In this document: positions 1 to 64,000 of the stretch, piece after piece | Numbering within the stretch: position 1 is the first letter of the stretch | How the letters are laid out: each line of letters begins with the position of its first letter | Virus record (IMG/VR): IMGVR_UViG_3300048438_000153 | Span: 62,001 to 126,000 of that record | Reading direction: 5' to 3' (one strand) | Length of the DNA: 64,000 nucleotides | The notes under the pieces: generated by a model | What the model saw: only the letters and a program-made list of their open reading frames with translations | Databases searched by the model: none | Told to the model about the DNA's origin: nothing | Program-made: the position numbers and the translations under genes

Positions 1-2357
1 TAGAAAGTTCTTTCTGTGTCGCCTACATGACCCCCTGTTAAGAGTCTTCTCCCTTGAGGGTTGCTCATGAGAGCTTCTACAGAGGGCGTCTCTATACTCA
101 GTTTAGGGTCGAAGTTATAGGTCTTAGGCTCAATGAAAGGCACTTGTCCTTCACTCAGAGTTTCCCCACCTCTGTTCCAATCTTGGTTGGCTGTCAGAGG
201 ACGGTTTGAGATCGCCTCTAAGCGCACCATTTCTCCATCAAGACCGTCTATGTATAAGACACCGCTATCGACTCTGTAATCAGCGATCTCGGAGCTGTCT
301 GACAAGAGCGTGAGGGTGATGATGTAGCTAGGGATGAAACCGAAGGCGTGGAGTGGTACTGAACCATTGATGACCTTTGCGTTCCCTCTCGCTAAGTCTG
401 ATATTCTTTCTTTCTCAATCCCTTGAAAGAGATCCGATTGATTGAGCTTCAGCGCGCCCAAAATCAAGTTCGCGTTGTTAAGCCCGTGAGTCCTCTTCAC
501 AGAGGTTTTGACGCTAAAAAGCTCTTTCGTGAGCGGTGTCTCAGGAGATGCCGGAAATAAGCCTAGAGCGGGTAGGCTCGAAGTGCCTAATACCCTTAGA
601 CTTTTCTCCTGATATAAGCCCCGGTTCGCGTCTGAATCAGGTGTCGTGACTCGCCTTCCGTTGTTGAGTACAAAAGAAGGGCTGTTGAGGTCTGTGTACG
701 AGAACACATCACCTTCTCCATAGGGAACTCTGAAAGAAAGAACTGTACCTTCGGCCTCAAGTGTTGAAAGGGTCAGTCTATTAGTGATCGCGTCGTAACT
801 CTCAATAACGAGCCCATCTATGCTCGTAAGGTCACTCGCGATGATAGGCATCCCCTTGAATGTCTTTCTCAGGGGGAGACTCAGCTCAACAGTGGTCTGT
901 GTGTCAGTAGGGTCATTCTGAACTGTGACTTGAGTTGATCTGTACCTTAAAGGTGCGCTCTTCCAAGAGTAGTCTCGGAAAGTAACCTCTGAAAAGCCGT
1001 CTGTGGTAGCGATGTTGTCTGAGATGACCTCAAGCGCCCTAACATAGAAAGTGTTTCTCGCGCGCACCTCGATGAAGAAAGCAGACCCATCTAACAGAAG
1101 AAGCTCTCCCTCCCCTAAGAAAGAGAGGAGGCTGTTCCCTAAGTCGTTCGTAAAGTACCCATTGGTAATCGAGCTTGTTCCTGACTGAGACAGACGTGGT
1201 GCTTCCCAAGAATAAACTCCATCTTCAGGTCTAATCTCCTCTATAGAGACAGCGCGCCTGACTTGATGCTTGACTCCAACTCCGATTGCTCCTGTGTAGC
1301 CCACAGCTCTCGTTAGAAGACCTCCCGATTCCTCCACAAGACTCTTAAAGACTCGGATGCTTTTCCCTACTCCATACCCATAGACCACGCTCTCATAAGT
1401 ACCAGCTCTTGCTTTCCTCATGTTCTGTTGGAAAGAAGAGGCGTAAGTGAGACACAAGGGGCTCAAATCTCCCCACTCGACAAGACCATCTTCTGAAGAA
1501 ACCTCGTCATACTCGGGGGTAGCCTCAGTCGGATTATTTCTCAGGAAAGTAACCGTCTTGAACGAGGGGTGCGTGATGCTCTCACCTAGTAGAGAACTCA
1601 CCTCTCCTATCTTGACGTGGGCGGGCTTAGTGACGTTTAAGAGTTTTCTGATGTTCGCTTGGAGCTCAAGCACTTGCTGAGGTAGTCCGAAGTCTATTTC
1701 GTGTGTGTGCTCCGCGCCCTCTGAGTTAGTGTAGGGTTGAACCTCTCCGTTGATGACATCATGTTGGTGGAGATCATCTCCCCAAGAGTAGCCGATAGGA
1801 GAAAGGGTTGACCCGAGCCCCTGATCAGGAGCGAATACGAAGTGTCTATGCCCATCAGCCACCTTTGTGTAACTTAAGATAGACGTAAGGACGCTTATCA
1901 GGTGATTGTCAACCTGAGTGATCTCGACCCTAGAGCCACCCGAAGAGGTTGAGAGCAAGTCGAGGATCGCGCTCTCTTTCGACCCCTCAATCAACGCCAC
2001 TACAGTCGCTAAGATTATTTCTTTCAGGGTGAGATCATCGCTCGCGGTCGGTTCTTGATCTTCCTCGAAGATGAGAGAGGTGAGCTTAGTTGTCAGGAAC
2101 TCCACTCTTAAGTCCGAGTAATCAAGGTCATCACTCAAGTCAGCGATGTCTAAGACCATGTTGGCGAATATCTCAGAAACGCCGTCATAGATGATCTTAT
2201 GGTTCGCGCCGTACTGTGTAGACTTGTAGTTCGACGCAGTACCTGAAGCAATCGAGGTGCTGATTTTCTGAGTGAGGGTTTTGACGAGCTTTCTTGTAGG
2301 TGTGGATTGCTCTCCTAGAGGGTCTTTCACACTACGGTTGTCGTAATAGACTTTCAT
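1..2357 (-). CDS. baseplate wedge protein (P2 gpI/gp7-like N-terminus), partial; runs off the left edge
   Basis: Not in the ORF track, apparently because it has no stop in the window. Its ATG at 2357 overlaps the upstream stop (TGATG). Manual translation gives MKVYYDNRSVKDPLGEQ... and includes LLNVTKPAHVKI, a KPAH motif typical of gpI-like wedge proteins. It lies directly after the J-like gene. Confidence 0.7.
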   Translation of the reverse strand, partial: MKVYYDNRSVKDPLGEQSTPTRKLVKTLTQKISTSIASGTASNYKSTQYGANHKIIYDGVSEIFANMVLDIADLSDDLDYSDLRVEFLTTKLTSLIFEEDQEPTASDDLTLKEIILATVVALIEGSKESAILDLLSTSSGGSRVEITQVDNHLISVLTSILSYTKVADGHRHFVFAPDQGLGSTLSPIGYSWGDDLHQHDVINGEVQPYTNSEGAEHTHEIDFGLPQQVLELQANIRKLLNVTKPAHVKIGEVSSLLGESITHPSFKTVTFLRNNPTEATPEYDEVSSEDGLVEWGDLSPLCLTYASSFQQNMRKARAGTYESVVYGYGVGKSIRVFKSLVEESGGLLTRAVGYTGAIGVGVKHQVRRAVSIEEIRPEDGVYSWEAPRLSQSGTSSITNGYFTNDLGNSLLSFLGEGELLLLDGSAFFIEVRARNTFYVRALEVISDNIATTDGFSEVTFRDYSWKSAPLRYRSTQVTVQNDPTDTQTTVELSLPLRKTFKGMPIIASDLTSIDGLVIESYDAITNRLTLSTLEAEGTVLSFRVPYGEGDVFSYTDLNSPSFVLNNGRRVTTPDSDANRGLYQEKSLRVLGTSSLPALGLFPASPETPLTKELFSVKTSVKRTHGLNNANLILGALKLNQSDLFQGIEKERISDLARGNAKVINGSVPLHAFGFIPSYIITLTLLSDSSEIADYRVDSGVLYIDGLDGEMVRLEAISNRPLTANQDWNRGGETLSEGQVPFIEPKTYNFDPKLSIETPSVEALMSNPQGRRLLTGGHVGDTERTF

Positions 2358-5300
2358 CAGGACTCCTCCTCAAAAGTGAAGCTCAGCTCCCCCACAGAGA
2401 AAGAAGAAAACTCGTTCAGGCGAGCTTCAGAAATAACCTCAATCTTATCCGCGACTGTGTAATCGACGTAGAAAACATAGCTGTAAGGGTCATCTCCTAC
2501 CTCTAAGCCTACGGCAATCTTGCTCGCGCTATCTTCAAGACCGACTATCCCTGAGTCTCCTAAGATTGTTGCGGTGTTCGACTTCCAATTTGCCGAGTTA
2601 TTTCTTTCAATGTCACTCAATACAGAGAGCTCAGTCTCTACTCCTGTAGATAGGCTTTTCTTAAAGACCCGAGCGTTCAAACCACCTGAGTCTATGGGCG
2701 TGTTCAACAGCCTTGTGTCTATGACCCACACGCGAGAAAGACCGTTAGAAAGAGAGCCGTTCTCTCGGTACTCGCTTAAAGCAACCTTAACCTTTTCCCT
2801 GATGATCGAAGTACCCTCTGCAAAAGAGAGCTTAACAAGGGGAAGGCTCACATGGCTCACTCCCTCTGTTGAGTTGATCTCTCTGATTATTTCTGAAGGT
2901 CTAATCACGCCTCCGATGTTCGTAGAGACAATGAAGCTCGACAAGTTGTACTGTAGGAGCGAGTTCACATCCGAAGATGAGAATCCCCTTTCAAGAACAA
3001 TCGAAGCGTTGATGTTCAGAGGTGCTTCTCTAATTTCTTTCACGAGAACATCCGCGCCTAAGTTTTTCTGAGTATCTAACAAGTCCTGTGCGTTCTTGAC
3101 TACTAGGTTTGTCGAGTACGTCACGACAATGTTCTCAAGATAGTTGTAGGAAATGAGAATCGTCTCTCCATCTGTGATCCTAGATCCCTCTGTTCTCTTG
3201 ATTGAGAGTTGACCCACGCCGTCGCTCAAGATCGAGTAGTCAGGGTCAACTGTGTAAGGACTGTCGTAAGTCACGTTAGAAAGATTCTTAACTACGATAG
3301 AAAGAGGATCAGCGCCAAGCTTCAATAGCCTCTCCTCATAGAATCCAGTGATGACATGGTTCTCATCAGAAACGGTTCTGATCTTGTCCTCTGACGTGTT
3401 AGAAAGAACAACACTCGCTGTGTCTCTTGAAGACCTCCCCAAGAAGAGAGGGTCATTGTTATTCTTGACTGAATAATTGGCGATCTCCGCGCCATCCTCA
3501 TCGACCACAGAAAGAACCTCTCTGACAGGCTGTCTAGAAAGAACTAGCTCTGAAGAGAAGTCGCTCCTCCAATCCCCTGTGAAGATGTCCCCTAAGTTGT
3601 AAGAGGGCTGACTGATAGAGGAGTCGAGTCGGATTGTCCGATAGTCCTCCACAACGTACCCTGTAAGGTCGAAGTAAGTCTTTGTAGTGGCGTTGTATAG
3701 TCCAAATCTTACTGAGGAGAAAGTACGGTCAATCAGCTCAAAGATAGGAGTCTCTACAGTAGCGTCTAAAGACCTAAAACGATAAGCCCCGATGCCACCT
3801 ATGGGAATGAACCGAGAGCCAAATATAGACTGATATGAGGGGGCAAATACGTCTGTCACGTTGGCTAAAGATTCCCCCTTAACCCACACGTCTACTTTGC
3901 CCCCTCTCCCATCATCTCTTTTCATGTATTCGCTACTCGCGTCTACCACAAAAGAGTCTAAGACTCCCGCCACAGACCTACTCAGCCTCTCATACCCTCC
4001 CTTAGTCCCTCCGTCTACAGAGTCGAGAGAGCTGAGAGCCCTGATCGCTAGCTCAATGTTATTCTCAACATCGTCTCCTCCAAAGGTTGGGGAGGGGTTC
4101 ATCACAGAAAGACCTAGAGGCGCGCCTCGATTGATCATCCCTGTAGTGAGGTTGCCTCTAACACCGCCAATTTCAGCGACGATAGGCACTCTTATTGAGT
4201 ACCTCTTTGTCACAGGGTTGTAGAAACGCGATGCGTCCTCTAGTGGAATAGACGCTGACGTGGTGGTTATGAAGTTCTGACCGCCTCCTGTCACTCTCGT
4301 ACTACTAGGGATCGAGAAAGAGAAAGTAGGGGGCGTAGTGGTGAAAAACTCGACCACTCCACTCGCCTGAGAAGAAAGTCGTCTCTGAACGCCGAAGTTA
4401 GAGGCGAGCTTCTCAAAGGCGCTGTCGATTAAGATCTGCACTTGATCAGGAGACTCTAGAAAGAGTGATGACTGAAGCGCAGACTTGTACTGACTGTCCT
4501 CCACAGCAATAGATGTTCCCTCGTTAAGTGGGTCGTCAATCTGAAGAAGCCCTAGAAAGCTTGAGCTCCTGTATGAGAAATCGAGCAAGAACCTTGCTCT
4601 TTCCATTTCTGACGCGATTGGGTCAATGATCACATCCCTCACTACAGATCCCGCCACAACCGACACATCAGGTTGCGCCAAGTAAATAGTCTGAACCATG
4701 TCAGCAACGAGCTGATCTCTCGTCACCACAGGGATCGAAGAGTTTGAGCTTGAGATTTGAACGGGCTTGCCAGCCACCTCAGAAGAATAAGAGGACTCCA
4801 CCTCTACACCGTTAACGACTTTTGTTGCGCTCACGATGTAATAAAGAGGCTCAGAAGAAGGGAGACTAGTGAAAAGCCCTACCTGAACTGTCTTTGGAGT
4901 TGAGAACTCTGTGGCGGAGCGGTTGTGCAAGAAAGAAATACTAGTTTTAAGGTACACGTTATTGATTGCGCTAGACACCCTCAGCCTATTCGCGTACTCA
5001 GGGATTTCTTTCTCCCCTAAAGAGGTGGTAGAGAGCGCGGTATCCCCATCTTTTTGGTTGACTAGAATCTCGGCGAATAAAGGGTCAGCAGACTCAAGAA
5101 CGACATCAGTCTGAAGCTGTCCGATCTCTTCAACTACCTCTGTCCGTGAGCCATACTTAACAGGGTCAAGAGGCTCAAAGTTAACTTGCTGATAACCCTC
5201 CGCACCACCCCCTGAGATGGTACTCGCATACAGCGCGTAGTAAGACACCTCTGAGTCAGTGTGGGAGAAAGAAATCTCAACTGCATTACTCCTCCTCTTT

Positions 5301-5647
5301 ACTACGAGCCCTGTAGGTGGTTCAGGCAAGCCGACCGCCTCATCTGAGAGAATCACATTAACTACAAAACCATCTCGGTTTGAGTCTTCTTTCAGAGTAA
5401 AGGTATTGACCCCTGAAGAGAGGTCAAAGCCTTCGGGAAAGACAGAAGGGTTAGGGAACGTGAAAGCGCCGTCTACATCAAGCAAGACATCACCACTAGC
5501 GGAGGTGAATGTCTCTCCCTTGTATTGAACGTCTACGCTCGACGTACCTGAAGAGAAGCCCCTAAGAAATAGACTCTCTTTCGCGGTAGAGAAAGTAGAA
5601 GGAAGAGGCGCTCTCTTGCCTTCGGGTGTAACTATATATTCAATCAT
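2357..5647 (-). CDS. baseplate J-like wedge protein (1096 aa) with N-terminal FN3/Ig-like extension
   Basis: Motifs GSVVRDVIIDP, ASGVVEF, GGVRGNL, NPSPTFGGDDVENN.ELAIR, GGKVDVWV and INSTEGVSHV match the baseplate J layout. PEPPTGLVV resembles an FN3 start. Confidence 0.85.
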   Translation of the reverse strand: MIEYIVTPEGKRAPLPSTFSTAKESLFLRGFSSGTSSVDVQYKGETFTSASGDVLLDVDGAFTFPNPSVFPEGFDLSSGVNTFTLKEDSNRDGFVVNVILSDEAVGLPEPPTGLVVKRRSNAVEISFSHTDSEVSYYALYASTISGGGAEGYQQVNFEPLDPVKYGSRTEVVEEIGQLQTDVVLESADPLFAEILVNQKDGDTALSTTSLGEKEIPEYANRLRVSSAINNVYLKTSISFLHNRSATEFSTPKTVQVGLFTSLPSSEPLYYIVSATKVVNGVEVESSYSSEVAGKPVQISSSNSSIPVVTRDQLVADMVQTIYLAQPDVSVVAGSVVRDVIIDPIASEMERARFLLDFSYRSSSFLGLLQIDDPLNEGTSIAVEDSQYKSALQSSLFLESPDQVQILIDSAFEKLASNFGVQRRLSSQASGVVEFFTTTPPTFSFSIPSSTRVTGGGQNFITTTSASIPLEDASRFYNPVTKRYSIRVPIVAEIGGVRGNLTTGMINRGAPLGLSVMNPSPTFGGDDVENNIELAIRALSSLDSVDGGTKGGYERLSRSVAGVLDSFVVDASSEYMKRDDGRGGKVDVWVKGESLANVTDVFAPSYQSIFGSRFIPIGGIGAYRFRSLDATVETPIFELIDRTFSSVRFGLYNATTKTYFDLTGYVVEDYRTIRLDSSISQPSYNLGDIFTGDWRSDFSSELVLSRQPVREVLSVVDEDGAEIANYSVKNNNDPLFLGRSSRDTASVVLSNTSEDKIRTVSDENHVITGFYEERLLKLGADPLSIVVKNLSNVTYDSPYTVDPDYSILSDGVGQLSIKRTEGSRITDGETILISYNYLENIVVTYSTNLVVKNAQDLLDTQKNLGADVLVKEIREAPLNINASIVLERGFSSSDVNSLLQYNLSSFIVSTNIGGVIRPSEIIREINSTEGVSHVSLPLVKLSFAEGTSIIREKVKVALSEYRENGSLSNGLSRVWVIDTRLLNTPIDSGGLNARVFKKSLSTGVETELSVLSDIERNNSANWKSNTATILGDSGIVGLEDSASKIAVGLEVGDDPYSYVFYVDYTVADKIEVISEARLNEFSSFSVGELSFTFEEES

Positions 5648-6690
5648 GATAAATCTCCATCAAGAGGGATCGAGCCGGGTACTGCGAAGATGATGTTTAT
5701 ACTGACGGGCTGAGCAGAAAAGCTCTCGACAATCACTCTCACTAAGTAAGCTGTCTCATCATCCCCAATCGTAGACACCTCGACGCCCAAGACTTTCTTA
5801 ATTCTTTCCTCATAACTCATGGTCTGTACTCTCGCCTGTTGCGTCTGTACGTCGATGAGGTTATCGAGCGCGTCTCTCACAGAGGACTTGAGGGCTTGAA
5901 CCACGCCCGCGCTCACTTTCTGACCAATCAAGCTAGGGGCAGTAGAACCATAGAAAGTTTGATAGGGGTTCGACCCTCTCGTTGTGAGCAGAGCTTTGGC
6001 GACTCTTTGATAGAGAAGATCATATCCCTCGATTACCTTGAGCCCACCATAATCGTCAAATCTGAAGTCATTCTCTACACCCGTACCCGAGCACCGCCTA
6101 CAGTAACTCTTTTCTGCTGTGTATGAGACATCAAGAACACCCTCAGAGTAATACGGCTTAGAAAGAAGAATCTTGTAGCCCACGAAGTTCCTCTGCTTGA
6201 CGATTTTCCATGAGGGGAAGACCTCTTTCCCTTTGGCTCTGTAGGAGTTCGCACTGAAGCCTAGTTTCTTAACTACTGACCCACTGATCTTGAACCCGTC
6301 AGAAAGAAGCGAGTCTGTGATCTTTACGGAGGTCTTGTGAGCCTCTGCTGAAAGAGGGTATGGGAGAGCCTCATTCAGCACCCTGACCATCTCTGCTTGA
6401 GAAATAATCTTAGAGGGTAACTTGATCTCTTTTCTAGAGATACCTGACCCTTCTATGACGAGCACGTCTTCCCCTGATTTTACGCGATAGGGAGATGCGC
6501 TTGGAAAGACTGTTTCAGAGCTCTTTCTTAGCCCTTCAGGTGGGATGCTTACGCCGTCTCTTCGGAGGTCGAGCAAGCCCTGTCCCGAAATAGGAGAGAG
6601 GGTCACGATCTCTCGACCGCCTAAGATGGTAACGTCCTCGAACCTGATGTAATGAGGACACGCATGGGCTATCTGAGCGTCTTTGCTCAT
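5644..6690 (-). CDS. baseplate wedge/sheath initiator (gp25/gpW-like C-terminal domain)
   Basis: The C-terminal LYQRVAKALLTTRGSNPYQTFYGS...LIG matches the gp25/GPW pattern. It is preceded by a CxxCxGxG motif and lies directly upstream of J-like. Confidence 0.7.
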   Translation of the reverse strand: MSKDAQIAHACPHYIRFEDVTILGGREIVTLSPISGQGLLDLRRDGVSIPPEGLRKSSETVFPSASPYRVKSGEDVLVIEGSGISRKEIKLPSKIISQAEMVRVLNEALPYPLSAEAHKTSVKITDSLLSDGFKISGSVVKKLGFSANSYRAKGKEVFPSWKIVKQRNFVGYKILLSKPYYSEGVLDVSYTAEKSYCRRCSGTGVENDFRFDDYGGLKVIEGYDLLYQRVAKALLTTRGSNPYQTFYGSTAPSLIGQKVSAGVVQALKSSVRDALDNLIDVQTQQARVQTMSYEERIKKVLGVEVSTIGDDETAYLVRVIVESFSAQPVSINIIFAVPGSIPLDGDLS

Positions 6691-6740
6691 ATCTCACACT
6701 CTCTTTCTGAATAATGACTCACGAAAGAGAGTGTGAGATA
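6690..6740 (-). promoter_or_regulatory. perfect 18-bp inverted repeat covering the RBS and start of the gp25-like gene
   Basis: tatctcacactctctttc (6690-6707) is the reverse complement of gaaagagagtgtgagata (6723-6740). Confidence 0.8.
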
Positions 6741-6754
6741 AAGCATTTATTCTC

Positions 6755-9700
6755 TTAGATATCCTCTACTTCTTTTTCAAAGTCAGCGCGAACCATTGCT
6801 TCGATCTGCTCTTCGCTCATCTTATATATCTCAGCCAAGCTCTCAACCGTGTTAGGGTTAATACCCACTTCAACAATCTCACTATCGCCAACCACATCGG
6901 AGGCGAGGAACATAAGAAGGTTCAGGTCTGCGAGCAGACCCTTGAAGTTATTCAGAGTGTTTTTGTAAAGGGAGAAGGTAATCGAGTTAGTGCCTCCGAG
7001 AAGACCTTGCCATTGTTTACCATCTTCAATCTTCTCTACAAGCGTATCGAGATTTCCTGAAAGATAGTTCATACCCTTGCCTAGAGCTTGAGTAAGGACT
7101 AAAGAAGATTCTTCTTCATTTAAAATAGCCAGACCTTGAGGTGTAGAGTCATACCCCTTTCGGAAATCTTTGTATTCATCGTCAGATTTGATTTCAGGAT
7201 GCACCGCTCCGACAAGGTTTCTGAAGAAACTCTGAAGGTGTACTGAAAAGCCGACATCTGAGAACACATTGGGCTTAGGATAAGAATAAGCTCTACCCTC
7301 TGTATCTACTAGAACAACGCTGTTAGTGTCAGGGTAAGGGGTCTTTAAGAAAGCAAAAAGAAGCCCTCTCTCAAGCTCGTCCTGACTCACAGAAGGGAAA
7401 GACGTAGGGTCTTTCTGAATCAAGTCGGTGATCTTATCAACTTGAGCTTCTCTCGTGTTCTCATACACAGGCAAGAAAGTACGGCTCTCGAAAGGGTACT
7501 TGTTTCTGAGGGCGTTAATCTTACGAATAGCGTTCGCCCTGTTCGCAACTGAAAGATCCTTAACATTAGTTAGGATGTTGGAGTTCTCTCCAAAGAACTC
7601 ACCCACGCCAGTTGCTTCAAGATTAACGACAGCAGAGATACCCGCTTGAACAACCTTGTTGTATGATTCTAAAATGGCTTCTTCTTGCTCTTCAACTGCG
7701 GGCGCATAACGGTAGTTCTTAGAAACACCGCGATCTTGTCGGGCTAGTCTGAGAGCATCTCGAACGTCCTCTTGATACTTCTTTCTAGCCTGACCGCGCT
7801 TTCTTTGAATCTCATGAGTACCTGACTCAATGTCGTCGAGCTCTTCCCTCGCCTCTGCGGTATCTTGACCCTCAAGAGACTCTATACGAGTCTCAAGCTC
7901 TTTTGAGATGCTCTCAAGGTTCGCCTCATGCTCCTCTTTCAACTCTTTCTTAACGCGATCTTCAAAAGTCACGATATTAGAGTGAATGTAAGCGGTACGA
8001 AGCTCCGTGACTTTCTTGAGAAGTTCTTCGCCCTCAACAATCTCAGTAAGCTTACTCTGTGCTTCGGTGGCTTTCTGAACATAGCCATTAGCCATATTCC
8101 TTGAGAAAGAGTCGAAAGCTCTGATCGCGTCAAGATTACCACTGAGGAAATCCCTGATCTCCTTCGACCCTATAGAGATCTCTTCCTCAATCTGCTTTTC
8201 AGACTTAGACATAGCTTCGTCAAAGAAGCTGTTAGAAACCCTCAACTCTTTTGACGCCCCTGTCATGATCGACTTGGCGTTGCGGTTGGTGAGCTTCTTG
8301 CCTTTCTTGTTATCACCCGGAGTCACTTTACCCTTAGCATCAACAGTCACCTCAAAGCCCTTCTTCTTACACACCTTGTCAAAGGTTTCGGCGGAACCTG
8401 AATGCTTGATGATCTCATTTCTGATTGAAGTAAGAATCTTTGAAGTTGTCGGATCAGAGCTCTTTTCTGCGAAAGAAAGAGTTTTCTGCGCGACAAACGT
8501 GTCCCAACCGAGAGATTTAAGAACCTGACGGCTCGTTCGGTCGGCAACTGCTTCGTGTGGGAAGTAGTGAGACCCGATCCTTCTAGCGGGGTCGCCCACG
8601 TTCTCTTTAATTGAGTCTCTGAGAAGTGAGCTGACTGTGCTTCCGAGAGACTCCTTGTAGGTTTCACTGAGGATTTCTTTCTGAGCATCAACCTCAACCA
8701 CAATCTTAGTGAGTAATTTCTTGGCTTCTTTGCCCGCTTGCTTGTCTCCCTCGTCGAACAAGTCGAGGATACTATACGCTTCCTCAATCAACTCCTGATC
8801 TGTTGAACTCACTTGCCCAAGAGTCTCAAAGGCGTAATCGACATCTTCCTGTTTTTTCTTGCCTTTAGAAGTAAGGGTAGAGATCGCTTGCTGAACTCTC
8901 ACAAGATCCCTCAGCTCACTTGTAGACTGATCTACTGCTTGCTTAGCCTCTGTGGTGAGGTTTCTCTGAATGGCGTTTGCAACGCTCAAGTCTCTCGCAC
9001 TTAAGCCTTTCAAACCTGATCCTGTCGCCATACCCGCAATAGCTGTGACAGCATCCACACTCTTAGACCCCTGAACAGGAGTGTAGTCTGAGACACTATA
9101 GCGAGAAAGCGGGTGTCCTGAACTTTCCCCTACAGGTAGGAGAGTCAGCTCACTTCTGCGCTGATTGATCTTATCAATATAAGAGAGCTGACTCTCTATA
9201 TGATCCCTTAGCCCTCCCATATCGCTATCTTCATCAATATCGCCTGAAAAGTCGTACTTGTCAGCGACCTCTTTGATGGCATCTTTAAAGGCTTTGACTA
9301 AACGCTTAGAAGACACATAAAAAGACGCATCTCTTAAGCTGTAAATCTCTGTAGGAGCTGTGTTTAAAACTAGGTACAACTCACCCACAACAGACTCAAT
9401 ATTTTCGAGCTTATCGTAATCACCGTCAATATCATCTTCTACAGGGGCGTTAATCTGAGCACTACGACTCTTGATCAAGCTACGAGACTCTCTCTTAAGG
9501 GTGGCTTCATCATAACCACCGTCAAGGAAAACGAGCTCTCTTGGCTCAAGCTGACCGCGCCTGAAGAGCTTGTCATAGACGATTCCCCTGAGCTTCTTCT
9601 GATTACTCTCTGAGTCAGAAATGAGAGAGAGATTATCAAGTAAGAAACGCAGATCCTCTTTAGTGACCCTATCCGTAGTCACAAGGTCAAGAATAGCGTG

Positions 9701-10750
9701 TGCATAGTCCGACTTCTCTTCCTCAGAAGGACTGCCTTTCTTATAGGTAGCCCTCGCATCCGAAAGAGACTCACGCGCCTCACCTGTGTCTGACTGCGTT
9801 CTTTCTTTATTGACGACATCCACGAGATCAGAGTAAGCCTGACTCACGTTCTCAAGAACAACGTCGAAAGCTTCCTGATTACCGAAGCTCGCAGACTTGT
9901 CTTCTTTAACCGCTCGGTCAATGATGTCGAGCATCGTGTGGTTAACGCGAGAGACTTGGCTAAAAATGAATCGTGACCTGTTTTTCCATGAGAACACGCC
10001 TTTACCAATCTTAGGGTCGTTCTCACCGAGTGCTTCGATCTTCTTCTTTCGGAGAGTAGCTGACCTAAAGAGCTTATAGAAGAGAGTCCCACTCTTTGGG
10101 CCTTTCTTAAGAGATGACCGAGAAAGAAAATCCTCTTCTGAACCAACGTCCTCTGACCGCCCGATTAGCGCCTCTAGAATCTTCTCGACGACGTACTCTC
10201 CGAGAGGGTAACCACCGATGTACTGAGCTTGCTCGTAAAGCATACCGCCCTTACCGACTCTCTGTTTAACGATGCTCGCGACAACCCACTCAATGCTGTA
10301 AGTGACCTCAATCGACCGATCAATAATCTTTCTTAAAAGCTGATCTTTCTGAGCGTCTGCCACACCTGTACCTTGAAAAACCACCTCAGCGAATGAAACA
10401 CCCTCGGGAGTCTTGAGCTTCTTGAGTGCTCGGACAAGTTGAGAGGGCTCAGAAAGAGTCCTGAACCTTCTGAATGCCTGTTGAGAAGGGAAATCCTCAA
10501 CATCAAGACCAAGAGCGTAAATGAGCGCGGTGTTGTGAATCATGAAGCGGAAAGAACCGAGTAACTCGCGCACCGCGAGTCTGTCCTCGCGAGTTACGGC
10601 AATCTTAGAGAAAGAAGAGGCGATCTTCTTTCTGAGTGCCACACCAACTTTAGCATTGATTGATGCCGTCTTGATGTCTGAAGCGGGTCGAGTGCCAATC
10701 TCCTCTAAGGAAAGTATTGAAGGCACGATCTCGTGTGCAGAAAGAAGCAT
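6755..10750 (-). CDS. large hypothetical helical/coiled-coil protein (~1330 aa), probable internal virion protein
   Basis: Long ORF. I placed the start at Met 10750 (GGAGA RBS) rather than 10771. It carries an N-terminal IKTAS...KKIASSF motif. No family recognised. Confidence 0.6.
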   Translation of the reverse strand: MLLSAHEIVPSILSLEEIGTRPASDIKTASINAKVGVALRKKIASSFSKIAVTREDRLAVRELLGSFRFMIHNTALIYALGLDVEDFPSQQAFRRFRTLSEPSQLVRALKKLKTPEGVSFAEVVFQGTGVADAQKDQLLRKIIDRSIEVTYSIEWVVASIVKQRVGKGGMLYEQAQYIGGYPLGEYVVEKILEALIGRSEDVGSEEDFLSRSSLKKGPKSGTLFYKLFRSATLRKKKIEALGENDPKIGKGVFSWKNRSRFIFSQVSRVNHTMLDIIDRAVKEDKSASFGNQEAFDVVLENVSQAYSDLVDVVNKERTQSDTGEARESLSDARATYKKGSPSEEEKSDYAHAILDLVTTDRVTKEDLRFLLDNLSLISDSESNQKKLRGIVYDKLFRRGQLEPRELVFLDGGYDEATLKRESRSLIKSRSAQINAPVEDDIDGDYDKLENIESVVGELYLVLNTAPTEIYSLRDASFYVSSKRLVKAFKDAIKEVADKYDFSGDIDEDSDMGGLRDHIESQLSYIDKINQRRSELTLLPVGESSGHPLSRYSVSDYTPVQGSKSVDAVTAIAGMATGSGLKGLSARDLSVANAIQRNLTTEAKQAVDQSTSELRDLVRVQQAISTLTSKGKKKQEDVDYAFETLGQVSSTDQELIEEAYSILDLFDEGDKQAGKEAKKLLTKIVVEVDAQKEILSETYKESLGSTVSSLLRDSIKENVGDPARRIGSHYFPHEAVADRTSRQVLKSLGWDTFVAQKTLSFAEKSSDPTTSKILTSIRNEIIKHSGSAETFDKVCKKKGFEVTVDAKGKVTPGDNKKGKKLTNRNAKSIMTGASKELRVSNSFFDEAMSKSEKQIEEEISIGSKEIRDFLSGNLDAIRAFDSFSRNMANGYVQKATEAQSKLTEIVEGEELLKKVTELRTAYIHSNIVTFEDRVKKELKEEHEANLESISKELETRIESLEGQDTAEAREELDDIESGTHEIQRKRGQARKKYQEDVRDALRLARQDRGVSKNYRYAPAVEEQEEAILESYNKVVQAGISAVVNLEATGVGEFFGENSNILTNVKDLSVANRANAIRKINALRNKYPFESRTFLPVYENTREAQVDKITDLIQKDPTSFPSVSQDELERGLLFAFLKTPYPDTNSVVLVDTEGRAYSYPKPNVFSDVGFSVHLQSFFRNLVGAVHPEIKSDDEYKDFRKGYDSTPQGLAILNEEESSLVLTQALGKGMNYLSGNLDTLVEKIEDGKQWQGLLGGTNSITFSLYKNTLNNFKGLLADLNLLMFLASDVVGDSEIVEVGINPNTVESLAEIYKMSEEQIEAMVRADFEKEVEDI

Positions 10751-10797
10751 AGTCATCTCCATTAAGGTCATATTTTATATCCTACCCACGTATCAAG

Positions 10798-10809
10798 ATA
10801 AATAATCTA
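10798..10809 (-). promoter_or_regulatory. putative late-promoter element TAGATTATTTAT (representative of a family, consensus about TWNWTNNTYTAT)
   Basis: Similar 12-mers occur 38-57 nt upstream of about 14 starts; see findings. Confidence 0.6.
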
Positions 10810-10919
10810 TTATGGCTTGATCTGTGTCGGATAGTGTAGTACAAGATGGGTGGCTTTGGAGCTGAGGCAATCTCATCACCGCTCCGCTAACATCCCTCCC
10901 TTATGAGGCGTACATATAC

Positions 10920-11885
10920 ATGACAAACACAGTAATGACGACAGTTTGTCGTTCATTCGGCGCTACTTTCTCTGAGCTTGAGAAAGAACTAATGCCCGAA
11001 GTGAGCGAATCTTTTGAGGCTACTTTCATCCAAATTGAGAAAGAACTAATGCCCGAAGTGAGTGGGTCTTTTGAGGCTACTTTTTCTGAGCTTGAGAAAG
11101 AGCTAATACCCAAGTCACCGAAGACCTCTCTTAAGCTCTTGAATACGAGTAGGAGAGAGAGAAAGAGAACCTCTCGTAGAGAAGAGTCAGTAAGCTCTCC
11201 CAACGAGACTGCAAAATACCTCTACGATGTGAAGCACAATCGCTTCATAGAATGGCAAGAAAGAATCGCTAAATACGCGCTACGCAAGCGCCTCGCTTAC
11301 AATGAGCACGACGCAGACGACCTAGCGTCTAGCTTCATGGTGTGGCTCGTTAAGAAAGACAAGTTTCAGGGGCGAACATCTGACCCTATCATGTACCATT
11401 GGGTACGGGGTCAGATGTTCGTTCAGTGGGTGTCTCGACTACGAGAGAAGCAAGGTAAAGATGGTCTCTCTAGACACCGCGATAAGAAAAACCGCACCCA
11501 ACAAGAGAAGAAGGTCGGGGAGTTTAAGATTACATCTCCAAACTACGCATCCACCGCGATCAGCTCGACCGACGAAAGTGGGCGCGTATCGAGTGAAGAT
11601 TGGTACTACGATTCGGATACAGACCCGACCTCTGAGGAGCTTGAGAAGAAAGATATAGACTCTCACATCTGCGAGGCTTTCGCGTCTGTAGCGAACGAGG
11701 AGGCTGACGTAGAGACTCTCTACAATGTGATGCAAGAGATGATGGACAAGAGCTATCGCTCAGACCTAGAATGGGCTGATGCTTGGTCTGTCTCAAAGCA
11801 GAAGGTCAAGTACCTCAAGTCCATCGTCAGGGACAGCCTACGGTCGAACCGCGCTCTCAGAGAGATCGTGTCTCTCAGCATCTAA
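10920..11885 (+). CDS. phage sigma-70/ECF-like sigma factor with N-terminal tandem repeats
   Basis: Region-2-like HDADDLASSFMVWL resembles the DAEDL motif. C-terminal region-4.2-like HTH: DLEWADAWSVSKQKVKYLKSIVRDSLR. Confidence 0.6.
   Translation: MTNTVMTTVCRSFGATFSELEKELMPEVSESFEATFIQIEKELMPEVSGSFEATFSELEKELIPKSPKTSLKLLNTSRRERKRTSRREESVSSPNETAKYLYDVKHNRFIEWQERIAKYALRKRLAYNEHDADDLASSFMVWLVKKDKFQGRTSDPIMYHWVRGQMFVQWVSRLREKQGKDGLSRHRDKKNRTQQEKKVGEFKITSPNYASTAISSTDESGRVSSEDWYYDSDTDPTSEELEKKDIDSHICEAFASVANEEADVETLYNVMQEMMDKSYRSDLEWADAWSVSKQKVKYLKSIVRDSLRSNRALREIVSLSI
10956..11114 (+). repeat. about 3 x 57-bp coding tandem repeat (19 aa: F(E/G)ATF..(L/I)EKEL(M/I)PEVS.S)
   Basis: Units start at 10956, 11013 and 11070. 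Units 1 and 2 share gagaaagaactaatgcccgaagtgag. Confidence 0.9.
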
Positions 11886-12454
11886 GACTTGTTGATCACG
11901 ACCACATCATCTTTAGATGGGTATCTCCTTGCAAGCGAGCGCCACACACGCAGAGCGTGATCTGAAGTGGGGTTCGAGTTACAGTAGTTGGGAATGAACA
12001 AGAAAGGGACTCTCTTAGTGCGTCTCTCAAAGACGTAGTGGGCGAGTCTTAAGTAGCCCTCAAGACCACACTTACGCCCCCTGAAGCCCTCTTCTAAGTA
12101 GGAGTTAATCACTTCCACGACGTATACCTTACCATCAGGATTGAGGAGAGCTGAATGGTCAGAGACAAGCTCAGCCATTTCCTCATAGCAGACGTACTCA
12201 TCTAGCTCATCCATATGGACTAGAGAAACCGTAGCCTCAAAATCGCCTATTAACTTGTCTTCAGAGTATGCCTGTATGACACTCGTCAACGAGTCGGAGT
12301 CTATGTCCCAACCGCTCTCTCTGTGGAAAGAGACTTGAGACTTAGCGACGAGACGGCGCTCTCTCGACATCCTCTCAGGCGTAAGTGAGTAATCTTCAGG
12401 TAGAGTGCCTTTTGCCATCATGTGTCGGCTCGCGACTCGGATCGACATACTCAC
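11882..12454 (-). CDS. GNAT-like fold protein with RVASRH leader
   Basis: FRGRKCG resembles an acetyl-CoA loop. C-terminal TSDHALRVWRSLARRYPS. Paralogue of 15121-15630. Confidence 0.5.
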   Translation of the reverse strand: MSMSIRVASRHMMAKGTLPEDYSLTPERMSRERRLVAKSQVSFHRESGWDIDSDSLTSVIQAYSEDKLIGDFEATVSLVHMDELDEYVCYEEMAELVSDHSALLNPDGKVYVVEVINSYLEEGFRGRKCGLEGYLRLAHYVFERRTKRVPFLFIPNYCNSNPTSDHALRVWRSLARRYPSKDDVVVINKS

Positions 12455-12819
12455 CGCTTGCCTCCGTCGTAGGCAACTGCGTGACCCTCTTGGATCATGA
12501 GGTCATTAAGGGATTGACCTAGCTCAGTCATGTCCTCTTCATAGAGCCACAGGACACCGAGCCACCTCCCGAACTTACCCTTCTTAACAGTGTGGACGAT
12601 GACAGTCTTTCCCTCGATCAATTCCTTAAGAAAGTTTTTTGCCGAGTAGCCTCTTTCTTTCTCTTCGAGGTCTGTTGTTCTGATCTCAGGGGTGTTGATC
12701 CCAACAAGCCTGACTTTGACGCGCGCGAAGTGCTTCATGCCCTGATCAATCATCAAGGTCACAGTGTCTCCGTCATAGACAGAAATGACCTCTGCTTTGT
12801 AGTGATATAAGCTCTTCAT
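12451..12819 (-). CDS. thermonuclease (SNase-like)
   Basis: Motifs VYDGDT, VRLVGINTPE, GKFGRWLG and LNDLMIQEGHA. Start moved to MKSLYHY at 12819. Confidence 0.9.
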   Translation of the reverse strand: MKSLYHYKAEVISVYDGDTVTLMIDQGMKHFARVKVRLVGINTPEIRTTDLEEKERGYSAKNFLKELIEGKTVIVHTVKKGKFGRWLGVLWLYEEDMTELGQSLNDLMIQEGHAVAYDGGKR

Positions 12820-12820
12820 T

Positions 12821-13573
12821 TTATTTCCTTTCGGTATTGTTTCTTGAGTCAAACACACTCGCCATAGCAGAACCTAATATGCCTGTTAGGACGAGTAGCA
12901 CTCGCTCAATCATAGCGAGTGAGTCTTTAGCTTCGTTATTACCTGTAATCCAAGAAGTTATAATGAGGACGCCTAGCATTGTTATCAAGCCTACTGTGCC
13001 AGTGAATATTTGTCTTAAGAGTGTGATCTGACCTGTTATCTTCTTTTCCTGTAGCAAGGACTCTTCCGCTTTCATCTTTGCTTCATCAGACTCTTTTTTT
13101 AATTTCTCAAGCTCTTCAATAACCTTATGGTTCTCCTCGATACTCGACTGTAGTTGCTTCTCTCTTTCGACTTCCGAACTACGATCAACAAATAAAGCTA
13201 CAAAGTATCGTTCTTCAGAGTTCTTGATGTCTGCAACATTTGCAGACAATGAAACCAAAGAGCCGTCTTTTCGGACTGCCTCTAGCTTTCTCCAACTACC
13301 CATAATCCCACTACTACGCACAGACCTACCCGAATCTGAACCTTCCTTATAGGAGTTCACATAAGACCTGTGGTTTGAAGAGATACTTTCGGGCATTAAC
13401 TTGCGTACATCTAAGCCCACCATTTCTAAATGTTGATAGCCGAATAAGTGTGAAGCGGGTGTGTTCGCAAATCTTATTTCAAGATCACCTGATTTATCTT
13501 TAGGGTAATCACAGACTACAATAGCGATTTGTAGTCTGTTCCCCATCATTTCAAGAGTCTCTATAACCTTCAT
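12821..13573 (-). CDS. PAS domain (FixL-like) + coiled coil + two C-terminal TM helices
   Basis: IRFANTPASHLFGYQHLEMVGLDVRKLMPE...NHRSYV...RKDGS is a PAS signature. Two hydrophobic segments lie at the C-terminus. Confidence 0.8.
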   Translation of the reverse strand: MKVIETLEMMGNRLQIAIVVCDYPKDKSGDLEIRFANTPASHLFGYQHLEMVGLDVRKLMPESISSNHRSYVNSYKEGSDSGRSVRSSGIMGSWRKLEAVRKDGSLVSLSANVADIKNSEERYFVALFVDRSSEVEREKQLQSSIEENHKVIEELEKLKKESDEAKMKAEESLLQEKKITGQITLLRQIFTGTVGLITMLGVLIITSWITGNNEAKDSLAMIERVLLVLTGILGSAMASVFDSRNNTERK

Positions 13574-13585
13574 TTCTTACATCCC

Positions 13586-14845
13586 TTAACTAGCGATGAT
13601 GTAAGAGATGTAATAGTCTTGAGCTTGGACTGCATTATTGGTGATGTCCAATACCACAGCAAACTGATTATTAGGTGCGTCTATCTCAGCAACAAGAGGA
13701 AGAGTCGTAATCAAAGTCGTGGCAAGCTGTAGAGCATTATCAAGCTGTAGAGAAACCACGATAGATGAAGTGGCGGTTAAGACTCCGACTACTGGTGGTG
13801 TGATCGTTAGGGTAGTTCCTTGAGCACCGTTAGCTAAGTTGAGAGTCTCTCGACCTTGATAGTTGCGAGTACCTACAACGCCATCTGCGTCTACGGAAAG
13901 AACACCCTCTGCTAGATGTGGGATGATTAGATTACCTCCATCTGCACCATTCGCCCCATTAGGTATCTCAAGAGTAATGTCTCCACTCTGATTCCCGACA
14001 CTATCACCTTGACCTGTGGTTAAATAAAAGTCTCCACCATCACTGTCATTTTCGCTGTCCCCACATTGGATCTCTACTCGACCACCACTCTCTTGATGAC
14101 CTGTACCAAGACGAATGTTGAAGTCTCCACCCTCCCCACCAAACAGACCTCCATTACCTGTGTTGAAATGTACACTCCCCCCTTTCGATCCTTCCTCATC
14201 TTGAGGGTTTGAGTCATACCCCTTACCTGTATAAACTCTGAACTCTCCGCCACTGCCAACATCTGAGTCCACATCACCTATGAGCTTGTACCCCTCTGAG
14301 GTGTAGAAGTACATATCGGCATCATCAGCATCGGGTTCACCCGGTGCAAATTCTTGATTTGTAGGTGCGTGAGAAACAACCCGCAAGGCAGAAGTAGAGT
14401 CATCATAAAAGATGTCAACAAACCCATTATTGATACCACTCTTCCCTTTCAATCTTAACCCTTGGTCATTAGCGTCACCTACCTCATCCTGTCCATCATG
14501 TGGGTCACGATTAAAGAGTTCAGTGCCTTCGACTAAATCTAAAGCCCCCCCTAGCTCACCCTCGTAGGTTACTGCCACATAGCCATTAGCGAGGTAGTAA
14601 GCGATTGACCCACTCTCGATAGATTGTTCCACTCTATCTGTGAGAGCCATAGAGACTGTATTATTTCCACCTGTAGTGAAAGTCAAACTTGAGGGAGGTG
14701 CGAGTGATCTTGTGTACTGACTCTGATCGAGATTATCAGCAAGGTCGTTGAAGTAAAGAGTGTACCCTTCACCTGTAAGTTCGGTGTTTGTACGAGGGTC
14801 GATAGGCCCTCTACCTGTATGTGTTAGTGTGATCTTCCTAGACAT
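13586..14845 (-). CDS. glycine-rich beta-repeat structural protein (fibre/decoration-like)
   Basis: Repeated GG.(F/V).h.TG.G units and acidic composition; preceded by the late-type motif. Confidence 0.5.
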   Translation of the reverse strand: MSRKITLTHTGRGPIDPRTNTELTGEGYTLYFNDLADNLDQSQYTRSLAPPSSLTFTTGGNNTVSMALTDRVEQSIESGSIAYYLANGYVAVTYEGELGGALDLVEGTELFNRDPHDGQDEVGDANDQGLRLKGKSGINNGFVDIFYDDSTSALRVVSHAPTNQEFAPGEPDADDADMYFYTSEGYKLIGDVDSDVGSGGEFRVYTGKGYDSNPQDEEGSKGGSVHFNTGNGGLFGGEGGDFNIRLGTGHQESGGRVEIQCGDSENDSDGGDFYLTTGQGDSVGNQSGDITLEIPNGANGADGGNLIIPHLAEGVLSVDADGVVGTRNYQGRETLNLANGAQGTTLTITPPVVGVLTATSSIVVSLQLDNALQLATTLITTLPLVAEIDAPNNQFAVVLDITNNAVQAQDYYISYIIAS

Positions 14846-15120
14846 CAGTTAAGTCCTATCTTGGGCATGGGATTTCTATAGAAGCTATTGCATAAACGAT
14901 CCATCAATCTTAGACGTTTTATGCCTCCTTGTAAGGTGTTAAGACACTAATAGATAGGAGGCACAAATGGGAGCTAGGGTCATAACTCTAGCAAAGTGCT
15001 CCGCGCCCTGATCAATGCTGATCGCCTCTGCTATTCTCACGAGTATCTTGGAGATGAGTCAAGGATTCTAAAAGAACAAGAAGACAAACTTAAGACTCGT
15101 GCTCTTTCTCCTCTTCTTGA

Positions 15121-15630
15121 TTAGGGGGCTTCAAGTACTGCGATACAATCGCCCGATGAAGGATACCTTCTTGCTAAGGATGTCCAGACCCGCCTTGCCT
15201 CGTTTGAGGTCACGCCATCCATGCAATAGTGGGGTACAAAGAGGAATGGCTTGCGCCCATTGTCTTTCCAACCCTCTCCCATACACTTCAGATATAGGCT
15301 CTTGCCTATTCCTTGATTTTGATATTCTGAGTTAAGTTCGCTTTCGTTCATGATAAGCACTGTCACCTCACCTCCCCTACCACGAAGAGAGGGAAACTCT
15401 TGGAGTAGGATTCTCACATCACGAATGCAAGGTGAGTTTGTCAGATCATTAGAACTAGTGAGGTCAAAGGTTGCTAGACTGGCATTGATGAGCCCCACTA
15501 CCTTTGACCTCTCACCCGTAGTTCTTTTATAAAGAACTATGTAGAAGTGGTCTCCATCTGTTTCTCTGACATAAACAAGAGAAGAAGACGCTGACAGGTA
15601 CATAGAGGCTACTCTCTCGCAAGGCTTCAC
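15121..15630 (-). CDS. GNAT-like fold protein with RVASMYL leader
   Basis: EYQNQGIGKSLY matches the Q/RxxGxG motif A. Also TSNEARRVWTSLARRYPS. Confidence 0.6.
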   Translation of the reverse strand: MKPCERVASMYLSASSSLVYVRETDGDHFYIVLYKRTTGERSKVVGLINASLATFDLTSSNDLTNSPCIRDVRILLQEFPSLRGRGGEVTVLIMNESELNSEYQNQGIGKSLYLKCMGEGWKDNGRKPFLFVPHYCMDGVTSNEARRVWTSLARRYPSSGDCIAVLEAP

Positions 15631-15641
15631 TTTTTATGTCC

Positions 15642-17252
15642 TTACCTTCTGAGGCCGAGCTCAGAGAACACCTCAAAGATGAAATCTTGCGCCTCTTTAG
15701 GTTCGCCCACCCTCTTAGGAACACCATCCACGACGACTCTTATATTCTTATAGTTAGACCCTGGTCCATCTTGGTTGACGAAGAAGCCCTTTACCTCGAC
15801 CGTAACGCCCTTAGCGGAGAGCCTGATGATGTGGAAAGTGTTTGTCCTGTCAACGTGGTGTACTACGTCTAGCTGACCTTTTCTGAACATCCACCTCAGT
15901 TGGTCTACAAACCTCTTCATCTCAAAGTTAGACATCGGTGTGCTGAGAAGCCCAAAGAAGCGCGCTGTCCTAATTTGATCGCGAGTAACCTCTTGACCGA
16001 GAGGGTCGATCACCTGATGACCATCATCTAAGAGAATATCAAGACACTCCTTCAAAACCCTGTTAATCTTCCTCTGATTTGAAAGCTCTGAAGAAGCCCC
16101 CGCGCTGATGTCAGAAAGAACAAGCTCTGCTTCTATGGTATTAGGAGAGCCATACATAGTGTCTGCTGAAAAGTACACTCTGTTGAAGCCTCTGAAAGAT
16201 CCTCTTAAGGGTTTGAATCCACGACTAGGGCTGAGAGTGTAAGAGACGCCTTCCGAGTCAGTGATGGTAAATCCATTTTTGTAGAAGGCTTCCGCGTTCC
16301 TGACATATTCAGGGTCATCACTCTGCGCTTTATCTCTCAAGTTCAACCTAACCCAAGTTTGGAGAGCTAAAGTGAATGGCTTGAGAGATCTTCTCAAGTT
16401 CCCTCCCTTGATGTCCCCAATCTCTCGTTCTTTCCCGTTCAGATTGACAGAAATAGAAAGGGTTTTAACCTGCCCTCTAGCTCGGGGCAACCAATCTCCC
16501 ATACTTGGGACAACTACAGTGTAAGGACCTCCGAAAGAAGCTCTTCTTTGGTTAGATGGGGTGTTAACTATGAAGTTAAGATCCTCTAACTTATTAATAC
16601 ACTTCTTAACCTTGATCTCCCCTCTAGTTAAGCGCCCCGCAGAACCTTTTCCTGACGTATTAACAAGACTAGGGACTTTTAAAGTTATTGATTGAGCAGG
16701 TAGTTTATAGCCTTCGTATGATACCACCCCGCCTCCCACCACAGGTAGTCTGAACTCCATTCTTTCTTCTCTTTCACTTCGGTAAAAAATACCATCATTT
16801 TTTGCTCGCGAACCCTCTAGAAAGTGCCTCGCTCTCTCCTTGTATTCGCTCTTATCACCTGAGTTCCAAAGTTCGGCGAGGCCGTCAAGGTAATTCTGAA
16901 TAGCTTTTATAAGCTCTTCTTTTGGAACACAGCGTGAATCCATTCGGGCTTGAGAGTGCGACGTCAACTCAAGAGTAATCTCTACCGTATCCCCCTCATA
17001 GGGATGGTTGTCTAATCTATGGAAATAGCGGTGGGTCAAATTCTGATTGGCGTATACAAGGTTTTCGTACTTTCTTTGAAGATCATAGTTTCTTGAGTGA
17101 ACAACAAACATACCGTCTATTTCAGACTCTGTAATCTCAGGTCCGTAGACTGTTCTGATCCTTTCCCTGATTAAATCAGGCCCGTCACACCTTGTTCTGT
17201 CTCCAAGATTATTAAAAAGTAGGGGCGGTTTTATAGGTCTTCGAGATGTCAT
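15642..17252 (-). CDS. hypothetical multidomain protein with a DUF4258/RelE-like motif
   Basis: LTSHSQARMDSRCVPKEELIKAI resembles HAxxRMxxRxI. Internal RRAS and IRTA motifs. Confidence 0.5.
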   Translation of the reverse strand: MTSRRPIKPPLLFNNLGDRTRCDGPDLIRERIRTVYGPEITESEIDGMFVVHSRNYDLQRKYENLVYANQNLTHRYFHRLDNHPYEGDTVEITLELTSHSQARMDSRCVPKEELIKAIQNYLDGLAELWNSGDKSEYKERARHFLEGSRAKNDGIFYRSEREERMEFRLPVVGGGVVSYEGYKLPAQSITLKVPSLVNTSGKGSAGRLTRGEIKVKKCINKLEDLNFIVNTPSNQRRASFGGPYTVVVPSMGDWLPRARGQVKTLSISVNLNGKEREIGDIKGGNLRRSLKPFTLALQTWVRLNLRDKAQSDDPEYVRNAEAFYKNGFTITDSEGVSYTLSPSRGFKPLRGSFRGFNRVYFSADTMYGSPNTIEAELVLSDISAGASSELSNQRKINRVLKECLDILLDDGHQVIDPLGQEVTRDQIRTARFFGLLSTPMSNFEMKRFVDQLRWMFRKGQLDVVHHVDRTNTFHIIRLSAKGVTVEVKGFFVNQDGPGSNYKNIRVVVDGVPKRVGEPKEAQDFIFEVFSELGLRR

Positions 17253-17314
17253 CCTCTGAACTCCTTATATGGTAGTCTTTACAGTGCAGTCGAACACATA
17301 AAAGGAGTACAGAT

Positions 17315-17716
17315 ATGGGCGCAGGAGTCTTATTACAGAAAGATGGGAGGGTTCTCCTCCTCAAGAGAAATAGAAGAAACGACCAATGGGGAGGATATTG
17401 GAACTGTCCTGGCGGAAGCTCAGAGATGGGAGAGTCTCGCTATCAGACCGCTCTCAGAGAAATGAATGAAGAGATAGGAGAGACGCCCCCTTTTAGGGTC
17501 TATGACCACATAGACACAAGAGGCTACACGCTCTTTCTAGCTGACGTGGACTACTTTTTCGCACCCACGCTCAACGAAGAACACTCTGAATGGAGGTGGT
17601 TCGAGAAATCAAGTGTTCTCTCTCTGCCTCTACACCCTAAAGATAGGAAGCCGATCAACCACCTGTTCAGGAAAGAAATAAAGCCCCCTCAGCCCATCGC
17701 GCCACCTAAGACTTAG
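17315..17716 (+). CDS. Nudix hydrolase
   Basis: Nudix box GGSSEMGESRYQTALREMNEEIG; also LNEEHSEWRWF. Confidence 0.92.
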   Translation: MGAGVLLQKDGRVLLLKRNRRNDQWGGYWNCPGGSSEMGESRYQTALREMNEEIGETPPFRVYDHIDTRGYTLFLADVDYFFAPTLNEEHSEWRWFEKSSVLSLPLHPKDRKPINHLFRKEIKPPQPIAPPKT

Positions 17717-20010
17717 TAGGCGTAAGAGGCATTCTTTCCGAACACGTTATCATCTAGAACCTCTTCGATCTCACCGTAGTTCTCCTCATACCAATCGAGG
17801 TGACCTGGCTCATCGACCACATCGTCTTTCGCGCCCTTGAAGTACGCGATAATGATAGGTGTGATGATCTCAAGAAGAGGGATAGAAGCAGTCGCCCAAA
17901 GCGCCTCAATGCCTGTCAGCTTAACTAAGACATAAGGCAAGAGGTAGTGCTCAAGAACCTCCACAAACGCCACCGCGATTGCCATGAGAACAACCTTGAA
18001 TACGCGCATAGGCCACTTGATATACCACTGTTTATCTGCATCTGCATCCCAACCGTATTTCTTAATGATCTCAAAGGCGTGTTTGATGATCTCGATGGGG
18101 TTGATCGTATGCCATGCTTTCTTGAGGGCTCTCTCAATAACTTTCTTACTGTGCTCCTGAGCAGCCTCCTCAACCAACTTCTTCTTAACTGATGGAGGTA
18201 CAGGGAGTTGGTTAGTGTCTCCCCACACATAACCCTCAATAAACTCAGGGCTCTTATCGCTAGGAGGATCGAGCTCATCTACATAGCCTCCGCGAGACAT
18301 GGCGCGCTCTTGGTTACGGAGCTTTGCACCCTGTTCAAACTCTTCAAAGTCTGCGTCAACCTCTGCCTCAAGCATCTTCTCCGCGACTTCAGGGGCAATC
18401 GCCTCAATCACGTCATCCATGAGGTCATCTACAGGCATCGTGAAAAGGTCGAGATGTCTGCGGAACTTGTCGATAGGGTTCACGACATACTTAAGAAGCA
18501 TCGCCTTAAGTGAGTCTTTCGCGCCCGCCTGATAGTACATAGCAGCGGTTCTGATCTGACCCTCGTAAGAGTTCTGACTCGCTCTTCTCTGCATAACCTG
18601 ACGGACAACCTGTCTCTTCAAATGTCTTTGATCCATTTCTAGCTCTCTTTCTGAATGGGGGATCGTTTTCTTATATGGCTTCATTAACGACTTATCGAGA
18701 ACCCTACTTGCTGAAGAGGTCTTTGAGCTTTTCTTACTTAAGCTAAGGGCATCTACTAGCTCTTGGTCTATTTCTTTCTCTCCGCTTAAGTAAGACCTCA
18801 TCTCATTACCTATCCCCACAGGGTCTTTCTCTAACTCTTCTAAAATCATGTCTTGAACGTCATAGAAGTGTTTCATCCGCGCCAACATTACGAAAGTAGG
18901 TAACTTATCTTCTGAACCGAGCTTCAGGGAGTTAAAGAAACTCTGAAACTTCTTCATCGGAGTATACGCCTCTGAGTGACCCTCATAACCTAACTGTTTT
19001 AGACCCTTATCTATCGAGGGTCTTGCGTTTTCTTGAAAGTCAGAATAAAGCCCACATATCTTTTCTCTCGCGTCTTTTGGAGAAAGAGATTTGTCTTCTA
19101 AGACAGACTGTAGCTTTTTACTGTACTCAGCCTCCACCCCTTCGGGAGTTTGATAGCCTGAGTATATATCTGAAGCTAGGCTGTCGAAGTTAGAGGCACT
19201 TTCTCTCCTTTTGCTTGAGAGCTGATGTAGTGCTTTCTTGTAGAAAACCATCCCCGCCCCAAAAGCAACTGCGGTAGACCCCACTGTAGCAACCACACCT
19301 GTAGCACCTAAAGCAGTTAAGATATTGGTGGTCGCTAACCCCGCAACCGCATTAACAGAAGCAACCCCCCCTTGAGCTCCAGCGCCCCAACCTAACAGGG
19401 GGAGAACCGTAGTCATAGTCCAATTAAGAGAGCAATTTCTAACCATCTGCCTGACTTCAGGATTCTCATCTTTTTTCTTTGACTTCAAGACCTTAAGAGA
19501 CAGAATATCTCCGAGCATCTTCGGAGTTCTTCTTAGAAACTCGTCGCCGATAGATGCGTCCCAAAACTGCTTCAACGCACCCCTCTGAAAACCATCAGTC
19601 TTAAAGCTACGACTAACCTCACTCGCTAAAGCTTTTAAGGACTCTTCAGAAGTCTCTTGGAGAGTCAGGTTGAGCTTGTTATCAGAAAAGACGTCTTCAG
19701 GTAGCCCGAGATTAGGCTTAGATAAGTTCTCAACAACCTGCTTGGAGATGTCTTTCTGAACCGCTTCGTTGAAGCCCTCAAATAACTTGAGAGCGAAATC
19801 ATATCTAGCTTTGTTTAGAGGATCAGCTCTTTCTTTCTCTGAAAGGTAAGACCATCCCTTCACTGTGGTGTACTGAACAATGTTTCCTGTAGGCTTGAAA
19901 CAGTCCTCCCAATCTTTAAACTTTTTGTCGATAAGGTCAAAGACTGTCTCGCTCTCTGATTTTTTAAGTGCTTTCAGGTATCTTGAAGCGACTCTTCTTG
20001 ATGCGCTCAT
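17713..20010 (-). CDS. hypothetical 765-aa protein with two hydrophobic (TM-like) regions and an RVASRYL leader
   Basis: A Gly/Ala-rich hydrophobic stretch at about aa 200-255 and a C-terminal hydrophobic cluster. Several RxA motifs. Confidence 0.6.
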   Translation of the reverse strand: MSASRRVASRYLKALKKSESETVFDLIDKKFKDWEDCFKPTGNIVQYTTVKGWSYLSEKERADPLNKARYDFALKLFEGFNEAVQKDISKQVVENLSKPNLGLPEDVFSDNKLNLTLQETSEESLKALASEVSRSFKTDGFQRGALKQFWDASIGDEFLRRTPKMLGDILSLKVLKSKKKDENPEVRQMVRNCSLNWTMTTVLPLLGWGAGAQGGVASVNAVAGLATTNILTALGATGVVATVGSTAVAFGAGMVFYKKALHQLSSKRRESASNFDSLASDIYSGYQTPEGVEAEYSKKLQSVLEDKSLSPKDAREKICGLYSDFQENARPSIDKGLKQLGYEGHSEAYTPMKKFQSFFNSLKLGSEDKLPTFVMLARMKHFYDVQDMILEELEKDPVGIGNEMRSYLSGEKEIDQELVDALSLSKKSSKTSSASRVLDKSLMKPYKKTIPHSERELEMDQRHLKRQVVRQVMQRRASQNSYEGQIRTAAMYYQAGAKDSLKAMLLKYVVNPIDKFRRHLDLFTMPVDDLMDDVIEAIAPEVAEKMLEAEVDADFEEFEQGAKLRNQERAMSRGGYVDELDPPSDKSPEFIEGYVWGDTNQLPVPPSVKKKLVEEAAQEHSKKVIERALKKAWHTINPIEIIKHAFEIIKKYGWDADADKQWYIKWPMRVFKVVLMAIAVAFVEVLEHYLLPYVLVKLTGIEALWATASIPLLEIITPIIIAYFKGAKDDVVDEPGHLDWYEENYGEIEEVLDDNVFGKNASYAY

Positions 20011-20080
20011 CTAACACCCCCCCCCTAAAGAAATGTCTTTTCTGATATAGTTAAAAACAGTTAAGTATAAAGGATCTAAC

Positions 20081-20401
20081 ATGAACGAATGGGTCGTATA
20101 TGTCATTCAGAGTCAGCAACCTCGAAAGACAGCAAGTGGAAAGCCTACTGAGGGATTCTTCTACGTTGGGTGTACTACAGATGTTAGCCGTAGACTGAGA
20201 CAACACAACGGAGAAATAAGAGGTGGGGGTAAATATACATCAAAGCATAGACCTTGGAAGCTCATGTGTACCTATGGCACATACGCTAACAGATCTGAAG
20301 CTATGAAAGCAGAGTTAGCTCTTAAGAAGAAGCGAGGTAAGGCTAGGTTATACTGGACAGAGGAACAGTCTAAATGGTGCAGAGGCAAGAACCTCATTTA
20401 A
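20081..20401 (+). CDS. GIY-YIG nuclease, SLX1-like
   Basis: VVYVI...FYVGCTTDVSRRLRQHNGEIRGGGKYTSKHRPW...AMKAE. Confidence 0.88.
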   Translation: MNEWVVYVIQSQQPRKTASGKPTEGFFYVGCTTDVSRRLRQHNGEIRGGGKYTSKHRPWKLMCTYGTYANRSEAMKAELALKKKRGKARLYWTEEQSKWCRGKNLI

Positions 20402-21233
20402 GCTCTCTCACTTTGCCTTTCTTAAAAGAGGGCTCTATATCCCGTGTTTCGTATCGACCCTCTTCATTCCAACTTAGCTCTGTATAAAAGTATCTACCAT
20501 CAGCCTCAAAAGTAAGCTCTAAACCATCGGGATCTCTGTACAGGTCGAGATCTACCTTCTCAAATTTAGTCTGTATAGGTAAGCCATGTAGAGAAAGATA
20601 GTCTTTTAAAGCGGTTTCCAACTCTTCTGAGGTGACGTAAATATCATCTTCTCTATCTAACTCTCTCTGCATAAGAATGAGCATAGAGAAGAAACCAATA
20701 CCTCCCCCCGCTCTCTTCTCAAGAGACCCTGAATTCTTAGAGAGTAGCGCCTTGAGCTTCTCGTAGATCTCGTTGTTATTCTTACGATAGATCTCTCCTG
20801 AATCTGTGTGGAGAGAAAAGCGAGTGTCGCCATGTTGGAAACTATATATATTCCCAATGCCTCCCATACGTCTCCCACCACCTAAACTTGGGGATCTTCC
20901 CGTAGACCTTGCTCTCTGCATTAAGAACAGCGAAGGGTTCGCGCTTTTGTAATATCCGTCGTAGACCCTCTCTAAGTCTTGTATACACTTCCCTACGAAA
21001 TGGAAATGAACTCCATGAAATCTTACGTCCATCGTTATCTTCTTCTTGTCAGATAAGTCGATAGAAACATCAGAAACACCTCTTGTCGCTTTGACGTGGC
21101 TCTCTAGAAGTTTTTGCTCGCTCTCAAGAGTTACCTCTTCTCGACCCTTAAAAAGACCGAAGATCGCCTGCTTTTCGAGGCTTGCTACTCTCATCTCAAG
21201 GTAGTTGACTATTTCTGAAGCTGTTCTTCTCAT
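20394..21233 (-). CDS. hypothetical protein with MRRTASEI leader
   Basis: Leader MRRTASEIVNYLEMRVASLEKQA. The first domain is similar to that of 36865-37959. Confidence 0.7.
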   Translation of the reverse strand: MRRTASEIVNYLEMRVASLEKQAIFGLFKGREEVTLESEQKLLESHVKATRGVSDVSIDLSDKKKITMDVRFHGVHFHFVGKCIQDLERVYDGYYKSANPSLFLMQRARSTGRSPSLGGGRRMGGIGNIYSFQHGDTRFSLHTDSGEIYRKNNNEIYEKLKALLSKNSGSLEKRAGGGIGFFSMLILMQRELDREDDIYVTSEELETALKDYLSLHGLPIQTKFEKVDLDLYRDPDGLELTFEADGRYFYTELSWNEEGRYETRDIEPSFKKGKVRELK

Positions 21234-21288
21234 GTTCTTTCTCCGTTCAAGGGGCCGTCAATAAAGAAAGATGACTATAAAAGATTAA

Positions 21289-21555
21289 TCACTTAATCTC
21301 ATACATCTCAGGGAGAAACTCATCAAGTATTAACCGATGAGAGAAACCATCCCCTCGAACAATAAGTAAAGAGCTTGATAGGTAGTCCACACTATACTCA
21401 GGGTACATATTCTTGAGCATCCTATAAGCATCGTAAGGATAACCTAGAAAGAACAAAGATTTACCGTCAAGAGAGACTCGATCCTTATCGTGTCTACTCA
21501 TCTGAATAAAGATGTCCATCTTTGAGGGGTTTCTCTTCATAGAAAACCTCCCCAA
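21289..21555 (-). CDS. hypothetical protein
   Basis: ORF packed tightly between co-oriented genes. Confidence 0.5.
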   Translation of the reverse strand: MGRFSMKRNPSKMDIFIQMSRHDKDRVSLDGKSLFFLGYPYDAYRMLKNMYPEYSVDYLSSSLLIVRGDGFSHRLILDEFLPEMYEIK

Positions 21556-21556
21556 C

Positions 21557-21955
21557 CTAGCGATCCTGATCTTTCTCTGAAGAGTCTAACCCACCAAGAG
21601 GGTAACTCATCCAAGAATACCTCTTTCTCGTGTCTAGGTAGTTGATGAACTTGTCACATTCCCAAGCCTCTTGCTCAAACCTGATGGCAAGGTAAGAGTC
21701 GCGGGTGAAACCCTTCTTTCTGACGATCGCGCTCCACAGATAGTCGAACAAGTAAATCAGTAGGAAGCCAACTACGAAAGTCTCAAGATACTGCTGAAAG
21801 TGAATCGTCTCATGCCTCTTGGTTTCCTCACTGAGCGTGCCCCTAGAAAACACGAAACAGAAGAGAGTGATCGCGCTGATTTCAATAGGGGCAAACTTTG
21901 ATAGCCATACGGGAATCTTAGAATTCTCGAAGAAAAACGGTTTTAAGCACTTCAT
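21557..21955 (-). CDS. HExxH zincin-like protein
   Basis: RHETIHFQQ...IRFEQEA. Confidence 0.65.
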   Translation of the reverse strand: MKCLKPFFFENSKIPVWLSKFAPIEISAITLFCFVFSRGTLSEETKRHETIHFQQYLETFVVGFLLIYLFDYLWSAIVRKKGFTRDSYLAIRFEQEAWECDKFINYLDTRKRYSWMSYPLGGLDSSEKDQDR

Positions 21956-22029
21956 AAAGTCACTTTCCTTTCTCTGATAGGTTTTCTATCTATCCCCATA
22001 AGAAAATAACCGACTAAGGGGCAGAGATC

Positions 22030-22518
22030 ATGAGCACACGAAGTAGAGAGTTTAGAGACACACACGCGACGATGGCTAAGCTATGTCAAGTCGCCATCCG
22101 AGAAGTCGTGAAAATTCTGAGTAAGACCCAAGACCCTCTCGTCAGAACCATCGCGATGAGAAAGTTTAAGAACGGCTACAGGCTTCCTAGAGATACCCGA
22201 AGAATCTCTTTAGAGTTTATTACTCTTGGGAGGATATACGCGGAGAAAGAACGGACTTATGGAGGAAGCCGAGTGCCTTTCAGCCGGGATAAGGTTCAAC
22301 TCACTCTTGGTCAGTCAGTGGAGGTCAACACTCTTCTCAGAAACGCGATTCTGTGGGTCTACAGGTTTTGGTCACCGACAGCAATGGCGAAGCTACTCTT
22401 AAGAGGCGGTGGCTTAGAGTTCGTGGATCTCCACATCAGAGAATACGCGCTCCTCAGAAACATCGGATTGATCCACCGCATGAGGTACAGAGAGCTGTTG
22501 AGGCTATTCTTCACCTGA
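22030..22518 (+). CDS. hypothetical basic protein
   Basis: ORF with an RBS and the late-type motif TAGGTTTTCTAT at 21978-21989. Confidence 0.6.
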   Translation: MSTRSREFRDTHATMAKLCQVAIREVVKILSKTQDPLVRTIAMRKFKNGYRLPRDTRRISLEFITLGRIYAEKERTYGGSRVPFSRDKVQLTLGQSVEVNTLLRNAILWVYRFWSPTAMAKLLLRGGGLEFVDLHIREYALLRNIGLIHRMRYRELLRLFFT

Positions 22519-22582
22519 ACACCATCTTTTTTCTGATATATAATGCGCGTAACCACAACCACGCGCAGAGAAAGGACAGACG

Positions 22583-24175
22583 ATGGAAAGTGAAAAGCTA
22601 CTCTCCACCATCGAGAAACTAAGAAAGATCAGGACGAAAGAAGATCTCAAAGCACCCCCCTCAACGATTCTCAAGACTACCCTTGATAACGGCGCTCCAC
22701 TCACTTTGAGGCAGTATCAGATACAGGGGATTCTCCATCTCCTCGCCATGCCCCGATTCGTTCTCGGTGATGATACAGGTCTAGGCAAGACCTTGCAGAC
22801 GATATCAGCTCTTTCTTACTTGTGGGAGAAGAAGCCCGAAATCCCCGCCCTCATCTGCACCACCAAGAGTGCCGTGGGGCAGTGGGAATCAGAGTTTGCT
22901 CGATTCACTAATGGTGTGAAGATATTCAAGTGTCTCGGCACAAAGAAAAAGAGAGCTAAGATTCACGAGGAGTTTCAGAGCTACTCAGACGGACCGAAAG
23001 CTCTTGTGATGGGCTACCGTACCGCTGTCATGGACTTCCAACACCTACAGCACATGAACGGTCATGTGATGATCTTTGATGAGGCTACCGCTTTTAAGAA
23101 TGACTCATCTCAAGTCCATCAGGTATGTAAGCACCTAGCGGGATCTGCGGAGCGCGTTTGGAGTCTTTCTGCGACTATCATCAAGAACAGGCTCATGGAG
23201 GCGTGGGCGATCTATAAGGTCACTGTCCCTCACCTCTTCACGACTAAGACTCACTTTATGAGAGAATACTGCATCACCCGCGATCAGACCCTCCCTGGCG
23301 GTAGGCGACGCATTAAGATCGTCGTAGGCCACAGAAAGAGAGACATCGAGGCTTTTCGAGAGGTCATCGACCCCTATTTCATTGGGCGTCCCAAGCACGA
23401 AGTGGCTCAGGAGCTACCCCCTCTCACGACTAAGACAATCCCATGCCCCCTCTCGAAAGCTCAGAAAGCGAAATATGAGGAGGCGCTACAGGGACTCTTA
23501 GAGGTCATCGACCCCGAAACAGGTGAGGTGATAGAAAGAGAAGTGACGAAGCTCACAGCAGTCACCATCTGTCAGCAAATAGTCAATCACCCCTCTCTCG
23601 TTAACTGTGATGGAGACAGTGGGAAGCTCGACACTCTGATCGACCTCCTAGAGAATGAGTTGGACGGCGAGAAAGTAATCGTGTTCTCGCGCTTCAGGTC
23701 GATGGTTGATATTCTTGAAGCTGAGCTAGAGGGCAGAAAGATCAAGACCTGTCGAATCACAGGGGCGGAGAACGGCGATCAGCGCGTGGCGAGTCAGAAA
23801 GCATTTCAAGACCCTGAGAATGAGACGAGAGTGTGTCTCATCACAATGGCCGCCGCTGAGGGTGTCAACTTACAGCTTGCAAAGGCTGTTGTGTTCTACG
23901 ACACCCCTTGGAGCGCGGGTGACTACCTTCAGATTATTGGTCGCATGATCCGTATCGGGTCTATCCACGATAGGGTCTTTTCCTACCACATCTGCGCCCC
24001 CAAGACGATTGATGATCGCGTGATGAAAACACTAGGGGTCAAGATGAACCTCATCGAGTCTGTGCTCGGAAAGAGACTTAAGTCTGAGACAGATGGAGAG
24101 TCCGTTGTAGAGATGGGACAATCGGAGGTAGCCGACCTCTTTGATGGTCTTTTGGAGGACGCTAGAAGCCTGTAG
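22583..24175 (+). CDS. SNF2-family SF2 helicase/ATPase
   Basis: Motifs LGDDTGLGKT (I), IFDEA (II), SAT (III), EGVNLQ and QIIGRMIRIG (VI). Confidence 0.93.
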   Translation: MESEKLLSTIEKLRKIRTKEDLKAPPSTILKTTLDNGAPLTLRQYQIQGILHLLAMPRFVLGDDTGLGKTLQTISALSYLWEKKPEIPALICTTKSAVGQWESEFARFTNGVKIFKCLGTKKKRAKIHEEFQSYSDGPKALVMGYRTAVMDFQHLQHMNGHVMIFDEATAFKNDSSQVHQVCKHLAGSAERVWSLSATIIKNRLMEAWAIYKVTVPHLFTTKTHFMREYCITRDQTLPGGRRRIKIVVGHRKRDIEAFREVIDPYFIGRPKHEVAQELPPLTTKTIPCPLSKAQKAKYEEALQGLLEVIDPETGEVIEREVTKLTAVTICQQIVNHPSLVNCDGDSGKLDTLIDLLENELDGEKVIVFSRFRSMVDILEAELEGRKIKTCRITGAENGDQRVASQKAFQDPENETRVCLITMAAAEGVNLQLAKAVVFYDTPWSAGDYLQIIGRMIRIGSIHDRVFSYHICAPKTIDDRVMKTLGVKMNLIESVLGKRLKSETDGESVVEMGQSEVADLFDGLLEDARSL

Positions 24176-24247
24176 AAAAACTGCTCTGACCTCCGCTTAT
24201 TCTGATATGGGTAAGACATACTTACCACAGAGATGAAAGGAGAGGTC

Positions 24248-24985
24248 ATGGCGGTCTGCAAGAAGTGTCACGGACACGGTTATGTCCAAGTGGACGAGGG
24301 GCATTATGGGATGCCTCAAGCCGTCCCTTGTTCATGCGTGCTTAAGAGAGCCCTGAGCGTCCAAGCGAGAAAGGCTTGGGGAGGGCTCGAAATCGTACCT
24401 GTTAAGAGAAGCAGTTTACTCAAAGGAAAGATTCGCGAGAACATCGTAGTCACGGCGAACAAGGCTGATCTGATGATCCACCTCAGATCAGCTCTCGCAC
24501 ACCACGCCCGACCTGAAGAGTTCGTAAAAGTAGTTTCTGACGCAACTCTTATTTCTGCTTGGCTCTCAAACCTCGCGCGCTCTGACAAGGATGTGATCGA
24601 CCCCGACTACATCCGTGAGCTGAGAGTGGCGAGCTTAGAAGACTTGGCTGAGTCACCTACTCTCCTCATCATTCGACTTGGCGTTAAGACAGCTAGAAAT
24701 AGCGCGATGCCTGAAGTACTCGCTGAGACGATTGAGCTGAGACAACACTTAGGTAAGCCAACTTGGGTTGTGGAAGAAACAGATAAGCCCTTAGAAGAAG
24801 GTCATATTTCATGGTCTAGGGCTGTGGATGACGCGCTTGATGGTTGGGAGCAAGTACCTCTCATGGGTACAGCTAAAGCAACAAAGCCTATTCAGAGAAA
24901 GGGTGGAGGACTTACTGTTCAGGACGTAAGCTCCAACACCGCTCAAGGACTCCCTCAAGCCCGACATAAGACGATGAAACTATGA
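24248..24985 (+). CDS. DnaC/IstB-like helicase-loader homologue (Zn finger + degenerate ATPase)
   Basis: CKKCHGHG...PCSC Zn finger, LLIIRLG at the Walker-B-like position, IELRQHLGKPTWV. Directly upstream of DnaB. No canonical Walker A seen. Confidence 0.55.
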   Translation: MAVCKKCHGHGYVQVDEGHYGMPQAVPCSCVLKRALSVQARKAWGGLEIVPVKRSSLLKGKIRENIVVTANKADLMIHLRSALAHHARPEEFVKVVSDATLISAWLSNLARSDKDVIDPDYIRELRVASLEDLAESPTLLIIRLGVKTARNSAMPEVLAETIELRQHLGKPTWVVEETDKPLEEGHISWSRAVDDALDGWEQVPLMGTAKATKPIQRKGGGLTVQDVSSNTAQGLPQARHKTMKL

Positions 24986-26493
24986 AGATTCTTAGAAGCA
25001 TATTACCTGACCCCCGCATTGGCGACGACGCTAAAGCGATGCTCCAAAACTACTCTGCGCTCAGGGAGTCTATCTTAAGGTTCGATCTCCCAACTGACGT
25101 GACGATCTATGAGTACATCAAAGACTTCGTTTCTCAGCACTCTCACCTACCTGTGCAGAACACCGCCATTCAGTTTTTCGACTCAAATAATCAATACGAT
25201 GAAGCTGACCGAATCCGTTCCCTCGCCTCTGTCGATCCCGCTTATCGTGGAGACTTCATCTTCTTAATTGAGAAGCAAGTAGAGGACGCGAGGGTTATTT
25301 CCCTGAGTGAGACAATGGCTCAGGTGAAAGAAATCACTCGAAATGGGATCGAGATCAAAGAGGGAAAGAAAAAGCGTATTCTTAAGGGAGCGCGTGACGC
25401 GGGGAAGTACATATTTCAGCAACTACATGGAGTGATGACACCTACGTTCGGATCGCGCATTGGAGGCGAGGCGCTCGGTGATGGAGATGAGTTTTGGGAG
25501 GAGTATCAGAAAGTAAAGGACACTAAAGTAGAAGTCTTACCAAAAACAGGACTTGAAGTAATCGACAACGCTCTCGGAGGCTTTAAGAGGAAAGAACTTT
25601 ACATCATCGCGGGCTTCACAGGACACATGAAGTCTAGGTCAGCACTTAATTGGGTCTACAATCAGAGCGTCTATGGAGGCACGAGCACGATCTATTTCTC
25701 TCTTGAAATGCACTACTCCCAATGTCGTAGGATGATCTATTGCTTTCACAGTATGCACCCTAAGTTCCGCGCTAAGAGAATGGCTCTCGACATCCAAAAG
25801 CACGCTAACCCTGATGTGGGACTCGACCCTATCAAGATGCGTGAAGCGAAGCTCAGTCAAGATGAAGAGGCTTTTCTGAAAGAGGTCGTTCAAGACCTGA
25901 AAGAGAACATGGAGAATGGCACTTACGGCTCGATCTTCTTTGAGGTCGCTGATCCTGACAGCCTCGATTTCACTGTCGAGGACATGAGGACTAAGGCAGA
26001 AGCCATCTCTCAGAAACACCCCATCAAATTGGTCGTAGTAGACCACGCTCTCTTAATGTCGAGTAGGCGGTGGGTCAACTCTACTACAGAGCGACTCAAT
26101 GAGGTGATACGCGACCTCAAGAAAACCGCTATGGGCTTTAATCGTGGTCAGGGTGTCCCTATCCTGTGCCTCTTTCAGATTAACCGCGAGGGCTTCAAAG
26201 CGGCTGAAAAGAACAACGGCACTTACAACCTCACTCACCTTTCCTACGCTAACGAAGCTGAACGCTCTGCTGACGTGGTAATCGCGGGTTGGTTCGGTGA
26301 TGATATGCGTGAGAAGAGCATGATTAAGTATCAGTGTCTGAAGTCTCGCGACCAAGCTCCTTTCGAGGCTTTCGAGGCTCAGGTGTCTTGGCCTGTTGGT
26401 CGTATTCTGAACACACCTCTAAACTTTAATATGGGGTCGTCTTCCAAGTCAGGCGGTAAAGCTAAAGCAGACCCTTTAGATGACGTCGTGTAA
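24982..26493 (+). CDS. dnaB: DnaB-like replicative helicase
   Basis: TGLEVIDNALGGF, IIAGFTGHMKS (Walker A), FSLEM, VVVDH, QINREG, ERSAD, KSR. Confidence 0.9.
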   Translation: MKILRSILPDPRIGDDAKAMLQNYSALRESILRFDLPTDVTIYEYIKDFVSQHSHLPVQNTAIQFFDSNNQYDEADRIRSLASVDPAYRGDFIFLIEKQVEDARVISLSETMAQVKEITRNGIEIKEGKKKRILKGARDAGKYIFQQLHGVMTPTFGSRIGGEALGDGDEFWEEYQKVKDTKVEVLPKTGLEVIDNALGGFKRKELYIIAGFTGHMKSRSALNWVYNQSVYGGTSTIYFSLEMHYSQCRRMIYCFHSMHPKFRAKRMALDIQKHANPDVGLDPIKMREAKLSQDEEAFLKEVVQDLKENMENGTYGSIFFEVADPDSLDFTVEDMRTKAEAISQKHPIKLVVVDHALLMSSRRWVNSTTERLNEVIRDLKKTAMGFNRGQGVPILCLFQINREGFKAAEKNNGTYNLTHLSYANEAERSADVVIAGWFGDDMREKSMIKYQCLKSRDQAPFEAFEAQVSWPVGRILNTPLNFNMGSSSKSGGKAKADPLDDVV

Positions 26494-26503
26494 TGGAAAG
26501 AAA

Positions 26504-26857
26504 ATGGACTCTGATCAGATCTACAAAAAAATCTTAGAATTGCAAAGAAAGAGCAAGTTGGAAAGAAAAGGAGACTGCCTTTACTTTGTGCAGGCGAGAG
26601 GAACAGGTCGCATTAAGATCGGCCGGTCAAAAAACCCTAAAAGACGACTACAGTCTTTACAGACAGGGAACGCGAAAGAGCTCAGACTCATCGCCTCTCT
26701 CGAAGGGTTAGGGTGGCGAGAAAGAAATATCCACGAGAGACTCAGAGAATGGAGAGTTTCAGGGGAGTGGTTCGACTACGATTGTGTAGGAAACATCCCC
26801 GATGAAATCTATGATCTTATCCCCTATGGGGGGCTAGATGATTGGTGGATTGAATGA
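26504..26857 (+). CDS. T5orf172/MUG113-type GIY-YIG domain protein
   Basis: LYFVQ...IKIGRSKNPKRRLQSLQTGN...E..IH...RVSGEWF. Confidence 0.85.
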   Translation: MDSDQIYKKILELQRKSKLERKGDCLYFVQARGTGRIKIGRSKNPKRRLQSLQTGNAKELRLIASLEGLGWRERNIHERLREWRVSGEWFDYDCVGNIPDEIYDLIPYGGLDDWWIE

Positions 26858-27012
26858 ACCCTGAAGAGTGTATGCTCGTCGCTTCTTTCTTAACAATCAT
26901 CGCGACACAACCCAAACGCCCCACTGAGTATGACCCACTCAAGAAAGTGGGTGTGTTCTGTCTTTATGCGCTTATTTTGTTCTACCTCAATCAAATACTA
27001 TATGGAGTGTAA
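26854..27012 (+). CDS. small membrane protein (52 aa, below the track cutoff)
   Basis: MNPEECMLVASFLTIIATQPKRPTEYDPLKKVGVFCLYALILFYLNQILYGV*, with ATGA overlap with the upstream stop. Confidence 0.5.
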   Translation: MNPEECMLVASFLTIIATQPKRPTEYDPLKKVGVFCLYALILFYLNQILYGV

Positions 27013-27042
27013 GTCTTACTTTAACACACACTCAAAAAAGAG

Positions 27043-27393
27043 GTGAACATGACATTTGAAGAGCTGAGAAAGACCACAAGGACTCCCATTGACTGTATCT
27101 GTGGCGGTAATGGAGTTATACTCTCGACAAAGAAGCCTTGTGCAGAACACTTCCTCTACTCAACAGACGAGGAGTTCAGACTTGAATCTCTTCGTCTTGT
27201 ATACGCTAACTTCCGCGCCTACGTCGTGGCTCAGGCTAAGGCACTTAAGGATACCGCCCCACACCTCCCTAAGAACTCAAAGCAAGTCGATGAGGTGGTC
27301 AAGGCGATCTTCAACCCAACCACGCCTGAAGAGTGGGTCACAGCGATCCGTAACTACATCCTCTCTGCCCTCTTCTATTTCATCTGCGATTAA
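27043..27393 (+). CDS. hypothetical protein (CxC...CxxH)
   Basis: ORF within the replication operon. Confidence 0.6.
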   Translation: MNMTFEELRKTTRTPIDCICGGNGVILSTKKPCAEHFLYSTDEEFRLESLRLVYANFRAYVVAQAKALKDTAPHLPKNSKQVDEVVKAIFNPTTPEEWVTAIRNYILSALFYFICD

Positions 27394-27405
27394 GGATAGA
27401 GAACA

Positions 27406-27951
27406 GTGAGCAAGCGAGCCGAGCGCATCAAGGAAGAAATCTCAATCTTAAAGGTTCTTTCCGACTACGGCTACGATGTCTATGAGGGAGGGGGAGAACA
27501 GCAGTTCCGCTGTGATCTTCATGGAGACGGATCAGATAATGCTCCGAGCGCGAGAGCCTACCCTGAGTCTAACTCTTTCTTCTGCTTCGCCTGTGGTAGA
27601 CCTAGAGACAGCATCGCTCTCGTCATGGAGAAAGAGGGCGCGGAGTTCTCAAAAGCCTGTTCTCTAATAGAAAAAAAATACGGCCTTTCTGAATGGGTCT
27701 ACAAGAAGAAAGAAGACCCATTCGAGCGAGCTGAGAGAGAGGCTGAAGCGCCCTTAGACAATCGCGCTGAGATGGAGAGGAGAGTTGGGTCTAAACTCTT
27801 TTTTCTCACTAGAGAACGAACCCTCGATTTAAGTACCATGCTAAGACTTTGGGAAGGGTATGATTTGATCTGTTCGCTAGATCATCAATCACCCGATCAT
27901 TGGAGGAAACTCCTCCGACAAATACCCCAAAGGCAAGACGATGAGTGCTGA
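27406..27951 (+). CDS. CHC2 zinc-finger protein (primase N-terminal domain, no TOPRIM)
   Basis: FRCDLHGDGSDNAPS...FFCFACG...DSIALVMEKEGAEF. Confidence 0.85.
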   Translation: MSKRAERIKEEISILKVLSDYGYDVYEGGGEQQFRCDLHGDGSDNAPSARAYPESNSFFCFACGRPRDSIALVMEKEGAEFSKACSLIEKKYGLSEWVYKKKEDPFERAEREAEAPLDNRAEMERRVGSKLFFLTRERTLDLSTMLRLWEGYDLICSLDHQSPDHWRKLLRQIPQRQDDEC

Positions 27952-28261
27952 CGAAAATGACCTAGACATAGCCGAAATCTTTTACGCATCCTTAACCCTA
28001 GTTGCAGAGCAAGCGCAGTCCCCTTCTGATCTCCTTAAAGTGTGGATCAGCTTAGGGAAACGCATCGGGATAGATGAGATCATACCCCACCTCAAAGTCG
28101 TTCTTTATGAGAGCGAAGAGGGGGACAGAAATATCGTGGGGATCGTGGGCGCTCCCTCTGAAGATGTAGTAACTCATATTAGCTCAGAAAGAGTCTTTAA
28201 CGAGATGCTCTGTCAAGCCTCAGTGAGAGCACTAGAGGAAATGAAAGAGACGTATCACTAA
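27941..28261 (+). CDS. hypothetical protein
   Basis: Overlapping operon ORF. Confidence 0.6.
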   Translation: MSADENDLDIAEIFYASLTLVAEQAQSPSDLLKVWISLGKRIGIDEIIPHLKVVLYESEEGDRNIVGIVGAPSEDVVTHISSERVFNEMLCQASVRALEEMKETYH

Positions 28262-28698
28262 TGATCTACAGGCGAGACGGACTCATCTTCACGAAGTTCA
28301 CAGACCCTCATTGGGCGAATCCTAAAGTAGCTCGGATTATGCCCACCCATGAAGGGGGTTCTTGGGGATCTTTCTTAGAGCTGAAAGACACCGAGTGGGC
28401 TCGATTCATTGATGAGGTGTCTCCCGAGTCAATAGAGAGAGCACTACAGGGCGACTCTACGCCCCTAATGAAAGAGGGTCTGCGCGACCCTAGAGGATGC
28501 CTGAAGAGATCCCCTCTTGAGAGAGAGTGCGCCGACGCGAAAGGGTGTACCTCATTTAAGAAATCAGTGTGTTCGTCTGCCTCGAAAAAGACACCTGAGT
28601 GCTTCGCTATTTCTAGGGAGTTACCCCCCTCAGTTCGAGTCCTTCTTTCTGCGTGGAAAGAAGGCTATTATGTAGTCAGAGAAAGGATCAAGACATGA
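28261..28698 (+). CDS. hypothetical Cys-containing protein
   Basis: Operon ORF with coupled stop/start and 5 Cys. Confidence 0.6.
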   Translation: MIYRRDGLIFTKFTDPHWANPKVARIMPTHEGGSWGSFLELKDTEWARFIDEVSPESIERALQGDSTPLMKEGLRDPRGCLKRSPLERECADAKGCTSFKKSVCSSASKKTPECFAISRELPPSVRVLLSAWKEGYYVVRERIKT

Positions 28699-29336
28699 GA
28701 GCTTTAAGCCCGTCTAATCGTAGGGTCTACCCTAACCAACCACAAAACAGCTCAGGCAAGTTGAGCAATAACTCTGAGTACTACGGAGACTTGACGGTCG
28801 CAGATAACAACATCTACCTCTACCAAGACATCACTCCGAAAGCGATGATGGAGCTTGGTATTGCGATCAAGAGCCTGAACAATCAGATTATCTCTCTCAT
28901 CAGTGAGCTAGAGATGTCGAGCGCGCCCACTATCCACCTCCACATCAACTCAGGTGGAGGGTGCGCTTTCAGTGGTCTCGCAGGAGCGAGCCATATCCTT
29001 AACTCTCAAATTCCTGTATCCACCTACGTCGAGGGAAGAGCGGCTTCAGCCGCTACTATTCTTTCTAGCGTGGGCGCGCACAGGTACATCACCGAACACA
29101 GCTTCATGCTAATCCATCAAGTCTCGACAGGTGTGTGGGGGACTTACGAAAACTTGAATGACGAGAAAGAAAGCATGGACTCTCTCATGGAGATGCTTGA
29201 ATCTATTTACCTCAAGCACACCAAGATGAAGAAGAAACAGCTCAAGCAACTCTTAAAGAGGGATCTTTGGATGAACCCTGAGAAATGCTTGGAGCTCGGG
29301 CTTGTTGACGAGATCATCAAGTACGAGCGCACTTGA
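28695..29336 (+). CDS. clpP: ClpP-family serine protease
   Basis: LHINSGGG, AASAAT (catalytic Ser), MLIHQ (His), RDLWM...ELGLVDEI. Start at the ATGA overlap, 28695. Confidence 0.9.
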   Translation: MRALSPSNRRVYPNQPQNSSGKLSNNSEYYGDLTVADNNIYLYQDITPKAMMELGIAIKSLNNQIISLISELEMSSAPTIHLHINSGGGCAFSGLAGASHILNSQIPVSTYVEGRAASAATILSSVGAHRYITEHSFMLIHQVSTGVWGTYENLNDEKESMDSLMEMLESIYLKHTKMKKKQLKQLLKRDLWMNPEKCLELGLVDEIIKYERT

Positions 29337-29385
29337 GTTTTCTTTCTACATCCTTATCTATGTCAACAGCTATGGGAGAAAGAAC

Positions 29386-29736
29386 ATGAAAAGAACAGCA
29401 TCCGAAATTCTCAGTGACCTCGACAGGCGACTCGCACGTTTAGAAAGGACAGCATCAAGAGGTATAAGTGACGGCACTACAGAAGAGCTTCTTGACCGCA
29501 TCAACGACGAATACACCGAGTGGGTTGGGTGGCAATACCCGACGACTCTTAACCAAAGAAAAGACGGCGTTACCCTCGTTTCAGTCGAGGACTACTACGC
29601 AGTAATATGGGTCGGCTTCGGTGAGGGCGAAGACGAGATCATTGACATCACAAAGAATATGAGCAGAGCGAAGAGAATCTATCAGTCATTGAAGTTTGAC
29701 CCTATTCGCTACCCCCACTATCGCTTTAACACCTGA
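29386..29736 (+). CDS. hypothetical protein with MKRTASEI leader
   Basis: RBS ggagaaagaacATG; leader MKRTASEILSDLDRRLARLERTAS. Confidence 0.7.
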   Translation: MKRTASEILSDLDRRLARLERTASRGISDGTTEELLDRINDEYTEWVGWQYPTTLNQRKDGVTLVSVEDYYAVIWVGFGEGEDEIIDITKNMSRAKRIYQSLKFDPIRYPHYRFNT

Positions 29737-29740
29737 ATCA

Positions 29741-30757
29741 TTAGCTCTGAGCATCAATCGCGTGACTAAGAATCGTCCCGTGATATAAGATATCTTTCAG
29801 GGTTTCCACGTCACTGACCTGTTTCGAGGTCACTCTGATGTGTGCCTCTTGATATGACCTCCCTGACACACTAGGGAAATCATATCGAAAGAACAGGATG
29901 TTCCCATCTTCCCCGATGAGAGTGAACCGTTCTTCAGACGCCTTCATAAACAGTGGCGAGTATTTTCTGATGAAAGTATTGATCTCCCGATCAAGAGCCC
30001 TCTCGTCTTTCACGGAAACGACCTTCTCAGAATACTGTCTTTTAGAAGGTGGCTTGAGAGGGTTCTTGTCTAAGAAAGACATCTCTAAGGTGTAAAAATC
30101 AGAGCTAGAGATCAAGTACATATTCGCGACTCTAATCGCGCTCGCTCTCTTCGTAGAGCCTATATGCTCTATCACAGACCTGTTGTTGTCGATAAGAACA
30201 ACATCCCCACTCTCTACAGCTTCATAGAGAGCTCCATCGACACGAGGATGGATAGACAAAATATCCTCTCCTAACATCGGAACACCGTCTAAAGAAAACA
30301 GAGTTCTCATAAGAACACTCGCGCTATCTACAATGGCTTCGGCGATATCTTCCACATAAGGCTTCAGACTGTATTGAAGATCAACGGTCGTAAAGCTGTA
30401 ACCTCTTGGATTGAGCGCGTCTACTTTGTTATGTGGCTGTCCCATAACTTTCTTAAAGATCGTCTTGAACTCCCCTACCTCCATCACAGTAAGAACAGGT
30501 TTGATACCCCCCTTTTTCATCTTTACCGCGCCCATTGTCTCGTCAAGAGAAAGGATCATATGCCACACTCCTCTTTCGCATTTAATGACCCAAGTGTCGT
30601 CTACAACAACCTGACCATTTTTGCGGTAGGGGATCTTTTTCTTAGCACTCCATGTACTTTTAGGGACGTGAGTCACAGACCAATCAAGAGAGGGGGTCTT
30701 TCTATTCAAAACGCCCACTACAGGATCAGCCCATTTCTCGTCTGCATACTCCATCAC
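29741..30757 (-). CDS. two-domain hypothetical protein with an internal KRAS-RVANMYL junction
   Basis: The C-terminal domain is paralogous to 30754-31188. Confidence 0.65.
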   Translation of the reverse strand: MMEYADEKWADPVVGVLNRKTPSLDWSVTHVPKSTWSAKKKIPYRKNGQVVVDDTWVIKCERGVWHMILSLDETMGAVKMKKGGIKPVLTVMEVGEFKTIFKKVMGQPHNKVDALNPRGYSFTTVDLQYSLKPYVEDIAEAIVDSASVLMRTLFSLDGVPMLGEDILSIHPRVDGALYEAVESGDVVLIDNNRSVIEHIGSTKRASAIRVANMYLISSSDFYTLEMSFLDKNPLKPPSKRQYSEKVVSVKDERALDREINTFIRKYSPLFMKASEERFTLIGEDGNILFFRYDFPSVSGRSYQEAHIRVTSKQVSDVETLKDILYHGTILSHAIDAQS

Positions 30758-31188
30758 CGAACTTCTCTCAAGGCATGACTAAAAACAGTGCCATATTGCA
30801 AAATCTGAAGAAGATCCTCGTCGCTAAAGTCCTCTGAATCTATACCTATCAAAACGTACCTACCCTCACCGTTAAACTCACTGAGAGTGTACTTAAAGTT
30901 GGCTTGGTAAGAATCTCTAGTACGAAAAACTTCAAGGTAGGAGATGCGCTTTTCGTCAACCTCATTGAGATCCCACTCCACATCTTTCACATATTCTCTT
31001 AATGCCTTCTCGAATTCATCTTCGTTTCTTATATCAGTAATGGATGATCCGAGTGACCTTGGTTTATTTGCCCAAGGCTTATTTCGATAGTCTGTCCTAT
31101 CTTCATAGGTGAGTTGCATCTTAAAAGGGGCTCGTCCAGCAACCTTCATCCTTACGATGCGTTCTATCATTTCTTCCCTAGCCATCAC
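30754..31188 (-). CDS. hypothetical protein, paralogue of the C-terminal domain of 29741-30757
   Basis: LLQILQYGTVFSHAL versus LKDILYHGTILSHAI. Confidence 0.65.
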   Translation of the reverse strand: MMAREEMIERIVRMKVAGRAPFKMQLTYEDRTDYRNKPWANKPRSLGSSITDIRNEDEFEKALREYVKDVEWDLNEVDEKRISYLEVFRTRDSYQANFKYTLSEFNGEGRYVLIGIDSEDFSDEDLLQILQYGTVFSHALREVR

Positions 31189-31235
31189 ATCTCCTGTCTG
31201 TGTTAATATAGTAAGATACAGGGGATATAGACGAC

Positions 31236-31811
31236 TTATTTAATCTTCTTCTTAGACCGCCACTCTTCCCTCATCTTGGCTTCGATGAGGGGTAGATTCT
31301 GCTCGGCGCGGTGGAGGTCGTGAGCTTTCTTTCTCGCGTTTTGATCAAGTTTCATGTTCCCTAGCACTGTAATCTCACCCGTAGTCTTATCTTGAAGCCT
31401 AGAGGTGAGTCCTGTGGTTTGGGGCATGAGTTGCTTGATCAGGTTAGGGTCGATATTCTTGATGGCGATATCCCACACAAGGTCGATCTCAAGACCCTGC
31501 ATCACCATGAGAGGGTTGCCTCCATACTCGGTGTTCATCTTCTGACGAAAAAGACTGATTCCTGAGCGGGTCTTAAGCTCAAGGTCAAAGAAGTGAACAG
31601 CCATAGGAAAGTTGGGGCGGTCAAAGAACATCTTGAAAGCCACATGGAGATTCTTATCTCCGAAAGAAACGACAGGGTTGTCTACATGACCCCAATCATG
31701 AATCAGAACGTGGATCTCTTTACTCTCAACGAGTCTCGAAATGAACTCCTGTTCTATTTCTGACATAGGCACATAGAGCGCCTTACCTTTACCTCCGAAG
31801 ATGTTGCTCAT
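31236..31811 (-). CDS. hypothetical protein
   Basis: Clean ORF with a GAGGAGAG RBS. Confidence 0.65.
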   Translation of the reverse strand: MSNIFGGKGKALYVPMSEIEQEFISRLVESKEIHVLIHDWGHVDNPVVSFGDKNLHVAFKMFFDRPNFPMAVHFFDLELKTRSGISLFRQKMNTEYGGNPLMVMQGLEIDLVWDIAIKNIDPNLIKQLMPQTTGLTSRLQDKTTGEITVLGNMKLDQNARKKAHDLHRAEQNLPLIEAKMREEWRSKKKIK

Positions 31812-31834
31812 ACTCTCCTCCTCTTCTCTGTAGT

Positions 31835-33346
31835 TTAGTTAATACTACCAAGAGAAGAGTCCATCATATCCATCAGTTCGAGCAAGTTTTCACCTGATGT
31901 TCTTTCTCCGAGAGAGTCATCTAGTTGACTCATAAGAGAAAGAAGATTCTCACCCGCTGTGCGCCCTAGTGGGTAGCTCGGAGTCCCTATTGTGTTAGCG
32001 ACCTCAATGAACTTATCCACGTCGAAGCTGATCGTGTCGAAGCCTTGCAAGATCGCTTTCTCGATGTTTCTTTCTACATACCCCTGTGAGATGAAGTTTA
32101 AGACAATCATCGGACTCACATAGTAGTCAATCGTGTTTTGGCGTTCCATATGACTCAGACCTTGAGAAGCCCTCTCAAGAGCGTCATTAAAGAACTCTGA
32201 GACCTCATCAGCTACGAGTTTCTTAAGATCCGCTGTGCCTCTCTGCACGAGCGCCTTAATCGCTGTGTGGAGATCCTCTTGCTCCTCCTCAAAGTGATCA
32301 TAAAACTTGCGAGTGGCTTTCAGCATACGGAAGTCTCTTGGCTCAAGACCACAACTACCGACCTTCGATTTGACATATCTTCTTAAATAGTTGTAGTCGT
32401 ATTGAAAGCCACTTAAGCCTCTAAAGATGGGGAGCTGTGACTCAGGATCTCCACTACCTAAACCTACCTCTTCTGAGGCTTTCTCTATGTAGGGTGTAAG
32501 AGCCTCTATGATTTCTGTGTTAGAGAGCTCCGCTATGTTATCGACACCACTCTTACCGACGAACTTGATTTGAACAAAGTCCTCTCGAAACTCAGTGATG
32601 TGGGAGGGGCGAAGAGAAGAAGCGCCAAACGTAGAGATCTCTTCAACTACATTACCCCCACTGTCTTTTCTGACTGTCTTTCCGATTTTCTGAGATCCCG
32701 GCCTAATACCCGTCTCCATCATAATCGCAGTCAAGATCGCGCTAAGTCTGAGGTCTTCATGAGGGCTCTTCATATCAGTTAAGACTTCATCAACAAGATC
32801 GTTATAGTTGGATATCATATTAGCGAGGAGATCATGCTTATGGAGAAGATCTCTACCTTGGTTACCTACCCTATCACGCACCTGAGAAATATTACCCGCA
32901 TCGTCGAGTTTAAAAACGATGTTTCTCGGGAGATACTTTCGGATTGCCTGTGGGATTCTTTCTCTTACAGACGCCTGCTCGACGAAGAGGAGCTTATACT
33001 CGAACCCTTGATCTGCGTATCTCTTAACCCTTCCCTCCTCAATAGGAGTGACAGGCTCACCCTCAAAGAGAAGAGTCACTAGGAGGTTGAGCGCGCCGTT
33101 TCTGACGCGGTTAGATCCCTCAGCTTCTTCGAGAGTACCCATGTAAGTGTCTAGGTACTTCTCGACTTCAGAGAAAGCAGAAATGTACTTCTTGAATCTA
33201 GGCTTCTTATCGAAAGAAGCCACGTTTACTTTCTTATTGATTTTAGCGTGGAGCTTAATGAACTCCCTAACAGCCTTACGAGCGTGCTTGATCTGATTCT
33301 TTGCGTCTCGGACGTTGAGCGCGTCAGCTTGTATTTGAAATCCCAT
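31835..33346 (-). CDS. DNA topoisomerase IB (poxvirus/bacterial type)
   Basis: Catalytic pentad context: TGIRPG (R), FVGKSG (K), PRDFRMLKAT (R), LSH (H), TIDYYV (Y). Also STFGASSL. Confidence 0.88.
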   Translation of the reverse strand: MGFQIQADALNVRDAKNQIKHARKAVREFIKLHAKINKKVNVASFDKKPRFKKYISAFSEVEKYLDTYMGTLEEAEGSNRVRNGALNLLVTLLFEGEPVTPIEEGRVKRYADQGFEYKLLFVEQASVRERIPQAIRKYLPRNIVFKLDDAGNISQVRDRVGNQGRDLLHKHDLLANMISNYNDLVDEVLTDMKSPHEDLRLSAILTAIMMETGIRPGSQKIGKTVRKDSGGNVVEEISTFGASSLRPSHITEFREDFVQIKFVGKSGVDNIAELSNTEIIEALTPYIEKASEEVGLGSGDPESQLPIFRGLSGFQYDYNYLRRYVKSKVGSCGLEPRDFRMLKATRKFYDHFEEEQEDLHTAIKALVQRGTADLKKLVADEVSEFFNDALERASQGLSHMERQNTIDYYVSPMIVLNFISQGYVERNIEKAILQGFDTISFDVDKFIEVANTIGTPSYPLGRTAGENLLSLMSQLDDSLGERTSGENLLELMDMMDSSLGSIN

Positions 33347-33362
33347 TTCTTTCTCCTATCTT

Positions 33363-33689
33363 TTAAAGAGTGCCGTCGAACTTCTCGTCATCAGTAATTG
33401 CACCTAGAGGCTCTGATGGAGAAATGGGTTTCTTAGGGGGAGGTGTGGGCGCTTCCTTGTCGATAGCAGAGACAGCGATGTGTGTGTACTTGTCGAGTGC
33501 AGCCTGACCCAAAATGTAGCCTATCTGAATGAACCCACTAGTCACGATCATAGAAACGAGCACCATGAAAGCATAGTGCTCGATCTTAGTCTGATACTCC
33601 CAAATCACATAGAACATGAGAATCTTCCACCCGAGATCGGCGATGAGGTAGGCGAGGAACTTCTTACTCTTTAAAGGCAACTTGTCCAT
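33363..33689 (-). CDS. small two-TM membrane protein, holin-like candidate
   Basis: KSKKFLAYLIA start followed by two hydrophobic helices and a charged/Pro-rich tail. Confidence 0.45.
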   Translation of the reverse strand: MDKLPLKSKKFLAYLIADLGWKILMFYVIWEYQTKIEHYAFMVLVSMIVTSGFIQIGYILGQAALDKYTHIAVSAIDKEAPTPPPKKPISPSEPLGAITDDEKFDGTL

Positions 33690-33749
33690 GATAGTGGTTC
33701 TCTTTCTTATCGAGGTATTCTAGCTCTCTTTGAGGATAAAGAAAGTATC

Positions 33750-34124
33750 TCAGCGCGCGAGGGGCTTGATGTTGACTGTCAAACCACTCTTCGCCCCCGA
33801 TGGCTTCGCTTTCCCCCTAAGCTGACCTAGCATGGGGTCATTTATTCTGAGGTTGTTCATTCCTGTCTGAAAGTCATCCTCCTCCTGTTGCTGATACTTG
33901 TTCGTTTTCAGCACAGAGGGGTGTTCCTCAATCAGCGTCTCAAGCCTGTACTGCTCTTCAGGGAGGAGCGTTGGGAGGAGCTGAAAGAAATCCTTTCTCG
34001 CTGACGGGTATATCTTAAGGAACTCCAAGATGACCTCATCATCAAGTACAGGTGGGTTCTGTGGGTTCGTGTTGCTTCCCTTGAGGGACACTCCACCCTG
34101 AGCGTTGATCCAAAAGTTGCCCAT
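33750..34124 (-). CDS. hypothetical protein
   Basis: ORF with an AAGGAG RBS. Confidence 0.6.
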   Translation of the reverse strand: MGNFWINAQGGVSLKGSNTNPQNPPVLDDEVILEFLKIYPSARKDFFQLLPTLLPEEQYRLETLIEEHPSVLKTNKYQQQEEDDFQTGMNNLRINDPMLGQLRGKAKPSGAKSGLTVNIKPLAR

Positions 34125-34127
34125 GAT

Positions 34128-34186
34128 CTCTCCTTATTCTGATATGTATCTCCACCTATCACCCTCCCATAAAAGAATAAGGAGAG
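34128..34186. promoter_or_regulatory. 13-bp inverted repeat formed by the RBSs of two divergent genes
   Basis: ctctccttattct (34128-34140) and agaataaggagag (34174-34186). Confidence 0.65.
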
Positions 34187-34189
34187 CGA

Positions 34190-36868
34190 ATGTTTGACGA
34201 CTTTCTCGCAGACATAAGACGACCTGTCATAGAGTCCTACGAATGGATGAAAGAATGTGACCTAATCTTAGGCACGAAAGAGAACATAACTCAAGCCATT
34301 GACGAGTGCATGGCGGTTGAAGTCTACGGTTGCGACATCGAGACTACAGGACTTGACAACCGCGTCTTTGAAGGGCGCACGATGGACTCTATCGTGGGTA
34401 TCGGGATCGCGCCATCTCACGACAAGGCTTATTACTTTCCTATCGGACACAAGTCAGGCTCAGAGTATAACATTCCTTGGTCAATCATCGGACGAGAGTT
34501 TGGGCGTCTGTTCGACCCTTCCACGAAAGCCCGACCTGTCTTCCACAACATCTCTTTCGACGCGCCTTTCTTAGAGTACAACGGCTTCTTCTCGCTCGGG
34601 AAAGATCGGTGGGATGACCACAAGAAATGGGAAGACTCTCTCATCATCAAGTACCTCCTCAACCCACGTCAAAAAGGAGGGCGTGGGCTTAAGGCTCTGT
34701 CAGACAAGCTCTGTGACATGAAGATGATTGAGCTCAATGAGCTATTCCCCCCTGAAGAGGAACAGCGAGACTACTCGACCATTGACCCTTCATGGCAACC
34801 TTGTGTACTCTACGCGGCGGCTGATCCTCTCTGTACTCTCAGAATATGGGATATCATGAGAAAGGAATACGAAGATGCGCCTGAGCACTCTGACTCGATG
34901 TATAACCTCGAAAAGATGTGCTGTATCGCCACCTCATGGATGCACCGATGCCGAGTGTATATTGACCCTGAGAAAGCGATGGAGTCAGCGATTGAAGGTC
35001 AGCGCCTATGGTGGGAGAGTCTACTAGAGGTATATAAGGGCGCGTCTAAGATTCTAGAGAGAGACATCACACCCTCTTTCGTCAAGATCATGCGCGATGG
35101 ATCAAGAGGTCTGATCGAGCCCTTCGACCCCCGAGCCATCTCTGAGGGAGGGAGCGCCAACTACAAAGTGATCGTACAGGAAGCTCGAAGATACGCGCAA
35201 AACACCGCACCTGATCCAACTCAAAAGATCAGTAAGAGTGTGGCTCTGCTCGGTAAGTCTGCTGGTACTGAGAAAGTGGAGTTTCCCTATACGTATGACG
35301 TTCTCTCTCCTCAACAGCTAGGTTTGCTCTTGAGAGAGTTGGGAGTAGATGGTCTGCTCGCCTCTGAGAAGTCAGGCCAAGTAGTCACTAAGGGAGAAGT
35401 TCTCGATGAGGTCATCGAGAAAAACTCTGAGAAACTCCCTTTCATGAAGAAAGTGAAGAACCTCCGTGTTCTCGTCAAGGCGCTCAGCCAATACCTCATC
35501 CCTTTCATAGAGGACATTGGATCTGACGGTACGCTGAAGCCGAAGTTCGATCAGTTCAGTGCTGACACAGGGCGTTTTTCGTGTAAGACTAACAGTAAGC
35601 CCCATATCGTGAGAGACGGCGGTTGTCGCGTACCTTTTCAGGGCATCCCCGCCTATGGAAAAGACAAAGACAAGAAGCCCGCGATCATTTCTTACATGAG
35701 AGATTGTATAGTCGCGCGCGAAGAAGGGTGGTGGCTGACCGCGATTGACTACGCAGGTGTAGAGCTAAGACTCGTAACTAACCTCTCGAAAGAGCCCCTG
35801 TGGATTAAAGCTTTCTTCGAGTGTTCAGACTGTGGGCAACAGTACCCTAGAGAGATGGGGGAAGATGAGATTCCCACACCGACTCCAACCTATTGTGTGT
35901 GTGGGTCGGATCGCATAGGTGATCTGCACACTGTAACTGCGGTTGCTTTCTACGGCGAGGGCGCTAAGGGAAAACCTGATTGGAAAGACAAGCGAGGGAA
36001 CGGAAAGGGATGTAACTTCGCCCTTTCTTACGGAGGCACAGGGAAAGCTGTTCAGCGCACTATCAAGTGCTCTGCTAAGGAAGGGGACGAAAAGTATAAG
36101 ACTTTCACGAGCACTTACAAGACACTCGCCTCTTGGTGGGGGAAACAGAACAAGTTCGCCCATAAACATGGCTATGTTAAGACGGCTTTCGGACGAGTTC
36201 AGCCCCTCCCTGATATCCACGACGAGGATTACAGAAAGTCCTCGAAAGAGGAGAGAAAGGCGGTGAATGGACCTGTTCAGGGAACGAGCGCGGATATCAC
36301 GAAGCTCGCGATGAGTCTCATCTACAGAGAGGTTAAGAAACGAGGGTGGTTCGATAAGCTCAAGATGATCCTTACAGTCCACGACGAGATTGTCTTTGAG
36401 ATCCATGAAGACGTGATCGGAGAGGCTATCCCTGTACTGACTCAGATTATGGCGAGAAACAAAGCAATCGCCAATCAGGGATGGGAAGTCCCTCTCCTTG
36501 TAGACGTAGAGATCGGAAAGACGTGGGGAGTGCCATACGACCTCAAAGACTTAAGGCGAGGGTACAAGGAAAAGCTCGTACCTGACGGCGTTGATGAAAA
36601 GGGGGAGAAGAAGTACAGAGAGGAGCGCGTTCCTGTGCCTGAATCACTCGCTAAGATTTTCTATGTGGGGAGTGAGGCTGATGAGCCTTCTTCAAGCTCG
36701 CCTGAGAAAGAAGAAGGCTCAGGTTCTTCATCCGAAAGCCCCTCTAAGACTTATGTGCTTAAAGAGCTTTCTCAGGACTCCGCGTTCGATTTGGGTATGT
36801 GGCTCTCCCATAATACGGACGGTGTTGTAACGTATGAGGGGAGAGACATCACGGCGCTGTTTTCTTAG
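34190..36868 (+). CDS. polA: DNA polymerase family A with 3'-5' exonuclease
   Basis: ExoI CDIETTGL, ExoII FHNISFD, ExoIII YAAAD; DTGRFSC; motif A IDYAGVELR, motif B RGNGKGCNFALSYG, NGPVQGTSADI, motif C VHDEIV. Confidence 0.95.
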   Translation: MFDDFLADIRRPVIESYEWMKECDLILGTKENITQAIDECMAVEVYGCDIETTGLDNRVFEGRTMDSIVGIGIAPSHDKAYYFPIGHKSGSEYNIPWSIIGREFGRLFDPSTKARPVFHNISFDAPFLEYNGFFSLGKDRWDDHKKWEDSLIIKYLLNPRQKGGRGLKALSDKLCDMKMIELNELFPPEEEQRDYSTIDPSWQPCVLYAAADPLCTLRIWDIMRKEYEDAPEHSDSMYNLEKMCCIATSWMHRCRVYIDPEKAMESAIEGQRLWWESLLEVYKGASKILERDITPSFVKIMRDGSRGLIEPFDPRAISEGGSANYKVIVQEARRYAQNTAPDPTQKISKSVALLGKSAGTEKVEFPYTYDVLSPQQLGLLLRELGVDGLLASEKSGQVVTKGEVLDEVIEKNSEKLPFMKKVKNLRVLVKALSQYLIPFIEDIGSDGTLKPKFDQFSADTGRFSCKTNSKPHIVRDGGCRVPFQGIPAYGKDKDKKPAIISYMRDCIVAREEGWWLTAIDYAGVELRLVTNLSKEPLWIKAFFECSDCGQQYPREMGEDEIPTPTPTYCVCGSDRIGDLHTVTAVAFYGEGAKGKPDWKDKRGNGKGCNFALSYGGTGKAVQRTIKCSAKEGDEKYKTFTSTYKTLASWWGKQNKFAHKHGYVKTAFGRVQPLPDIHDEDYRKSSKEERKAVNGPVQGTSADITKLAMSLIYREVKKRGWFDKLKMILTVHDEIVFEIHEDVIGEAIPVLTQIMARNKAIANQGWEVPLLVDVEIGKTWGVPYDLKDLRRGYKEKLVPDGVDEKGEKKYREERVPVPESLAKIFYVGSEADEPSSSSPEKEEGSGSSSESPSKTYVLKELSQDSAFDLGMWLSHNTDGVVTYEGRDITALFS

Positions 36869-37959
36869 ATGCTCCAACCTATAGGGACGTATTTATCTTC
36901 AAGCCTCACGCCGTTGTAGGAGTACTGTTTCTTCTGAGGACCTATATACCTATCTCTTGTAAACTCTCTGTCAGAGTCTTCTATATACTCCTTAAGTTTA
37001 CGTCTCTCATGATCAGTCATCTTTCTTTTCTTCGGCTTATTGTCAACGTAGATGAGCTTCTTTTTGAGGACTTGCCTTAAGAAAGAGTAAGCGAGGTCAC
37101 TGTGGAGTGTGTTCCTTGCCTTCCTACCGTATGTCTCCTCTATAATGTCCGTCACCTCGTCAGCGTCAACAGCGAGGTGGGCGCTATCCGCCCAATCGTA
37201 AAGGTCTGAAGCGCCTTTTAAGAATGTCTTAATTTCAGACGAGTCAGAAAGACTAGCGAGCTTGAAATACACTTCGACCCCTCTGTACTGAAAGCAAATC
37301 GTATGGCTCTTTTCTTTTAAGAAAGAAAAGCCATGCCTCTTGAGGAGTTCATTTGATCTAAGGGTGTCTTGATACTCGGGCTTACTTTGATACATAGACT
37401 CAGAGTTCCATCTCTGATAGTATTCAGGAAACTCAGGGTACGCGCTCATCTTGTCGAGCCGAGCGATTCTCCCTCTAGAGCTATTCCTTTCTCCCCCTTC
37501 TAAATCGAGTAACTCCGTGAGCCCAATAACAGTAGAAAGAACAGAATAAAGCCCCTTTGTGGTGGAGATCACGACTGATTTCTCAAGTCCTCTTCTGTCA
37601 ATCTCATACCTAGTGATGGGGATCTGCCCCGACCTCAAGCCTGTGGGTCTAATTTTCGAGTCATAAACTCCGAATCTCTCTGTTTCGTCGTGAGTAACCT
37701 TTCCGTTAAAAACGAAAATCTCCCCCCGAAAGATAAGATTGATTCTGAGACCCCCTTTTTTTGAGATAGAGACATCGACTCGATCAACGTCGTCAAGGTT
37801 CGCTTTTATCGCGCCCTCAATCGACTCTTCTTCTTCTCTAGTGTAGCTTTTAAAGAGGTTAAGAAACCCTGACTCTGTTTCTGAAGCAAAGTGATCACCC
37901 TCAAGTCGGGCGACCCTGATCTCTAGGTCGGAAAGGATTTCTGAAGCTGTTCTTCTCAT
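36865..37959 (-). CDS. hypothetical protein with MRRTASEI leader
   Basis: Leader MRRTASEILSDLEIRVARLE, plus an internal RIARLDK. Confidence 0.7.
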   Translation of the reverse strand: MRRTASEILSDLEIRVARLEGDHFASETESGFLNLFKSYTREEEESIEGAIKANLDDVDRVDVSISKKGGLRINLIFRGEIFVFNGKVTHDETERFGVYDSKIRPTGLRSGQIPITRYEIDRRGLEKSVVISTTKGLYSVLSTVIGLTELLDLEGGERNSSRGRIARLDKMSAYPEFPEYYQRWNSESMYQSKPEYQDTLRSNELLKRHGFSFLKEKSHTICFQYRGVEVYFKLASLSDSSEIKTFLKGASDLYDWADSAHLAVDADEVTDIIEETYGRKARNTLHSDLAYSFLRQVLKKKLIYVDNKPKKRKMTDHERRKLKEYIEDSDREFTRDRYIGPQKKQYSYNGVRLEDKYVPIGWSI

Positions 37960-38027
37960 GGTCTGAGCTCCCTTTCTTTGATATGGTTAAGCACACATTA
38001 AAGCCAAGATAAAGAGGATACAGAAAC

Positions 38028-38606
38028 ATGAAGAAAGACCTGTTAGGAGATTGTAACGACCAAAAGATATCTGAGGTCGAGTTCACTTCCATTTTTTGCA
38101 AGAGATGTAAGAATAAAACCTGTGATCGAGCGGGTTGGGCATCTTCTTCTTGGGAAGAAAGAATGTCTACTCAAGCTGTCCGATTTCTCAAACACCCTAA
38201 TATCGTCTCTCAGTCTGAATCCTCTAGGTGGGATGGGTTAGTCAACCTAGAGTCGCTAGAGGTGACAGGATCAATCGAAGTGTGGGGAGTGCCTCAGAAA
38301 GCCCCTCCTGTAGCCTTTGAAGAAGTGAAACCTCAGCCTATCTTTGAGTCTGATTCTACTCCTCCTCTAGTACAGATAGAGACGCCTAAGTCTGAAGAGA
38401 AAGAAGAGTCAGATACCCAACAAAAAGCTGTAGAGAAAGAGCCACTTGAACCTCCTCCCCAACAGGTGAGAAGAGTAGTAAACACACCGCCTCAACAGAT
38501 CATGGTGAGCGGTATAGATAATACACCTAAGAGGAAGTCTTTCGATGAGTGGGCTGTCCCGACTAACAAGCTCAACATCGGCGGTACGTTTAAGATGGGA
38601 GGCTAA
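38028..38606 (+). CDS. hypothetical protein (N-terminal Cys cluster, Pro/Glu-rich linker)
   Basis: C..FCKRCKNKTC motif. Confidence 0.6.
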   Translation: MKKDLLGDCNDQKISEVEFTSIFCKRCKNKTCDRAGWASSSWEERMSTQAVRFLKHPNIVSQSESSRWDGLVNLESLEVTGSIEVWGVPQKAPPVAFEEVKPQPIFESDSTPPLVQIETPKSEEKEESDTQQKAVEKEPLEPPPQQVRRVVNTPPQQIMVSGIDNTPKRKSFDEWAVPTNKLNIGGTFKMGG

Positions 38607-38608
38607 AT

Positions 38609-38839
38609 ATGAGCGAAGAAATGGTCATAGCAAGTTTAGTTAGGAGCGGTGAGATTGTGGTCTGTGGGTACAATTACAAACAGAAACTCAGGATCGACCC
38701 TGAGTGCTACAGGCTCATCGTGACTAAGCCAAATCAAATTAAAGACGAGAGCAAGAAGATCCACTTCATTGGGAGTCTTTCAGATGAAGAAAGAAGAATT
38801 TGGAGATCTTACATGGAGGCGCGTAAGTCCTCTAGGTAA
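38609..38839 (+). CDS. hypothetical protein
   Basis: GGAGG RBS; operon position. Confidence 0.55.
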   Translation: MSEEMVIASLVRSGEIVVCGYNYKQKLRIDPECYRLIVTKPNQIKDESKKIHFIGSLSDEERRIWRSYMEARKSSR

Positions 38840-39161
38840 GATCCCCCGCAAGCATATTAGAAAGTTCCTCAACAAAGACCCTGAAACCATTGATATTATT
38901 AAGAAATGGCTCGACAAGAATGGGCTGATCATTCTCTTTACTCAAAGAAAAGCAAAGGGGTGGGAAAAAGTTTGGGCCACAGATGGGGGCAATATCTATA
39001 TGAATGATGAGGATCACAACCCTACTTCAGAAGAACTCGACATAAGGATCAGGAAAGTATCTGTGAAAGAGCAAGAGCCATTGCGCGAGGATCTGCTAGG
39101 GAAAGACGTGTCTTTGAGAGACAAACTAGAATACTTAAAAGAGATGGAAAGACCCCTGTAA
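38784..39161 (+). CDS. hypothetical protein
   Basis: Its stop overlaps the next start (TAATG). Exact start uncertain. Confidence 0.5.
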   Translation: MKKEEFGDLTWRRVSPLGKIPRKHIRKFLNKDPETIDIIKKWLDKNGLIILFTQRKAKGWEKVWATDGGNIYMNDEDHNPTSEELDIRIRKVSVKEQEPLREDLLGKDVSLRDKLEYLKEMERPL

Positions 39162-40354
39162 TGTTTTTTGAATATGATAAAGAAAAACCAAAGCTCCTAG
39201 ATGAGACAACAATAAATGGCCCGTCAGGAAACCTTTATATCCCCAAAGGGCTTTGGCAAGACATGATCAAATCTTATGAGAAAGAAGATGTCTTGAACCG
39301 CCTCCGAGACTTAATCAACAAGGGAGTGATTTCTTTCCCTTATCAACACTACAGTAAAGAGGAGGTGCTTGACGAGTTTCAGCGACTCAGGAACTCAGTA
39401 GCTTCTTTCTCTGAAAGCGAGTGGGAGTGCAACCGATTGGTGACTGAAGCCCCTCTCTCATTTAGGAGAGGTAGCTACTACACTCCCAAGTCAGCTCGGG
39501 TTGGGAGTAAGGTGTCTGATTTGTTCACACAGAGAATAAGAATGGAGGTTGGACATCAGAGGTTTCTTTCTCCTATAAGAGCGTGGGAGAGTGAAAGAAA
39601 GTCCTTTCTCAACTATCTCTTCAACCCTGATATGTTTGAAGGAGACATCAACGAAAGATGTCTCAGAGTTTCGCTGAGTATGAGGTCATACATTGCGAGT
39701 CAGTTCAAACCTGAGTCAGCTAAGGTCATTTATGATACCTTTCAAGCCAAGAGAGTCCTAGACTTCAGCGCGGGATGGGGAGATAGACTCGTCGGGTTCC
39801 TCGCAAGTAATGCTGAGAGTTATATAGGGATTGACCCTAACTCTAAACTCCACGAACCCTATCAGAAGATTGTCGATTTCTGTGACGTAGGGAAAGAAAC
39901 AAGGTTCATCTGCGCTCCCGCAGAGGAAGCAGATTTAACGGGTGTTGAGGTGGACTTTATATTCACCTCTCCTCCCTATTTCACTCTCGAAAGGTACAGT
40001 CAGGAAGACACTCAGAGTTGGAAGCGATACCCTAAAATCAACGCTTGGCTAGATGGATTTCTATTTCCTACTTTATCTAAGTGTTGGAATTGCCTTGAAG
40101 AAGGGGGGAGAGTACTCGTCAATATCGCCGACGCTTATACGAATGGAGAGCGAGAGGAAATATGTCAGCCGATGTTAAGACATATGGAATCTCTTGGGGC
40201 TACTTACGAGGGAGTCATAGGTTACGAAATGGGAGCGAGACCAGGTAAAAACATGGATAATATCGGCAAGACTTTCTGTGAGCCGATATGGGTTTGGAGC
40301 AAAGGGGAAGCTCCCGAACCTAAGTGGAAATCAGATACGTTTTTGGGAGTCTAA
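39161..40354 (+). CDS. DNA amino-methyltransferase (N4-C/N6-A type), paralogue 1
   Basis: Motif I VLDFSAGWGDR, IGIDPN, motif IV FTSPPYF. Confidence 0.85.
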   Translation: MFFEYDKEKPKLLDETTINGPSGNLYIPKGLWQDMIKSYEKEDVLNRLRDLINKGVISFPYQHYSKEEVLDEFQRLRNSVASFSESEWECNRLVTEAPLSFRRGSYYTPKSARVGSKVSDLFTQRIRMEVGHQRFLSPIRAWESERKSFLNYLFNPDMFEGDINERCLRVSLSMRSYIASQFKPESAKVIYDTFQAKRVLDFSAGWGDRLVGFLASNAESYIGIDPNSKLHEPYQKIVDFCDVGKETRFICAPAEEADLTGVEVDFIFTSPPYFTLERYSQEDTQSWKRYPKINAWLDGFLFPTLSKCWNCLEEGGRVLVNIADAYTNGEREEICQPMLRHMESLGATYEGVIGYEMGARPGKNMDNIGKTFCEPIWVWSKGEAPEPKWKSDTFLGV

Positions 40355-40355
40355 T

Positions 40356-41066
40356 ATGTGGGGTTATTATGGGTCAAAAGCAAAGATTGTTAGTCAATAC
40401 CCGAAGCCGACCAAAGATAAGATTATAGAGCCATTTGCAGGAACTGCTCAATATGCTCTTAAATACTTTGATAGAGACATAGAACTCTATGATAAATATG
40501 AGCTGATCGTAAATCTTTGGAAGTGGTTACAGAAATGTAGCCCAAAAGACATCACATCACTACCTCACTTAAAGGCAGGCGAGAGCGTAGATGATTACGA
40601 ATGGGATTGTGATGAAGCAAAACACTTAATAGGCTTCATCATTTCAGGCGGTGCTACTCAGCCAAAAAAATCAGTGACTAAGTGGAAAGCGGTGATCAGG
40701 CCGAACACTCAAAACTACAAGAAAACTCTCATTTCTTCTAACCTATACAAGATCAGGCATTGGAACATCGAGTGTAAGTCTTATGAAGAAATAGATAACC
40801 AAGAAGCTACTTGGTTCATTGACCCTCCTTATGAAGAGGGGGGGGTATATTACAGACACAGCTCAAAAAACATAGATTTCAGCCACCTTTCAGAATGGTG
40901 TCAGGAACGTGAGGGAGAAGTGATTGTCTGTGAGAAACAAGGTGCGTCTTGGCTTCCCTTTGAACCGCTTACAGAAGTGAAAGGCTTGAAGGCACAGAGC
41001 TTCCAAGAAGCAGTCTGGTTGAAGAACATGAGTTTACCTAAGCAATTAGACTTGTTTGGACTTTAA
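40356..41066 (+). CDS. Dam/D12-like N6-adenine methyltransferase (short form)
   Basis: YYGSK, IEPFAGTA, FIDPPY. True start MWGYY at 40356. Ends KQLDLFGL. Confidence 0.85.
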   Translation: MWGYYGSKAKIVSQYPKPTKDKIIEPFAGTAQYALKYFDRDIELYDKYELIVNLWKWLQKCSPKDITSLPHLKAGESVDDYEWDCDEAKHLIGFIISGGATQPKKSVTKWKAVIRPNTQNYKKTLISSNLYKIRHWNIECKSYEEIDNQEATWFIDPPYEEGGVYYRHSSKNIDFSHLSEWCQEREGEVIVCEKQGASWLPFEPLTEVKGLKAQSFQEAVWLKNMSLPKQLDLFGL

Positions 41067-41069
41067 GAA

Positions 41070-41246
41070 ATGAAGAACCAAATATTTAACGAGGTCTGCT
41101 TAGAAACCATGTCTCGAATGAGCGATAGCTCAATAGACAAAAACATGAATAACATCGGCAAGACCTTCTGTGAGCCGATATGGGTTTGGAGTAAGGGCGA
41201 AGCCCCTGAGCCCAAGTGGAACCAAGACACTTATTTCGGAGTATGA
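41070..41246 (+). pseudogene. 58-aa chimeric relic: beta-class MTase-like N-terminus fused to an SPPY-paralogue C-terminus
   Basis: MKNQIFNEVCLETMSRMSDSSID|KNMNNIGKTFCEPIWVWSKGEAPEPKWNQDTYFGV*. The second half nearly duplicates the end of 39161-40354. Confidence 0.75.
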
Positions 41247-41249
41247 AGC

Positions 41250-42401
41250 ATGAGTCTTACTAGAAAGAGCTTTCTCAACTCTAAAGGTGAGATATACCTC
41301 ACACAGAAAGAGATTAGAACCCTTGCGAAAGAACATGACATAGAAGAGATTATAGAGGTACTCGGTAAGATCGTAGACGAGTTGCCTTTCCCACTCACTG
41401 AGTACACAGATCAAGAGGTCATAACCGATTTTAATAGGTTAAAAAACACACACCTTGAAGTTATACGGGGCGGTTGGGTGAGCCACAGGATAGATGAGGC
41501 GATCTCTCCTTTATACAGAGGGGAGTCAATAAGATTCCCTAAGACAAGAAACATAGGGGGCAAAGTCTCTAATCAATACACAGAGGCGTTAAGGTTATCT
41601 ACGCCTCATGCGAGATACAAAAGCCACAAAGATCTTTGGTATGCTAAGAGAAAGTATTGGTTAAAGTATTTCTTCAACATCAAGATGCACACAGGAAATC
41701 TCGAACAGGGTAAGCTGAGGCAAGGTTTGTCAGGTCAATATTACTGCTCTCAGTTTAAACCTCTCATCGCTAAGTCAATGTACGATACTTTCCAAGCTAA
41801 GAGAGTCTTAGACTTCAGCGCGGGATGGGGAGACAGACTCGTGGGCTTCCTCGCGAGCGGAGCTGAGAGTTATGTCGGGATAGACCCTAACTCTAAGCTA
41901 CATGAACCCTATCAGAAGATCGCTGATTCTATTTCTGATAGGGTAGCTTCGACTTTCGTCAGCCCTGCGGAAGATTTTGATTATAACTCTGTTGAGTACG
42001 ACTTTGTGTTTACTAGCCCTCCCTATTTCGACCTAGAGAGATACAGCAACGAAGGCACTCAAAGTTGGAAAAGGTACTCAGAATTTGAAGAGTGGGTTCA
42101 AAACTTCCTGTTTAAAACGCTAACCGCCTGTTGGAGAAACCTCTCAGACAACGGTCGGATGATAATTAACATATCTGACATATATTCAAAGGGAGCAAAG
42201 AGAGAGATCTGTAGCCCCATGTTAAGACATATGGAGTCTCTAGGCGCTACCTATGAAGGTGTTATAGGGTATGAGATGGCCCATAAGACTAGCAAATCGG
42301 TTAAGCGACACGATCTGCCTTTCTGCGAGCCTATGTTCGTGTGGTCAAAAGGAAACCCACCTGAGCCTCAGTGGAACTCCCAACTCTTTTTTGAGATCTA
42401 A
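41250..42401 (+). CDS. DNA amino-methyltransferase, paralogue 2
   Basis: VLDFSAGWGDR and FTSPPYF. Confidence 0.85.
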   Translation: MSLTRKSFLNSKGEIYLTQKEIRTLAKEHDIEEIIEVLGKIVDELPFPLTEYTDQEVITDFNRLKNTHLEVIRGGWVSHRIDEAISPLYRGESIRFPKTRNIGGKVSNQYTEALRLSTPHARYKSHKDLWYAKRKYWLKYFFNIKMHTGNLEQGKLRQGLSGQYYCSQFKPLIAKSMYDTFQAKRVLDFSAGWGDRLVGFLASGAESYVGIDPNSKLHEPYQKIADSISDRVASTFVSPAEDFDYNSVEYDFVFTSPPYFDLERYSNEGTQSWKRYSEFEEWVQNFLFKTLTACWRNLSDNGRMIINISDIYSKGAKREICSPMLRHMESLGATYEGVIGYEMAHKTSKSVKRHDLPFCEPMFVWSKGNPPEPQWNSQLFFEI

Positions 42402-42537
42402 GACTCCTGACCCTGAGCCTAAGTGGACACAAGACAACTTCTTCGGAGTTTAAGAAATGCAGAACCAAATCTTCAATGAGGAGTACTTCAAGATGTCGAA
42501 AGTAAGACTAGAAAACACTCAGGAGTATCTTTTCTAA
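42402..42537 (+). pseudogene. two relics: an orphan MTase tail (PDPEPKWTQDNFFGV*) and an internally deleted MTase mini-ORF at 42457-42537
   Basis: The mini-ORF MQNQIFNEEYFKMSKVRLENTQEYLF* joins an N-terminus like that at 41070 to a beta-MTase-type C-terminal EEY..S..RL helix. Confidence 0.65.
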
Positions 42538-43238
42538 TGCACCACATACAAGAAAGAAACTGCGCTGAAGCGTGGATTAAAGCCACTCAAGACATCCTCT
42601 CTAAAGGAGAGAATATGGGTGGCCTATACGAGATCCTCAATATGGGGATAGAAATCACTTCCTCTGAGGTATGTCCTGTCTTTGACAGCCATTTCAGAGA
42701 CGTCTTCGGAGACGAGAGAATAGACTATGCTAAGTCTGTCACTTTCATCGAGCCTAAGCCCAACCCTCTCTTTCCCGATTTAAGAGAATACGAGCAGAAC
42801 AAGACGGGGAAATGGACAAATAGCTATTGGGGTCGGATGTTCTCTTGGAACGGCGGATTCAACCAAGTCGAACAGACGATTAAGAGACTGAAAGAGAACA
42901 AGCAAGCCAAGACCATCGTAATCGGAGTCTACGACCCTCAGACTGACGGAAAGAAAGTCATGGGAGGGATGCCCTGTCTGCTCACCATAGACCTCAAGCC
43001 TAGAGGCGGTAAACTTAACCTCACAGCTAACTTTAGGAGTCAGGCTGTCTCCAAGTCAGGGTATGCGGATTACATGGCTCTCGTAGAGTTCTGTGACTTC
43101 CTCTGCAAAGAGAGCGGGTGTCTCGACTTTGGGTTAGTGACTTCTTTCGCTCACTCATGTCATGTGAGGACTCAAAACGGAGAACTTAAGAAATCCAAGG
43201 AGCTGATGAGGAGATATCATGAAGAAATGGGTAGCTGA
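42537..43238 (+). CDS. thymidylate-synthase-fold pyrimidine-modifying enzyme (dCMP hydroxymethylase-like)
   Basis: YWGR, NQVEQTIKRL, MPC (catalytic Cys), FRSQAVSKSGYAD, HSCH. Confidence 0.8.
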   Translation: MHHIQERNCAEAWIKATQDILSKGENMGGLYEILNMGIEITSSEVCPVFDSHFRDVFGDERIDYAKSVTFIEPKPNPLFPDLREYEQNKTGKWTNSYWGRMFSWNGGFNQVEQTIKRLKENKQAKTIVIGVYDPQTDGKKVMGGMPCLLTIDLKPRGGKLNLTANFRSQAVSKSGYADYMALVEFCDFLCKESGCLDFGLVTSFAHSCHVRTQNGELKKSKELMRRYHEEMGS

Positions 43239-44130
43239 TTTTAAGAGTATTCTTTACTCCACTATAGAGGCTCTCCCCCCTGAAGTGAGTCTTTCTTTCT
43301 CGGGTGGCGTTGACTCCTCTATGCTTTTATTCGCTATGATTGATTTAGGCAGACCCCCTACAGAGCTCATCACATTCAAGATTGTAGGGGAATACTCTAA
43401 GGACTTAGATTTCGCTAGAAAGACCGCCCATCATTACGGCATCCCTTTGAGGGTTGCTCAGATCCCAAGTAACCCTCAAAAGAAAGACCTCGAAAGAGAG
43501 ATTAAAGAGATTCTTAGAGAAACGAGAGTTTCTCGGAGCATAGACACTCAGGTGTCCTATGCCTACTCCTACATGACCTCAATCACCTCAACTGACCATC
43601 TTGTTCTCGGGTTCTACGAGGACTTGTACTGCCTCAACAATAAGAAAAACTCTGTCATGTATAGCAATATGCTAAAGGGAAATCTCTCTGAGAAAGAGTT
43701 CGTTTCTTGGATCAATCAAGAAAGAGTCGAAATATATCAAGGCAAGGTTGCAGGGCGCAAAGCTCAGATTGACCACAACTATGTCGTGATCTCTAACTAC
43801 ATTGAGTCTAAGGGTATTCAGACTATCTGTCCCCTCAGAAATCAGGAGATGTTGGATCATTGTCTTAAGAAAGGGTTTGAAGATCTGACGTTCGATCTGA
43901 ATGGAAAGAGAAGGTCTAAGTGGTTCATCAAAGACATGATCTTTAAGAAGTATTTCGACCAACACAAAACCAACATATCTAACTTTCATACATCGGGAAA
44001 AGAAGGTGGGCTGAAAGGTCTGCATCAGAGGGTGCTTCTAACAGGATCACCATACAAAGACACAAGAGCAATTTACAATCAAATACTTAAAGACATTGAG
44101 TTTGAAGAGAGCGCGCATTTCCTATGCTAA
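43219..44130 (+). CDS. asparagine-synthetase-like PP-loop ATP pyrophosphatase/amidoligase (no glutaminase domain)
   Basis: SLSFSGGVDSS, DLDFARKTAHHYGI, CPLRN, SKWFIK. Confidence 0.8.
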   Translation: MKKWVADFKSILYSTIEALPPEVSLSFSGGVDSSMLLFAMIDLGRPPTELITFKIVGEYSKDLDFARKTAHHYGIPLRVAQIPSNPQKKDLEREIKEILRETRVSRSIDTQVSYAYSYMTSITSTDHLVLGFYEDLYCLNNKKNSVMYSNMLKGNLSEKEFVSWINQERVEIYQGKVAGRKAQIDHNYVVISNYIESKGIQTICPLRNQEMLDHCLKKGFEDLTFDLNGKRRSKWFIKDMIFKKYFDQHKTNISNFHTSGKEGGLKGLHQRVLLTGSPYKDTRAIYNQILKDIEFEESAHFLC

Positions 44131-44957
44131 ACCTACACACACCTGTCGAAACTTACCGCATAGAAAGCACTGAGGTAGACGTTAAGAGAGATGACCTTCA
44201 TAATGGAGATCTCGACCTCCCTCCTTGGGCAAAGCTAGAGGGGGTGCGCCAACTACTCCTCTCAGACTGCTTCGATAAAAGAAAGCCCATCGTACACCTA
44301 ACTATCAGAGGTTCATACACAGGGTGGGCTCTTTCTTATTTCGGGAGAGAATACGGGTACGACATCAAGATCGCCTATCCGAAAACCAAGTCTTACCCTC
44401 AAGAAATGCTCGATAAGATCACTCAATATGGAGGGGAACTTGTGCCTCTCCGACATAATATGGTGGCGGTTCTCTCAGCTCAGGTTAAGAAGATGGCTAA
44501 AGAGCGCGGGTGGCAAATGAGCCCCGACGCTTTCAACCACCCTGTCTATGTAAAGTCTTGGAAAGAAAGATCTGCTTCTTTCTTTCAAGAGAACGACTAT
44601 CAGACCCTCGTCATTCAAGGGGGGAGTGGAGTTACGAGTGTTGGACTCATTCAGAGTTTTCTCGGTGTAGATTACATTGCGGGTCAGATGTTTGAGCCCA
44701 CATACGAGGGAAAGAAAGTAATCATCATCTCCACCTCAAGTGTAAAGACCGTGAAGTCTGCGCTCGTATCAAATATGGGGAGTGTGCCTTCGTGTGTAGA
44801 AATCTACAAATCTGAACATGACTTCTATGACGAGATTCCTACTCATGCGACACCGTTCCCCTGTAACCGTCTGTGGGACAAGAAAGCGTGGGTTTGGATG
44901 ACTCAGAATGTGGGTGAGTTGAAGGATAGAACTCTCTTTTGGAACTTGGGGGCATAA
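44124..44957 (+). CDS. PLP-dependent fold-type II enzyme (D-cysteine desulfhydrase/ACC deaminase-like)
   Basis: TPVE...VKRDDL...WAK (PLP Lys), GGSGVT phosphate loop, WDKKAW, LFWNLG. Confidence 0.8.
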   Translation: MLNLHTPVETYRIESTEVDVKRDDLHNGDLDLPPWAKLEGVRQLLLSDCFDKRKPIVHLTIRGSYTGWALSYFGREYGYDIKIAYPKTKSYPQEMLDKITQYGGELVPLRHNMVAVLSAQVKKMAKERGWQMSPDAFNHPVYVKSWKERSASFFQENDYQTLVIQGGSGVTSVGLIQSFLGVDYIAGQMFEPTYEGKKVIIISTSSVKTVKSALVSNMGSVPSCVEIYKSEHDFYDEIPTHATPFPCNRLWDKKAWVWMTQNVGELKDRTLFWNLGA

Positions 44958-44960
44958 GCT

Positions 44961-46184
44961 GTGTTTTTTGAGTACGAGAAAGAACTGCCTAAAACAGATC
45001 TCTCTGACTATAGTCTCCTCAAGAATGGGCAAATCTCTATACCTTCCTATGTATGGCGCGAGATTAAAAACAGCTTCGATAAGAAAGAGGTGATCGAGCA
45101 CATCTCTCAACTTATACAAGATCACAACCTCCCCTACCCGAGTAGGACATACACAAAAGCTGTACTCGACAGGGACTTCAGAAAGCTCAAGAGCGAGTCA
45201 TGTGGTGTGAAAGAGGGATCTTGGGAGTGCTTGAGGACGATCCCTAATGTCACTCTTAAATACCTTAATCGTCAGTGCTACATACAGGCTAGTCAACATG
45301 GTCTAAAAGTCTCGGATCAGCAGACGCATCTCTCTCGCATGAAATGCGCTCACTTCGAGCACAAGAGTCCGTACAGAGAATGGACTCGGCAAGGGTGCAA
45401 GTCGAAGGTCAGATACGTTCTAAGAGTGTTGTGGAGTCTATCAGAAGGAGACGCCCTTAAGAACGGTGTGTGCGAGAAGCAACTGAGAGACTGCTTGAGG
45501 TTGGGCAACTACATGGCGAGTCAGTTCAAGCCCTCATGCGCTAAGACCCTGTATGATTTCTTTCAGGCTAAGAGAGTCTTAGACCTAAGCTCAGGGTGGG
45601 GTGACAGGCTCGTAGGTTTTCTTGCGAGTGGGGCTGAGAGCTATGTCGGGATAGACCCTAACTCTGAACTCCACGAACCCTATCAGAAGATCGCTGACTT
45701 CTGTGACACAGGGAAGGAAACACGATTCATCTGTGATCCCGCAGAGGACGCAGACTTAACGGGTGTTGAGGTGGACTTCGTATTTACGAGCCCCCCTTAC
45801 TTTGACGTTGAAAAGTACAGTGAAGAAGACACTCAGAGTTGGAAACGATATAAGTCGAAAGACCTATGGCTGAATAACTTCTTTCTCCCATCGCTCACTA
45901 AGGCTTGGGAGGCTCTTTCTGAGGGAGGGAGGATAGCCATCAACATCGCAGACAAGGGTCACTCAAGAGAAGATGTGGGCGAGGACATCTGTAGCCCCAT
46001 GTTAAGACATATGGAGTCTCTAGGCGCTACCTATGAGGGGATTATCGGGTATAGGATGAACAAGAGGCCGGGTGACAGAATGGGCGCGGTTGGAGGCGCG
46101 GTTTTCTGTGAGCCGATATGGGTTTGGAGTAAGGGTGAAGCCCCTGATCCCAAGTGGACTCAAGACACCTATTTCGGAGTTTAA
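44961..46184 (+). CDS. DNA amino-methyltransferase, paralogue 3
   Basis: VLDLSSGWGDR and FTSPPYF; GTG start. Confidence 0.85.
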   Translation: MFFEYEKELPKTDLSDYSLLKNGQISIPSYVWREIKNSFDKKEVIEHISQLIQDHNLPYPSRTYTKAVLDRDFRKLKSESCGVKEGSWECLRTIPNVTLKYLNRQCYIQASQHGLKVSDQQTHLSRMKCAHFEHKSPYREWTRQGCKSKVRYVLRVLWSLSEGDALKNGVCEKQLRDCLRLGNYMASQFKPSCAKTLYDFFQAKRVLDLSSGWGDRLVGFLASGAESYVGIDPNSELHEPYQKIADFCDTGKETRFICDPAEDADLTGVEVDFVFTSPPYFDVEKYSEEDTQSWKRYKSKDLWLNNFFLPSLTKAWEALSEGGRIAINIADKGHSREDVGEDICSPMLRHMESLGATYEGIIGYRMNKRPGDRMGAVGGAVFCEPIWVWSKGEAPDPKWTQDTYFGV

Positions 46185-46185
46185 G

Positions 46186-47364
46186 ATGTTTTTCGATTAC
46201 GAAAAAGAGATCACATCTCTCGATGAGATCAAGTATATTAAGAACGGTTATTTCCACATCCTCCCTAGTGAGTGGGAGATGCTTAGAAAGTCTTTTACCA
46301 AGGAAGAAATAAAAGACCATATCGCGCCCATCCTGAGTTCATTACCGTACCCCTATTTCGAGTATTCAGAGAAAGAGCTGAGGAGAGATTTCTCTAAGCT
46401 GAAATCACTCTCGAATAAACTCAAGCAAGGGGAATGGGTAGCTACAAGACAAGCAGCAGAAAGAGACACACTCTTTCTCGGTCAGAGTATCTATATGGAC
46501 TGCTACTACACAGGGAAAGGAATATCTGATCAGTACACTCAAGAGGCGCGCTTTAAATGCTCTTATAGAGCTGTCGGTAACTCCCCTTACGACGAGTGGG
46601 TCAGTGCGGACAAGAAGAACTCTTTCTTAAGATGTTTCTTCGGCATCTCAGAGAGGGACATCTACGAAAGAGGAGGAGTCAACAAGCAGACACTCAGGCG
46701 CGCTCTAAAGATGCACACATACACAGCGAGTCAGTTCAAGGCTGAAGCCTCTAAAACCCTGTATGATTTCTTTCAGGCTAAGAGAGTCTTAGACTTCAGT
46801 GCAGGATGGGGTGACAGGCTCGTGGGTTTCCTCGCTAGCGGAGCAGATAGTTATGTCGGGATAGACCCTAACTCTAAGCTACATGAACCCTATCAGAAGA
46901 TCGTCGATTTCTGTAACACAGGGAAGGAAACACGATTCATCTGTGCTCCCGCAGAGGACGCAGACTTAACAGGTGTTGAGGTGGACTTCGTGTTTACAAG
47001 TCCTCCCTATTTTGACATAGAGAGATACAGTGACGAAGACACTCAGAGTTGGAAACGATACCCTGAAATAGACTCTTGGGTCGAGGGCTTCTTCCTCCCC
47101 ACTCTAAGCAAGTGTTGGAGTGTTCTTTCTGAGGGCGGGAGAATACTTGTCAACATCGCCGATAAGAAGGGCAACGACATCTGTAGCCCCATGTTAAGAC
47201 ATATGGAGTCTCTAGGCGCTACCTATGAGGGTGTTATAGGCTACCGTATGTCAGAAAGAGGAGGGCAAAAGACCACCGTACCGAGCTGTGAGCCGATATG
47301 GGTTTGGTCTAAAGGCGACGCGCCCGAACCTAAGTGGACTCAAGACACCTATTTCGGAGTTTAA
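46186..47364 (+). CDS. DNA amino-methyltransferase, paralogue 4
   Basis: True start MFFDYEKE at 46186; VLDFSAGWGDR and FTSPPYF. Confidence 0.85.
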   Translation: MFFDYEKEITSLDEIKYIKNGYFHILPSEWEMLRKSFTKEEIKDHIAPILSSLPYPYFEYSEKELRRDFSKLKSLSNKLKQGEWVATRQAAERDTLFLGQSIYMDCYYTGKGISDQYTQEARFKCSYRAVGNSPYDEWVSADKKNSFLRCFFGISERDIYERGGVNKQTLRRALKMHTYTASQFKAEASKTLYDFFQAKRVLDFSAGWGDRLVGFLASGADSYVGIDPNSKLHEPYQKIVDFCNTGKETRFICAPAEDADLTGVEVDFVFTSPPYFDIERYSDEDTQSWKRYPEIDSWVEGFFLPTLSKCWSVLSEGGRILVNIADKKGNDICSPMLRHMESLGATYEGVIGYRMSERGGQKTTVPSCEPIWVWSKGDAPEPKWTQDTYFGV

Positions 47365-47367
47365 AGC

Positions 47368-47562
47368 TCAGTCCTCTTTATAAGCCTCAAGAATCTCACC
47401 CCGAAGCGCCTTGAGCTGATCCATAGCTACCTTGAGTTGCTTACGGACGCGAGTTCCTGCTGAGCGGTTCTTCTTAGTGTCGATCTTCTGTGCGTCAGAG
47501 ACGACTTCTTCAGCAGTAAGAATAGTAGTGATTTCCTGTAGGCGATTAGAGATGTTACTCAT
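47368..47562 (-). CDS. Hc1/histone-H1-like small nucleoid-associated protein
   Basis: KKNRSAGTRVRKQL...LKALRGEI resembles the KGNKAAGTRARK family. Start MSNIS at 47562. Confidence 0.7.
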   Translation of the reverse strand: MSNISNRLQEITTILTAEEVVSDAQKIDTKKNRSAGTRVRKQLKVAMDQLKALRGEILEAYKED

Positions 47563-47682
47563 ATCTTTTCTCCGATATAGGTGTTGGTGTGTGGGAATGA
47601 GTCGGAACTGACTCATGAACATTTATACCGATCAGTTTTACTTTTATACCTAGTTAAGAGAAAAGTAGAAAGAGGGACACTC

Positions 47683-48354
47683 ATGAGAACAATCACAGCA
47701 AGAGTCGCCACAAAGTTCTTAAAGAAAGCAGCGGAAAGTCTTGAGATACACATCTATGACTTCGATGGAACTCTGTTCCGTAGTCCTGAAGCTCCTGAGT
47801 GGTGGAGTAAAAGAAGATATGGTCAGTGGCACTCCAACCAATCTTCATTGGGTCAGCCCTTTGTGCCTAACAACCCTTCTTCAGACTATTGGATTAACGG
47901 CGTAGTAGAGGAAGCAAAGAAGTCCATAGCAGACTTGAATACTTGGGCAGTCATGTGTACAGGACGCATCGACACAGGAGCTCTCAGATACAGAGTGGCT
48001 GAGTTACTGAGGCAAGAGGGTCTTGATTTCGATCAGAACTTTCTTAACGACACAGGTAGGCTGACAAGACCCTACAAGAAAGTGACTCTAATCGAACTCC
48101 TGAAGCAGTTCCCACAGGTCAAGAAAGTCGTTGTGTGGGAGGACACTCAGAAAAACCTCGACGCGCTCGAAAGCATCTGCGACAGGATCGGGATCGAGTT
48201 TGAAGGGAAGCTCATTTCTGAGAGGCTTCTCTCTTCAAACCACATCTCAGAGGATGAATACATAGACTTTCTTAGAGGAGAGCTCTCCGCTAAAGAGTTC
48301 ACTCAGATCTATAAGGCTCTACAGAAGAGTAGAAAGAGAAAGCAAGAATTATGA
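47683..48354 (+). CDS. HAD-superfamily phosphatase (Swiss-Army-Knife RNA-repair type) with RVATKFL leader
   Basis: IYDFDGTLFRSP, MCTGR, YKK, WED. Confidence 0.8.
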   Translation: MRTITARVATKFLKKAAESLEIHIYDFDGTLFRSPEAPEWWSKRRYGQWHSNQSSLGQPFVPNNPSSDYWINGVVEEAKKSIADLNTWAVMCTGRIDTGALRYRVAELLRQEGLDFDQNFLNDTGRLTRPYKKVTLIELLKQFPQVKKVVVWEDTQKNLDALESICDRIGIEFEGKLISERLLSSNHISEDEYIDFLRGELSAKEFTQIYKALQKSRKRKQEL

Positions 48355-48671
48355 GAAAGACAGCCTCTTCAAAGAGAGTCGCAAAGATGTACTTCTTAGC
48401 GAGCACAAACTTGCCTCTCTTAGAGGAAGCCTTACCAAACACCTTCTCAGAAATCGAGCCCTTTAACCGAGTCTCTTGTAGTCACGACATTATGGAGAGC
48501 CTCAAGGCTGAGAAAGAGTTCAACCAAGAGACTCTCTTAAGGGTCTTGTCTGAGTACACTCAAGTAGATACCAACCTTGTCATGGCTGATGTCTCTCACT
48601 TATTCTCAGACGTGGGAGTAGCTCAGAAAGAAAAGCTCTTATCAGCTCTCACCACAGATAGAGAGCTGTAG
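48351..48671 (+). CDS. hypothetical protein with MRKTAS-RVAKMYF leader
   Basis: Leader motif; ATGA overlap. Confidence 0.6.
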   Translation: MRKTASSKRVAKMYFLASTNLPLLEEALPNTFSEIEPFNRVSCSHDIMESLKAEKEFNQETLLRVLSEYTQVDTNLVMADVSHLFSDVGVAQKEKLLSALTTDREL

Positions 48672-49451
48672 AGTGAGGTAGGTAGAAAGAGAGTTAAGCT
48701 CTTTCACTACCTTGAAGGGGTCGAACTTAAGACGACGATTATCACCTTTAAGTCTAGAAAGAGGCTTTCGGAGTTTTTTCTGAACCTCTTGAGCCATTGA
48801 CTCTTCAAGCTTTGACGTAAGCGCGAAGGCTGACTCAAGATCCTCGATCAAGTCTTGACCAACTTGACCTTGCTCTGCGTCAAGAACAGCCTCTTCAAGT
48901 GCTCTCTTAAGCTTCATAAGAACAGGCTTGCAAGAGATGACTGATTGGTTCGCCCACGAGCCTGCGTGAGACTCTAGACCCACAGGATACTGACCGAGAG
49001 GGAGCTTCCTGTTGTTTGGAGCGCGGTGGTAGTCTCCAAAGGCAGAAATATAACCCTTCTTAACCTTACTTAGCTCAAGGCGTTGAAGCTCGTACTTTGC
49101 ACCCGCGAGGTTCTTGAAGGTATCGCGTCTCTCTTGGAAACGAGGCCCAAGACGACCATACCTCTTGATGAGTGTGTAGCCCCCGACATTCTGAGGGTTC
49201 TGAACGATCAGCATCTCGTAATACTTAGACTGATTCTTCTCGCTATCAATCTTGTAAAGCATGGAGGCTTCCCCCTCCCTTGCTTTCTGACGTGTAAGAC
49301 CCTCAGATTTGAGGTAGGGCTTACCCGCAGCAGTCTTATTGATTTGTTGAGAGGCGCGCTTCGCCATAGCCTGACGAACATAAGCTCTTTTCTCTAGATA
49401 CTCGATGCGGTCTTCAAGGGCTGTCAGATTTTCTGAAGATAACCTATACAT
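48642..49451 (-). CDS. WGR-domain protein
   Basis: KIDSEKNQSKYYEM...LIKRYGRLG...A..EL..L..SKVKKGY. Confidence 0.75.
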   Translation of the reverse strand: MYRLSSENLTALEDRIEYLEKRAYVRQAMAKRASQQINKTAAGKPYLKSEGLTRQKAREGEASMLYKIDSEKNQSKYYEMLIVQNPQNVGGYTLIKRYGRLGPRFQERRDTFKNLAGAKYELQRLELSKVKKGYISAFGDYHRAPNNRKLPLGQYPVGLESHAGSWANQSVISCKPVLMKLKRALEEAVLDAEQGQVGQDLIEDLESAFALTSKLEESMAQEVQKKLRKPLSRLKGDNRRLKFDPFKVVKELNSLSTYLTLQLSICGES

Positions 49452-49508
49452 AGTGTCCTCCTCTTTGGTAAGGAAAATAGATAAACCAAGGAGGAGATAA
49501 AAAACCTA

Positions 49509-49841
49509 TTAAGAGCTGTAGCTGTAAGAGACTACCGCGAACTCTTTCTTGCCGATGATTTCTTTCGGAGAGAGATCGGTTCTCTTAATAGCCCACTCTA
49601 CATAGTAAGTACGTGGGATAAACTCTGTGCTTAGAGTCTCTCCCACATAGTAGACGCCTTCAGACTCTCTGACAGGAGAGCGATCTCCTAGACCGACGCG
49701 ATAGACTCCTCTTGTTTGAGTCTCACCGTAGAAAGTATACGTGATCTCGTAAGGGTCAAAAGGAAACCCGTTCTCGTCTGCTATAGATACTCTTAAGTCA
49801 TTCGGACCGAGTAGTTGGAGTTGTTTGAACAAAACAGCCAT
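49509..49841 (-). CDS. hypothetical beta-rich (Ig-like) structural protein
   Basis: DPYEITY...GVYY...YYVEW pattern. Confidence 0.5.
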   Translation of the reverse strand: MAVLFKQLQLLGPNDLRVSIADENGFPFDPYEITYTFYGETQTRGVYRVGLGDRSPVRESEGVYYVGETLSTEFIPRTYYVEWAIKRTDLSPKEIIGKKEFAVVSYSYSS

Positions 49842-50044
49842 CAGGTAGCACCCGCATATAAACCGAGAAAGAGATCTTCAAGCAGTGAGTGATCGAACAC
49901 ATCGTATATCACGTCTACAGTTTGAGAGTCAGGAAATAGCCAAACGGATCTCCCTACGTTAACCTCAATTAAGGATACCTGAAGAGTGCTACCCTTTAGG
50001 CATCTCCTGAAGAGAGCAACAGGGTTTGAAAAATCAATCAGCAT
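49841..50044 (-). CDS. hypothetical protein
   Basis: Coupled TGATG overlap. Confidence 0.45.
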   Translation of the reverse strand: MLIDFSNPVALFRRCLKGSTLQVSLIEVNVGRSVWLFPDSQTVDVIYDVFDHSLLEDLFLGLYAGAT

Positions 50045-50055
50045 AAGGTGTTCCT

Positions 50056-50394
50056 TCAGAAAGTAGCCAAGAGCTTCTGAGCGGTGACAGGCTTTTCAAC
50101 TTGTATAACTAGGTCGCGGATCAGCTCAGACCCATCAGCCACAAGTTCAGACTTGCATTCTACAAATACAGTATAACCCGCAAGCCCTTCGGGGATTTGA
50201 TACTGAGCTATGAAACGATAAGCCTGATCAGTAGCTCCCATAGGGAGGTCTGCGTCCGTCAAGGCTGTCCTCACAGCGCCTACAAAGTAAAACACTTGAT
50301 AGACGACATTCTGAACGGTCAGCGGTTTACCTAGCTCATCAAGCCAAGACACTTGTAGTGGGTGCGTATCGCCTTCTCTAGCTCTAGTAGTCAT
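50056..50394 (-). CDS. hypothetical beta-rich structural protein
   Basis: REGDTHPLQV start; late operon context. Confidence 0.5.
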   Translation of the reverse strand: MTTRAREGDTHPLQVSWLDELGKPLTVQNVVYQVFYFVGAVRTALTDADLPMGATDQAYRFIAQYQIPEGLAGYTVFVECKSELVADGSELIRDLVIQVEKPVTAQKLLATF

Positions 50395-50396
50395 GA

Positions 50397-51095
50397 TCAG
50401 TCCTCGTGAGTGTGGTAGCCCTCTCCGAAGAGAAAGTAACGGTGGAGGTCAGAGAGCAGAGCGTGGGCGTGTGAAATCTTATCCTCAACCCAATCTTCTA
50501 GCTCCTCACCCTCATGTACTTGACCTTCAAGGGTGCGGAGAAAGTCATCCATCTCTCGGATATTCTGAAGGCTCATGTAAGAGCCTCTGTGATGCCCCCC
50601 TCCTTGCTTCACAAATCGGGAATCGAGATCTCTTTCTAGCTCGTCTTCTTCCTCAATCATATCTACGAGCTGATCCGCGAGGTCATCAATCAAGCCCTCC
50701 TCTTCAGCGATCTCATAGAGATCATAATCTGACGCGGTGCGCTTGTAGAACTCACCCTCAGAAATGAAGCCGTCATCGTCGTCATCGAGAAGATCAAAGC
50801 CCTCTTCCCACTCGCGCTCAGAAATCAAACCGTCGCCATCAATGTCGAGGTCGTCGAAGTGAGGGTTATCCCACTCTTCTTCTGAAATAAAACCAGAGTT
50901 ATCTGTGTCGATCTGATCGAAAGCGTACTCCCACTCTTCGGGAGAAAGGCGTCCGTCATCGTCTTCGTCCATGTCTCGGAAAGAAGATGATGAAGTCTTA
51001 GTCTCACCGTAGTCGTGCCTCATGCGTAGAGGCTGTGTAAGAAAGGGGCTTCTCTCGCGAGAGAAATCAGGTGAGAATTTATGTTTGTAGCTCAT
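50397..51095 (-). CDS. four-EF-hand (calmodulin-like) protein with an extra C-terminal domain
   Basis: Loops DEDDDGRLSPEE, DTDNSGFISEEE, DIDGDGLISERE and DDDDDGFISEGE. Confidence 0.85.
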   Translation of the reverse strand: MSYKHKFSPDFSRERSPFLTQPLRMRHDYGETKTSSSSFRDMDEDDDGRLSPEEWEYAFDQIDTDNSGFISEEEWDNPHFDDLDIDGDGLISEREWEEGFDLLDDDDDGFISEGEFYKRTASDYDLYEIAEEEGLIDDLADQLVDMIEEEDELERDLDSRFVKQGGGHHRGSYMSLQNIREMDDFLRTLEGQVHEGEELEDWVEDKISHAHALLSDLHRYFLFGEGYHTHED

Positions 51096-51112
51096 AGCTT
51101 TAGTTGTCTTTC

Positions 51113-51880
51113 TTAGTGGTTGTTGATGTAGGCAGATGCAACGCGCTCAATCATTGCATACCTCTCTCCGCTTGGGCTCTTCTTATGTTTGGGCTTACGC
51201 GATCTACCCTTTGCCACATCTTTACTTCTGTTGTGGTGCTTACCCTTACCTGATGACCCCACGCCCCCATCAAACATACCCTGAGTGCTCGGGTCGCGGA
51301 ACTTAGGTATGGTGTTAGGGTCTTTTTTCTTTTTCTTCTTAGAAGCCGTCTTAAGACTCGCCATCACCTGACGTCCGTCTTCGGTGATCTCACGATCAAG
51401 CATGACCGCAGGCCGACGAACAAGGTAGTTAGGCCATTTCTCAAACCACTTAGAATAAAACTCGTCTTCCCCTACCTCTCTAACAGTCTTATCCGGGTTC
51501 GGGATGTTCGGGTCAGCGACGTGAACGATGTAGTTACCGCGCTCTCCTGTGACATCAAAGATCAGGCTCGCGTGACTCCAATCACGACCCTCGGGATTCC
51601 ACGCAATTAAGACAGGCTTTCCCTGATCAGTCCATGCTTTCACCTGAGAAAGAGTAGCAGGTGTGGTGAGCGTAGCCCGACACCCAAAGTACTGAGCGCA
51701 AGCTAAGACTTCTTCCCATCGAGCACCCTTCATAGGTTGCGCGCCGATGACCTTGTTTACCTGATCTTCGTTGCAGTCAACACCGAGCGCGTTGAGAGCC
51801 ATACACGTCGAGGTAGAGACACAGCTAAACTGAGATCTCTGTCTGATGGGCTTTACGTTAGCCTTCGCTGTTCTTCTCAT
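51113..51880 (-). CDS. C39-like cysteine peptidase with MRRTA leader
   Basis: RQRSQFSC (Q..C), WSHASL (H), VADPN (D). Start placed at 51880 from the RBS and the TAGATCGTCTAT motif at 51918-51929. Confidence 0.8.
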   Translation of the reverse strand: MRRTAKANVKPIRQRSQFSCVSTSTCMALNALGVDCNEDQVNKVIGAQPMKGARWEEVLACAQYFGCRATLTTPATLSQVKAWTDQGKPVLIAWNPEGRDWSHASLIFDVTGERGNYIVHVADPNIPNPDKTVREVGEDEFYSKWFEKWPNYLVRRPAVMLDREITEDGRQVMASLKTASKKKKKKDPNTIPKFRDPSTQGMFDGGVGSSGKGKHHNRSKDVAKGRSRKPKHKKSPSGERYAMIERVASAYINNH

Positions 51881-51954
51881 GGGAAGCACCTTTCTTAGTC
51901 TTTCCTCTAACCCTCTTATAGACGATCTACCAAGGGACGACATTCTCCGCATAT

Positions 51955-51987
51955 TGTGCGGAGAATAGACCTCTTAATCTCCGCACA
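51955..51987. promoter_or_regulatory. 10-bp inverted repeat in a divergent intergenic region
   Basis: tgtgcggaga ... tctccgcaca. Confidence 0.5.
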
Positions 51988-52047
51988 CTCGAAAAGCATC
52001 TTGCCTCTCCCTAAATACGATATGTACCCCTCACAAGGAGGTAAGTC

Positions 52048-52395
52048 ATGATCGCAGTCTTACATGACAAAGACATACTCAGCGTGAGAACAGACAAGCT
52101 GTATGGGGGCGTTATCATCTGCCCTATGAGAAAGAAGAACGCAGAGCAGTTCAGGATATTTATCTTAAACGGAAAGAGATCCTACGCGCTCTCATTTGAT
52201 CAGAGTAGAGGGGAAGTCCTGAAGCACCAATCCGCAAAGACATCTGAAGCCCTTCTCTTAAGGGATCTCATCAAGTCCCTCAATCAAGAAGAATACGTCT
52301 CGATGCACCCCCCTGTTATGTGGGAGTGGGGAGAGAAAGAGCTCGATTATCGAATACTCAAAATGACCCCACACGATTACTTAAACTCATGGTGA
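52048..52395 (+). CDS. hypothetical protein
   Basis: Strong AAGGAGGT RBS. Confidence 0.65.
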   Translation: MIAVLHDKDILSVRTDKLYGGVIICPMRKKNAEQFRIFILNGKRSYALSFDQSRGEVLKHQSAKTSEALLLRDLIKSLNQEEYVSMHPPVMWEWGEKELDYRILKMTPHDYLNSW

Positions 52396-52405
52396 AAGAA
52401 AGAAC

Positions 52406-53182
52406 ATGAACGAGCAGAAAGCTGGATGTGAAGCCATCGTGGAAGCGATGAAGGAAGACGCTAAGAAAAAAGGCTCTAGGGCAAAAAATATCGACCATTG
52501 GAAGTCCTTTGCCTGCCAAGCCATCGGAATCTCCAAGATGGGGTCAGCGCGGTGGCTGATGGTCATCAACTACGGCGTGAGAGAAGGCTATTTTAAGATT
52601 GTAAACGTCAAGGAAAAAGAAACCCTCTCCTTAGACACAGAGACACCCCCCCAAGTCTCTCTCATCGAAGAAGATCCCGAAGTCGAGACTCCTGAGCCTC
52701 CCGAAACGCCAAAGCGCGACAAGAGAGGATTCATGCCCTCTGACTACATCAAGGGTACAGGGATGCTTAAAGCAGAAACACCTAGAGCCAAGTCAATTCG
52801 AGAGAACGCGCACCGCTCAGACCTCATCCCTCAAAAGGGAGATCTCCTATGGGCGATCCGACCCGATAACTCCGTCTTCCATTCTGAAGTAGAAGAGGTC
52901 AGCATCGGAGTCCACGTCACGCCCCTCAATAAGAAAGATGGGCATTGGAGCTACGTCTCCTCTAATGACGTGTATGAAGATCAGAAAGAAGCTAAGAAAG
53001 AAGCGGATCGCAGAAGGTCAGAGAAAGAGAAAAGGTCAGCTAAGACTTATTGGTCTGCCGAGCTCGTGAATCGCGACGAATACGCTCTCTTCAAAGAATA
53101 CCTTGATAACAGAGAAGCCTTCTTCGCCTACTTGAAAAAGTTCTCCGAGGACACTGAGCTTGAGGGCAATCTCTTAAGCTAA
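52406..53182 (+). CDS. hypothetical protein
   Basis: Long ORF co-oriented with the preceding gene. Confidence 0.65.
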   Translation: MNEQKAGCEAIVEAMKEDAKKKGSRAKNIDHWKSFACQAIGISKMGSARWLMVINYGVREGYFKIVNVKEKETLSLDTETPPQVSLIEEDPEVETPEPPETPKRDKRGFMPSDYIKGTGMLKAETPRAKSIRENAHRSDLIPQKGDLLWAIRPDNSVFHSEVEEVSIGVHVTPLNKKDGHWSYVSSNDVYEDQKEAKKEADRRRSEKEKRSAKTYWSAELVNRDEYALFKEYLDNREAFFAYLKKFSEDTELEGNLLS

Positions 53183-55528
53183 TATCTGACCTCTAGGGAT
53201 GAGCCCGAGTGCTTGATACGTCTTACCCACCAAAGGGTGGAGATCAGAGGCGCAGAGGATAGCGCCTGATACCCCCGTTGCGGTAGACCCCGCATTTAAG
53301 ACTACAGAAGGTGCTTCTAAAGACACTTTACCCACTGACCTAATGCCTACCCCTAGTGAACCTGTAATCGCCACGTTACCTACCGCAGACTGAACACTCG
53401 CGTCTCCCAAGATCGCCTTGACCGTCACGCTCTCAGGAGAGGTGTCAACTGAGTTGCCCGCAGACCTCAGAGTAACACTCCCCACAGTAGATGACTGACT
53501 AATGCTTCCTAAGTTAACGCTCGTTGATCTGTCCCCTACTGTGAGGCTCGTCTGTTCCACATCTCCAAAGGCGACTGTTTCTTTCCTGACAGTACCGCCC
53601 ACCGATCCTGTCGCGGGCGACGACCCAAACGTCTCCTCAAGACCCTGACTCTTAATTGGCAATCCGTCTGTAGGACCTCCGTAGACTACTCTCTTGTTAC
53701 CTGTCACTGTCTCAGTCATGTCCGACGTCTCTAAAGTGAGCGATTTACCGCTCGCCAATGAGAAAGAGTCCTGACTTGAGAATCTGAAAGACTTAACGTC
53801 TGTGAAATCCACGATAGGAGCTGAGAGCTTAACCACACTAGAAGACTGTATTGAGATGCCTCGGCGCGCCTCAATGTTAACGCCCATCTGAGCTTCTTTC
53901 GCATCTTGGTTAGACGCGCCCTCATTAGGTGTTATGTAGCCCCCCGCAGAGATATTGACCGCGCCCTTTGGAGAAGTGACGTTGACACCTAGTGAGTTAC
54001 CGCTGTCTGACCCACCCACTAGGTTAATCTGAGCAGATTTCACCCTTAAATCGCCATCGAGAGTCACCTCTCCCCCACCGTTTACTTTCGCCTGTAGAGC
54101 TTCAGTAGAAAGACTAGAAATCTGCGCCTTCAAAGCTCCATTCTTAGTGAAAGAAACGAATGAGTCAGAGAGCTCTTCACTCAGAGGGTTCACCTTGATA
54201 AGTGTCGCGCACTGACTCCCGACCTCTCCCGTAACAGAGGGGACGAGAACTCCCTGACCGCTCGCGAAAGAAACACCGAGAGGGATGCCGTAGCTCTGAC
54301 GACCTACCCCAAAAGGATCATTACCTACAACACTCCCTAAGACAAACTCTACAAGAGGCAGACCACTCGCTAGGCGCTCAGCGTCGAAGCCGTCTGTTTG
54401 CTCCGTCACAGGGAGCGTGCCGTTAGACGTGTGAGATACCTCTACCCTATACTCTGAAAGAGCAGAGGATATCGGTTTCCCTGACTTGGCTTTCCTGTCT
54501 CTCCCTCTCTCGTCCATGCGGAGAATCGACTTGCCCCCATAGATTAGTTTACCTGAGTTAGCTCCCGTGACCTGACCTGACTCGTTAATAAGATTGGCTT
54601 CAAAGAAGAAAGAGAAAGGATTGAGATGGGGGTCAAGAGTGCCTCCCTCCTTCTCGAACTCTGTCTTGCCCTCTGAGTCCTTAAGAAAGATCTTATTTGG
54701 AAGGAACTTTCCGAGTGGGTCTGTGCTCGGCTCTGAAGGGTTCAACGTCGGGCTCGATTGAGGAGATCCGATTGAATCCTCCCCGAGATAAACCTGCATA
54801 CCCCCATCCCAATTGAAGCCGTCAGAAATCATCTCTTGAGGGATATGCTGTGCGTCTCTCTGAACCATCCCCGAATAGACTCGCGCTCCCGCCATCGAGT
54901 GGAACTGCTGAAGCGACCTCATCACAATCGCTTGGTCTTGATCTCTTAGTCTGATCTCGTTGGCTCTCCTGTTCGTGAGCAAAACACTCTCGTCAAGAAA
55001 GAGATCCGCACCCTGAGCTGACGAGGCGAGGATGTTCCCCTGATCCATGTGGCGCATCTTAAATCTTATTCTCTGCGCCACCTGAGAAACAGCCTGTCTG
55101 TCTTTCAGGTTGTTAAGAACCTGTTCCTCTGTAGTGAAGTCCTGAACAGGAAGCCAATCATGGCCGTAGAAAGGAGTTCTAGGCATCCAAGTCAGAATAA
55201 TAGGCTGTTTCCTACCTGCCTTATCCCCACTGTTGGCGACCCAACCTACCATACAGTAGTCGCCGACCTGTGGGATCGCCCCTAAGAAATGCCTAGACCC
55301 CGCTGAGGCCGCTGAAATCTCAACGCCCGTATACTTGGGTCTTTGATGCTCTCCGTGAACCACCTCAATGTTACACCTGAGCTCAGGGTGATAGACATCC
55401 GTGACTCGCGCCAAGCACAGAGAAAGAGCTGACCACCCATAACTAGGGTTGCTTTGCTTAAGCGCACTATTTCTGAGCCTCTCACTATCTCCCGCAGGGA
55501 AGTGAGTCATCTTACTGTACTTATCCAT
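53174..55528 (-). CDS. baseplate central spike (gp5/VgrG/gpV-like)
   Basis: N-terminal OB-fold-like LARVTDV...GAIPQVGDYCMVGW; C-terminal Ser/Gly/Val-rich beta-helix repeats; downstream of the hub. Confidence 0.7.
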   Translation of the reverse strand: MDKYSKMTHFPAGDSERLRNSALKQSNPSYGWSALSLCLARVTDVYHPELRCNIEVVHGEHQRPKYTGVEISAASAGSRHFLGAIPQVGDYCMVGWVANSGDKAGRKQPIILTWMPRTPFYGHDWLPVQDFTTEEQVLNNLKDRQAVSQVAQRIRFKMRHMDQGNILASSAQGADLFLDESVLLTNRRANEIRLRDQDQAIVMRSLQQFHSMAGARVYSGMVQRDAQHIPQEMISDGFNWDGGMQVYLGEDSIGSPQSSPTLNPSEPSTDPLGKFLPNKIFLKDSEGKTEFEKEGGTLDPHLNPFSFFFEANLINESGQVTGANSGKLIYGGKSILRMDERGRDRKAKSGKPISSALSEYRVEVSHTSNGTLPVTEQTDGFDAERLASGLPLVEFVLGSVVGNDPFGVGRQSYGIPLGVSFASGQGVLVPSVTGEVGSQCATLIKVNPLSEELSDSFVSFTKNGALKAQISSLSTEALQAKVNGGGEVTLDGDLRVKSAQINLVGGSDSGNSLGVNVTSPKGAVNISAGGYITPNEGASNQDAKEAQMGVNIEARRGISIQSSSVVKLSAPIVDFTDVKSFRFSSQDSFSLASGKSLTLETSDMTETVTGNKRVVYGGPTDGLPIKSQGLEETFGSSPATGSVGGTVRKETVAFGDVEQTSLTVGDRSTSVNLGSISQSSTVGSVTLRSAGNSVDTSPESVTVKAILGDASVQSAVGNVAITGSLGVGIRSVGKVSLEAPSVVLNAGSTATGVSGAILCASDLHPLVGKTYQALGLIPRGQILA

Positions 55529-58500
55529 CAGCTACCCCCTTTTAATTTTTCCTGTCGGACAACCCAATCAAGAGCCTTTTCTTCAATCTCTTTCTTATAC
55601 TGATTGACGATGTAGTTATCGTCTAGGTCATTAGAGGCCACAGTGAGGAAGTTACCCTCATCAGCTAAGAAAATCTCAATGTCACTTGTGTCTCCTCGAC
55701 ACTCACATGACGCACCACCCCGCGACTGTGGCCTTATGTCAGAAATACGTCTCGGCGTGTTCGCAATCACCAGATCATTCTTCTGATCCATGAAACCGTT
55801 AGCTAGAGCTGATTTCAGACTCTCAGCCTTGTTCTCTCCCTGTAAAACATTTCCTGTGAGGCGCTGATACGCATCAGCGACCTTACCCTCTCCACCGCTC
55901 GCCTCAATTCTCTTAACGACCGTCGAGGCGAGGTCTTGAAAGATCTTCTTTCTGTCCTTACCCTGTACTTTGTTGTGAAGTGCTCTGAGAAACTGATCAA
56001 CCTCTTCTTCTACGAGAAGTCTCGTCACATCGCTTCTTAAGAGACGGTCAAAACCCCCTCCCTGATCTATGTCCAGACCTCTCCCGTACTGATACGCTCC
56101 AAATAGCTCATAACCCTTCTCGTCAGAAACAGGGAAGATAGGGCTCTTCCAAGTATCTTCATAGTAAGTGATAGGCTTTTTAACATAGGATATGTTGCCC
56201 TTGGAACTCACGCGCACTCTTAGCTTGAGGTACACATCGTTCAATAGCTTTCTAACCTCGTTGGGGTTCATCACCTCATTCTTTCCGAAGGCGACACCAC
56301 CCCAATCATTCTTAAGGTTATTTACGAGTAGAAGCGCGGTGTTCTCCGCAACCTCATACTCAAGTAATGCGTCGATGATCTCACCATCTCCCACAACAAC
56401 CCTCTCTTTTTTAACTACCTTTGTCACCCTCTTGAAATCACCTGATTTCTTAGCCTTACCCTTGTAGAAAGAAGCCGAAGCTTTCTTCCCTGTGAGGTTC
56501 TTTCCTTTAAGTACTTTTCTGAAGTGAACTACGAGCTGTGAGAGAATGAGCCCATACAAAGTCGCGCCGTTTATCTTGCCATTGATTTTTGTGATACGTC
56601 TCGTGCCTTTTCTCTTGATCCCATGCTCTTGGAAAGAAAGGAACAGAATATCTTTAGTCGGCACTGTAACTGCCTGATTGTCTGAATACCTCGTCCTCGT
56701 GTAAAGACCCCTCACCACAGCACCCTCTCCAAAGCGCACTCGGTTTCCACCTCCAACTTCAGTCTCTTTGAGCACCATGTTTGTCTCTGTAGAATCTATT
56801 CTTTCTTCTTCAAGATAAGCCTGTTCGTCCTCAGTCTGTCTGAACACTCTTGGACCTTGATCTTCAGGGTTTGGTGACGAAGACGAATAGTACCTGTAAT
56901 AGCCGGGTTGGTTCGGGTTGAAGCTAGCCTTTTTGTTAGAAAGAAGAGTAAGAATAGAAGCCGTACTCCCTGGCTTTTGGATCGACCCATCCGTCTGCGC
57001 TTTGTTCTCCACCGCCTCAATCAAGTCTACAATCGTAGCAAGACCCACTGTCGAAGCCCTTGTATCAGTCTTAGCTTGATCCCCCCTTAGCTTCTCTCTC
57101 GCTTCAAGGTATGCTTTCTCAATCTTCTCGTTCACTTGACGAGCATCCTTACGCCCCCTCTTCCTCACCTTAGAAGCACTTCTACGAGCATTATTAAGCT
57201 CCCCTAAAGCCCCTGAAAGACTGACCTCTCCGGGAAGTAGCCCTGTGTATGTCCTACTATATGCCTTTCTTGTCACCTTCCCTGTGGCTTTGTCTTTCAG
57301 CTCTTTCTTAGAAACTGTGTGCTTTGTGAATTTAAGTTTCAGCTCTCTTCCATCACTTGTTGTAAGCACCCAAGGACCTTTGTAAAGAGTGACATCATCT
57401 ACCTCTCTCGTCTCCCCCGACCCTATAGTTTTAGAGTCGTTTGAAGCGAGCTTAAGTACGCCGAGCCTCAGCCCATACTTAATCAGCATATTCCGATACA
57501 TCTTGCGCGTATTAGAACCTAGACCTGAAGTCGCGCCCTTCAGCATATCAAGCCCGAAAGCAATCGCTGAGGGGTCAGGATGTTCAGGGTCAAGTGCCAT
57601 CACCACATTAGGGAAACCGACTGTCTTGTAAAAGCCCTCGTCGTCCTTTGCGATCAAACTCTTAGGTGGGAAGAGAGGGTTCGCGAGATTGATCGAGTCT
57701 ATGCCGTCTTTAGCGGGATCTCCAGGGGGTAGGAACTTCTTTCTGCGCGCAGTAAGGGTTAAGCCTGTCGTACAGTCTCCGCCGAAAGAGAAAGAATGAG
57801 AAACAGAGGTCACATAATAAAAACAGTCTATATGCTCAACATAGACAGGGTATCCAGGTTTAAGCTCAGGGCGCATAGGGATACTTAAAGAACACCCATT
57901 CACGTTGGTGTTCGATTTCTCTAGCTCCACCACAGAGGCAAAGAAAGCACTCCGCGCTGTGTTGAAGAAAGTAGTGTCCATTTCTAAGGGCTTCCAACCA
58001 TACTTAGCCACGAGCCTGTAGTCCACATAAGTACCCTTCACTCCCCACGTTCCCTCCATAGGTAAGCCCGCTGTATTTCTGAACATACCGCCTTTCGTGA
58101 TCGCATAGGTGTACTCAGGCTCTTGATGCTCGAAAGAAATGTCGAGGATGTCTTCTCTCTTAATACGGTAGACTCGGCTTGAACTCGTGTCCATGTTGTA
58201 GAAAGGAGGCTTGAAAACCAAGTCTCCGTCCACGTCCTGATAAAACTCGTAACCCACTTTCTCAGCCACTGTGTCTGCGATGGATTGTTTAGTCTCAAAC
58301 TGACTAGAGAAAAGCTCGACATTTCCGAGCGCGCCTATATCGGTGATGAAAGCCTTGAGCTCTGTAGAGAGCATCCCCAAACCGCCTCTGCCTGTGTCGT
58401 CAAGCTCCACCGCGAAGAGAAGGTCTGCTGCTCTTAAGAGTCTAGCGTTCTCATCACTCTCGAAAAGGCCGAGTGCCTGAGCCACCCCGAGCTCCCCACC

Positions 58501-59457
58501 CTTCGTTACTTTCCCATTGTAATGGATGTTGTGCTGACCCTTGATGATCTTTCTTAAGTCAGACCCCTTTCTCTTTCCCCTAGAGGGATCGCCTAGAAAA
58601 GCCGTCTGTAAGCTAGAGAACATACTCCCTGAAGCCCCATACATTCTTAGACCATAAAGCCCCTGTGAGAAACGGTTCTCCCAATAGCGGAGTGTCTGAG
58701 AAAAGAGACTCCTACCTCCCGCGTTCTTGCTCTTTTGATTGCTCGATTTACTGAACACCCACTCAGCATCCCCTGCGGAACCCCCTGAGTCTCTGTAGAG
58801 GTCATAGATAATCTGATGAGGAGTCATGTTCGTGTAGACGTGTCCGTCGAGCCTCATCGAACCTCTAGACTCAGCAGGCGTAGAAGCGAGGTAGGCCGCG
58901 TTGGTGTTGATCTTTTGATTCTGCCAAAAGTGAAGCAACCCACTACAGCTAAGACTTGCAGAATAAAAGCCCCCACTGAAGTTGTAAGAAACACTCGTCA
59001 CTACACCGTGAAAGACAGGGTAGTAAGGGCGCATCCCCACCTTAGAAAGATCATATTCTTCACTACTTGCTCCGTTGACATAGGTGTCGCCTTTAGGACT
59101 CAAGCCCTCTACCTCAAAGAAGCCCCTGTAGTAGACGTTGATTTCCACTCCTGTAGAGAAAAGAAACTCACCATCCTTAAATATCGAGTCTCCGTAGTGA
59201 GAAGGGATCGACATCTCGATGCTCGAAGAAGAGTCGCCTGACGAGACGCCCGCGTTCACAGAAACAGATGTGATGAAAGCCTGAAAGTCGATCTTATTCC
59301 TACACTCTAGACAGCCCGCGATTGTTGTGTCTCCGTTCAAGAGCACGATGCAGTCGGGAGTCCAAGAAATGATCTTCCTATGCTTGTTGAGAATATCTTG
59401 TGACCAATTGCCCGCTGAGGGCCTACCCTCTAAGATGTTGTTCGCCATATTGTCCAT
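55528..59457 (-). CDS. baseplate hub protein (gp27/gpD-like, 1309 aa)
   Basis: VFHGVVTSVS, YEFYQDVDGDLVFKPPFYN, MRPELKPGYPV, YVTSVSHSFSFGG. Confidence 0.75.
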   Translation of the reverse strand: MDNMANNILEGRPSAGNWSQDILNKHRKIISWTPDCIVLLNGDTTIAGCLECRNKIDFQAFITSVSVNAGVSSGDSSSSIEMSIPSHYGDSIFKDGEFLFSTGVEINVYYRGFFEVEGLSPKGDTYVNGASSEEYDLSKVGMRPYYPVFHGVVTSVSYNFSGGFYSASLSCSGLLHFWQNQKINTNAAYLASTPAESRGSMRLDGHVYTNMTPHQIIYDLYRDSGGSAGDAEWVFSKSSNQKSKNAGGRSLFSQTLRYWENRFSQGLYGLRMYGASGSMFSSLQTAFLGDPSRGKRKGSDLRKIIKGQHNIHYNGKVTKGGELGVAQALGLFESDENARLLRAADLLFAVELDDTGRGGLGMLSTELKAFITDIGALGNVELFSSQFETKQSIADTVAEKVGYEFYQDVDGDLVFKPPFYNMDTSSSRVYRIKREDILDISFEHQEPEYTYAITKGGMFRNTAGLPMEGTWGVKGTYVDYRLVAKYGWKPLEMDTTFFNTARSAFFASVVELEKSNTNVNGCSLSIPMRPELKPGYPVYVEHIDCFYYVTSVSHSFSFGGDCTTGLTLTARRKKFLPPGDPAKDGIDSINLANPLFPPKSLIAKDDEGFYKTVGFPNVVMALDPEHPDPSAIAFGLDMLKGATSGLGSNTRKMYRNMLIKYGLRLGVLKLASNDSKTIGSGETREVDDVTLYKGPWVLTTSDGRELKLKFTKHTVSKKELKDKATGKVTRKAYSRTYTGLLPGEVSLSGALGELNNARRSASKVRKRGRKDARQVNEKIEKAYLEAREKLRGDQAKTDTRASTVGLATIVDLIEAVENKAQTDGSIQKPGSTASILTLLSNKKASFNPNQPGYYRYYSSSSPNPEDQGPRVFRQTEDEQAYLEEERIDSTETNMVLKETEVGGGNRVRFGEGAVVRGLYTRTRYSDNQAVTVPTKDILFLSFQEHGIKRKGTRRITKINGKINGATLYGLILSQLVVHFRKVLKGKNLTGKKASASFYKGKAKKSGDFKRVTKVVKKERVVVGDGEIIDALLEYEVAENTALLLVNNLKNDWGGVAFGKNEVMNPNEVRKLLNDVYLKLRVRVSSKGNISYVKKPITYYEDTWKSPIFPVSDEKGYELFGAYQYGRGLDIDQGGGFDRLLRSDVTRLLVEEEVDQFLRALHNKVQGKDRKKIFQDLASTVVKRIEASGGEGKVADAYQRLTGNVLQGENKAESLKSALANGFMDQKNDLVIANTPRRISDIRPQSRGGASCECRGDTSDIEIFLADEGNFLTVASNDLDDNYIVNQYKKEIEEKALDWVVRQEKLKGGS

Positions 59458-59464
59458 CCCATTT

Positions 59465-60421
59465 TTAATTGGAAGAGTTGAGGTTTCTTAATCTTTCAAC
59501 CACCTGTGTCTCGAATGGGTCATTGAACTTGTGGTTGTAAACTACGAAAGAAAGGTCGAAAGAGATACCACCGTTTTGCCTCGTTTCTTCGAGAGTATAG
59601 CTCATACTCTCAATACGCCCCTCCCATGTCTGTCCGTCATAGTGGATCGCTTGCCTACCTATTGCGTGGTAAGCCCTTGAGCGCCCTATTCGATCTGCAA
59701 TGGCTGTGTTATTTCTGTAGAGAGAAAAGATCGCCATGAGGTGTCGGAAAGAGGCGCTGTCTTTGCGTGCTGTATGCGTTAAGCCGTTGGGACCAGTTTC
59801 TGAGGTGTTACCCGCCACGAACGCGCCAATAGAGCATGAAATACTGATCGTAGGAAGCTCTTCTCCCCACCTCTGAAAGACGAACCCATATCTCGTCTGA
59901 TCTTGGTAACTCTGAATAGAGTTGTAGGACACTTCAAAGCTCGAAGGGTTGATCATAAACACAATGGGTGGGAGTGTATCTAACGCCCTGTGCTGAATGG
60001 CAAAGTCAATCAGACCCTCTCTGTCTGTGAACGCGGGCGCGACTGCCCCTATCGTCTCACTGAGTCTAGACCTCGCCTGTACGCTAGAGCTAGGGTTGAT
60101 AGGAGGTCCAGCTAGGGAGGAGAGGCGAGGGGAGAAAGAGTTACTCCCACCTAAGTCTTGCCTACTTCTCGGCAAGAAAGAAGCTCTCGGATTGAGGGGG
60201 CTAGAGAAAGGAGTGGAACTAGAAAAACTTCTTACGAGGTATCCGCTCTTCGTGGGCGGAGGGACTGCCTCTAGAATGAAAGGGGAATACTGCCTAAGAT
60301 TTTGGTTAGAGAAATCAATCGGGTAGTGACTCTCGCTATCTTCAGGAAAGAGAATCAAGTCTTCTCCCATAGGTAGGTCTACATAAGGGACGGTGCTTGT
60401 CGTGCCTCTCATCTGAACCAC
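59465..60421 (-). CDS. tail tube initiator/gpU-like protein
   Basis: FMINPSSFEV...TRYGFVFQRWGEELPTISISC...G.IESMSY. Paralogous layout to 60409-61059. Confidence 0.55.
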   Translation of the reverse strand: MVQMRGTTSTVPYVDLPMGEDLILFPEDSESHYPIDFSNQNLRQYSPFILEAVPPPTKSGYLVRSFSSSTPFSSPLNPRASFLPRSRQDLGGSNSFSPRLSSLAGPPINPSSSVQARSRLSETIGAVAPAFTDREGLIDFAIQHRALDTLPPIVFMINPSSFEVSYNSIQSYQDQTRYGFVFQRWGEELPTISISCSIGAFVAGNTSETGPNGLTHTARKDSASFRHLMAIFSLYRNNTAIADRIGRSRAYHAIGRQAIHYDGQTWEGRIESMSYTLEETRQNGGISFDLSFVVYNHKFNDPFETQVVERLRNLNSSN

Positions 60422-61059
60422 CCTCCCTGAGTCCTCACGCCGTGTACTTCTCTTTCTACCTGAAAGACGGTGTTGAGCTTGAAAGTGAAGGGTGAGTCAG
60501 CCGTCTCAGAAACGGAGAAACTCTGAAACCATCCGTACCACTGACCACCGTCAAAATTCATCTGTATACGCCCCTGTAGAGCGATGTAGCCTCTTGAGTC
60601 ATAGATCGAGCCGTTGTTGTGAAAGAGCGCGAGCATATCTAGGTATTTGTCGTAGGCGAGCGTCTCTCTTCGATTGCCCCCTAGATCAATGCCATAGGTG
60701 CGATTCTGAGTCGGTGTGTTCGGTCTATTCGCTTGAAGAGAGGTGACTGCCCCTGTGGTATTAGAAAGACCCGAGTAGAGCCGTATAAAGCCACCTGTGC
60801 TCATATCAAGAGTAATGGTATAGGGCTCATCTCCCCAATAGTATTCGACCCAACCTCCGATGGTCGGAGTTCGACTTACTTTCTTCTGATAAGAGAAAGC
60901 GAGTTGAGTGGGGTTGACGTGACATACGAGCTTAATCCCATCGGGGAGCATGGAGTCTCTTCCGTTGGGGTGTATGATGTCGAAGTAGACAGGTCGCTTA
61001 TTGAGCGCGGGGTTAGACTCATCTAAATGAGAATTGAAATAGGGTTTAATAACAGACAT
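60409..61059 (-). CDS. tail tube initiator/gpU-like protein
   Basis: HVNPTQL...RTPTIGGWVEYYWGDE...YGWFQSFSVSETADSPF. Follows the tape measure gene. Confidence 0.6.
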   Translation of the reverse strand: MSVIKPYFNSHLDESNPALNKRPVYFDIIHPNGRDSMLPDGIKLVCHVNPTQLAFSYQKKVSRTPTIGGWVEYYWGDEPYTITLDMSTGGFIRLYSGLSNTTGAVTSLQANRPNTPTQNRTYGIDLGGNRRETLAYDKYLDMLALFHNNGSIYDSRGYIALQGRIQMNFDGGQWYGWFQSFSVSETADSPFTFKLNTVFQVEREVHGVRTQGGWFR

Positions 61060-61073
61060 GAATCACCTCTTTC

Positions 61074-64000
61074 TTAGCCCATCAACATACCCTGAGACTG
61101 ATTAGCTCTCTTAAGGGTTTCTAGCATCGCAGAAGGGTTGTTTCCGTTGATGTTATAGTTGTTGATGATAGTAGCTCCACCCATTCCTCCTCCCCCCGCG
61201 TTGGGGGCATTAGGATTGTAGAAAGCAACCGAATCATCGCTTCGACCTTCCATTAAGTATCCGTTATGGAACAGCATGGGCTTTGTCATCCCTGTAGCGG
61301 AGACGGCATCTTCGGCGTAGTATCTCTTAAATTGCTGTCTGAGATCGGTCAATCTCTCAAGATCCATGCTCTCTTGAGAAGTCAAATCACCCTCTTTCCC
61401 ATAAATTTTAGTTATCTCGCTGTCGAGTTTATTAATGTATGATTTACGACCACTTTCTGTAGAAAAGTCCCCCCCTGGACCCAGCTCTCCCGTAACTTGC
61501 CTTTTTAACTGATCGCGATCATGCTTAAGAAGAGCGTCAAGTTGAGCTTCTGAATACATATCTTTAAGCTTTTTACTCTTAAGCTTTATGTCAAGATCGA
61601 CTTGGGCTCTCTGTTCATTGGCACGTTTAGCTTCAGCCGGGGTCATATTGCCATTCTCTACGAGCTTTTGGATGTCCTCTGCTGAGAGCATTTCCTTTCT
61701 ATAATCTTTCAGATTACCAAGTTCCTCTTGCTCTGCAAGGAATCTACTAGAGACACCTTCAACTCTCCCACTTGAGAGCTTTATGTCTCCTGTACTGCTA
61801 TAGTTTCTGCGGGAGAAAAAGCTATCTGCATGAGTGGCTTGTACGTTACCGTCATAGTAGTTCTGAGAGAACTTCGCGCCCTCGTCTGAAGCTCCAAAGC
61901 TAACGCCTCTAGTGGTTTTGATATCCTCCATAACCAGCTCACCCAGACTCCCCCTTTGTTCTGCTATTCTCTGAATATCTCCTCCTGAAGCTTTCATGCC
62001 ATAAGACTTTATCAGCTTTTCGAGGAACTCCTGATGATCACTATCTCCCGCTTTACCTCCCTTTAGGACTGCCAAGAAGTCTGCGTTAGAAACACCCTTA
62101 CGCTTGAGCTGTTGCCTTAAGAACTCACCACCACCTTCATGCTTTTGAAGTAGACCTGCGAGCTCTTGATCAGCGCCCTCGTCAGTTAATCTATGAATAG
62201 CTTCGCCCCTTGCGCTCCCTGTGTCTATATTCGACGCATATACCTTAGCTTCCTCTTTCTTTATTTTAAGCTCAAGCTCTCTTCTCTTAAACCCGTCCTC
62301 GGCCAATTTCCTCTTTTTCTCCTCTTCCTTGATAGCCTTTTCCTTAATTTCAGGGTTTTTCATTTTATCTATCTCAAGTCTTCTCTTAGATGCCCTTTCT
62401 CTTTCCTTTTTTCTTTCTTGAAATAGCGTTTTCCTCCCAACCCGAACCTCCTGTCTAGTCTTTTGAGCCTTCTCAAGATTTCCCTGACGGCCTGTATCAA
62501 ATCTTAAAAACCAAGAAGCAAGCGACAGTATCGGGTCTAAGATGCTTTGCAATAACGACCCTAAGTGGTTGTTGATAACATCTGCGGAGGTCATTGTCGC
62601 ATTAACAACTTCTTGAAGGAGATCCATTTGAGTGAGAGAGTCGAGTTTCTGAGCGTCGAGATCTGCGCCCTGTGCGTGAACATAGTCTTGGATGTTGTCT
62701 ATGACGCGCCCTTGCTTATCGACGATTTTTCCATTTTGAACACTAACCTTATCAGAAAGACCAGCCTCTTCAATGGCTTTCTTCATATTCGCTTCGTCAA
62801 AACCACCTATACCGTCACTTGCGTTGTCTCTAATCTCCTCCAACACTCTGAAGTCATCCCTCATAGCCATATCGAGCAACCTCATCTGCTCTAGCTCATC
62901 GAGGCTCTTTCCAGTCATCTGAGATATCTTCTCCATCTCAATCGCAGTAACATCTCTGAAGCCCTTACCCCCCGTGACATTGTAGAGTTGCTTAAACTGA
63001 GCTGAGAGCGCACCCGACATATCAAGATCACCGAGCGCGAGGGCTTGATTACTCAGACCACCCTTACCTGCTCTAGATAATCTTACTGACTGCATAAGTT
63101 TTCTAGCAGCACCCTCACCTTCTGCACCACCCTTTCTGCGAAGCTCCCCCATTTTTTTTTCTAAGTCAGCGTCGCTCATCTTAGAGAAATCAGTGGCTCG
63201 ATCTATGCCGATTTCTGCCATGATTTTCTTAGTTCTCTTGCTCCTAAAAAGAGCAAAAAAGTCTTTCTTAGTCTGATCTGCTGTCCTCTTGAAAGCTCCC
63301 TTCATGCCTCCCGTCAAGATAATCCTCTTAAACCTTTCTTGGATGCCCTCGCCTTTGAAACCGCCCGCCAAGCCCTTGGTGAAAGCTTGGGCCGCTTCAG
63401 GCCCTAAGACCTTAGAGAGATTGACGAAAAGATTAGCGGCTTCACCTATTCTTATGTTCATCGACCCGATGCCCTGAGACAAGTCCTGAACAACACTGAA
63501 GAAATCCTTTGTGTTAAGAGTGGACTGCTTAGAGAGGTCACGGATGCGCCCGAACTCCTGAGACATCCTCTCCATATAAACTCCGCTTTTGACCGAGATA
63601 CCAAGCTCTTTCCGAAACTCGCTTGAAAATGCAACGAGAGTGCCGAAATCGACACCCAAAGACTTAGCTGAGGCTTGGAAAGTAATTGTAAGGTCTTTAA
63701 TGGTTTCGAGGCTCTTTTTAAGACTCATCCCATCATCTTGAAGAGAGCCGAAGTTAATACCTACCTCATTGAAAGTATAAGCGAGTTGCCTAGCTTCTTC
63801 TAGGGTGACTCCAAGGGCGTTCGCGAAGCCTGCATCAGAAAGACCTTTTCTTATCGTATGGACTGTATCACTAACATTGGTCATCCCATCTGCGAGAAGA
63901 TCCGTCGCACCATAAGAGTCAATGAGCTCTTTGTGTATGCCTTTCATGTTCTCTTCGAGAGCCTGTAAGCCCTTAAAGATCGCAAAAGCCCCCGCTAGCG
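61074..64000 (-). CDS. tape measure protein, partial; the frame stays open past the right edge
   Basis: Long helical Ala/Gly/Lys-rich ORF with a C-terminal GGGMGGATIINNYNING. It heads the tail module, and there is no stop between 63947 and 64000. Confidence 0.8.
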   Translation of the reverse strand, partial: LAGAFAIFKGLQALEENMKGIHKELIDSYGATDLLADGMTNVSDTVHTIRKGLSDAGFANALGVTLEEARQLAYTFNEVGINFGSLQDDGMSLKKSLETIKDLTITFQASAKSLGVDFGTLVAFSSEFRKELGISVKSGVYMERMSQEFGRIRDLSKQSTLNTKDFFSVVQDLSQGIGSMNIRIGEAANLFVNLSKVLGPEAAQAFTKGLAGGFKGEGIQERFKRIILTGGMKGAFKRTADQTKKDFFALFRSKRTKKIMAEIGIDRATDFSKMSDADLEKKMGELRRKGGAEGEGAARKLMQSVRLSRAGKGGLSNQALALGDLDMSGALSAQFKQLYNVTGGKGFRDVTAIEMEKISQMTGKSLDELEQMRLLDMAMRDDFRVLEEIRDNASDGIGGFDEANMKKAIEEAGLSDKVSVQNGKIVDKQGRVIDNIQDYVHAQGADLDAQKLDSLTQMDLLQEVVNATMTSADVINNHLGSLLQSILDPILSLASWFLRFDTGRQGNLEKAQKTRQEVRVGRKTLFQERKKERERASKRRLEIDKMKNPEIKEKAIKEEEKKRKLAEDGFKRRELELKIKKEEAKVYASNIDTGSARGEAIHRLTDEGADQELAGLLQKHEGGGEFLRQQLKRKGVSNADFLAVLKGGKAGDSDHQEFLEKLIKSYGMKASGGDIQRIAEQRGSLGELVMEDIKTTRGVSFGASDEGAKFSQNYYDGNVQATHADSFFSRRNYSSTGDIKLSSGRVEGVSSRFLAEQEELGNLKDYRKEMLSAEDIQKLVENGNMTPAEAKRANEQRAQVDLDIKLKSKKLKDMYSEAQLDALLKHDRDQLKRQVTGELGPGGDFSTESGRKSYINKLDSEITKIYGKEGDLTSQESMDLERLTDLRQQFKRYYAEDAVSATGMTKPMLFHNGYLMEGRSDDSVAFYNPNAPNAGGGGMGGATIINNYNINGNNPSAMLETLKRANQSQGMLMG

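Follow-up and report, generated by a model that had tools for sequence, protein, structure and literature searches.

A phage gene cassette predicted to build a not-yet-described cytosine hypermodification

The analysed window is a 64,000-nt (64 kb) stretch (positions 62,001 to 126,000) of the IMG/VR record IMGVR_UViG_3300048438_000153, a jumbo phage genome of ∼275 kb from an environmental metagenome. Genes for a family A polymerase, DnaB, a SNF2 helicase and baseplate proteins flank the region of interest, supporting its assignment to a phage. Positions 39161-47364 contain a near-gapless run of genes on the same strand, with the following features (the last is a neighbor of uncertain membership):

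39161-40354, + strand: SPPY amino-methyltransferase paralogue 1 (397 aa), circularly permuted, with motif I (SAGWGDR) preceding motif IV (TSPPYF).
40356-41066, + strand: Dam-like (D12 class) N6-adenine DNA methyltransferase (236 aa).
41070-41246, + strand: 58-aa ORF whose C-terminal half is a remnant of an SPPY methyltransferase 3' end.
41250-42401, + strand: SPPY amino-methyltransferase paralogue 2 (383 aa).
42402-42536, + strand: 135-nt spacer holding a second methyltransferase 3' remnant (42411-42455) and a repeated junction (42437-42488, similar to 41050-41101).
42537-43238, + strand: divergent TS-fold enzyme (233 aa), predicted to functionalise C5 of a cytosine nucleotide, product class unknown.
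43219-44130, + strand: CmoY-like, glutaminase-less AsnB-fold ATP-dependent amide ligase (303 aa) with an SGGVDS PP-loop.
44124-44957, + strand: fold-type II PLP enzyme of the M6 gp52 clade (277 aa), predicted to process a DNA-tethered α-amino acid, most likely by decarboxylation.
44961-46184, + strand: SPPY amino-methyltransferase paralogue 3 (407 aa, GTG start).
46186-47364, + strand: SPPY amino-methyltransferase paralogue 4 (392 aa).
47683-48354, + strand: HAD-family phosphatase (223 aa) with a DFDGT motif (Pfam HAD_SAK_1, E 1.3e-13), which is not adjacent to the module in the relative L008.

The eight genes listed in a preliminary description of this sequence are all present, and its observation is confirmed, with two corrections from public gene calls on the identical contig: the Dam-like gene starts at 40356 rather than 40278, and the fourth SPPY gene at 46186 rather than 46072. 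Spacing between successive genes is -1, 1, 3, 3, 135, -20, -7, 3 and 1 nt, so that the run, described earlier as translationally coupled, is so except for the 135-nt gap before the TS-like (thymidylate synthase-like) gene. This gap and the 58-aa ORF are not empty, and each contains a methyltransferase 3' remnant that had been missed. The translation of the ORF ends in FCEPIWVWSKGEAPEPKWNQDTYFGV, and positions 41139-41242 are 84% identical to the 3' end of paralogue 1.

The four SPPY proteins (∼390-400 aa) match Pfam N6_N4_Mtase (PF01555), with E values of 4.7e-7, 3e-8, 4.7e-5 and 2.3e-7 for paralogues 1 to 4, respectively. Paralogue 3 scores below the gathering score, but also matches Methyltransf_25 and contains all of the family motifs. 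SAGWGDR and TSPPYF are present in all four paralogues, and the family invariants are D201, G205, R209, D225, S270-P-P-Y273, E277 and Q285 (paralogue 2 was included in alignments A2 and A7). The family profile matches the DNA methylase in PDB 2zig in permuted order. The N-terminal 200 aa of the paralogues are 22-42% identical, while the catalytic halves are 61-88% identical. The Dam-like protein matches Pfam MethyltransfD12 (E 6e-7) and phrog_56 (E 7e-11), and contains PFAGTA and DPPY motifs.

The TS-like protein just passes the threshold for Pfam Thymidylat_synt (26.2 bits, cut-off 24.3), and matches the NCBIfam methanogen-type TS below its cut-off (E 4.5e-19). Its AF2 model is confident (pLDDT 94), and the best Foldseek matches are MilA CMP hydroxymethylase and the phage HY126 dCMP hydroxylase. 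The catalytic Cys (PC(L) motif) is conserved, and the residue corresponding to E. coli N177 is Asp, as in T4 gp42 and MilA, suggesting that the target is probably cytosine. This Asp is invariant in the family (D178). However, L143 is Gly and D169 is Ala (Arg in most of the family), matching none of the known product signatures.

The ligase matches Pfam Asn_synthase in the PP-loop region only. In a Foldseek search, its AF2 model (pLDDT 90.9) matches, over the whole protein, the synthetase domain of β-lactam synthetase, carbapenam synthetase and AsnB. Profile-profile comparison (hhalign) gave matches to PaBG gp306 (98%, E 1.6e-13) and to SpCmoY of phage S-B43 (96.5%, E 8e-10). SpCmoY, a CmoY enzyme published in 2025, ligates glycine to 5-carboxymethylcytosine in dsDNA (PMC12783734), while PaBG gp306 sits next to a CmoA homologue and a C5-cytosine methylase.

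The PLP enzyme matches Pfam PALP below the cut-off (30.8 bits, cut-off 35), and phrog_7093 over its full length (E 3e-20). Its only hits among 50,697 phage records are M6-like phages at ∼25% identity, and its closest relatives among the characterised families and libraries searched are orthologues of M6 gp52, which decarboxylates C-α-glycinylthymidine in DNA (PMC8989533). Lys37 (equivalent to K36 of M6 gp52) and the C-terminal signature PFPCN..D.K.W.W..F.N.G are invariant.

A gene-neighborhood survey, which the preliminary description had put forward as a check on its reading, showed that the core genes form a conserved module. The order SPPY enzyme, TS-like, AsnB-type ligase, PLP recurs in four phage lineages examined with different polymerases, including the sister jumbo lineage, T4-like marine contigs and family B polymerase jumbo contigs. 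Such recurrence of the same gene order in unrelated phage contigs is far more than chance. The TS-like enzyme, short ligase and SPPY enzyme also co-occur in a UDG-PolA lineage. In addition, TS-like is fused to radical SAM in P0272, one of the related sequences, and radical SAM is fused to the SPPY enzyme. The fusions and the synteny tie the SPPY enzymes to the pathway. The distribution is virus-restricted, with one hit in 185,579 species genomes. A very abundant variant cluster keeps the SPPY enzyme, AsnB and PLP but has no TS-like gene nearby, and the TS-like enzyme may therefore not supply the ligase substrate.

Searches of the window for CmoA, CmoX, ParB, 5-hmdU DNA kinase and aGPT-Pplase gave no match. 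No kinase, aGPT-Pplase or glycosyltransferase family appears among the Pfam hits on record or run for its called genes. Because only 64 kb of the genome was examined, CmoA, CmoX, a kinase or a dNMP kinase could lie elsewhere.

We suggest, as somewhat more likely than not, that the run is a phage DNA base-hypermodification cassette of a type not yet characterised, aimed at cytosine. The genes, their order, its recurrence and the sequence and structure matches are observed, while each of the following steps is inferred by homology or from residues, with no chemical or kinetic data for this DNA. In the first step, inferred from residues, the TS-fold enzyme would attack C6 of a cytosine nucleotide with its conserved Cys and add a group at C5 before replication. 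This group is not predictable, since the enzyme has none of the published signatures for methyl, hydroxymethyl or hydroxyl products, and has also lost the Asp corresponding to Asp169 of E. coli ThyA, which contacts the folate cofactor (a contact not tested here). In the second step, inferred by homology to an assayed enzyme, the CmoY-type ligase would adenylate a carboxyl group carried by the modified base in DNA and convert it to an amide. The version in the window lacks a glutaminase domain, so the amine would be free ammonia, an amine or an amino acid, while sister lineages have a full AsnB with an intact Cys nucleophile at the start of its glutaminase domain (MCG), implying glutamine-derived ammonia. 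This full-length AsnB passes the NCBIfam asparagine synthase cut-off, and could be a plain asparagine synthetase.

In the third step, also inferred by homology to an assayed enzyme, the M6 gp52-type PLP enzyme would act on a tethered α-amino-acid moiety, most likely decarboxylating it to a primary amine. One carboxylate cannot be both amidated and removed, and the ligase and PLP enzyme must therefore act on different carboxylates, on different sites or on a ligated diamino acid, none of which is shown. Lastly, the four SPPY enzymes would act on DNA in different sequence contexts as part of the same pathway, and would either methylate N4 of the modified cytosine or an amide nitrogen, or install the group that the ligase then works on. 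Divergent N-termini on a conserved catalytic core are, however, also what ordinary sequence-specific methylases look like. The expected end product is a cytosine with an amide- and/or amine-bearing side chain, possibly also N-methylated, that shields the DNA from host nucleases.

The interpretation in the preliminary description is thus partly supported. It had proposed an unknown cytosine modification with an amide or amine side chain, which is the natural prediction from the ligase and PLP homologies. It had also held that the gene set does not match the M6-type pathway, but the set is not unrelated to it, since the PLP enzyme belongs to exactly that clade. The parts are less orphan than was claimed: they are of known kinds, and only their combination is new. 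The suggestion that the paralogous methyltransferases N-methylate the side chain is untested, and their conserved catalytic and divergent N-terminal halves fit sequence-specific DNA-acting enzymes better.

Of the alternatives, all of which we consider unlikely, the one that survives best is that unlinked functions merely sit together. In this view, the five methyltransferases are ordinary orphan m4C/m6A anti-restriction methylases, the TS-like enzyme is a nucleotide-pool enzyme (dTMP, 5-methyl-dCMP or 5-hydroxymethyl-dCMP synthase), and the AsnB-like and PLP proteins are auxiliary metabolic genes acting on free amino acids. The methylase-like appearance of the paralogues, the TS-like Pfam score, the passing of the asparagine synthase cut-off by the AsnB of the related locus L013, and the occurrence of AsnB and PLP beside sugar-nucleotide genes in another locus (L040) are consistent with this. 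Against it are the recurrence of the same gene order, with overlapping reading frames, in lineages with different replication modules, the fusions, the absence of a glutaminase domain from the ligase, and the DNA-level activity of the nearest characterised relative of the ligase and of the closest relatives of the PLP enzyme among the characterised families searched. Asp at position 177 and loss of Asp169 argue against dTMP synthesis.

Less likely still is a true CmoA/CmoX/CmoY pathway, in which the ligase amidates 5-carboxymethylcytosine made by a CmoX C5-carboxymethyltransferase and a CmoA encoded elsewhere in the genome (or using host carboxy-SAM), and the neighboring genes are add-ons. The ligase homology is consistent with this, CmoY-type clusters are widespread in phages, and only a quarter of the genome was seen. 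However, CmoA, CmoX and ParB, which in the published system are typically adjacent, gave no match in the window and are not among the annotated genes of the six variant neighborhoods examined, and the ligase gene instead overlaps the TS-like and PLP genes.

It is also doubtful that the module acts on RNA (e.g. tRNA) or makes a free modified nucleotide or nucleoside-type small molecule. The structural neighbor MilA is a nucleoside-antibiotic enzyme, PP-loop enzymes are common in tRNA modification, and the SPPY enzymes give weak matches to tRNA CmoB (E 0.002-0.006), but these matches are insignificant and cover only the Rossmann part. The SPPY family profile matches a DNA methylase, the module sits inside the replication gene block, and the nearest characterised ligase and PLP relatives both act on DNA. 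The least likely alternative, an M6/ViI-type thymidine pathway in which the TS-like enzyme makes 5-hydroxymethyl-dUMP and an unrecognised activating enzyme and transferase attach an amino acid that the PLP enzyme decarboxylates, is suggested by the gp52 clade membership and by the UDG-PolA fusion of one related lineage (a polymerase type linked to thymidine-modified genomes), but is opposed by Asp, not Asn, at the base-specificity position in every family member, by the lack of any real match in the window to LKO4 aGPT-Pplase, 5-hmdU DNA kinase and radical SAM isomerase, and by the radical SAM enzyme of related loci being unrelated to M6 gp53.

The CmoA/CmoX/CmoY system of Synechococcus phage S-B43, which converts 5-carboxymethylcytosine to its glycine amide (PMC12783734), shares with the cassette a short (271-303 aa), glutaminase-less AsnB-fold ATP-dependent ligase next to methyltransferase-fold enzymes in a phage replication region, and cytosine as the target base. 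Sister lineages use a glutaminase-bearing AsnB, as the second CmoY cluster does. The cassette differs in having no CmoA (carboxy-SAM synthase), no C5-methyltransferase with an SPPC motif and no ParB in the window, in having as methyltransferase-fold partners amino-type SPPY enzymes without a catalytic Cys, and in the TS-fold and PLP enzymes fused into the operon, which are absent from the published system.

The M6/ViI thymidine hypermodification pathways (PMC8989533) share the gp52-clade PLP enzyme with the same PLP lysine and C-terminal signature, a TS homologue that supplies the modified pyrimidine, and the logic of tailoring an amino-acid-derived adduct on DNA. They differ in the base-specificity residue (Asn, rather than Asp for cytosine) and in their 5-hmdU DNA kinase, aGPT-Pplase and gp53-type radical SAM isomerase, in place of which the cassette has an AsnB-type ligase and SPPY enzymes.

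Phage TS homologues of known product (T4 gp42 dCMP hydroxymethylase, and the 5-hydroxy-dCMP synthases RB69 gp48 and HY126 AfhB) and MilA (PMC13326640) share the TS fold, catalytic Cys, Arg-Ser pair and Asp at the Asn177 position, with MilA and AfhB being the nearest structures. Identity is about 15%, L143 is Gly rather than Asp/Glu, residue 169 is neither Asp nor the Asn diagnostic for hydroxylases, the R126-R127 pair is reduced to Lys-Thr, and by sequence the enzyme is closest to the short methanogen-type TS.

Beta-class N4-cytosine/N6-adenine DNA methyltransferases (e.g. Thermus TTHA0409, PDB 2zig) share with the SPPY enzymes the SPPY catalytic motif, the FxGxG-type SAM loop and an acidic motif II residue. 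The SPPY enzymes differ in their permuted motif order, a ∼200-aa variable N-terminal domain and an invariant Arg after the Gly loop, and are always found beside AsnB-type ligases and, in one lineage, fused to a radical SAM enzyme resembling the B12-dependent class.

The cassette lies in the 275-kb jumbo phage contig IMGVR_UViG_3300048438_000153, within a replication block encoding an SNF2 helicase, DnaB, a primase zinc ribbon, a family A polymerase and a topoisomerase-IB-like protein, with baseplate genes at the left end of the window. On the + strand from 39161 to 47364, the following genes are found in order:

SPPY methyltransferase (397 aa)
Dam-like methyltransferase (236 aa, starting at 40356)
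58-aa ORF
SPPY methyltransferase (383 aa)
135-nt spacer
TS-fold protein (233 aa)
AsnB-like PP-loop protein (303 aa)
fold-II PLP protein (277 aa)
SPPY methyltransferase (407 aa)
SPPY methyltransferase (392 aa)

The gaps between genes are -1, 1, 3, 3, 135, -20, -7, 3 and 1 nt. The gene run reported in the preliminary description is confirmed, with two start-codon corrections. In addition, the 58-aa ORF and the spacer each contain a remnant of an SPPY methyltransferase 3' end (window 41070-41248 and 42411-42488), accompanied by a repeated junction sequence (41050-41101 and 42437-42488). These are scars of duplication and deletion, by which the paralogue array has been reshuffled. A scan of 37800-48800 for promoters and terminators gave counts no higher than in shuffled sequences and was therefore not informative about operon boundaries, and a tRNA scan of the window found none. 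Other genes in the window include:

12451-12858 (-), staphylococcal-nuclease-like gene
17315-17716 (+), NUDIX hydrolase, which could serve as a dNTP pyrophosphatase that clears canonical dCTP, although this was not examined
20081-20401 (+) and 26480-26857 (+), GIY-YIG / T5orf172-type homing-endonuclease-like genes within the replication block
28653-29336 (+), ClpP-like gene
31835-33346 (-), 503-aa protein with a weak match to the eukaryotic-type topoisomerase I catalytic core (Pfam E 2e-6)
47368-47562 (-), small Hc1-like (histone H1-like) protein gene directly after the cassette, also found near the module in an unrelated jumbo contig (L029:671-841)
48642-49451 (-), WGR-domain protein (Pfam E 2.6e-13) just downstream of the cassette
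50397-51095 (-), protein with faint EF-hand matches, also just downstream

The TS-fold enzyme barely passes the Pfam TS threshold (score 26.2), and its best family match is the short methanogen-type TS (E 4.5e-19, below the cut-off of that model). An AlphaFold model built on 38 relatives is confident (pLDDT 94), and its nearest solved structures are the CMP hydroxymethylase MilA and the dCMP hydroxylase of phage HY126, ahead of true thymidylate synthases. In alignments with E. coli ThyA, T4 gp42 and the LKO4 dUMP hydroxymethylase, the catalytic Cys and the Arg-Ser pair are conserved, while the base-specificity position (E. coli Asn177) is occupied by Asp, as in T4 gp42 and MilA. This Asp is invariant in 38 family members. 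Product signatures for TS homologues were given in a 2026 paper (PMC13326640), with L143 to Asp/Glu indicating hydroxymethylation and D169 to Asn indicating flavin-dependent 5-hydroxylation. Here position 143 is Gly and position 169 is Ala, or Arg in most relatives, and the enzyme fits none of the known classes, including dTMP synthesis, which had been named in advance as an outcome that would count against a role in hypermodification. The family proper is small (about 13 clusters at 50% identity with E below 1e-50), entirely metagenomic and essentially virus-restricted, with one MAG contig among 185,579 species genomes. More distant short TS-like proteins (P0289, P0308, P0323, P0297, P0316 and P0338) are fused to a pterin-binding domain (DUF4346), MtrA, NUDIX, Ham1 or a class I methyltransferase, suggesting that short TS-fold enzymes recruit their one-carbon cofactor or partner activities in trans.

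For the ligase, Pfam, NCBIfam and PHROG models match only the SGGxDS PP-loop region. However, a confident model (pLDDT 90.9) matches by Foldseek the whole synthetase domain of beta-lactam synthetase, carbapenam synthetase and asparagine synthetase B, with a TM-score on the query of about 0.6 over ~300 columns. The earlier assignment as an AsnB-like ligase is correct, and no glutaminase domain is present. Its only relatives in cultured phages are "asparagine synthases" of PaBG and Erwinia jumbo phages. In Pseudomonas phage PaBG (126705-129859), genes annotated as "DNA cytosine methylase", "tRNA methyltransferase" (which matches CmoA at E 7.6e-38) and "asparagine synthase" (gp306) form a CmoX/CmoA/CmoY-type cluster next to a ParB-like gene, corresponding to the system described in 2025. 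In that system, CmoX transfers a carboxymethyl group from carboxy-SAM to C5 of cytosine in DNA, and CmoY, a short AsnB homolog, then ligates glycine to the carboxylate in an ATP-dependent reaction on dsDNA (PMC12783734). The window's ligase family matches PaBG gp306 (hhalign 98%, E 1.6e-13) and the assayed S-B43 CmoY (96.5%, E 8e-10).

The PLP enzyme matches phrog_7093 over its full length (E 3e-20). Among 50,697 phage records, its only relatives by tblastn are from M6-like phages (about 25% identity over the full length), where the gene is located in the thymidine hypermodification cluster. M6 gp52 was shown to decarboxylate C-alpha-glycinylthymidine in DNA, while ViI gp226 decarboxylates O-serinylthymidine (PMC8989533). 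The PLP lysine (K37, equivalent to gp52 K36), the Gly-rich loop and a distinctive C-terminal PFPCN..D.K.W.W..F.N.G signature are invariant between the window's family and the M6-type protein, and cellular fold-II enzymes are far more distant.

Among the METHYLTRANSFERASES, the four SPPY proteins share an intact SAM loop (LDFSAGWGDR), an acidic motif II (GID) and TSPPYF, in an order that is circularly permuted relative to PF01555. Their catalytic halves are 61-88% identical, while their first 200 residues are only 22-42% identical, the pattern expected if each recognizes a different DNA sequence. The Dam-like protein contains PFAGTA and DPPY motifs. Weak matches of the SPPY enzymes to CmoB (E 0.002-0.006) were considered as evidence for carboxy-SAM use, but were rejected because they cover only the Rossmann part.

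A survey of gene neighborhoods, proposed at the outset as a way to test the TS-ligase-PLP grouping, found related clusters in several viral lineages, with synteny read from gene tables rather than computed, and without co-occurrence statistics for the four families across IMG/VR. The sister jumbo lineage contains the TS-like, ligase and PLP genes (85%, 49% and 70% identity), flanked by six SPPY paralogues. T4-like marine contigs contain an SPPY enzyme (546 aa), a TS-like gene (52%), a full-length AsnB starting MCG and a PLP gene (54%), and jumbo contigs with a family B polymerase contain the same set. A UDG-PolA lineage contains the short ligase, the TS-like gene and a radical-SAM-SPPY fusion protein, but no PLP gene. 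In addition, one protein in the 1.8-billion-sequence library (P0272, 676 aa) fuses this TS-like family to a radical SAM domain. Both this fusion and the radical-SAM-SPPY fusion (L024:10705-12966 and L037:5006-7243, loci from related contigs) occur in phage lineages that lack the PLP gene. Synteny and two fusions therefore tie the TS-like enzyme, the SPPY enzyme and the AsnB-type ligase into one pathway, with PLP or radical SAM enzymes serving as alternative tailoring steps. The radical SAM enzyme of related loci has no similarity to the M6 gp53 ortholog, and a stand-alone homolog (in locus L016) instead resembles B12-dependent class B enzymes.

A very abundant marine variant (loci L042/L043, 1-7852, and L040/L041) qualifies this picture, since it has no TS-like gene nearby. 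It encodes, in order, an SPPY methyltransferase-like protein, a full AsnB, a 701-aa unknown protein, a 2-hydroxyacid dehydrogenase, an Asp/Arg-hydroxylase-type 2-oxoglutarate oxygenase and a gp52-like PLP enzyme, and in L040 it lies beside sugar-nucleotide genes. The 701-aa protein showed no similarity to the TS-like profile (probability 1.7%) and no Pfam or PHROG hit. A 390-aa P-loop plus GNAT protein beside the TS-like gene in L029 was considered as a kinase-acetyltransferase of the PaMx11 type, but was dismissed as it shares only a Walker A match with the 5-hmdU DNA kinase.

We conclude that this is a real, conserved, virus-specific module, best described as phage DNA hypermodification aimed at cytosine, which brings together known enzyme kinds in a new combination and whose product is unknown. 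The interpretation in the preliminary description, an unknown cytosine modification with an amide or amine side chain, is partly supported. Homology to assayed enzymes provides an ATP-dependent ligase of the type that amidates a carboxylated cytosine in DNA, and a PLP enzyme of the type that decarboxylates DNA-tethered amino acids. By contrast, the assignment of the TS-fold enzyme as a C5-modifying enzyme of cytosine nucleotides, with unknown product, is inferred from residues, and the participation of the SPPY enzymes is inferred from linkage. The source of the carboxylate was not identified, nor was the way in which the ligase and the PLP enzyme share a side chain, since one carboxylate cannot be both amidated and removed; raw long-read signal from the source samples, if such reads exist, was not inspected. 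Possible solutions, all of them inferences, are a side chain with two carboxylates, ligation of a diamino acid through its side-chain amine followed by decarboxylation to a terminal amine, or two separate marks, with the SPPY enzyme and ligase making an N-linked amide in analogy to CmoX and CmoY, and the TS-like enzyme and PLP enzyme making a C5 adduct.

A more speculative reading, which we consider unlikely but compatible with the evidence, is that the permuted SPPY enzymes are not plain m4C/m6A methylases but sequence-specific group transferases belonging to the pathway. By analogy with CmoX and CmoY, they would install a SAM-derived carboxyl-bearing group on an exocyclic nitrogen. This group could be carboxymethyl from carboxy-SAM, or 3-amino-3-carboxypropyl from SAM, which would give the ligase a carboxylate and the PLP enzyme a free alpha-amino acid. 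Separately, the TS-fold enzyme, having lost Asp169 (which contacts the folate cofactor), would use a non-folate electrophile at C5. The cassette would then write a doubly modified cytosine without any kinase or pyrophosphorylase step, by a route to DNA hypermodification not described before.

Phage DNA hypermodifications decide whether restriction enzymes, CRISPR nucleases and sequencing chemistries can read a phage genome, and their enzymes also become tools for site-specific DNA derivatization. This module combines two recently characterized DNA-acting enzyme types (the CmoY ligase and the gp52 decarboxylase) with two unstudied families (a TS clade with no known product signature and a permuted SPPY transferase family). 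Literature searches for this gene combination found no description, one of them finding only the CmoY paper. A megablast search of the 8.2-kb run against 50,697 phage records gave no match, and no cultured phage in the collection searched carries a close homolog of any core gene, although the families are abundant in marine and freshwater viral metagenomes. The chemistry encoded is therefore both widespread and unseen.

Comparison with thymidylate synthase ThyA, which has the catalytic Cys146, Asn177, Asp169 and four phosphate-binding Arg, shows that the TS-like enzyme retains the catalytic Cys and Arg166, but Asn177 is Asp, Asp169 is Ala, and Arg126-Arg127 is Lys-Thr. It shares Asp177 with the T4-type dCMP hydroxymethylase but lacks the acidic residue at position 143, and no glycosyltransferase family appears among the Pfam hits on record or run for the called genes. 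The D169N signature of the flavin-dependent 5-hydroxy-dCMP synthases (RB69 gp48 / AfhB) is also absent, although AfhB is a top structural neighbor. The SPPY proteins carry the (S/D/N)PP(Y/F) catalytic motif, SAM-binding Gly loop and acidic motif II residue of exocyclic-amino (N4C/N6A) DNA methyltransferases, invariant in 16 family members, and match PDB 2zig in permuted order; methyl transfer and the substrate were not assayed.

In relation to the M6/ViI-type thymidine pathways, the cassette shares the gp52/gp226-type PLP enzyme with its PLP lysine, but the TS-like enzyme lacks the Asn177 of dUMP hydroxymethylases. The kinase and transferase steps used in every characterized amino-acid-type pyrimidine pathway were not found in the window, where the LKO4 aGPT-Pplase (amino acid:DNA transferase), 5-hmdU DNA kinase and radical SAM isomerase gave no real match (the only kinase hit, E 0.012, being the DnaB Walker A motif), and no such kinase or transferase family appears among the Pfam hits for the called genes. 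In relation to the CmoA/CmoX/CmoY system, tblastn of S-B43 CmoX against the window gave no hit, and tblastn of S-B43 CmoA gave no real hit (E 0.3), whereas PaBG CmoA was detected as a positive control; the remaining ~210 kb of the genome was not inspected, and the full contig was not annotated for CmoA, a C5-methyltransferase, a dNMP kinase or a dCTPase. No C5-methylase family appears among the Pfam hits, no methyltransferase-domain gene other than the five appears in the gene calls, and the window's methyltransferases have SPPY with no Cys, in place of the SPPC motif and carboxy-SAM-binding Arg of CmoX. The component shared with this system is the glutaminase-less AsnB-fold ATP-dependent amide ligase, which corresponds to CmoY in fold and profile similarity, its activity not having been assayed here.

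What the first reader, a model, noticed from the sequence alone, without database searches (positions are those of the whole stretch)
39161..47364. Methyltransferase gene accordion: constant catalytic halves, hypervariable N-halves
The four paralogues share near-identical DNA from SQFK through the C-terminus, including an exact 50-bp triple repeat. Their ~170-190-aa N-terminal regions and a short loop before CEP(I/M)W/F diverge strongly. This fits specificity-domain diversification by recombination or gene conversion to track host restriction systems.
Basis: partly seen in the sequence, partly recalled or inferred. Interest (0 to 1): 0.65.

Follow-up and report, generated by a model that had tools for sequence, protein, structure and literature searches.

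The report
Phage methyltransferase array, shared catalytic halves
A marine jumbo phage carries four old sister genes for probable DNA methyltransferases whose catalytic halves are kept alike by gene conversion, while each keeps its own conserved, not hypervariable, front domain, most likely so the phage can methylate several different DNA sites and escape host restriction.

Summary
The four paralogues (M1-M4) are real and sit in a seawater jumbo-phage genome of 275 kb. The exact 50-bp triple repeat is real. "Near-identical DNA" is overstated: the C-halves are 63-80% identical in DNA, with patches of 85-95%.

The N-halves are not hypervariable. They are four old, discrete types. Each has 60-86% identical relatives in other marine phages and evolves under purifying selection (omega about 0.1).

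Gene conversion of the catalytic halves is supported by three results:
- Silent-site identity among the window's copies is 60% in the C-halves and 39% in the N-halves. M4 against its own orthologues scores 37%.
- A DNA tree joins M2, M3 and M4, and the AU test rejects placing M4 with its orthologues (p 0.009).
- Exact runs of 50-56 nt exceed nearly all shuffles.

The loop before CEPIW escapes homogenisation and tracks the N-type.

The array also holds a Dam-like methyltransferase, two stubs of a beta-class methyltransferase, an orphan gene tail, and a thymidylate-synthase-like/PP-loop/PLP trio. Relatives carry 2 to at least 9 copies.

The proteins are amino-methyltransferases with the TSPPY motif, so probably m4C enzymes. 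Their basic N-domain has no solved structural relative. Distinct specificities and an anti-restriction role are inferred, not shown.

The parts
39161..40354 (+). M1, family methyltransferase of 397 aa (N-type A). Motif I is DFSAGWGDR and motif IV is TSPPYF.
   Evidence: ORF. Pfam N6_N4_Mtase scores 30.4 bits against a cut-off of 26.7. The N-half groups with L006_9995 and L009_5058 (SH-aLRT 98). In the DNA tree its C-half stays with L006_9995 (SH-aLRT 97).
40356..41066 (+). Dam-like (D12 class) adenine methyltransferase of 236 aa with a DPPY motif. It sits between two copies of the family's 3' tail (40247-40350 and 41139-41242, 84% identical).
   Evidence: Pfam MethyltransfD12 scores 29.8 bits against a cut-off of 22. 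phrog_56. Flanking repeat family D2.
41070..41246 (+). Stub 1, a 58-aa ORF. It joins the first 23 aa of a beta-class methyltransferase to the last 35 aa of a family member, so it is a deletion remnant.
   Evidence: Sequence. The full-length beta-class gene is present at the same place in L006:11292-12089. The tail matches the family profile at positions 358-398.
41250..42401 (+). M2, family methyltransferase of 383 aa (N-type B). It is the most divergent copy, lacks the MFFxYEK head and has an altered tail. Its catalytic motifs are intact.
   Evidence: ORF. Pfam scores 34.3 bits. Its N-type has about 70% identical relatives, P0099 and P0103-P0106.
42411..42453 (+). Orphan 3' tail of a lost family member (PEPKWTQDNFFGV plus stop), 9 nt after the M2 stop codon.
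   Evidence: Repeat family D4, 87% identical to the M3 tail. Sequence.
42457..42537 (+). Stub 2, a 26-aa ORF made of the first 8 and last 18 aa of the beta-class methyltransferase, so it is an internal deletion.
   Evidence: Compared with L006:11292-12089.
42537..43238 (+). Short protein of the thymidylate synthase family, 233 aa, with the catalytic Cys context PCL. It is a second TS-family gene, because the genome also has a ThyX.
   Evidence: Pfam Thymidylat_synt scores 26.2 bits. TIGR03283 E 4.5e-19, below its cut-off. Atlas feature score 0.96. ThyX lies elsewhere in the genome. It is 85% identical in L011 and 84% in L013, at the same place in their arrays.
43219..44130 (+). PP-loop ATPase of 303 aa with an SGGVDS motif, like asparagine synthase, TilS or QueC.
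   Evidence: Pfam Asn_synthase scores 26.4 bits. NCBIfam hits to TilS_N, asn_synth and QueC are all below their cut-offs.
44124..44957 (+). PLP-dependent enzyme of 277 aa. Its relatives are of fold type II (my knowledge), like cysteine synthase or threonine synthase.
   Evidence: phrog_7093 E 3.3e-20. Pfam PALP scores 30.8 bits, below its cut-off of 35. PDB cysteine synthase E 0.003.
44961..46184 (+). M3, family methyltransferase of 407 aa (N-type C), with a GTG start.
   Evidence: ORF. Pfam scores 23.9 bits, below the cut-off. The N-half pairs with L015_3838 (SH-aLRT 89). The C-half DNA lies in a clade with M2 and M4 (SH-aLRT 99).
46186..47364 (+). M4, family methyltransferase of 392 aa (N-type D). 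Its start codon lies one base after the M3 stop codon.
   Evidence: Pfam scores 31.4 bits. AF2 model with pLDDT 90.5. The N-half groups with L015_11492, L013_13621 and L011_13621 (SH-aLRT 99).
42207..42256 (+). Exact 50-mer, copy in M2. The other copies are at 45987-46036 (M3) and 47179-47228 (M4). This is a recent gene-conversion tract.
   Evidence: Exact search. The same codons vary at silent sites in every other genome and in M1. Runs of 50-56 nt were reached in 0, 0 and 6 of 2000 codon-column shuffles.
41868..41922 (+). Exact 55-mer shared by M2 and M4 (second copy at 46849-46903), around motif I.

Best explanation
The interval is the core of a DNA-modification island in an uncultured marine jumbo phage, next to its DNA polymerase gene. 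It holds four members of a virus-borne family of amino-methyltransferases.

Each member has two modules:
- A type-specific, basic N-terminal domain of about 180 aa. Its fold has no solved relative.
- An acidic Rossmann catalytic domain. Its motif order is gamma-like (I before IV) and it carries an invariant TSPPYF motif IV, which is the N4-cytosine signature.

The four copies are ancient paralogues. Each N-type is conserved in other phages.

Short-tract gene conversion between neighbouring copies partly homogenises the catalytic domains. It stops at the domain border, and it skips at least the loop before CEPIW. That loop stays true to the N-type.

The array grows and shrinks by whole-gene gain and loss at the conserved gene head (MFFxYEK) and tail (PEPKWxQDxxFGV). 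The last codons of the tail carry a GGAG ribosome-binding site for the next gene.

Inferred function: each paralogue methylates a different DNA sequence. The N-domain and the loop before CEPIW would do the recognition. Together with the Dam-like enzyme, this would protect phage DNA from several host restriction systems.
For: Shown:
- Family and fold. Pfam N6_N4_Mtase scores over its cut-off in 3 of 4 copies. The AF2 model has pLDDT 90.5. Its C-half is a class I methyltransferase fold, nearest to Trm11, TrmN and METTL5 at Z 15-16. Whole-length look-alikes in the ESM Atlas are viral clusters named cytosine-N4 methyltransferase, at TM 0.84-0.87.
- The N-half has no Pfam family, no Foldseek match in the PDB and a best VIA Z of 3.1.
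- pI is 7.7-9.4 for the N-halves and 4.7-5.3 for the C-halves.
- N-types are orthologous across genomes (SH-aLRT 98-99 for M1 and M4, 89 for M3). All four have 60-86% identical relatives. Omega between orthologues is 0.07-0.22 in the N-halves and 0.02-0.08 in the C-halves.
- Gene conversion, silent sites. Identical codons at identical residues among the window's paralogues are 500/831 in the C-halves against 109/281 in the N-halves (Fisher p 6e-10). For M4, the C-half scores 284/434 against the window's paralogues and 167/446 against its own orthologues (p 8e-17).
- Gene conversion, trees. The C-half DNA tree joins M2, M3 and M4 (SH-aLRT 99), and the AU test rejects M4 with its orthologues (p 0.009). 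The N-half rejects an M3+M4 pair (p 0.00025).
- Gene conversion, tracts. Exact runs of 50-56 nt exceed nearly all shuffles. The 50-mer is not conserved at silent sites elsewhere.
- The loop before CEPIW tracks the N-type. M4 matches its orthologues at 10 of 13 positions and M3 at 3 of 17.
- Family-wide, 112 relatives give 21-30 N-half clusters at 40-50% identity but a single C-half cluster at 50%.
- Array dynamics. Stubs and orphan tails are present. Relatives carry 2-7 and at least 9 copies. The order of types differs between genomes.
- The tail carries a GGAG 6-9 nt before the next start codon.
Against: - No experiment or methylome links any copy to a DNA motif, or even to DNA as the substrate.
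- The nearest solved structures are RNA amino-methyltransferases. Some sources name relatives RsmD or TrmN6.
- At the protein level the C-half tree does not reject M4 with its orthologues (AU p 0.40). The case for conversion therefore rests on DNA and silent sites.
- M1 shows little conversion.
- Other base-modifying genes inside the arrays leave room for a different substrate.
- The host and its restriction systems are unknown.
Confidence: 0.6

Rival explanations
1. There is no gene conversion. The catalytic halves look constant only because purifying selection is stronger there, and the long exact runs are chance or a constraint on the nucleotide sequence.
For: Omega is lower in the C-halves than in the N-halves. 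dS between the C-halves of paralogues is still 0.7 to above 2. The protein-level AU test is not significant.
Against: - Silent-site identity is 60% within the genome. The same columns give 36-38% between M4 and its orthologues, and the N-halves give 39%.
- In the DNA tree M2, M3 and M4 form one clade, and the AU test gives p 0.009.
- The 50-mer varies at silent sites in every other genome.
- Runs of 50-56 nt were reached in 0, 0 and 6 of 2000 shuffles.
Confidence: 0.08
2. This is a true gene accordion: a recent tandem amplification of one methyltransferase under selection, followed by rapid divergence of the N-halves, as in poxvirus K3L arrays.
For: The genes are in tandem and point the same way. 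Copy number differs among relatives.
Against: - N-half silent sites are saturated.
- Each N-type has orthologues in other phage lineages.
- The N-halves are under purifying selection.
- Contigs of four seawater runs show no alternative joints.
Confidence: 0.04
3. The paralogues are not sequence-specific DNA methyltransferases. They would methylate RNA (tRNA or rRNA), or a hypermodified base made by the island's other enzymes. The N-domains would then recognise different substrates rather than DNA words.
For: - The best solved matches are Trm11, TrmN, Trm14 and METTL5.
- Some sources name relatives RsmD or TrmN6.
- The arrays embed TS-like, PP-loop, PLP, QueC-like::hydroxylase, P-loop+GNAT and 2OG-oxygenase genes.
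- The genome already has a ThyX, so the TS-like gene is not needed for dTMP.
Against: - Pfam N6_N4_Mtase scores over its cut-off.
- Motif IV is TSPPYF, which I recall as the PROSITE N4-methyltransferase signature (my knowledge).
- The nearest cultured-phage relative is annotated as an N4-cytosine DNA methylase.
- The copies share their array with a Dam-like and a beta-class DNA methyltransferase.
- RNA and DNA amino-methyltransferases share this fold, so the structural neighbours do not decide the question.
Confidence: 0.2
4. The repeats are an assembly artefact, for example collapsed or chimeric copies.
For: Short-read unitigs break at the repeat borders.
Against: A separate 149 kb IMG/VR record has the same 21 kb with 3 mismatches. 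At least 9 seawater runs hold over half of the sampled words. The same kind of array occurs in many other contigs.
Confidence: 0.01

Closest known systems
Phage orphan DNA methyltransferases of the N6/N4 amino-methyltransferase superfamily (Pfam PF01555), such as the N4-cytosine methylase annotated in Vibrio phage 2.058.O (MG592662.1)
   Same: SAM-binding motif I and motif IV (S/D/N)PP(Y/F). No restriction partner was seen nearby. Phage-borne. The presumed role is protection from host restriction.
   Different: The Vibrio phage enzyme is only 32% identical, and only over the catalytic half. Motif I precedes motif IV here, whereas the beta-class enzymes typical of PF01555 have the reverse order (my knowledge; the alignment to 8s9m shows that order). 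The family has its own N-terminal domain of about 180 aa, with no Pfam family and no solved relative. It comes in arrays of 2 to at least 9 copies.
Specificity change by domain exchange in Helicobacter pylori methyltransferases and Type I S subunits (Furuta et al., PMC3077401 and PMC3983042), and the variable recognition domains of Type III mod alleles (PMC4417156)
   Same: A conserved catalytic framework combined with interchangeable recognition regions. Recombination between homologous flanks is the engine.
   Different: In those systems recombination moves or replaces the recognition region, between alleles or strains. Here the recognition halves are stable and orthologous, and it is the catalytic half that is converted among tandem paralogues within one phage genome. 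I took these papers from titles and abstracts only.
Multispecific C5-cytosine methyltransferases of Bacillus phages SPR, phi3T and rho11s (my knowledge)
   Same: A phage achieves several methylation specificities with one type of catalytic core.
   Different: Those enzymes carry several recognition domains in one polypeptide and make m5C. Here there are separate genes with one N-domain each, the chemistry is amino-methyltransferase, and the genome has no PF00145 match.
Poxvirus gene accordions (K3L amplification; my knowledge)
   Same: A tandem array of an anti-host-defence gene in a large DNA virus, with variable copy number.
   Different: Accordion copies are recent and near-identical. These paralogues are ancient, each has orthologues elsewhere, and silent sites are saturated in the N-halves.
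Concerted evolution of tandem multigene families by gene conversion limited to one domain (a general phenomenon; my knowledge)
   Same: Similarity within the genome exceeds similarity between orthologues at silent sites. The tracts are patchy. Trees from different parts of the gene disagree.
   Different: I found no description of this for phage methyltransferase arrays in four literature searches.

Membership tests
N6/N4 amino-methyltransferases (Pfam PF01555 and relatives) | Pfam profile match over the gathering score | tested here: met
   M1 scores 30.4, M2 34.3 and M4 31.4 bits against a cut-off of 26.7. M3 scores 23.9, just under it. Only profile positions 1-110 are matched.
N6/N4 amino-methyltransferases (Pfam PF01555 and relatives) | SAM-binding motif I (FxGxG-like) and catalytic motif IV (S/D/N)PP(Y/F) | tested here: met
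   D(F/L)S(A/S)GWGDR and TSPPYF occur in all four copies. The core of motif I (GWGDR) and TSPPYF are invariant in 23 family members.
N6/N4 amino-methyltransferases (Pfam PF01555 and relatives) | Class I Rossmann methyltransferase fold | tested here: met
   AF2 pLDDT 90.5. Z 15-16 to Trm11, TrmN and METTL5 over 173-188 residues.
N6/N4 amino-methyltransferases (Pfam PF01555 and relatives) | Beta-class motif order (IV before I), usual for PF01555 members | tested here: not met
   Motif I (about residue 205) precedes motif IV (about residue 272). The alignment to the beta-class chain 8s9m needs a circular permutation.
N4-cytosine DNA methyltransferases | Product is N4-methylcytosine in double-stranded DNA at a defined sequence | not testable with these tools
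   There are only indirect pointers: the TSPPY form of motif IV (my knowledge), the annotation of a 32% identical relative and the automatic names of ESM Atlas clusters.
Gene accordion (recent tandem amplification) | Copies are near-identical throughout and younger than the split from sister genomes | tested here: not met
   N-halves are 26-36% identical in protein with saturated dS. Each type has orthologues in other lineages.
Gene accordion (recent tandem amplification) | Copy-number variants within one population | tested here: inconclusive
   Contigs of four seawater runs show no true alternative joint, but contigs drop rare variants. Between related genomes, copy number is 2-7 and at least 9.
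Multigene family under concerted evolution (gene conversion) | Silent-site similarity of paralogues within a genome exceeds that of orthologues between genomes | tested here: met
   For the M4 C-half, 65% against the window's paralogues and 37% against its orthologues (p 8e-17). The N-halves serve as a control at 39%.
Multigene family under concerted evolution (gene conversion) | Trees from different parts of the gene disagree, with statistical support | tested here: met
   The N-half rejects M3+M4 (p 0.00025). The C-half DNA rejects M4 with its orthologues (p 0.009). The C-half protein test is not significant (p 0.40).
Restriction-modification system (methyltransferase with a cognate nuclease) | A restriction endonuclease or specificity subunit gene beside the methyltransferase | tested here: not met
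   Pfam and PHROGs scans of the 10-11 ORFs scanned between 38028 and 48354 found no nuclease, HsdS or HsdR. An unrecognised nuclease among the unnamed ORFs is not excluded.

The most novel reading that the evidence does not exclude
The arrays would be a recombination-ready cassette system.
- The conserved head (MFFxYEK) and tail (PEPKWxQDxxFGV, with a built-in GGAG) would act as universal adaptors. Whole methyltransferase genes, and unrelated modification genes, could then be inserted, lost or reordered by homologous exchange.
- Gene conversion would keep the catalytic domain interchangeable across more than 20 N-domain types circulating among marine jumbo phages.
- The strongly conserved but disordered C-terminal tail might also be a docking motif that ties the enzymes to the replisome.

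In short, it would work like an integron without an integrase, and would let a phage reshuffle a repertoire of DNA-marking specificities.
Probability: 0.15. Interest if true: 0.65.

Novelty: new variant of a known kind. Interest (0 to 1): 0.45.

Why it matters
Phage orphan methyltransferases are a known answer to restriction. How a phage assembles and maintains many specificities is poorly documented.

This array gives a clean natural example. One catalytic module is kept uniform by domain-limited gene conversion. It is paired with at least 20-30 stable N-domain types of unknown fold across marine jumbo phages.

If the N-domain and the loop before CEPIW set specificity, the family would offer three things:
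- a ready-made set of modular, probably m4C, methyltransferases for methylome engineering;
- a new DNA-recognition fold;
- a marker for reading phage-host restriction pressure in the sea.

If they do not set specificity, the island points to uncharted nucleic-acid modification chemistry.

Tried and rejected
- Megablast of the region against GenBank phages found no match.
- The closest cultured phages match only the catalytic half, at 26-32% identity.
- A profile search of PDB sequences gave only marginal hits, the best E 0.009 to 2zie.
- For the N-half alone, Pfam gave nothing, Foldseek against the PDB gave nothing, VIA-align gave a best Z of 3.1, and Atlas features gave only unnamed viral clusters at 0.83.
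- The protein-level AU test on the C-half was not significant (p 0.40). The DNA-level test was needed.
- The apparent joint '46180 to 41400, goes back 4781' in the laid contigs is cross-matching of the stub-1 tail with the M3 tail. It is not a structural variant.
- I looked for a phage sliding clamp to test the idea that the conserved tail is a docking motif. PF02768 and PF02916 gave no match, so I ran no complex prediction.
- The scan of prokaryote genomes found only relatives of 37% identity or less (34% or less for the full-length matches), mostly in MAGs, so it gave no host clue.
- The promoter and terminator scan was at chance level.
- Four literature searches found no description of this family or array.
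- I did not use the large representative protein search, as the operators advised. The word search already gave 1518 relatives.
- Read laying was given exactly 6000 letters.

Full report
**What the window is.**
- The window is bases 62001-126000 of a 275,102-base IMG/VR virus record, judged 88% complete.
- The finding lies just downstream of a family-A DNA polymerase gene (34190-36868). Its best GenBank relative is an uncultured 485 kb phage, at 44% identity.
- The 8.2 kb stretch occurs in many seawater and marine metagenome runs. Nine of them hold over half of the sampled words.
- So this is an uncultured marine jumbo phage, and its host is unknown.

**Checking the observation.**
- The four paralogues exist: M1 39161-40354, M2 41250-42401, M3 44961-46184 and M4 46186-47364, all on the + strand.
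- Before the SQFK motif they are 26-36% identical in protein. After it they are 60-80% identical.
One 50-mer occurs at 42207, 45987 and 47179.
- Every exact repeat of 30 nt or more in the 64 kb window lies in this array.
- "Near-identical DNA" is not correct. The C-halves are 63-80% identical in DNA with dS of 0.7 to above 2. They form a mosaic of 85-95% patches separated by stretches of 40-60%.
- The array is not an artefact. A different IMG/VR record of 149 kb matches window 29161-50351 with 3 mismatches in 21191 bases. Contigs of four seawater runs lie on it at 99-100% identity.

**What else lies in the interval.**
- Between M1 and M2 there is a Dam-like D12-class methyltransferase (40356-41066). 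It is flanked by two 104-nt copies of the family's 3' tail.
- Next comes a 58-aa stub (41070-41246). It joins the first 23 residues of a beta-class methyltransferase to the last 35 residues of a family member.
- Nine bases after the M2 stop codon there is an orphan family tail (42411-42453).
- A 26-aa stub follows (42457-42537). It consists of the first 8 and last 18 residues of the same beta-class enzyme.
- The intact beta-class gene stands at the matching place in a related phage, L006:11292-12089.
- Between M2 and M3 lie three more genes: a short thymidylate-synthase-family gene, a PP-loop ATPase and a PLP-dependent enzyme.
- The same trio sits inside the arrays of L011 and L013. There the TS-like protein is 84-85% identical to the window's.

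**The proteins.**
- The C-half matches Pfam N6_N4_Mtase over its cut-off in three of the four copies.
- It has motif I (DFSAGWGDR) about 65 residues before motif IV (TSPPYF). The core of motif I (GWGDR) and TSPPYF are invariant in 23 family members.
- This order is gamma-like, not the beta order usual for that Pfam family.
- An AlphaFold model of M4 is confident (pLDDT 90.5). Its C-half is a class I methyltransferase fold, nearest to the nucleic-acid amino-methyltransferases Trm11, TrmN and METTL5 (Z 15-16).
- Whole-length look-alikes in the ESM Atlas are viral clusters, two of them named cytosine-N4 methyltransferase (TM 0.84-0.87).
- The N-half has no Pfam family. Folded alone (pLDDT 84) it has no solved relative (best Z 3.1; no Foldseek match).
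- The N-halves are basic (pI 7.7-9.4) and the C-halves acidic (pI 4.7-5.3). This fits a nucleic-acid-binding N-domain but does not prove one.
- TSPPY is the form of motif IV typical of N4-cytosine enzymes. That statement rests on my own knowledge and was not tested here.

**The N-halves are old and stable, not hypervariable.**
- Thirteen related viral loci carry one to six family copies each.
- In a tree of N-halves the window's genes group with genes of other genomes, not with each other. M1 groups with L006_9995 and L009_5058 (SH-aLRT 98). M4 groups with L015_11492, L013_13621 and L011_13621 (SH-aLRT 99). M3 groups with L015_3838 (SH-aLRT 89).
- All four N-types, M2's included, have 60-86% identical relatives among metagenome proteins.
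- Between orthologues the N-halves have omega 0.07-0.22, against 0.02-0.08 for the C-halves. That is purifying selection, only somewhat weaker than on the catalytic domain.
- Among 112 full-length relatives the N-halves fall into 21-30 clusters at 40-50% identity. The C-halves form a single cluster at 50%. The constant/variable design is therefore a property of the whole family.

**The C-halves are partly homogenised by gene conversion.** Three lines of evidence agree.
- Silent sites. Among residues identical in both genes, the codon is also identical in 500 of 831 cases in the C-halves of the window's paralogues, but in 109 of 281 in their N-halves (p 6e-10). The M4 C-half shares 284 of 434 such codons with its window paralogues, but only 167 of 446 with its own N-half orthologues (p 8e-17).
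- Trees. A DNA tree of C-halves joins M2, M3 and M4 (SH-aLRT 99), and the AU test rejects M4 with its orthologues (p 0.009). The N-half rejects an M3+M4 pair (p 0.00025).
- Tracts. Exact runs of 50-56 nt between M2/M3, M2/M4 and M3/M4 were reached in 0, 0 and 6 of 2000 shuffles of codon columns. The 50-mer's codons vary at silent sites in M1 and in every other genome. It is therefore a recent conversion tract, not a conserved nucleotide element.

Two caveats apply. The protein-level AU test on the C-half is not significant (p 0.40). M1 has largely stayed with its orthologue.

**Conversion skips the loop before CEPIW.**
- This loop follows the N-type, not the genome.
- M4 matches its orthologues at 10 of 13 loop positions, but M3 at only 3 of 17. 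M1 matches L006_9995 at 12 of 16.
- The segment after the NI.D motif looks type-specific by eye for the M1 and M4 types, but less so for M3. I did not measure it.
- The N-half, this loop and perhaps that segment are thus inherited together, while the rest of the catalytic domain is exchanged around them.
- This is what one expects if together they recognise the target. It is the best available support, still indirect, for different specificities.

**Array dynamics.**
- Copy number in related records is 7 (a complete 376 kb genome), 3, 3 and 2.
- One 86.6 kb marine contig holds about nine paralogues: eight genes of family size in the 21 kb fetched, and nine family proteins whose longest recorded contig has that length.
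- The order of types differs between genomes. Other genes are embedded in the arrays: a QueC-like::Asp/Asn-hydroxylase fusion, a P-loop+GNAT protein, a 2OG-Fe(II) oxygenase and a T5orf172 protein.
- Deletion remnants that keep a head and a tail occur in the window, and also in L013.
- The gene head (MFFxYEK) and tail (WSKGEAPEPKWxQDN(F/Y)FGV) are conserved across nearly all types and genomes compared.
- The last codons of the tail contain GGAG 6-9 nt before the next start codon. Genes abut or overlap each other (TAATG, TAAGATG).
- I infer that these conserved ends serve two roles. They couple translation along the array, and they supply homology for unequal exchange that adds, removes or replaces whole genes.
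- This is birth-and-death evolution with partial concerted evolution, not a recent accordion.

**How it most likely works.**
- Shown: the family, the fold, the motifs, the orthology of the N-types, the gene conversion of the catalytic halves, the type-specific loop, the remnants and the copy-number differences.
- Inferred: the substrate is DNA; the product is m4C; the N-domain and the type-specific loop set different target sequences; and the four enzymes, together with the Dam-like one, protect the phage from restriction in its host or hosts.
- Main rival (about 0.2): these enzymes act on RNA, or on a base made by the island's other enzymes. The genome has a ThyX elsewhere, so the TS-like gene in the array probably makes a modified pyrimidine rather than dTMP.

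**Comparison with known systems.** The closest known kinds are these.
- Phage orphan amino-methyltransferases.
- Methyltransferases whose recognition regions are exchanged by recombination: H. pylori, Type I S subunits and Type III mod (PMC3077401, PMC3983042, PMC4417156; titles and abstracts only).
- The multispecific C5 enzymes of Bacillus phages (my knowledge).

The present case differs in four ways. The recognition half is N-terminal and of unknown fold. The specificities sit in separate tandem genes. The recognition halves are stable. Recombination acts on the catalytic half. Four literature searches found no description of this family or of such arrays.

**Limits.**
- No methylome or activity data exist for this family.
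- The host is unknown.
- Trees used a quick search.
- The laid runs are short contigs, which cannot show rare structural variants.

Noticed in passing
window 42537-44957: A short thymidylate-synthase-family gene, a PP-loop ATPase and a PLP-dependent enzyme (fold type II by its relatives, my knowledge) sit together inside the methyltransferase array. The same trio sits inside the arrays of L011 and L013. The genome has a ThyX elsewhere (G000:C1:204698-205327). The trio may therefore make a modified pyrimidine, but the chemistry is unknown.
   Followed up: partly
window 39161-39184, and the last 50 nt of each family gene (for example 46135-46184): The head MFFxYEK and the tail PEPKWxQDxxFGV are the best-conserved parts across nearly all N-types compared, yet they are modelled with low confidence. 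The tail ends with a GGAG ribosome-binding site for the next gene. Conservation at the protein level suggests an additional short linear motif, perhaps for docking. I found no phage clamp gene to test this with.
   Followed up: partly
L020 (NCBI GCA_001757045.1, MDTC01012631.1), 1-13575: A marine contig of 86.6 kb appears to carry about nine paralogues of the family. Eight genes of family size lie in the 21 kb fetched. They are interleaved with a PLP enzyme, a 693-aa protein with an Asp/Asn-hydroxylase domain, a 2OG-Fe(II) oxygenase and a T5orf172 protein.
   Followed up: partly
L015:9490-11499, L006:13304-14482, L006:15682-16557: Other arrays embed different putative base-modifying genes: a QueC-like PP-loop fused to an Asp/Asn hydroxylase domain, a P-loop plus GNAT acetyltransferase, and a lone QueC-like protein. 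The island looks like a variable toolbox for nucleic-acid modification.
   Followed up: partly
L013:8437-8729 (same in L014): This is a family member reduced to its head (about 44 aa) and tail (about 37 aa). It is the same kind of internal deletion as the stubs in the window.
   Followed up: no
G000:C1:246314-246598 and 247858-248103 (outside the window): The two halves of a Pfam N6_N4_Mtase match lie 1.3 kb apart on the same strand. This may be a split or interrupted methyltransferase gene. A further C-terminal fragment lies at G000:C1:147020-147259.
   Followed up: no
ESM Atlas cluster, row 4: One viral cluster of 575-aa proteins shares the whole fold (TM 0.74) and also carries a LAGLIDADG homing-endonuclease domain. 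Some members of the family therefore appear to be invaded by, or fused to, a homing endonuclease.
   Followed up: no
window 47581-48354: An ORF with the HAD_SAK_1 domain ('Swiss Army Knife' RNA-repair HAD, Pfam E 1.3e-13) lies just downstream of the array. It is conserved in L006.
   Followed up: no
window 34190-36868: The family-A DNA polymerase matches its best GenBank relative (LR745208.1, a 485 kb uncultured phage) in three separate pieces spread over 4.9 kb. The relative's gene may be interrupted.
   Followed up: no

What the first reader, a model, noticed from the sequence alone, without database searches (positions are those of the whole stretch)
40320..47364. Sliding-clamp-type C-terminal tags on the modification enzymes
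The Dam-like MTase ends KQLDLFGL, the canonical QL[S/D]LF beta-clamp motif. The others end SQLFFEI, QDTYFGV (twice, plus one relic), SDTFLGV, QDNFFGV and QEYLF (relics), usually after a Pro-rich linker, and PolA ends ITALFS. Inference: the enzymes dock on a clamp and modify DNA co-replicationally. The relic mini-ORFs keep precisely this tail and could act as clamp-binding peptides.
Basis: partly seen in the sequence, partly recalled or inferred. Interest (0 to 1): 0.6.

Follow-up and report, generated by a model that had tools for sequence, protein, structure and literature searches.

The report
Clamp-docking tails on phage DNA methyltransferases
In this uncultured marine jumbo phage, several unrelated DNA-modifying enzymes carry short add-on C-terminal tails resembling bacterial sliding-clamp-binding motifs, and the phage encodes its own beta clamp and clamp loader, so the enzymes probably ride the clamp to modify new DNA, although binding is not yet shown.

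Summary
In detail: every quoted tail is at the stated place.

**What is new**
- **The tails are add-ons, not part of the folds.** Most homologues of the Dam-like enzyme stop right after the catalytic core. Those with an extension are strongly enriched for Qxx[L/F]F-type ends. Distant homologues of the four paralogous methyltransferases end at ...EPIWIWKK with no tail.
- **The tail is portable.** The same QDNFFGV tail sits on an unrelated P-loop/GNAT enzyme in related phages.
- **A third, unlinked methyltransferase is also tagged.** It ends [Q]ISIFDLF after a variable linker.
- **The phage has its own clamp system.** It encodes a divergent beta (DnaN-type) sliding clamp that Pfam misses (AF2 plus Foldseek, TM about 0.8), and DnaX-like clamp-loader subunits. 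These lie outside the window.
- **A second phage lineage repeats the pattern.** There the Dam-like gene lies between clamp-loader genes. All four modification enzymes, and two of the other 202 ORFs, end in L[F/W].

**Limits**
- Binding itself is untested; the one complex prediction gave no verdict.
- The "relics" are deletion scars of lost methyltransferase genes. Nothing indicates they act as peptides.
- The PolA tail is conserved, but its role is open.

**Verdict:** a plausible, testable prokaryotic-virus analogue of DNMT1-PCNA. Confidence is about 0.6.

The parts
39161..40354 (+). MTase paralogue A (397 aa): N-terminal ~190-aa domain plus an amino-MTase domain with SPPY. Tail SDTFLGV at 40331-40351.
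   Evidence: ORF. Pfam PF01555 N6_N4_Mtase, E 4.7e-7.
40356..41066 (+). Dam-like D12-class N6-adenine MTase (236 aa). Its core ends ...EAVWLKN and is followed by MSLP-KQLDLFGL. The tail (41040-41063) is the canonical beta-clamp pentapeptide QLDLF.
   Evidence: Pfam PF02086, E 4.4e-7. In the homologue survey, 68 of 120 homologues stop fewer than 8 aa after the core. Of the 52 with longer extensions, 14 match Q..phi[FWLAI] (shuffle mean 0.84).
41070..41246 (+). Relic 1 (58-aa ORF). The first 23 aa come from a 254-aa beta-class MTase (MKNQIFNEVCLETMSRMSDSSID). They are fused in frame to the last ~35 aa of a paralogue (...EPIWVWSKGEAPEPKWNQDTYFGV).
   Evidence: Alignment to the intact gene L006:10715-11479.
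41250..42401 (+). MTase paralogue B (383 aa). Tail SQLFFEI at 42378-42398, belonging to the subfamily with NPxLFF[ST]F-type ends.
   Evidence: Pfam PF01555, E 3e-8. Subfamily tails.
42400..42453 (+). Orphan tail-coding remnant (KTPDPEPKWTQDNFFGV plus stop), immediately after the stop of paralogue B and in another frame. Only an ATG 130 nt upstream, inside paralogue B, is in frame with it.
   Evidence: (repeat family D4).
42457..42537 (+). Relic 2 (26-aa ORF MQNQIFNEEYFKMSKVRLENTQEYLF). It joins the first 8 aa and the last 18 aa of the 254-aa beta-class MTase, whose native tail is QTQEYFF.
   Evidence: (repeat D8).
42537..44957 (+). Three enzymes without tails: thymidylate-synthase-like (42537-43238), Asn-synthase/PP-loop-like (43219-44130) and PLP-dependent (44124-44957). 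They probably belong to a base-hypermodification pathway.
   Evidence: Pfam PF00303, PF00733 and PF00291 (PF00291 at 30.8 bits, below its 35-bit cut-off). C-termini.
44961..46184 (+). MTase paralogue C (407 aa). Tail QDTYFGV at 46161-46181.
   Evidence: Identical to P0139.
46186..47364 (+). MTase paralogue D (392 aa). Tail QDTYFGV at 47341-47361.
   Evidence: In the AF2 model (pLDDT 93) the last strand is residues 367-375 and residues 376-392 are coil. Block pLDDT falls from 98 to 78 to 45.
34190..36868 (+). Family-A DNA polymerase (892 aa). The Pfam domain ends at residue 780. A low-complexity linker and a ~45-aa module follow (about 36530-36865), ending GRDITALFS.
   Evidence: Pfam PF00476, E 2.9e-64. 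The extension is conserved in about 45 homologues, which end [GE]R[DSN][IV]xxL[FL].

Best explanation
The C-terminal tails are short linear docking motifs of the bacterial clamp-binding type (core phi-F/W, often Q-x-[D/N/S]-phi-F, here frequently followed by G-[V/L/I]).

They tether DNA-polymer-modifying enzymes to a beta-type sliding clamp, most likely the phage's own. The tagged enzymes are:
- four paralogous amino-MTases;
- a Dam-like MTase;
- a 233-aa MTase elsewhere in the genome;
- in relatives, a 254-aa MTase, a P-loop/GNAT enzyme and Mom.

The phage clamp is a 419-aa DnaN homologue at G000:C1:254864-256123. It would be loaded by the phage's DnaX-like loader. Clamps left on, or moving with, newly made phage DNA would concentrate the enzymes there. 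Nascent DNA would then be modified quickly, plausibly before host nucleases can cut it.

- **Shown:** the motifs, their add-on and portable nature, their conservation, and the existence and fold of the clamp and loader genes.
- **Inferred:** binding to the clamp cleft, phage versus host clamp, co-replicational timing, and the protective role.
For: 1. **Canonical motif.** The Dam-like tail QLDLF equals the published consensus QL(S/D)LF (PMC9690074).

2. **Add-on in the Dam-like family.** Of 120 homologues, 68 end fewer than 8 aa after the core. Of the 52 with longer extensions, 23 end [LIMFY][FW]x0-3 (shuffle mean 3.2, maximum 9 in 2000) and 14 match Q..phi[FWLAI] (shuffle mean 0.84, maximum 5).

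3. **Add-on in the paralogue family.**
   - About 70 distant homologues (33-39% identity) end ...EPIWIWKK(L) with no tail.
   - In the jumbo-phage clade the 16-aa appendage G-x-APEPKW-x-QDNFFGV is as conserved as the catalytic domain: 2.5-2.8 bits, against about 1.8 bits for the N-terminal domain.
   - Synonymous codon differences between copies point to selection on the peptide.

4. **Flexible end.** AF2 places the tail after the last strand as coil with falling confidence.

5. **Portability.**
   - An unrelated P-loop + GNAT enzyme ends ...KKQDNFFGV in L006 and ...KVQDNFFEV in L030.
   - Its PHROG profile ends about 20 aa before the tail.

6. **A further tagged MTase.** An unlinked 233-aa MTase ends LSIFDLF, QISIFDLFD or VSIFDF in three genomes, each time after a variable hydrophilic linker.

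7. **Shared pattern.** The Dam-like and paralogue tails both fit Q-x-[D/N]-phi-F-G-[L/V/I], which suggests one partner.

8. **Partner present.**
   - P0241 hits phrog_947 'DNA polymerase processivity factor' (E 1.7e-14).
   - A profile of its homologues hits solved beta clamps over their full length (8dt6_A, E 2.5e-18).
   - The AF2 model (pLDDT 95.9) matches bacterial beta clamps with TM about 0.8.
   - Clamp-loader subunits are present (PF13177, E 2.7e-25 and 2.6e-7).

9. **Independent lineage G060 (35% GC).**
   - Gene order: PolA fragment / beta clamp (phrog_947, E 5e-15) / Mom / MTase ... DnaX-like / Dam-like / delta-prime-like / SAM synthetase / delta / MTase.
   - All four modification enzymes end L[F/W] (VSLF, NVLW, SKLW, VNLW).
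   - Only two of the other 202 ORFs do, and both are tiny. The hypergeometric p is about 2e-7, with a pattern chosen post hoc.

10. **Conserved neighbour.** The PD-(D/E)XK nuclease just upstream of the clamp gene, one small ORF away, keeps a near-C-terminal G-F-[LV]-D-L-x-F motif across very distant phages.

11. **Co-occurrence.** Both tail-clade genomes that are at least 90% complete (G006, G010) carry the clamp. The complete tail-less genomes G011, G012 and G004 do not.
Against: - No binding evidence of any kind exists.
- In the paralogue tail Q is only 50% conserved. Position 2 is Asp, where known motifs prefer Leu or Ala.
- The clamp/tail co-occurrence is essentially one clade versus others, so it amounts to one evolutionary event.
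- Some tail-less relatives sit near a ~240-aa ORF with a weak match to the clamp profile. Having a clamp of some kind may therefore not by itself predict tails.
- The clamp is only 12-15% identical to solved clamps. In a profile alignment only some E. coli cleft residues are kept (G174, L177, P242; H175 becomes F/Y), and the C-terminal part of the cleft could not be aligned.
- Recombination at the conserved 3' ends is active here, as the relics show. It could spread tails without selection, although conservation of the GNAT tail across two phages argues against this.
Confidence: 0.6

Rival explanations
1. The tails are docking motifs, but for another hub: a phage SSB-like protein, a helicase or primase, a recombination protein, or an unknown scaffold.
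For: - The paralogue tail departs from the canonical motif (Asp at position 2, Q in only 50% of members).
- Several other phage proteins have conserved acidic or aromatic C-termini, which suggests more than one tail-reading system. Examples are the RecA-like ...ELDDLF and the 249-aa ...DLDDLF.
Against: - The Dam-like tail is exactly the beta-clamp consensus.
- Its shared ...phi-F-G-[LVI] ending with the paralogue tail points to one partner.
- Tagged enzymes are interleaved with the clamp and loader genes in G060.
Confidence: 0.2
2. The tails bind the host's DnaN rather than the phage clamp. The phage enzymes would then use, or compete for, host clamps.
For: - QLDLF is the bacterial consensus.
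- Some tailed Dam-like homologues lie on contigs where no phage clamp was seen (L147, L148 and the contig carrying P0028). Only 10-20 kb of each was visible.
Against: - The phage keeps its own clamp and loader.
- Both near-complete genomes of the tail clade have the clamp.
- The host is unknown, so this could not be tested.
Confidence: 0.15
3. The tails have no docking role. They are structural or autoregulatory ends of the enzymes, or neutral 3'-end scars spread by recombination between conserved gene ends.
For: - The window shows recombination and deletion at exactly these 3' ends (relics; repeats D4 and D8).
- The PEPKW part has intermediate AF2 confidence and may pack on the domain.
Against: - Tail-less homologues are plainly viable enzymes.
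- The same tail occurs on a non-homologous fold and is conserved between phages, with synonymous changes.
- Unrelated MTase families converge on phi-F/W ends in two phage lineages.
Confidence: 0.1
4. The tails are C-terminal degrons or virion-packaging signals.
For: - Non-polar C-termini can be protease tags.
- The window encodes a ClpP-family protease (28653-29336).
Against: - ClpP/S49-family proteases in phages are usually prohead proteases (established knowledge).
- Nothing links the tagged enzymes to structural genes.
- The motif matches clamp ligands, not LAA-type degrons.
Confidence: 0.05

Closest known systems
Bacterial beta-clamp-binding motif (CBM; QL[S/D]LF pentapeptide, QLxLxL hexapeptide) on Pol II/III/IV/V, MutS/L, Hda and others
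   Same: - A short C-terminal or otherwise exposed peptide with a Q-x-x-phi-F core after a flexible linker.
- The Dam-like tail is the exact consensus.
- A DnaN-type clamp is encoded in the same genome.
   Different: - The clients here are DNA-modification enzymes (MTases, GNAT, Mom). I found none described in the literature searched.
- The commonest variant, QDNFFGV, has Asp at position 2 and a G-V extension.
- The clamp is phage-encoded and very divergent.
DNMT1-PCNA (PIP-box-mediated recruitment of the maintenance methyltransferase to replication forks in eukaryotes)
   Same: The same logic: a DNA methyltransferase is tethered to the sliding clamp so that newly replicated DNA is methylated preferentially (PMC9690074).
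   Different: - A different clamp family (beta, not PCNA) and a different motif (not a PIP box).
- Many enzymes are tagged at once.
- The presumed purpose is anti-restriction or self-marking, not epigenetic inheritance.
T4 gp45 clamp clients (gp43, gp33, gp55 C-terminal clamp-binding tails) and phage Mu MuC, which uses the host beta clamp for late transcription
   Same: Phage proteins other than the polymerase use C-terminal hydrophobic tails to ride a clamp (the T4 part is established knowledge; Mu: PMC12867686, listed).
   Different: - No gp45 or PCNA homologue was found here; the clamp is DnaN-type.
- The clients are modification enzymes rather than transcription factors.
Jumbo phages with a T7-like PolA and an RFC-like clamp loader 'but no detectable clamp' (Iyer et al. 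2021, PMC7824862)
   Same: PolA as the only recognised polymerase, together with clamp-loader genes.
   Different: - Here a clamp is detectable by PHROG, profile and fold searches.
- Whether this phage belongs to that subgroup was not tested.

Membership tests
Beta-clamp-binding-motif (CBM) client proteins | Peptide matching QL[S/D]LF or QLxLxL (loosely Q-x-x-[L/M/I/F]-[F/L]) | tested here: met
   - Dam-like QLDLF is exact.
- The 233-aa MTase orthologue QISIF and the 254-aa MTase QEYFF fit the loose form.
- The paralogues' QDTYF/QDNFF fit only the loose form, and Q is 50% conserved.
Beta-clamp-binding-motif (CBM) client proteins | Motif lies in an exposed, flexible segment, typically at a terminus after a linker | tested here: met
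   - In the AF2 model of paralogue D the tail is coil after the last strand, with block pLDDT 78 then 45.
- Linkers vary between orthologues.
Beta-clamp-binding-motif (CBM) client proteins | A cognate beta clamp is available | tested here: met
   Phage DnaN homologue P0241 and clamp-loader subunits. Any host DnaN is unknown.
Beta-clamp-binding-motif (CBM) client proteins | Physical binding of the motif in the hydrophobic cleft between clamp domains II and III | not testable with these tools
   Needs peptide binding or a co-structure. The one complex prediction returned no verdict and is not used as evidence.
DnaN / beta sliding clamp (for P0241, outside the window) | Three-domain beta-clamp fold and profile similarity over the full length | tested here: met
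   - The A2 profile hits 8dt6_A (E 2.5e-18) and 1vpk, and E. coli 1mmi at 4.5e-5.
- Foldseek: 6man_A E 3.8e-22, TM 0.79-0.82 normalised by target.
- Single-sequence Pfam searches miss it.
DnaN / beta sliding clamp (for P0241, outside the window) | Head-to-tail dimer ring and a conserved ligand cleft | tested here: inconclusive
   - The dimer was not modelled.
- In the profile alignment to E. coli beta, G174, L177 and P242 are kept, H175 becomes F/Y and T172 becomes C. The C-terminal strand could not be aligned.
D12-class N6-adenine DNA MTase (Dam-like) | Pfam PF02086 above its cut-off and a DPPY catalytic motif | tested here: met
   30.3 bits against a cut-off of 22. The sequence reads WFIDPPYEE.
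N6_N4 amino-MTase (PF01555) for paralogues A-D | Pfam hit above its cut-off, SAM motif I and an [S/D/N]PPY motif IV | tested here: met
   - PF01555 scores 30.4, 34.3 and 31.7 bits for A, B and D against a cut-off of 26.7. C scores 23.9, below the cut-off.
- VLDFSAGWGDRLVG and TSPPYF are invariant in the family.
- The nearest folds are Trm11-type amino-MTases.
- The target base was not determined.
PIP-box / PCNA clients | Qxx[I/L/M]xx[F/Y][F/Y] and a PCNA-type clamp | tested here: not met
   In ...KWNQDNFFGV the Q lies 3 residues before FF, not 6. There is no PCNA_N or gp45 hit in the genome.

The most novel reading that the evidence does not exclude
A phage-encoded beta clamp serves as a tool-belt for a whole arsenal of DNA-modifying enzymes: at least four MTase families, a GNAT-type enzyme and Mom. 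Each enzyme acquired a C-terminal clamp tag independently. Phage DNA would then be chemically marked at the replication fork itself. The same clamp would also serve a family-A polymerase. The arrangement recurs in at least two unrelated phage lineages.
Probability: 0.45. Interest if true: 0.8.

Novelty: new variant of a known kind. Interest (0 to 1): 0.66.

Why it matters
Clamp-coupled DNA methylation is textbook biology in eukaryotes (DNMT1-PCNA). I found no description of it for bacteria or their viruses in the literature searched.

If the tags bind the clamp, three things follow:

- It would explain how phages with many methyltransferases and hypermodification enzymes protect nascent genomes fast enough to escape restriction.
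- It would add a new client class to the beta-clamp interactome.
- It would give a simple sequence signature for finding enzymes that act on replicating DNA in uncultured phages: an add-on phi-F/W C-terminus in a phage that encodes a phrog_947-type clamp.

It may also bear on a published puzzle. PolA-type jumbo phages were reported to have clamp loaders 'but no detectable clamp' (PMC7824862). Here such a clamp is detectable.

Tried and rejected
- **Complex prediction.** `complex prediction` with the phage clamp (alignment A2) and residues 361-392 of paralogue D gave no verdict: ipSAE 0.12 and 0.05 against a mark of 0.32 (after three busy refusals). It counts neither for nor against binding. 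The 30-residue minimum forced in the hydrophobic last strand, which may have hurt.
- **Single-sequence clamp searches.** Pfam searches of the genome for clamps (PF00712, PF02768, PF02916, PF00705) found nothing. A PHROG hit and a profile of homologues were needed to find the clamp.
- **Other blank or failed searches.**
  - PF07733 (Pol III alpha) is absent.
  - Megablast of the region against cultured phages found no match.
  - tblastn of paralogue D found only distant MTase-domain hits in Vibrio, Staphylococcus and Bacteroides phages.
  - The clamp hits only one uncultured 485-kb phage. The host remains unknown.
  - `search for related loci` with alignment A2 failed for lack of a conserved block.
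  - hhalign of A2 against the single G060 clamp sequence was uninformative. PHROG confirmed that clamp instead.
- **Wider co-occurrence test.** A test over 46 further records was uninformative because nearly all are fragments under 40% complete.
- **Neighbourhoods of other tailed Dam-like homologues** (P0028, P0096, P0104) showed no clamp within the 10-20 kb visible.
- **Cleft mapping.** Mapping E. coli cleft residues onto the phage clamp was only partly possible at 12-15% identity.
- **Rejected readings.**
  - A PIP-box reading: the spacing is wrong and there is no PCNA.
  - Tails as part of the MTase fold: tail-less homologues exist.
  - Relics as functional peptides: they are deletion scars.
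- **Length limit.** `search for homologous proteins` sees only proteins of 0.55-1.75 times the query length, so fusions and fragments may have been missed.
- **Paper search.** One search timed out.

Full report
**Setting.**
- The window is G000:C1:62001-126000 of a 275,102-bp IMG/VR virus record that is linear and 88% complete.
- It has no close cultured relative.
- Homologues come from marine and other metagenomes, including Tara.
- The flagged stretch is a + strand block of DNA-modification genes downstream of a family-A DNA polymerase.

- *Gene families.*
  - Four genes (A, B, C, D) are paralogues. Each has an N-terminal domain of about 190 aa and an amino-methyltransferase domain with invariant VLDFSAGWGDRLVG and TSPPYF (PF01555).
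  - The gene at 40356-41066 is a D12-class Dam-like enzyme (PF02086; it carries DPPY).
- *Beyond chance.*
  - The pattern Q..[LIMFY][FW]x0-3 at the C-terminus matches 4 of 272 ORFs in the whole genome, against 0.39 expected from shuffles.
  - All four hits are methyltransferases or their relics.
- *Independence.* Because the paralogues share ancestry, the window holds three independent tail-bearing families, not eight.

**The tails are add-ons, not part of the folds.**

- *Dam-like family.*
  - 68 of the best 120 homologues end within 8 residues of the conserved core (...E-V-I-W-T-K-x).
  - 52 carry longer extensions. Of these, 23 end [LIMFY][FW]x0-3 (shuffle mean 3.2, maximum 9 in 2000) and 14 fit Q..phi[FWLAI] (shuffle mean 0.84, maximum 5). 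Examples are QVDLFGV, QIELF, QLNLF, QLKMF, QSSLF and KNDLF/W.
- *Paralogue family.*
  - About 70 distant relatives (33-39% identity) in other viral contigs stop at ...FCEPIWIWKK(L).
  - The 16-residue appendage G-x-A-P-E-P-K-W-x-Q-D-N-F-F-G-V is confined to a jumbo-phage clade.
  - Within that clade the tail is as conserved as the catalytic domain: 2.5-2.8 bits per column, against about 1.8 for the N-terminal domain.
  - Q itself is only 50% conserved. The aromatic pair is 79% and 89% conserved.
  - Tail codons differ synonymously between copies.
- *Structure.* The AF2 model of paralogue D has mean pLDDT 93. The last strand is residues 367-375 and the remaining 17 residues are coil, with confidence falling from 98 to 78 to 45.

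**The tails are portable.** In the related phage locus L006 the gene order is as follows.

| Gene | Tail |
|---|---|
| paralogue | ...KSDNFFGV |
| Dam-like | ...KQVDLFGI |
| intact 254-aa beta-class MTase (PF01555, E 1.8e-41) | ...SQTQEYFF |
| paralogue | ...KTENFFGV |
| 383-aa P-loop + GNAT acetyltransferase-like protein | ...GQEDRSKKQDNFFGV |

- The GNAT protein is not homologous to the methyltransferases. Its PHROG profile ends about 20 residues before the tail.
- Its orthologue in another phage (L030, 83% identity) keeps ...KPKVQDNFFEV with synonymous changes.
- Elsewhere in the window's own genome a 233-aa N6_N4 MTase (G000:C1:247516-248217) ends ...KEGRTLSIFDLF. Its orthologues in two further genomes end ...KGEQISIFDLFD and ...KGGMVSIFDF, each after a different hydrophilic linker.
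- The Dam-like and paralogue tails share the frame Q-x-[D/N]-phi-F-G-[L/V/I]. This suggests they address the same site.

**A partner exists.**

- *The clamp.*
  - Single-sequence Pfam searches found no clamp.
  - A 419-aa protein at G000:C1:254864-256123 hits phrog_947 'DNA polymerase processivity factor' (E 1.7e-14).
  - It has 263 homologues, mostly 370-390 aa long.
  - A profile of 110 of them matches solved bacterial beta clamps end to end (8dt6_A, E 2.5e-18; E. coli 1mmi, 4.5e-5).
  - The AF2 model (pLDDT 95.9) superposes on bacterial beta clamps with TM about 0.8.
- *The loader.* The genome also encodes a DnaX-like clamp-loader subunit (436 aa, PF13177, E 2.7e-25) and a second, smaller subunit.
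- *The polymerase.* There is no Pol III alpha. PolA is the only polymerase recognised.
- *Synteny.* The clamp lies in a block RecA / SbcC-like / SbcD-like / PD-(D/E)XK nuclease / clamp ... Toprim ... DnaX-like. This block is shared with very distant phages.
- *The nuclease.* Just upstream of the clamp gene, one small ORF away, it keeps a near-C-terminal G-F-[LV]-D-L-x-F motif in all five genomes examined. This fits a clamp that reads phi-x-D-L-x-F-type peptides.

**An independent lineage shows the same thing.**

- A Dam-like homologue of 55-60% identity (P0053) lies on a 141,933-bp viral contig (G060, 35% GC, 89% complete). There it sits between clamp-loader genes.
- The local order is: PolA fragment / beta clamp (phrog_947, E 5e-15) / Mom / N6_N4 MTase / ... 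/ RecA / ... / DnaX-like / Dam-like / delta-prime-like / SAM synthetase / delta-like / MTase.
- All four modification enzymes with an intact C-terminus end L[F/W]: VSLF, NVLW, SKLW and VNLW.
- Across the 206 ORFs of that genome, only two others end this way. Both are tiny ORFs of 50 and 80 aa.
- The hypergeometric p is about 2e-7. The pattern was chosen after looking at the data.

**Co-occurrence.**

- Both tail-clade genomes that are at least 90% complete (G006, 375 kb; G010, 290 kb) carry the clamp (E 2e-89 and 2e-85).
- The complete genomes with tail-less homologues (G011, G012, G004) do not.
- This is one clade against others, so it counts as weak evidence.
- Some tail-less relatives have a ~240-aa ORF nearby with a weak match to the clamp profile.

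**The relics.** They are deletion scars.

- *Relic 1* (41070-41246) joins the first 23 residues of the 254-aa MTase to the last ~35 residues of a paralogue.
- *Relic 2* (42457-42537) joins that MTase's first 8 and last 18 residues, across an N-E microhomology.
- *The orphan tail* (42400-42453) follows the stop of paralogue B in another frame.
- A second decayed Dam + 254-aa-MTase cassette lies at G000:C1:~146987-147400 on the minus strand.
- Nothing suggests that these remnants are maintained as peptides.

**PolA.**

- The Pfam polymerase domain ends at residue 780.
- A low-complexity linker and a ~45-aa module follow, ending GRDITALFS.
- About 45 homologues conserve the module and its ending [GE]R[DSN][IV]xxL[FL].
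- A clamp-binding role is plausible if the clamp is the polymerase's processivity factor. It is no more than a lead.

**Mechanism proposed.**

- *Model.* The tags dock DNA-polymer-modifying enzymes in the hydrophobic cleft of a beta clamp, most likely the phage's own. Clamps on nascent phage DNA then concentrate the enzymes where unmodified DNA appears.
- *Untagged enzymes.* The three tail-less enzymes in the middle of the cluster (ThyA-like, Asn-synthase-like, PLP-dependent) are the kind that usually act on nucleotides or small substrates. If so, they would not need a tag (inference).
- *Shown.* The motifs, their add-on, portable and conserved nature, and the clamp and loader genes and the clamp fold.
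- *Inferred.* Binding, which clamp is used, timing and purpose.

**Comparison with what is known.**

- The motif class is the bacterial clamp-binding motif, QL(S/D)LF. The closest functional analogy is DNMT1-PCNA (PMC9690074).
- Two full-text searches found no description of a clamp-binding motif on a bacterial or phage DNA methyltransferase.
- Iyer et al. (PMC7824862) noted PolA-type jumbo phages that have clamp loaders but no detectable clamp.
- I therefore rate this a new variant of a known kind, with confidence 0.6 in the clamp-docking explanation.

Noticed in passing
G000:C1:254864-256123 (+), outside the window (L001:11865-13124): A divergent DnaN-type beta sliding clamp (419 aa). Pfam single-sequence searches miss it. 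PHROG, profile and fold searches find it. It lies in a conserved block with RecA, SbcCD-like genes and a PD-(D/E)XK nuclease.
   Followed up: yes
G000:C1:240642-241952 (-) and 218782-219429 (-), outside the window: Clamp-loader subunits (DnaX-like, 436 aa; a second of 215 aa) in a phage whose only recognised polymerase is family A. There is no Pol III alpha. This may relate to the published 'clamp loader without a clamp' jumbo-phage subgroup.
   Followed up: partly
window 42537-44957 (+): ThyA-like, Asn-synthase/PP-loop-like and PLP-dependent genes sit between the MTase paralogues and are conserved in G006 and G010. This looks like a base-hypermodification pathway. None of the three carries a tail.
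   Followed up: partly
L001:10549-11532 (G000:C1:253548-254531) and orthologues in G006, G010, L166, L167: The PD-(D/E)XK nuclease just upstream of the clamp gene, one small ORF away, keeps a near-C-terminal G-F-[LV]-D-L-x-F motif after a variable linker, across phages whose clamps are only about 25-30% identical.
   Followed up: partly
G000:C1:~146987-147400 (-), outside the window: A second decayed cassette. It holds a frame-broken fragment of the Dam-like C-terminus, followed by a 96-aa ORF that is the C-terminal part of the 254-aa MTase (about its last 60 residues align) and ends INQTQEYFF.
   Followed up: partly
L006:12660-13811; L030:4799-5980; L060:7328-8368: A P-loop + GNAT enzyme (phrog_11143, function unknown) next to the MTases. 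It carries the QDNFFGV/QDNFFEV tail in two phages and a different aromatic end (LNKFFQF) in a third. It may be a DNA-acylating enzyme.
   Followed up: partly
window 31835-33346 (-): A 503-aa protein with a weak match to the eukaryotic-type topoisomerase IB catalytic core (PF01028, E 2e-6).
   Followed up: no
window 47581-48354 (+) and 48642-49451 (-): A HAD_SAK_1 domain protein (a family from RNA-repair 'Swiss Army Knife' proteins) and a WGR-domain protein lie directly downstream of the MTase block.
   Followed up: no
G000:C1:158209-158886 (-) and orthologues: A small Toprim (primase-like) protein with a conserved C-terminal ...AL[MRK]R[YML]F end in three genomes. It is possibly another tail, or simply part of the domain.
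   Followed up: no
G060 (IMGVR_UViG_3300029305_002546), L149:11510-12292: A SAM-synthetase-like gene is embedded between clamp-loader subunits and MTases. The phage may supply its own methyl donor for the tagged enzymes.
   Followed up: no
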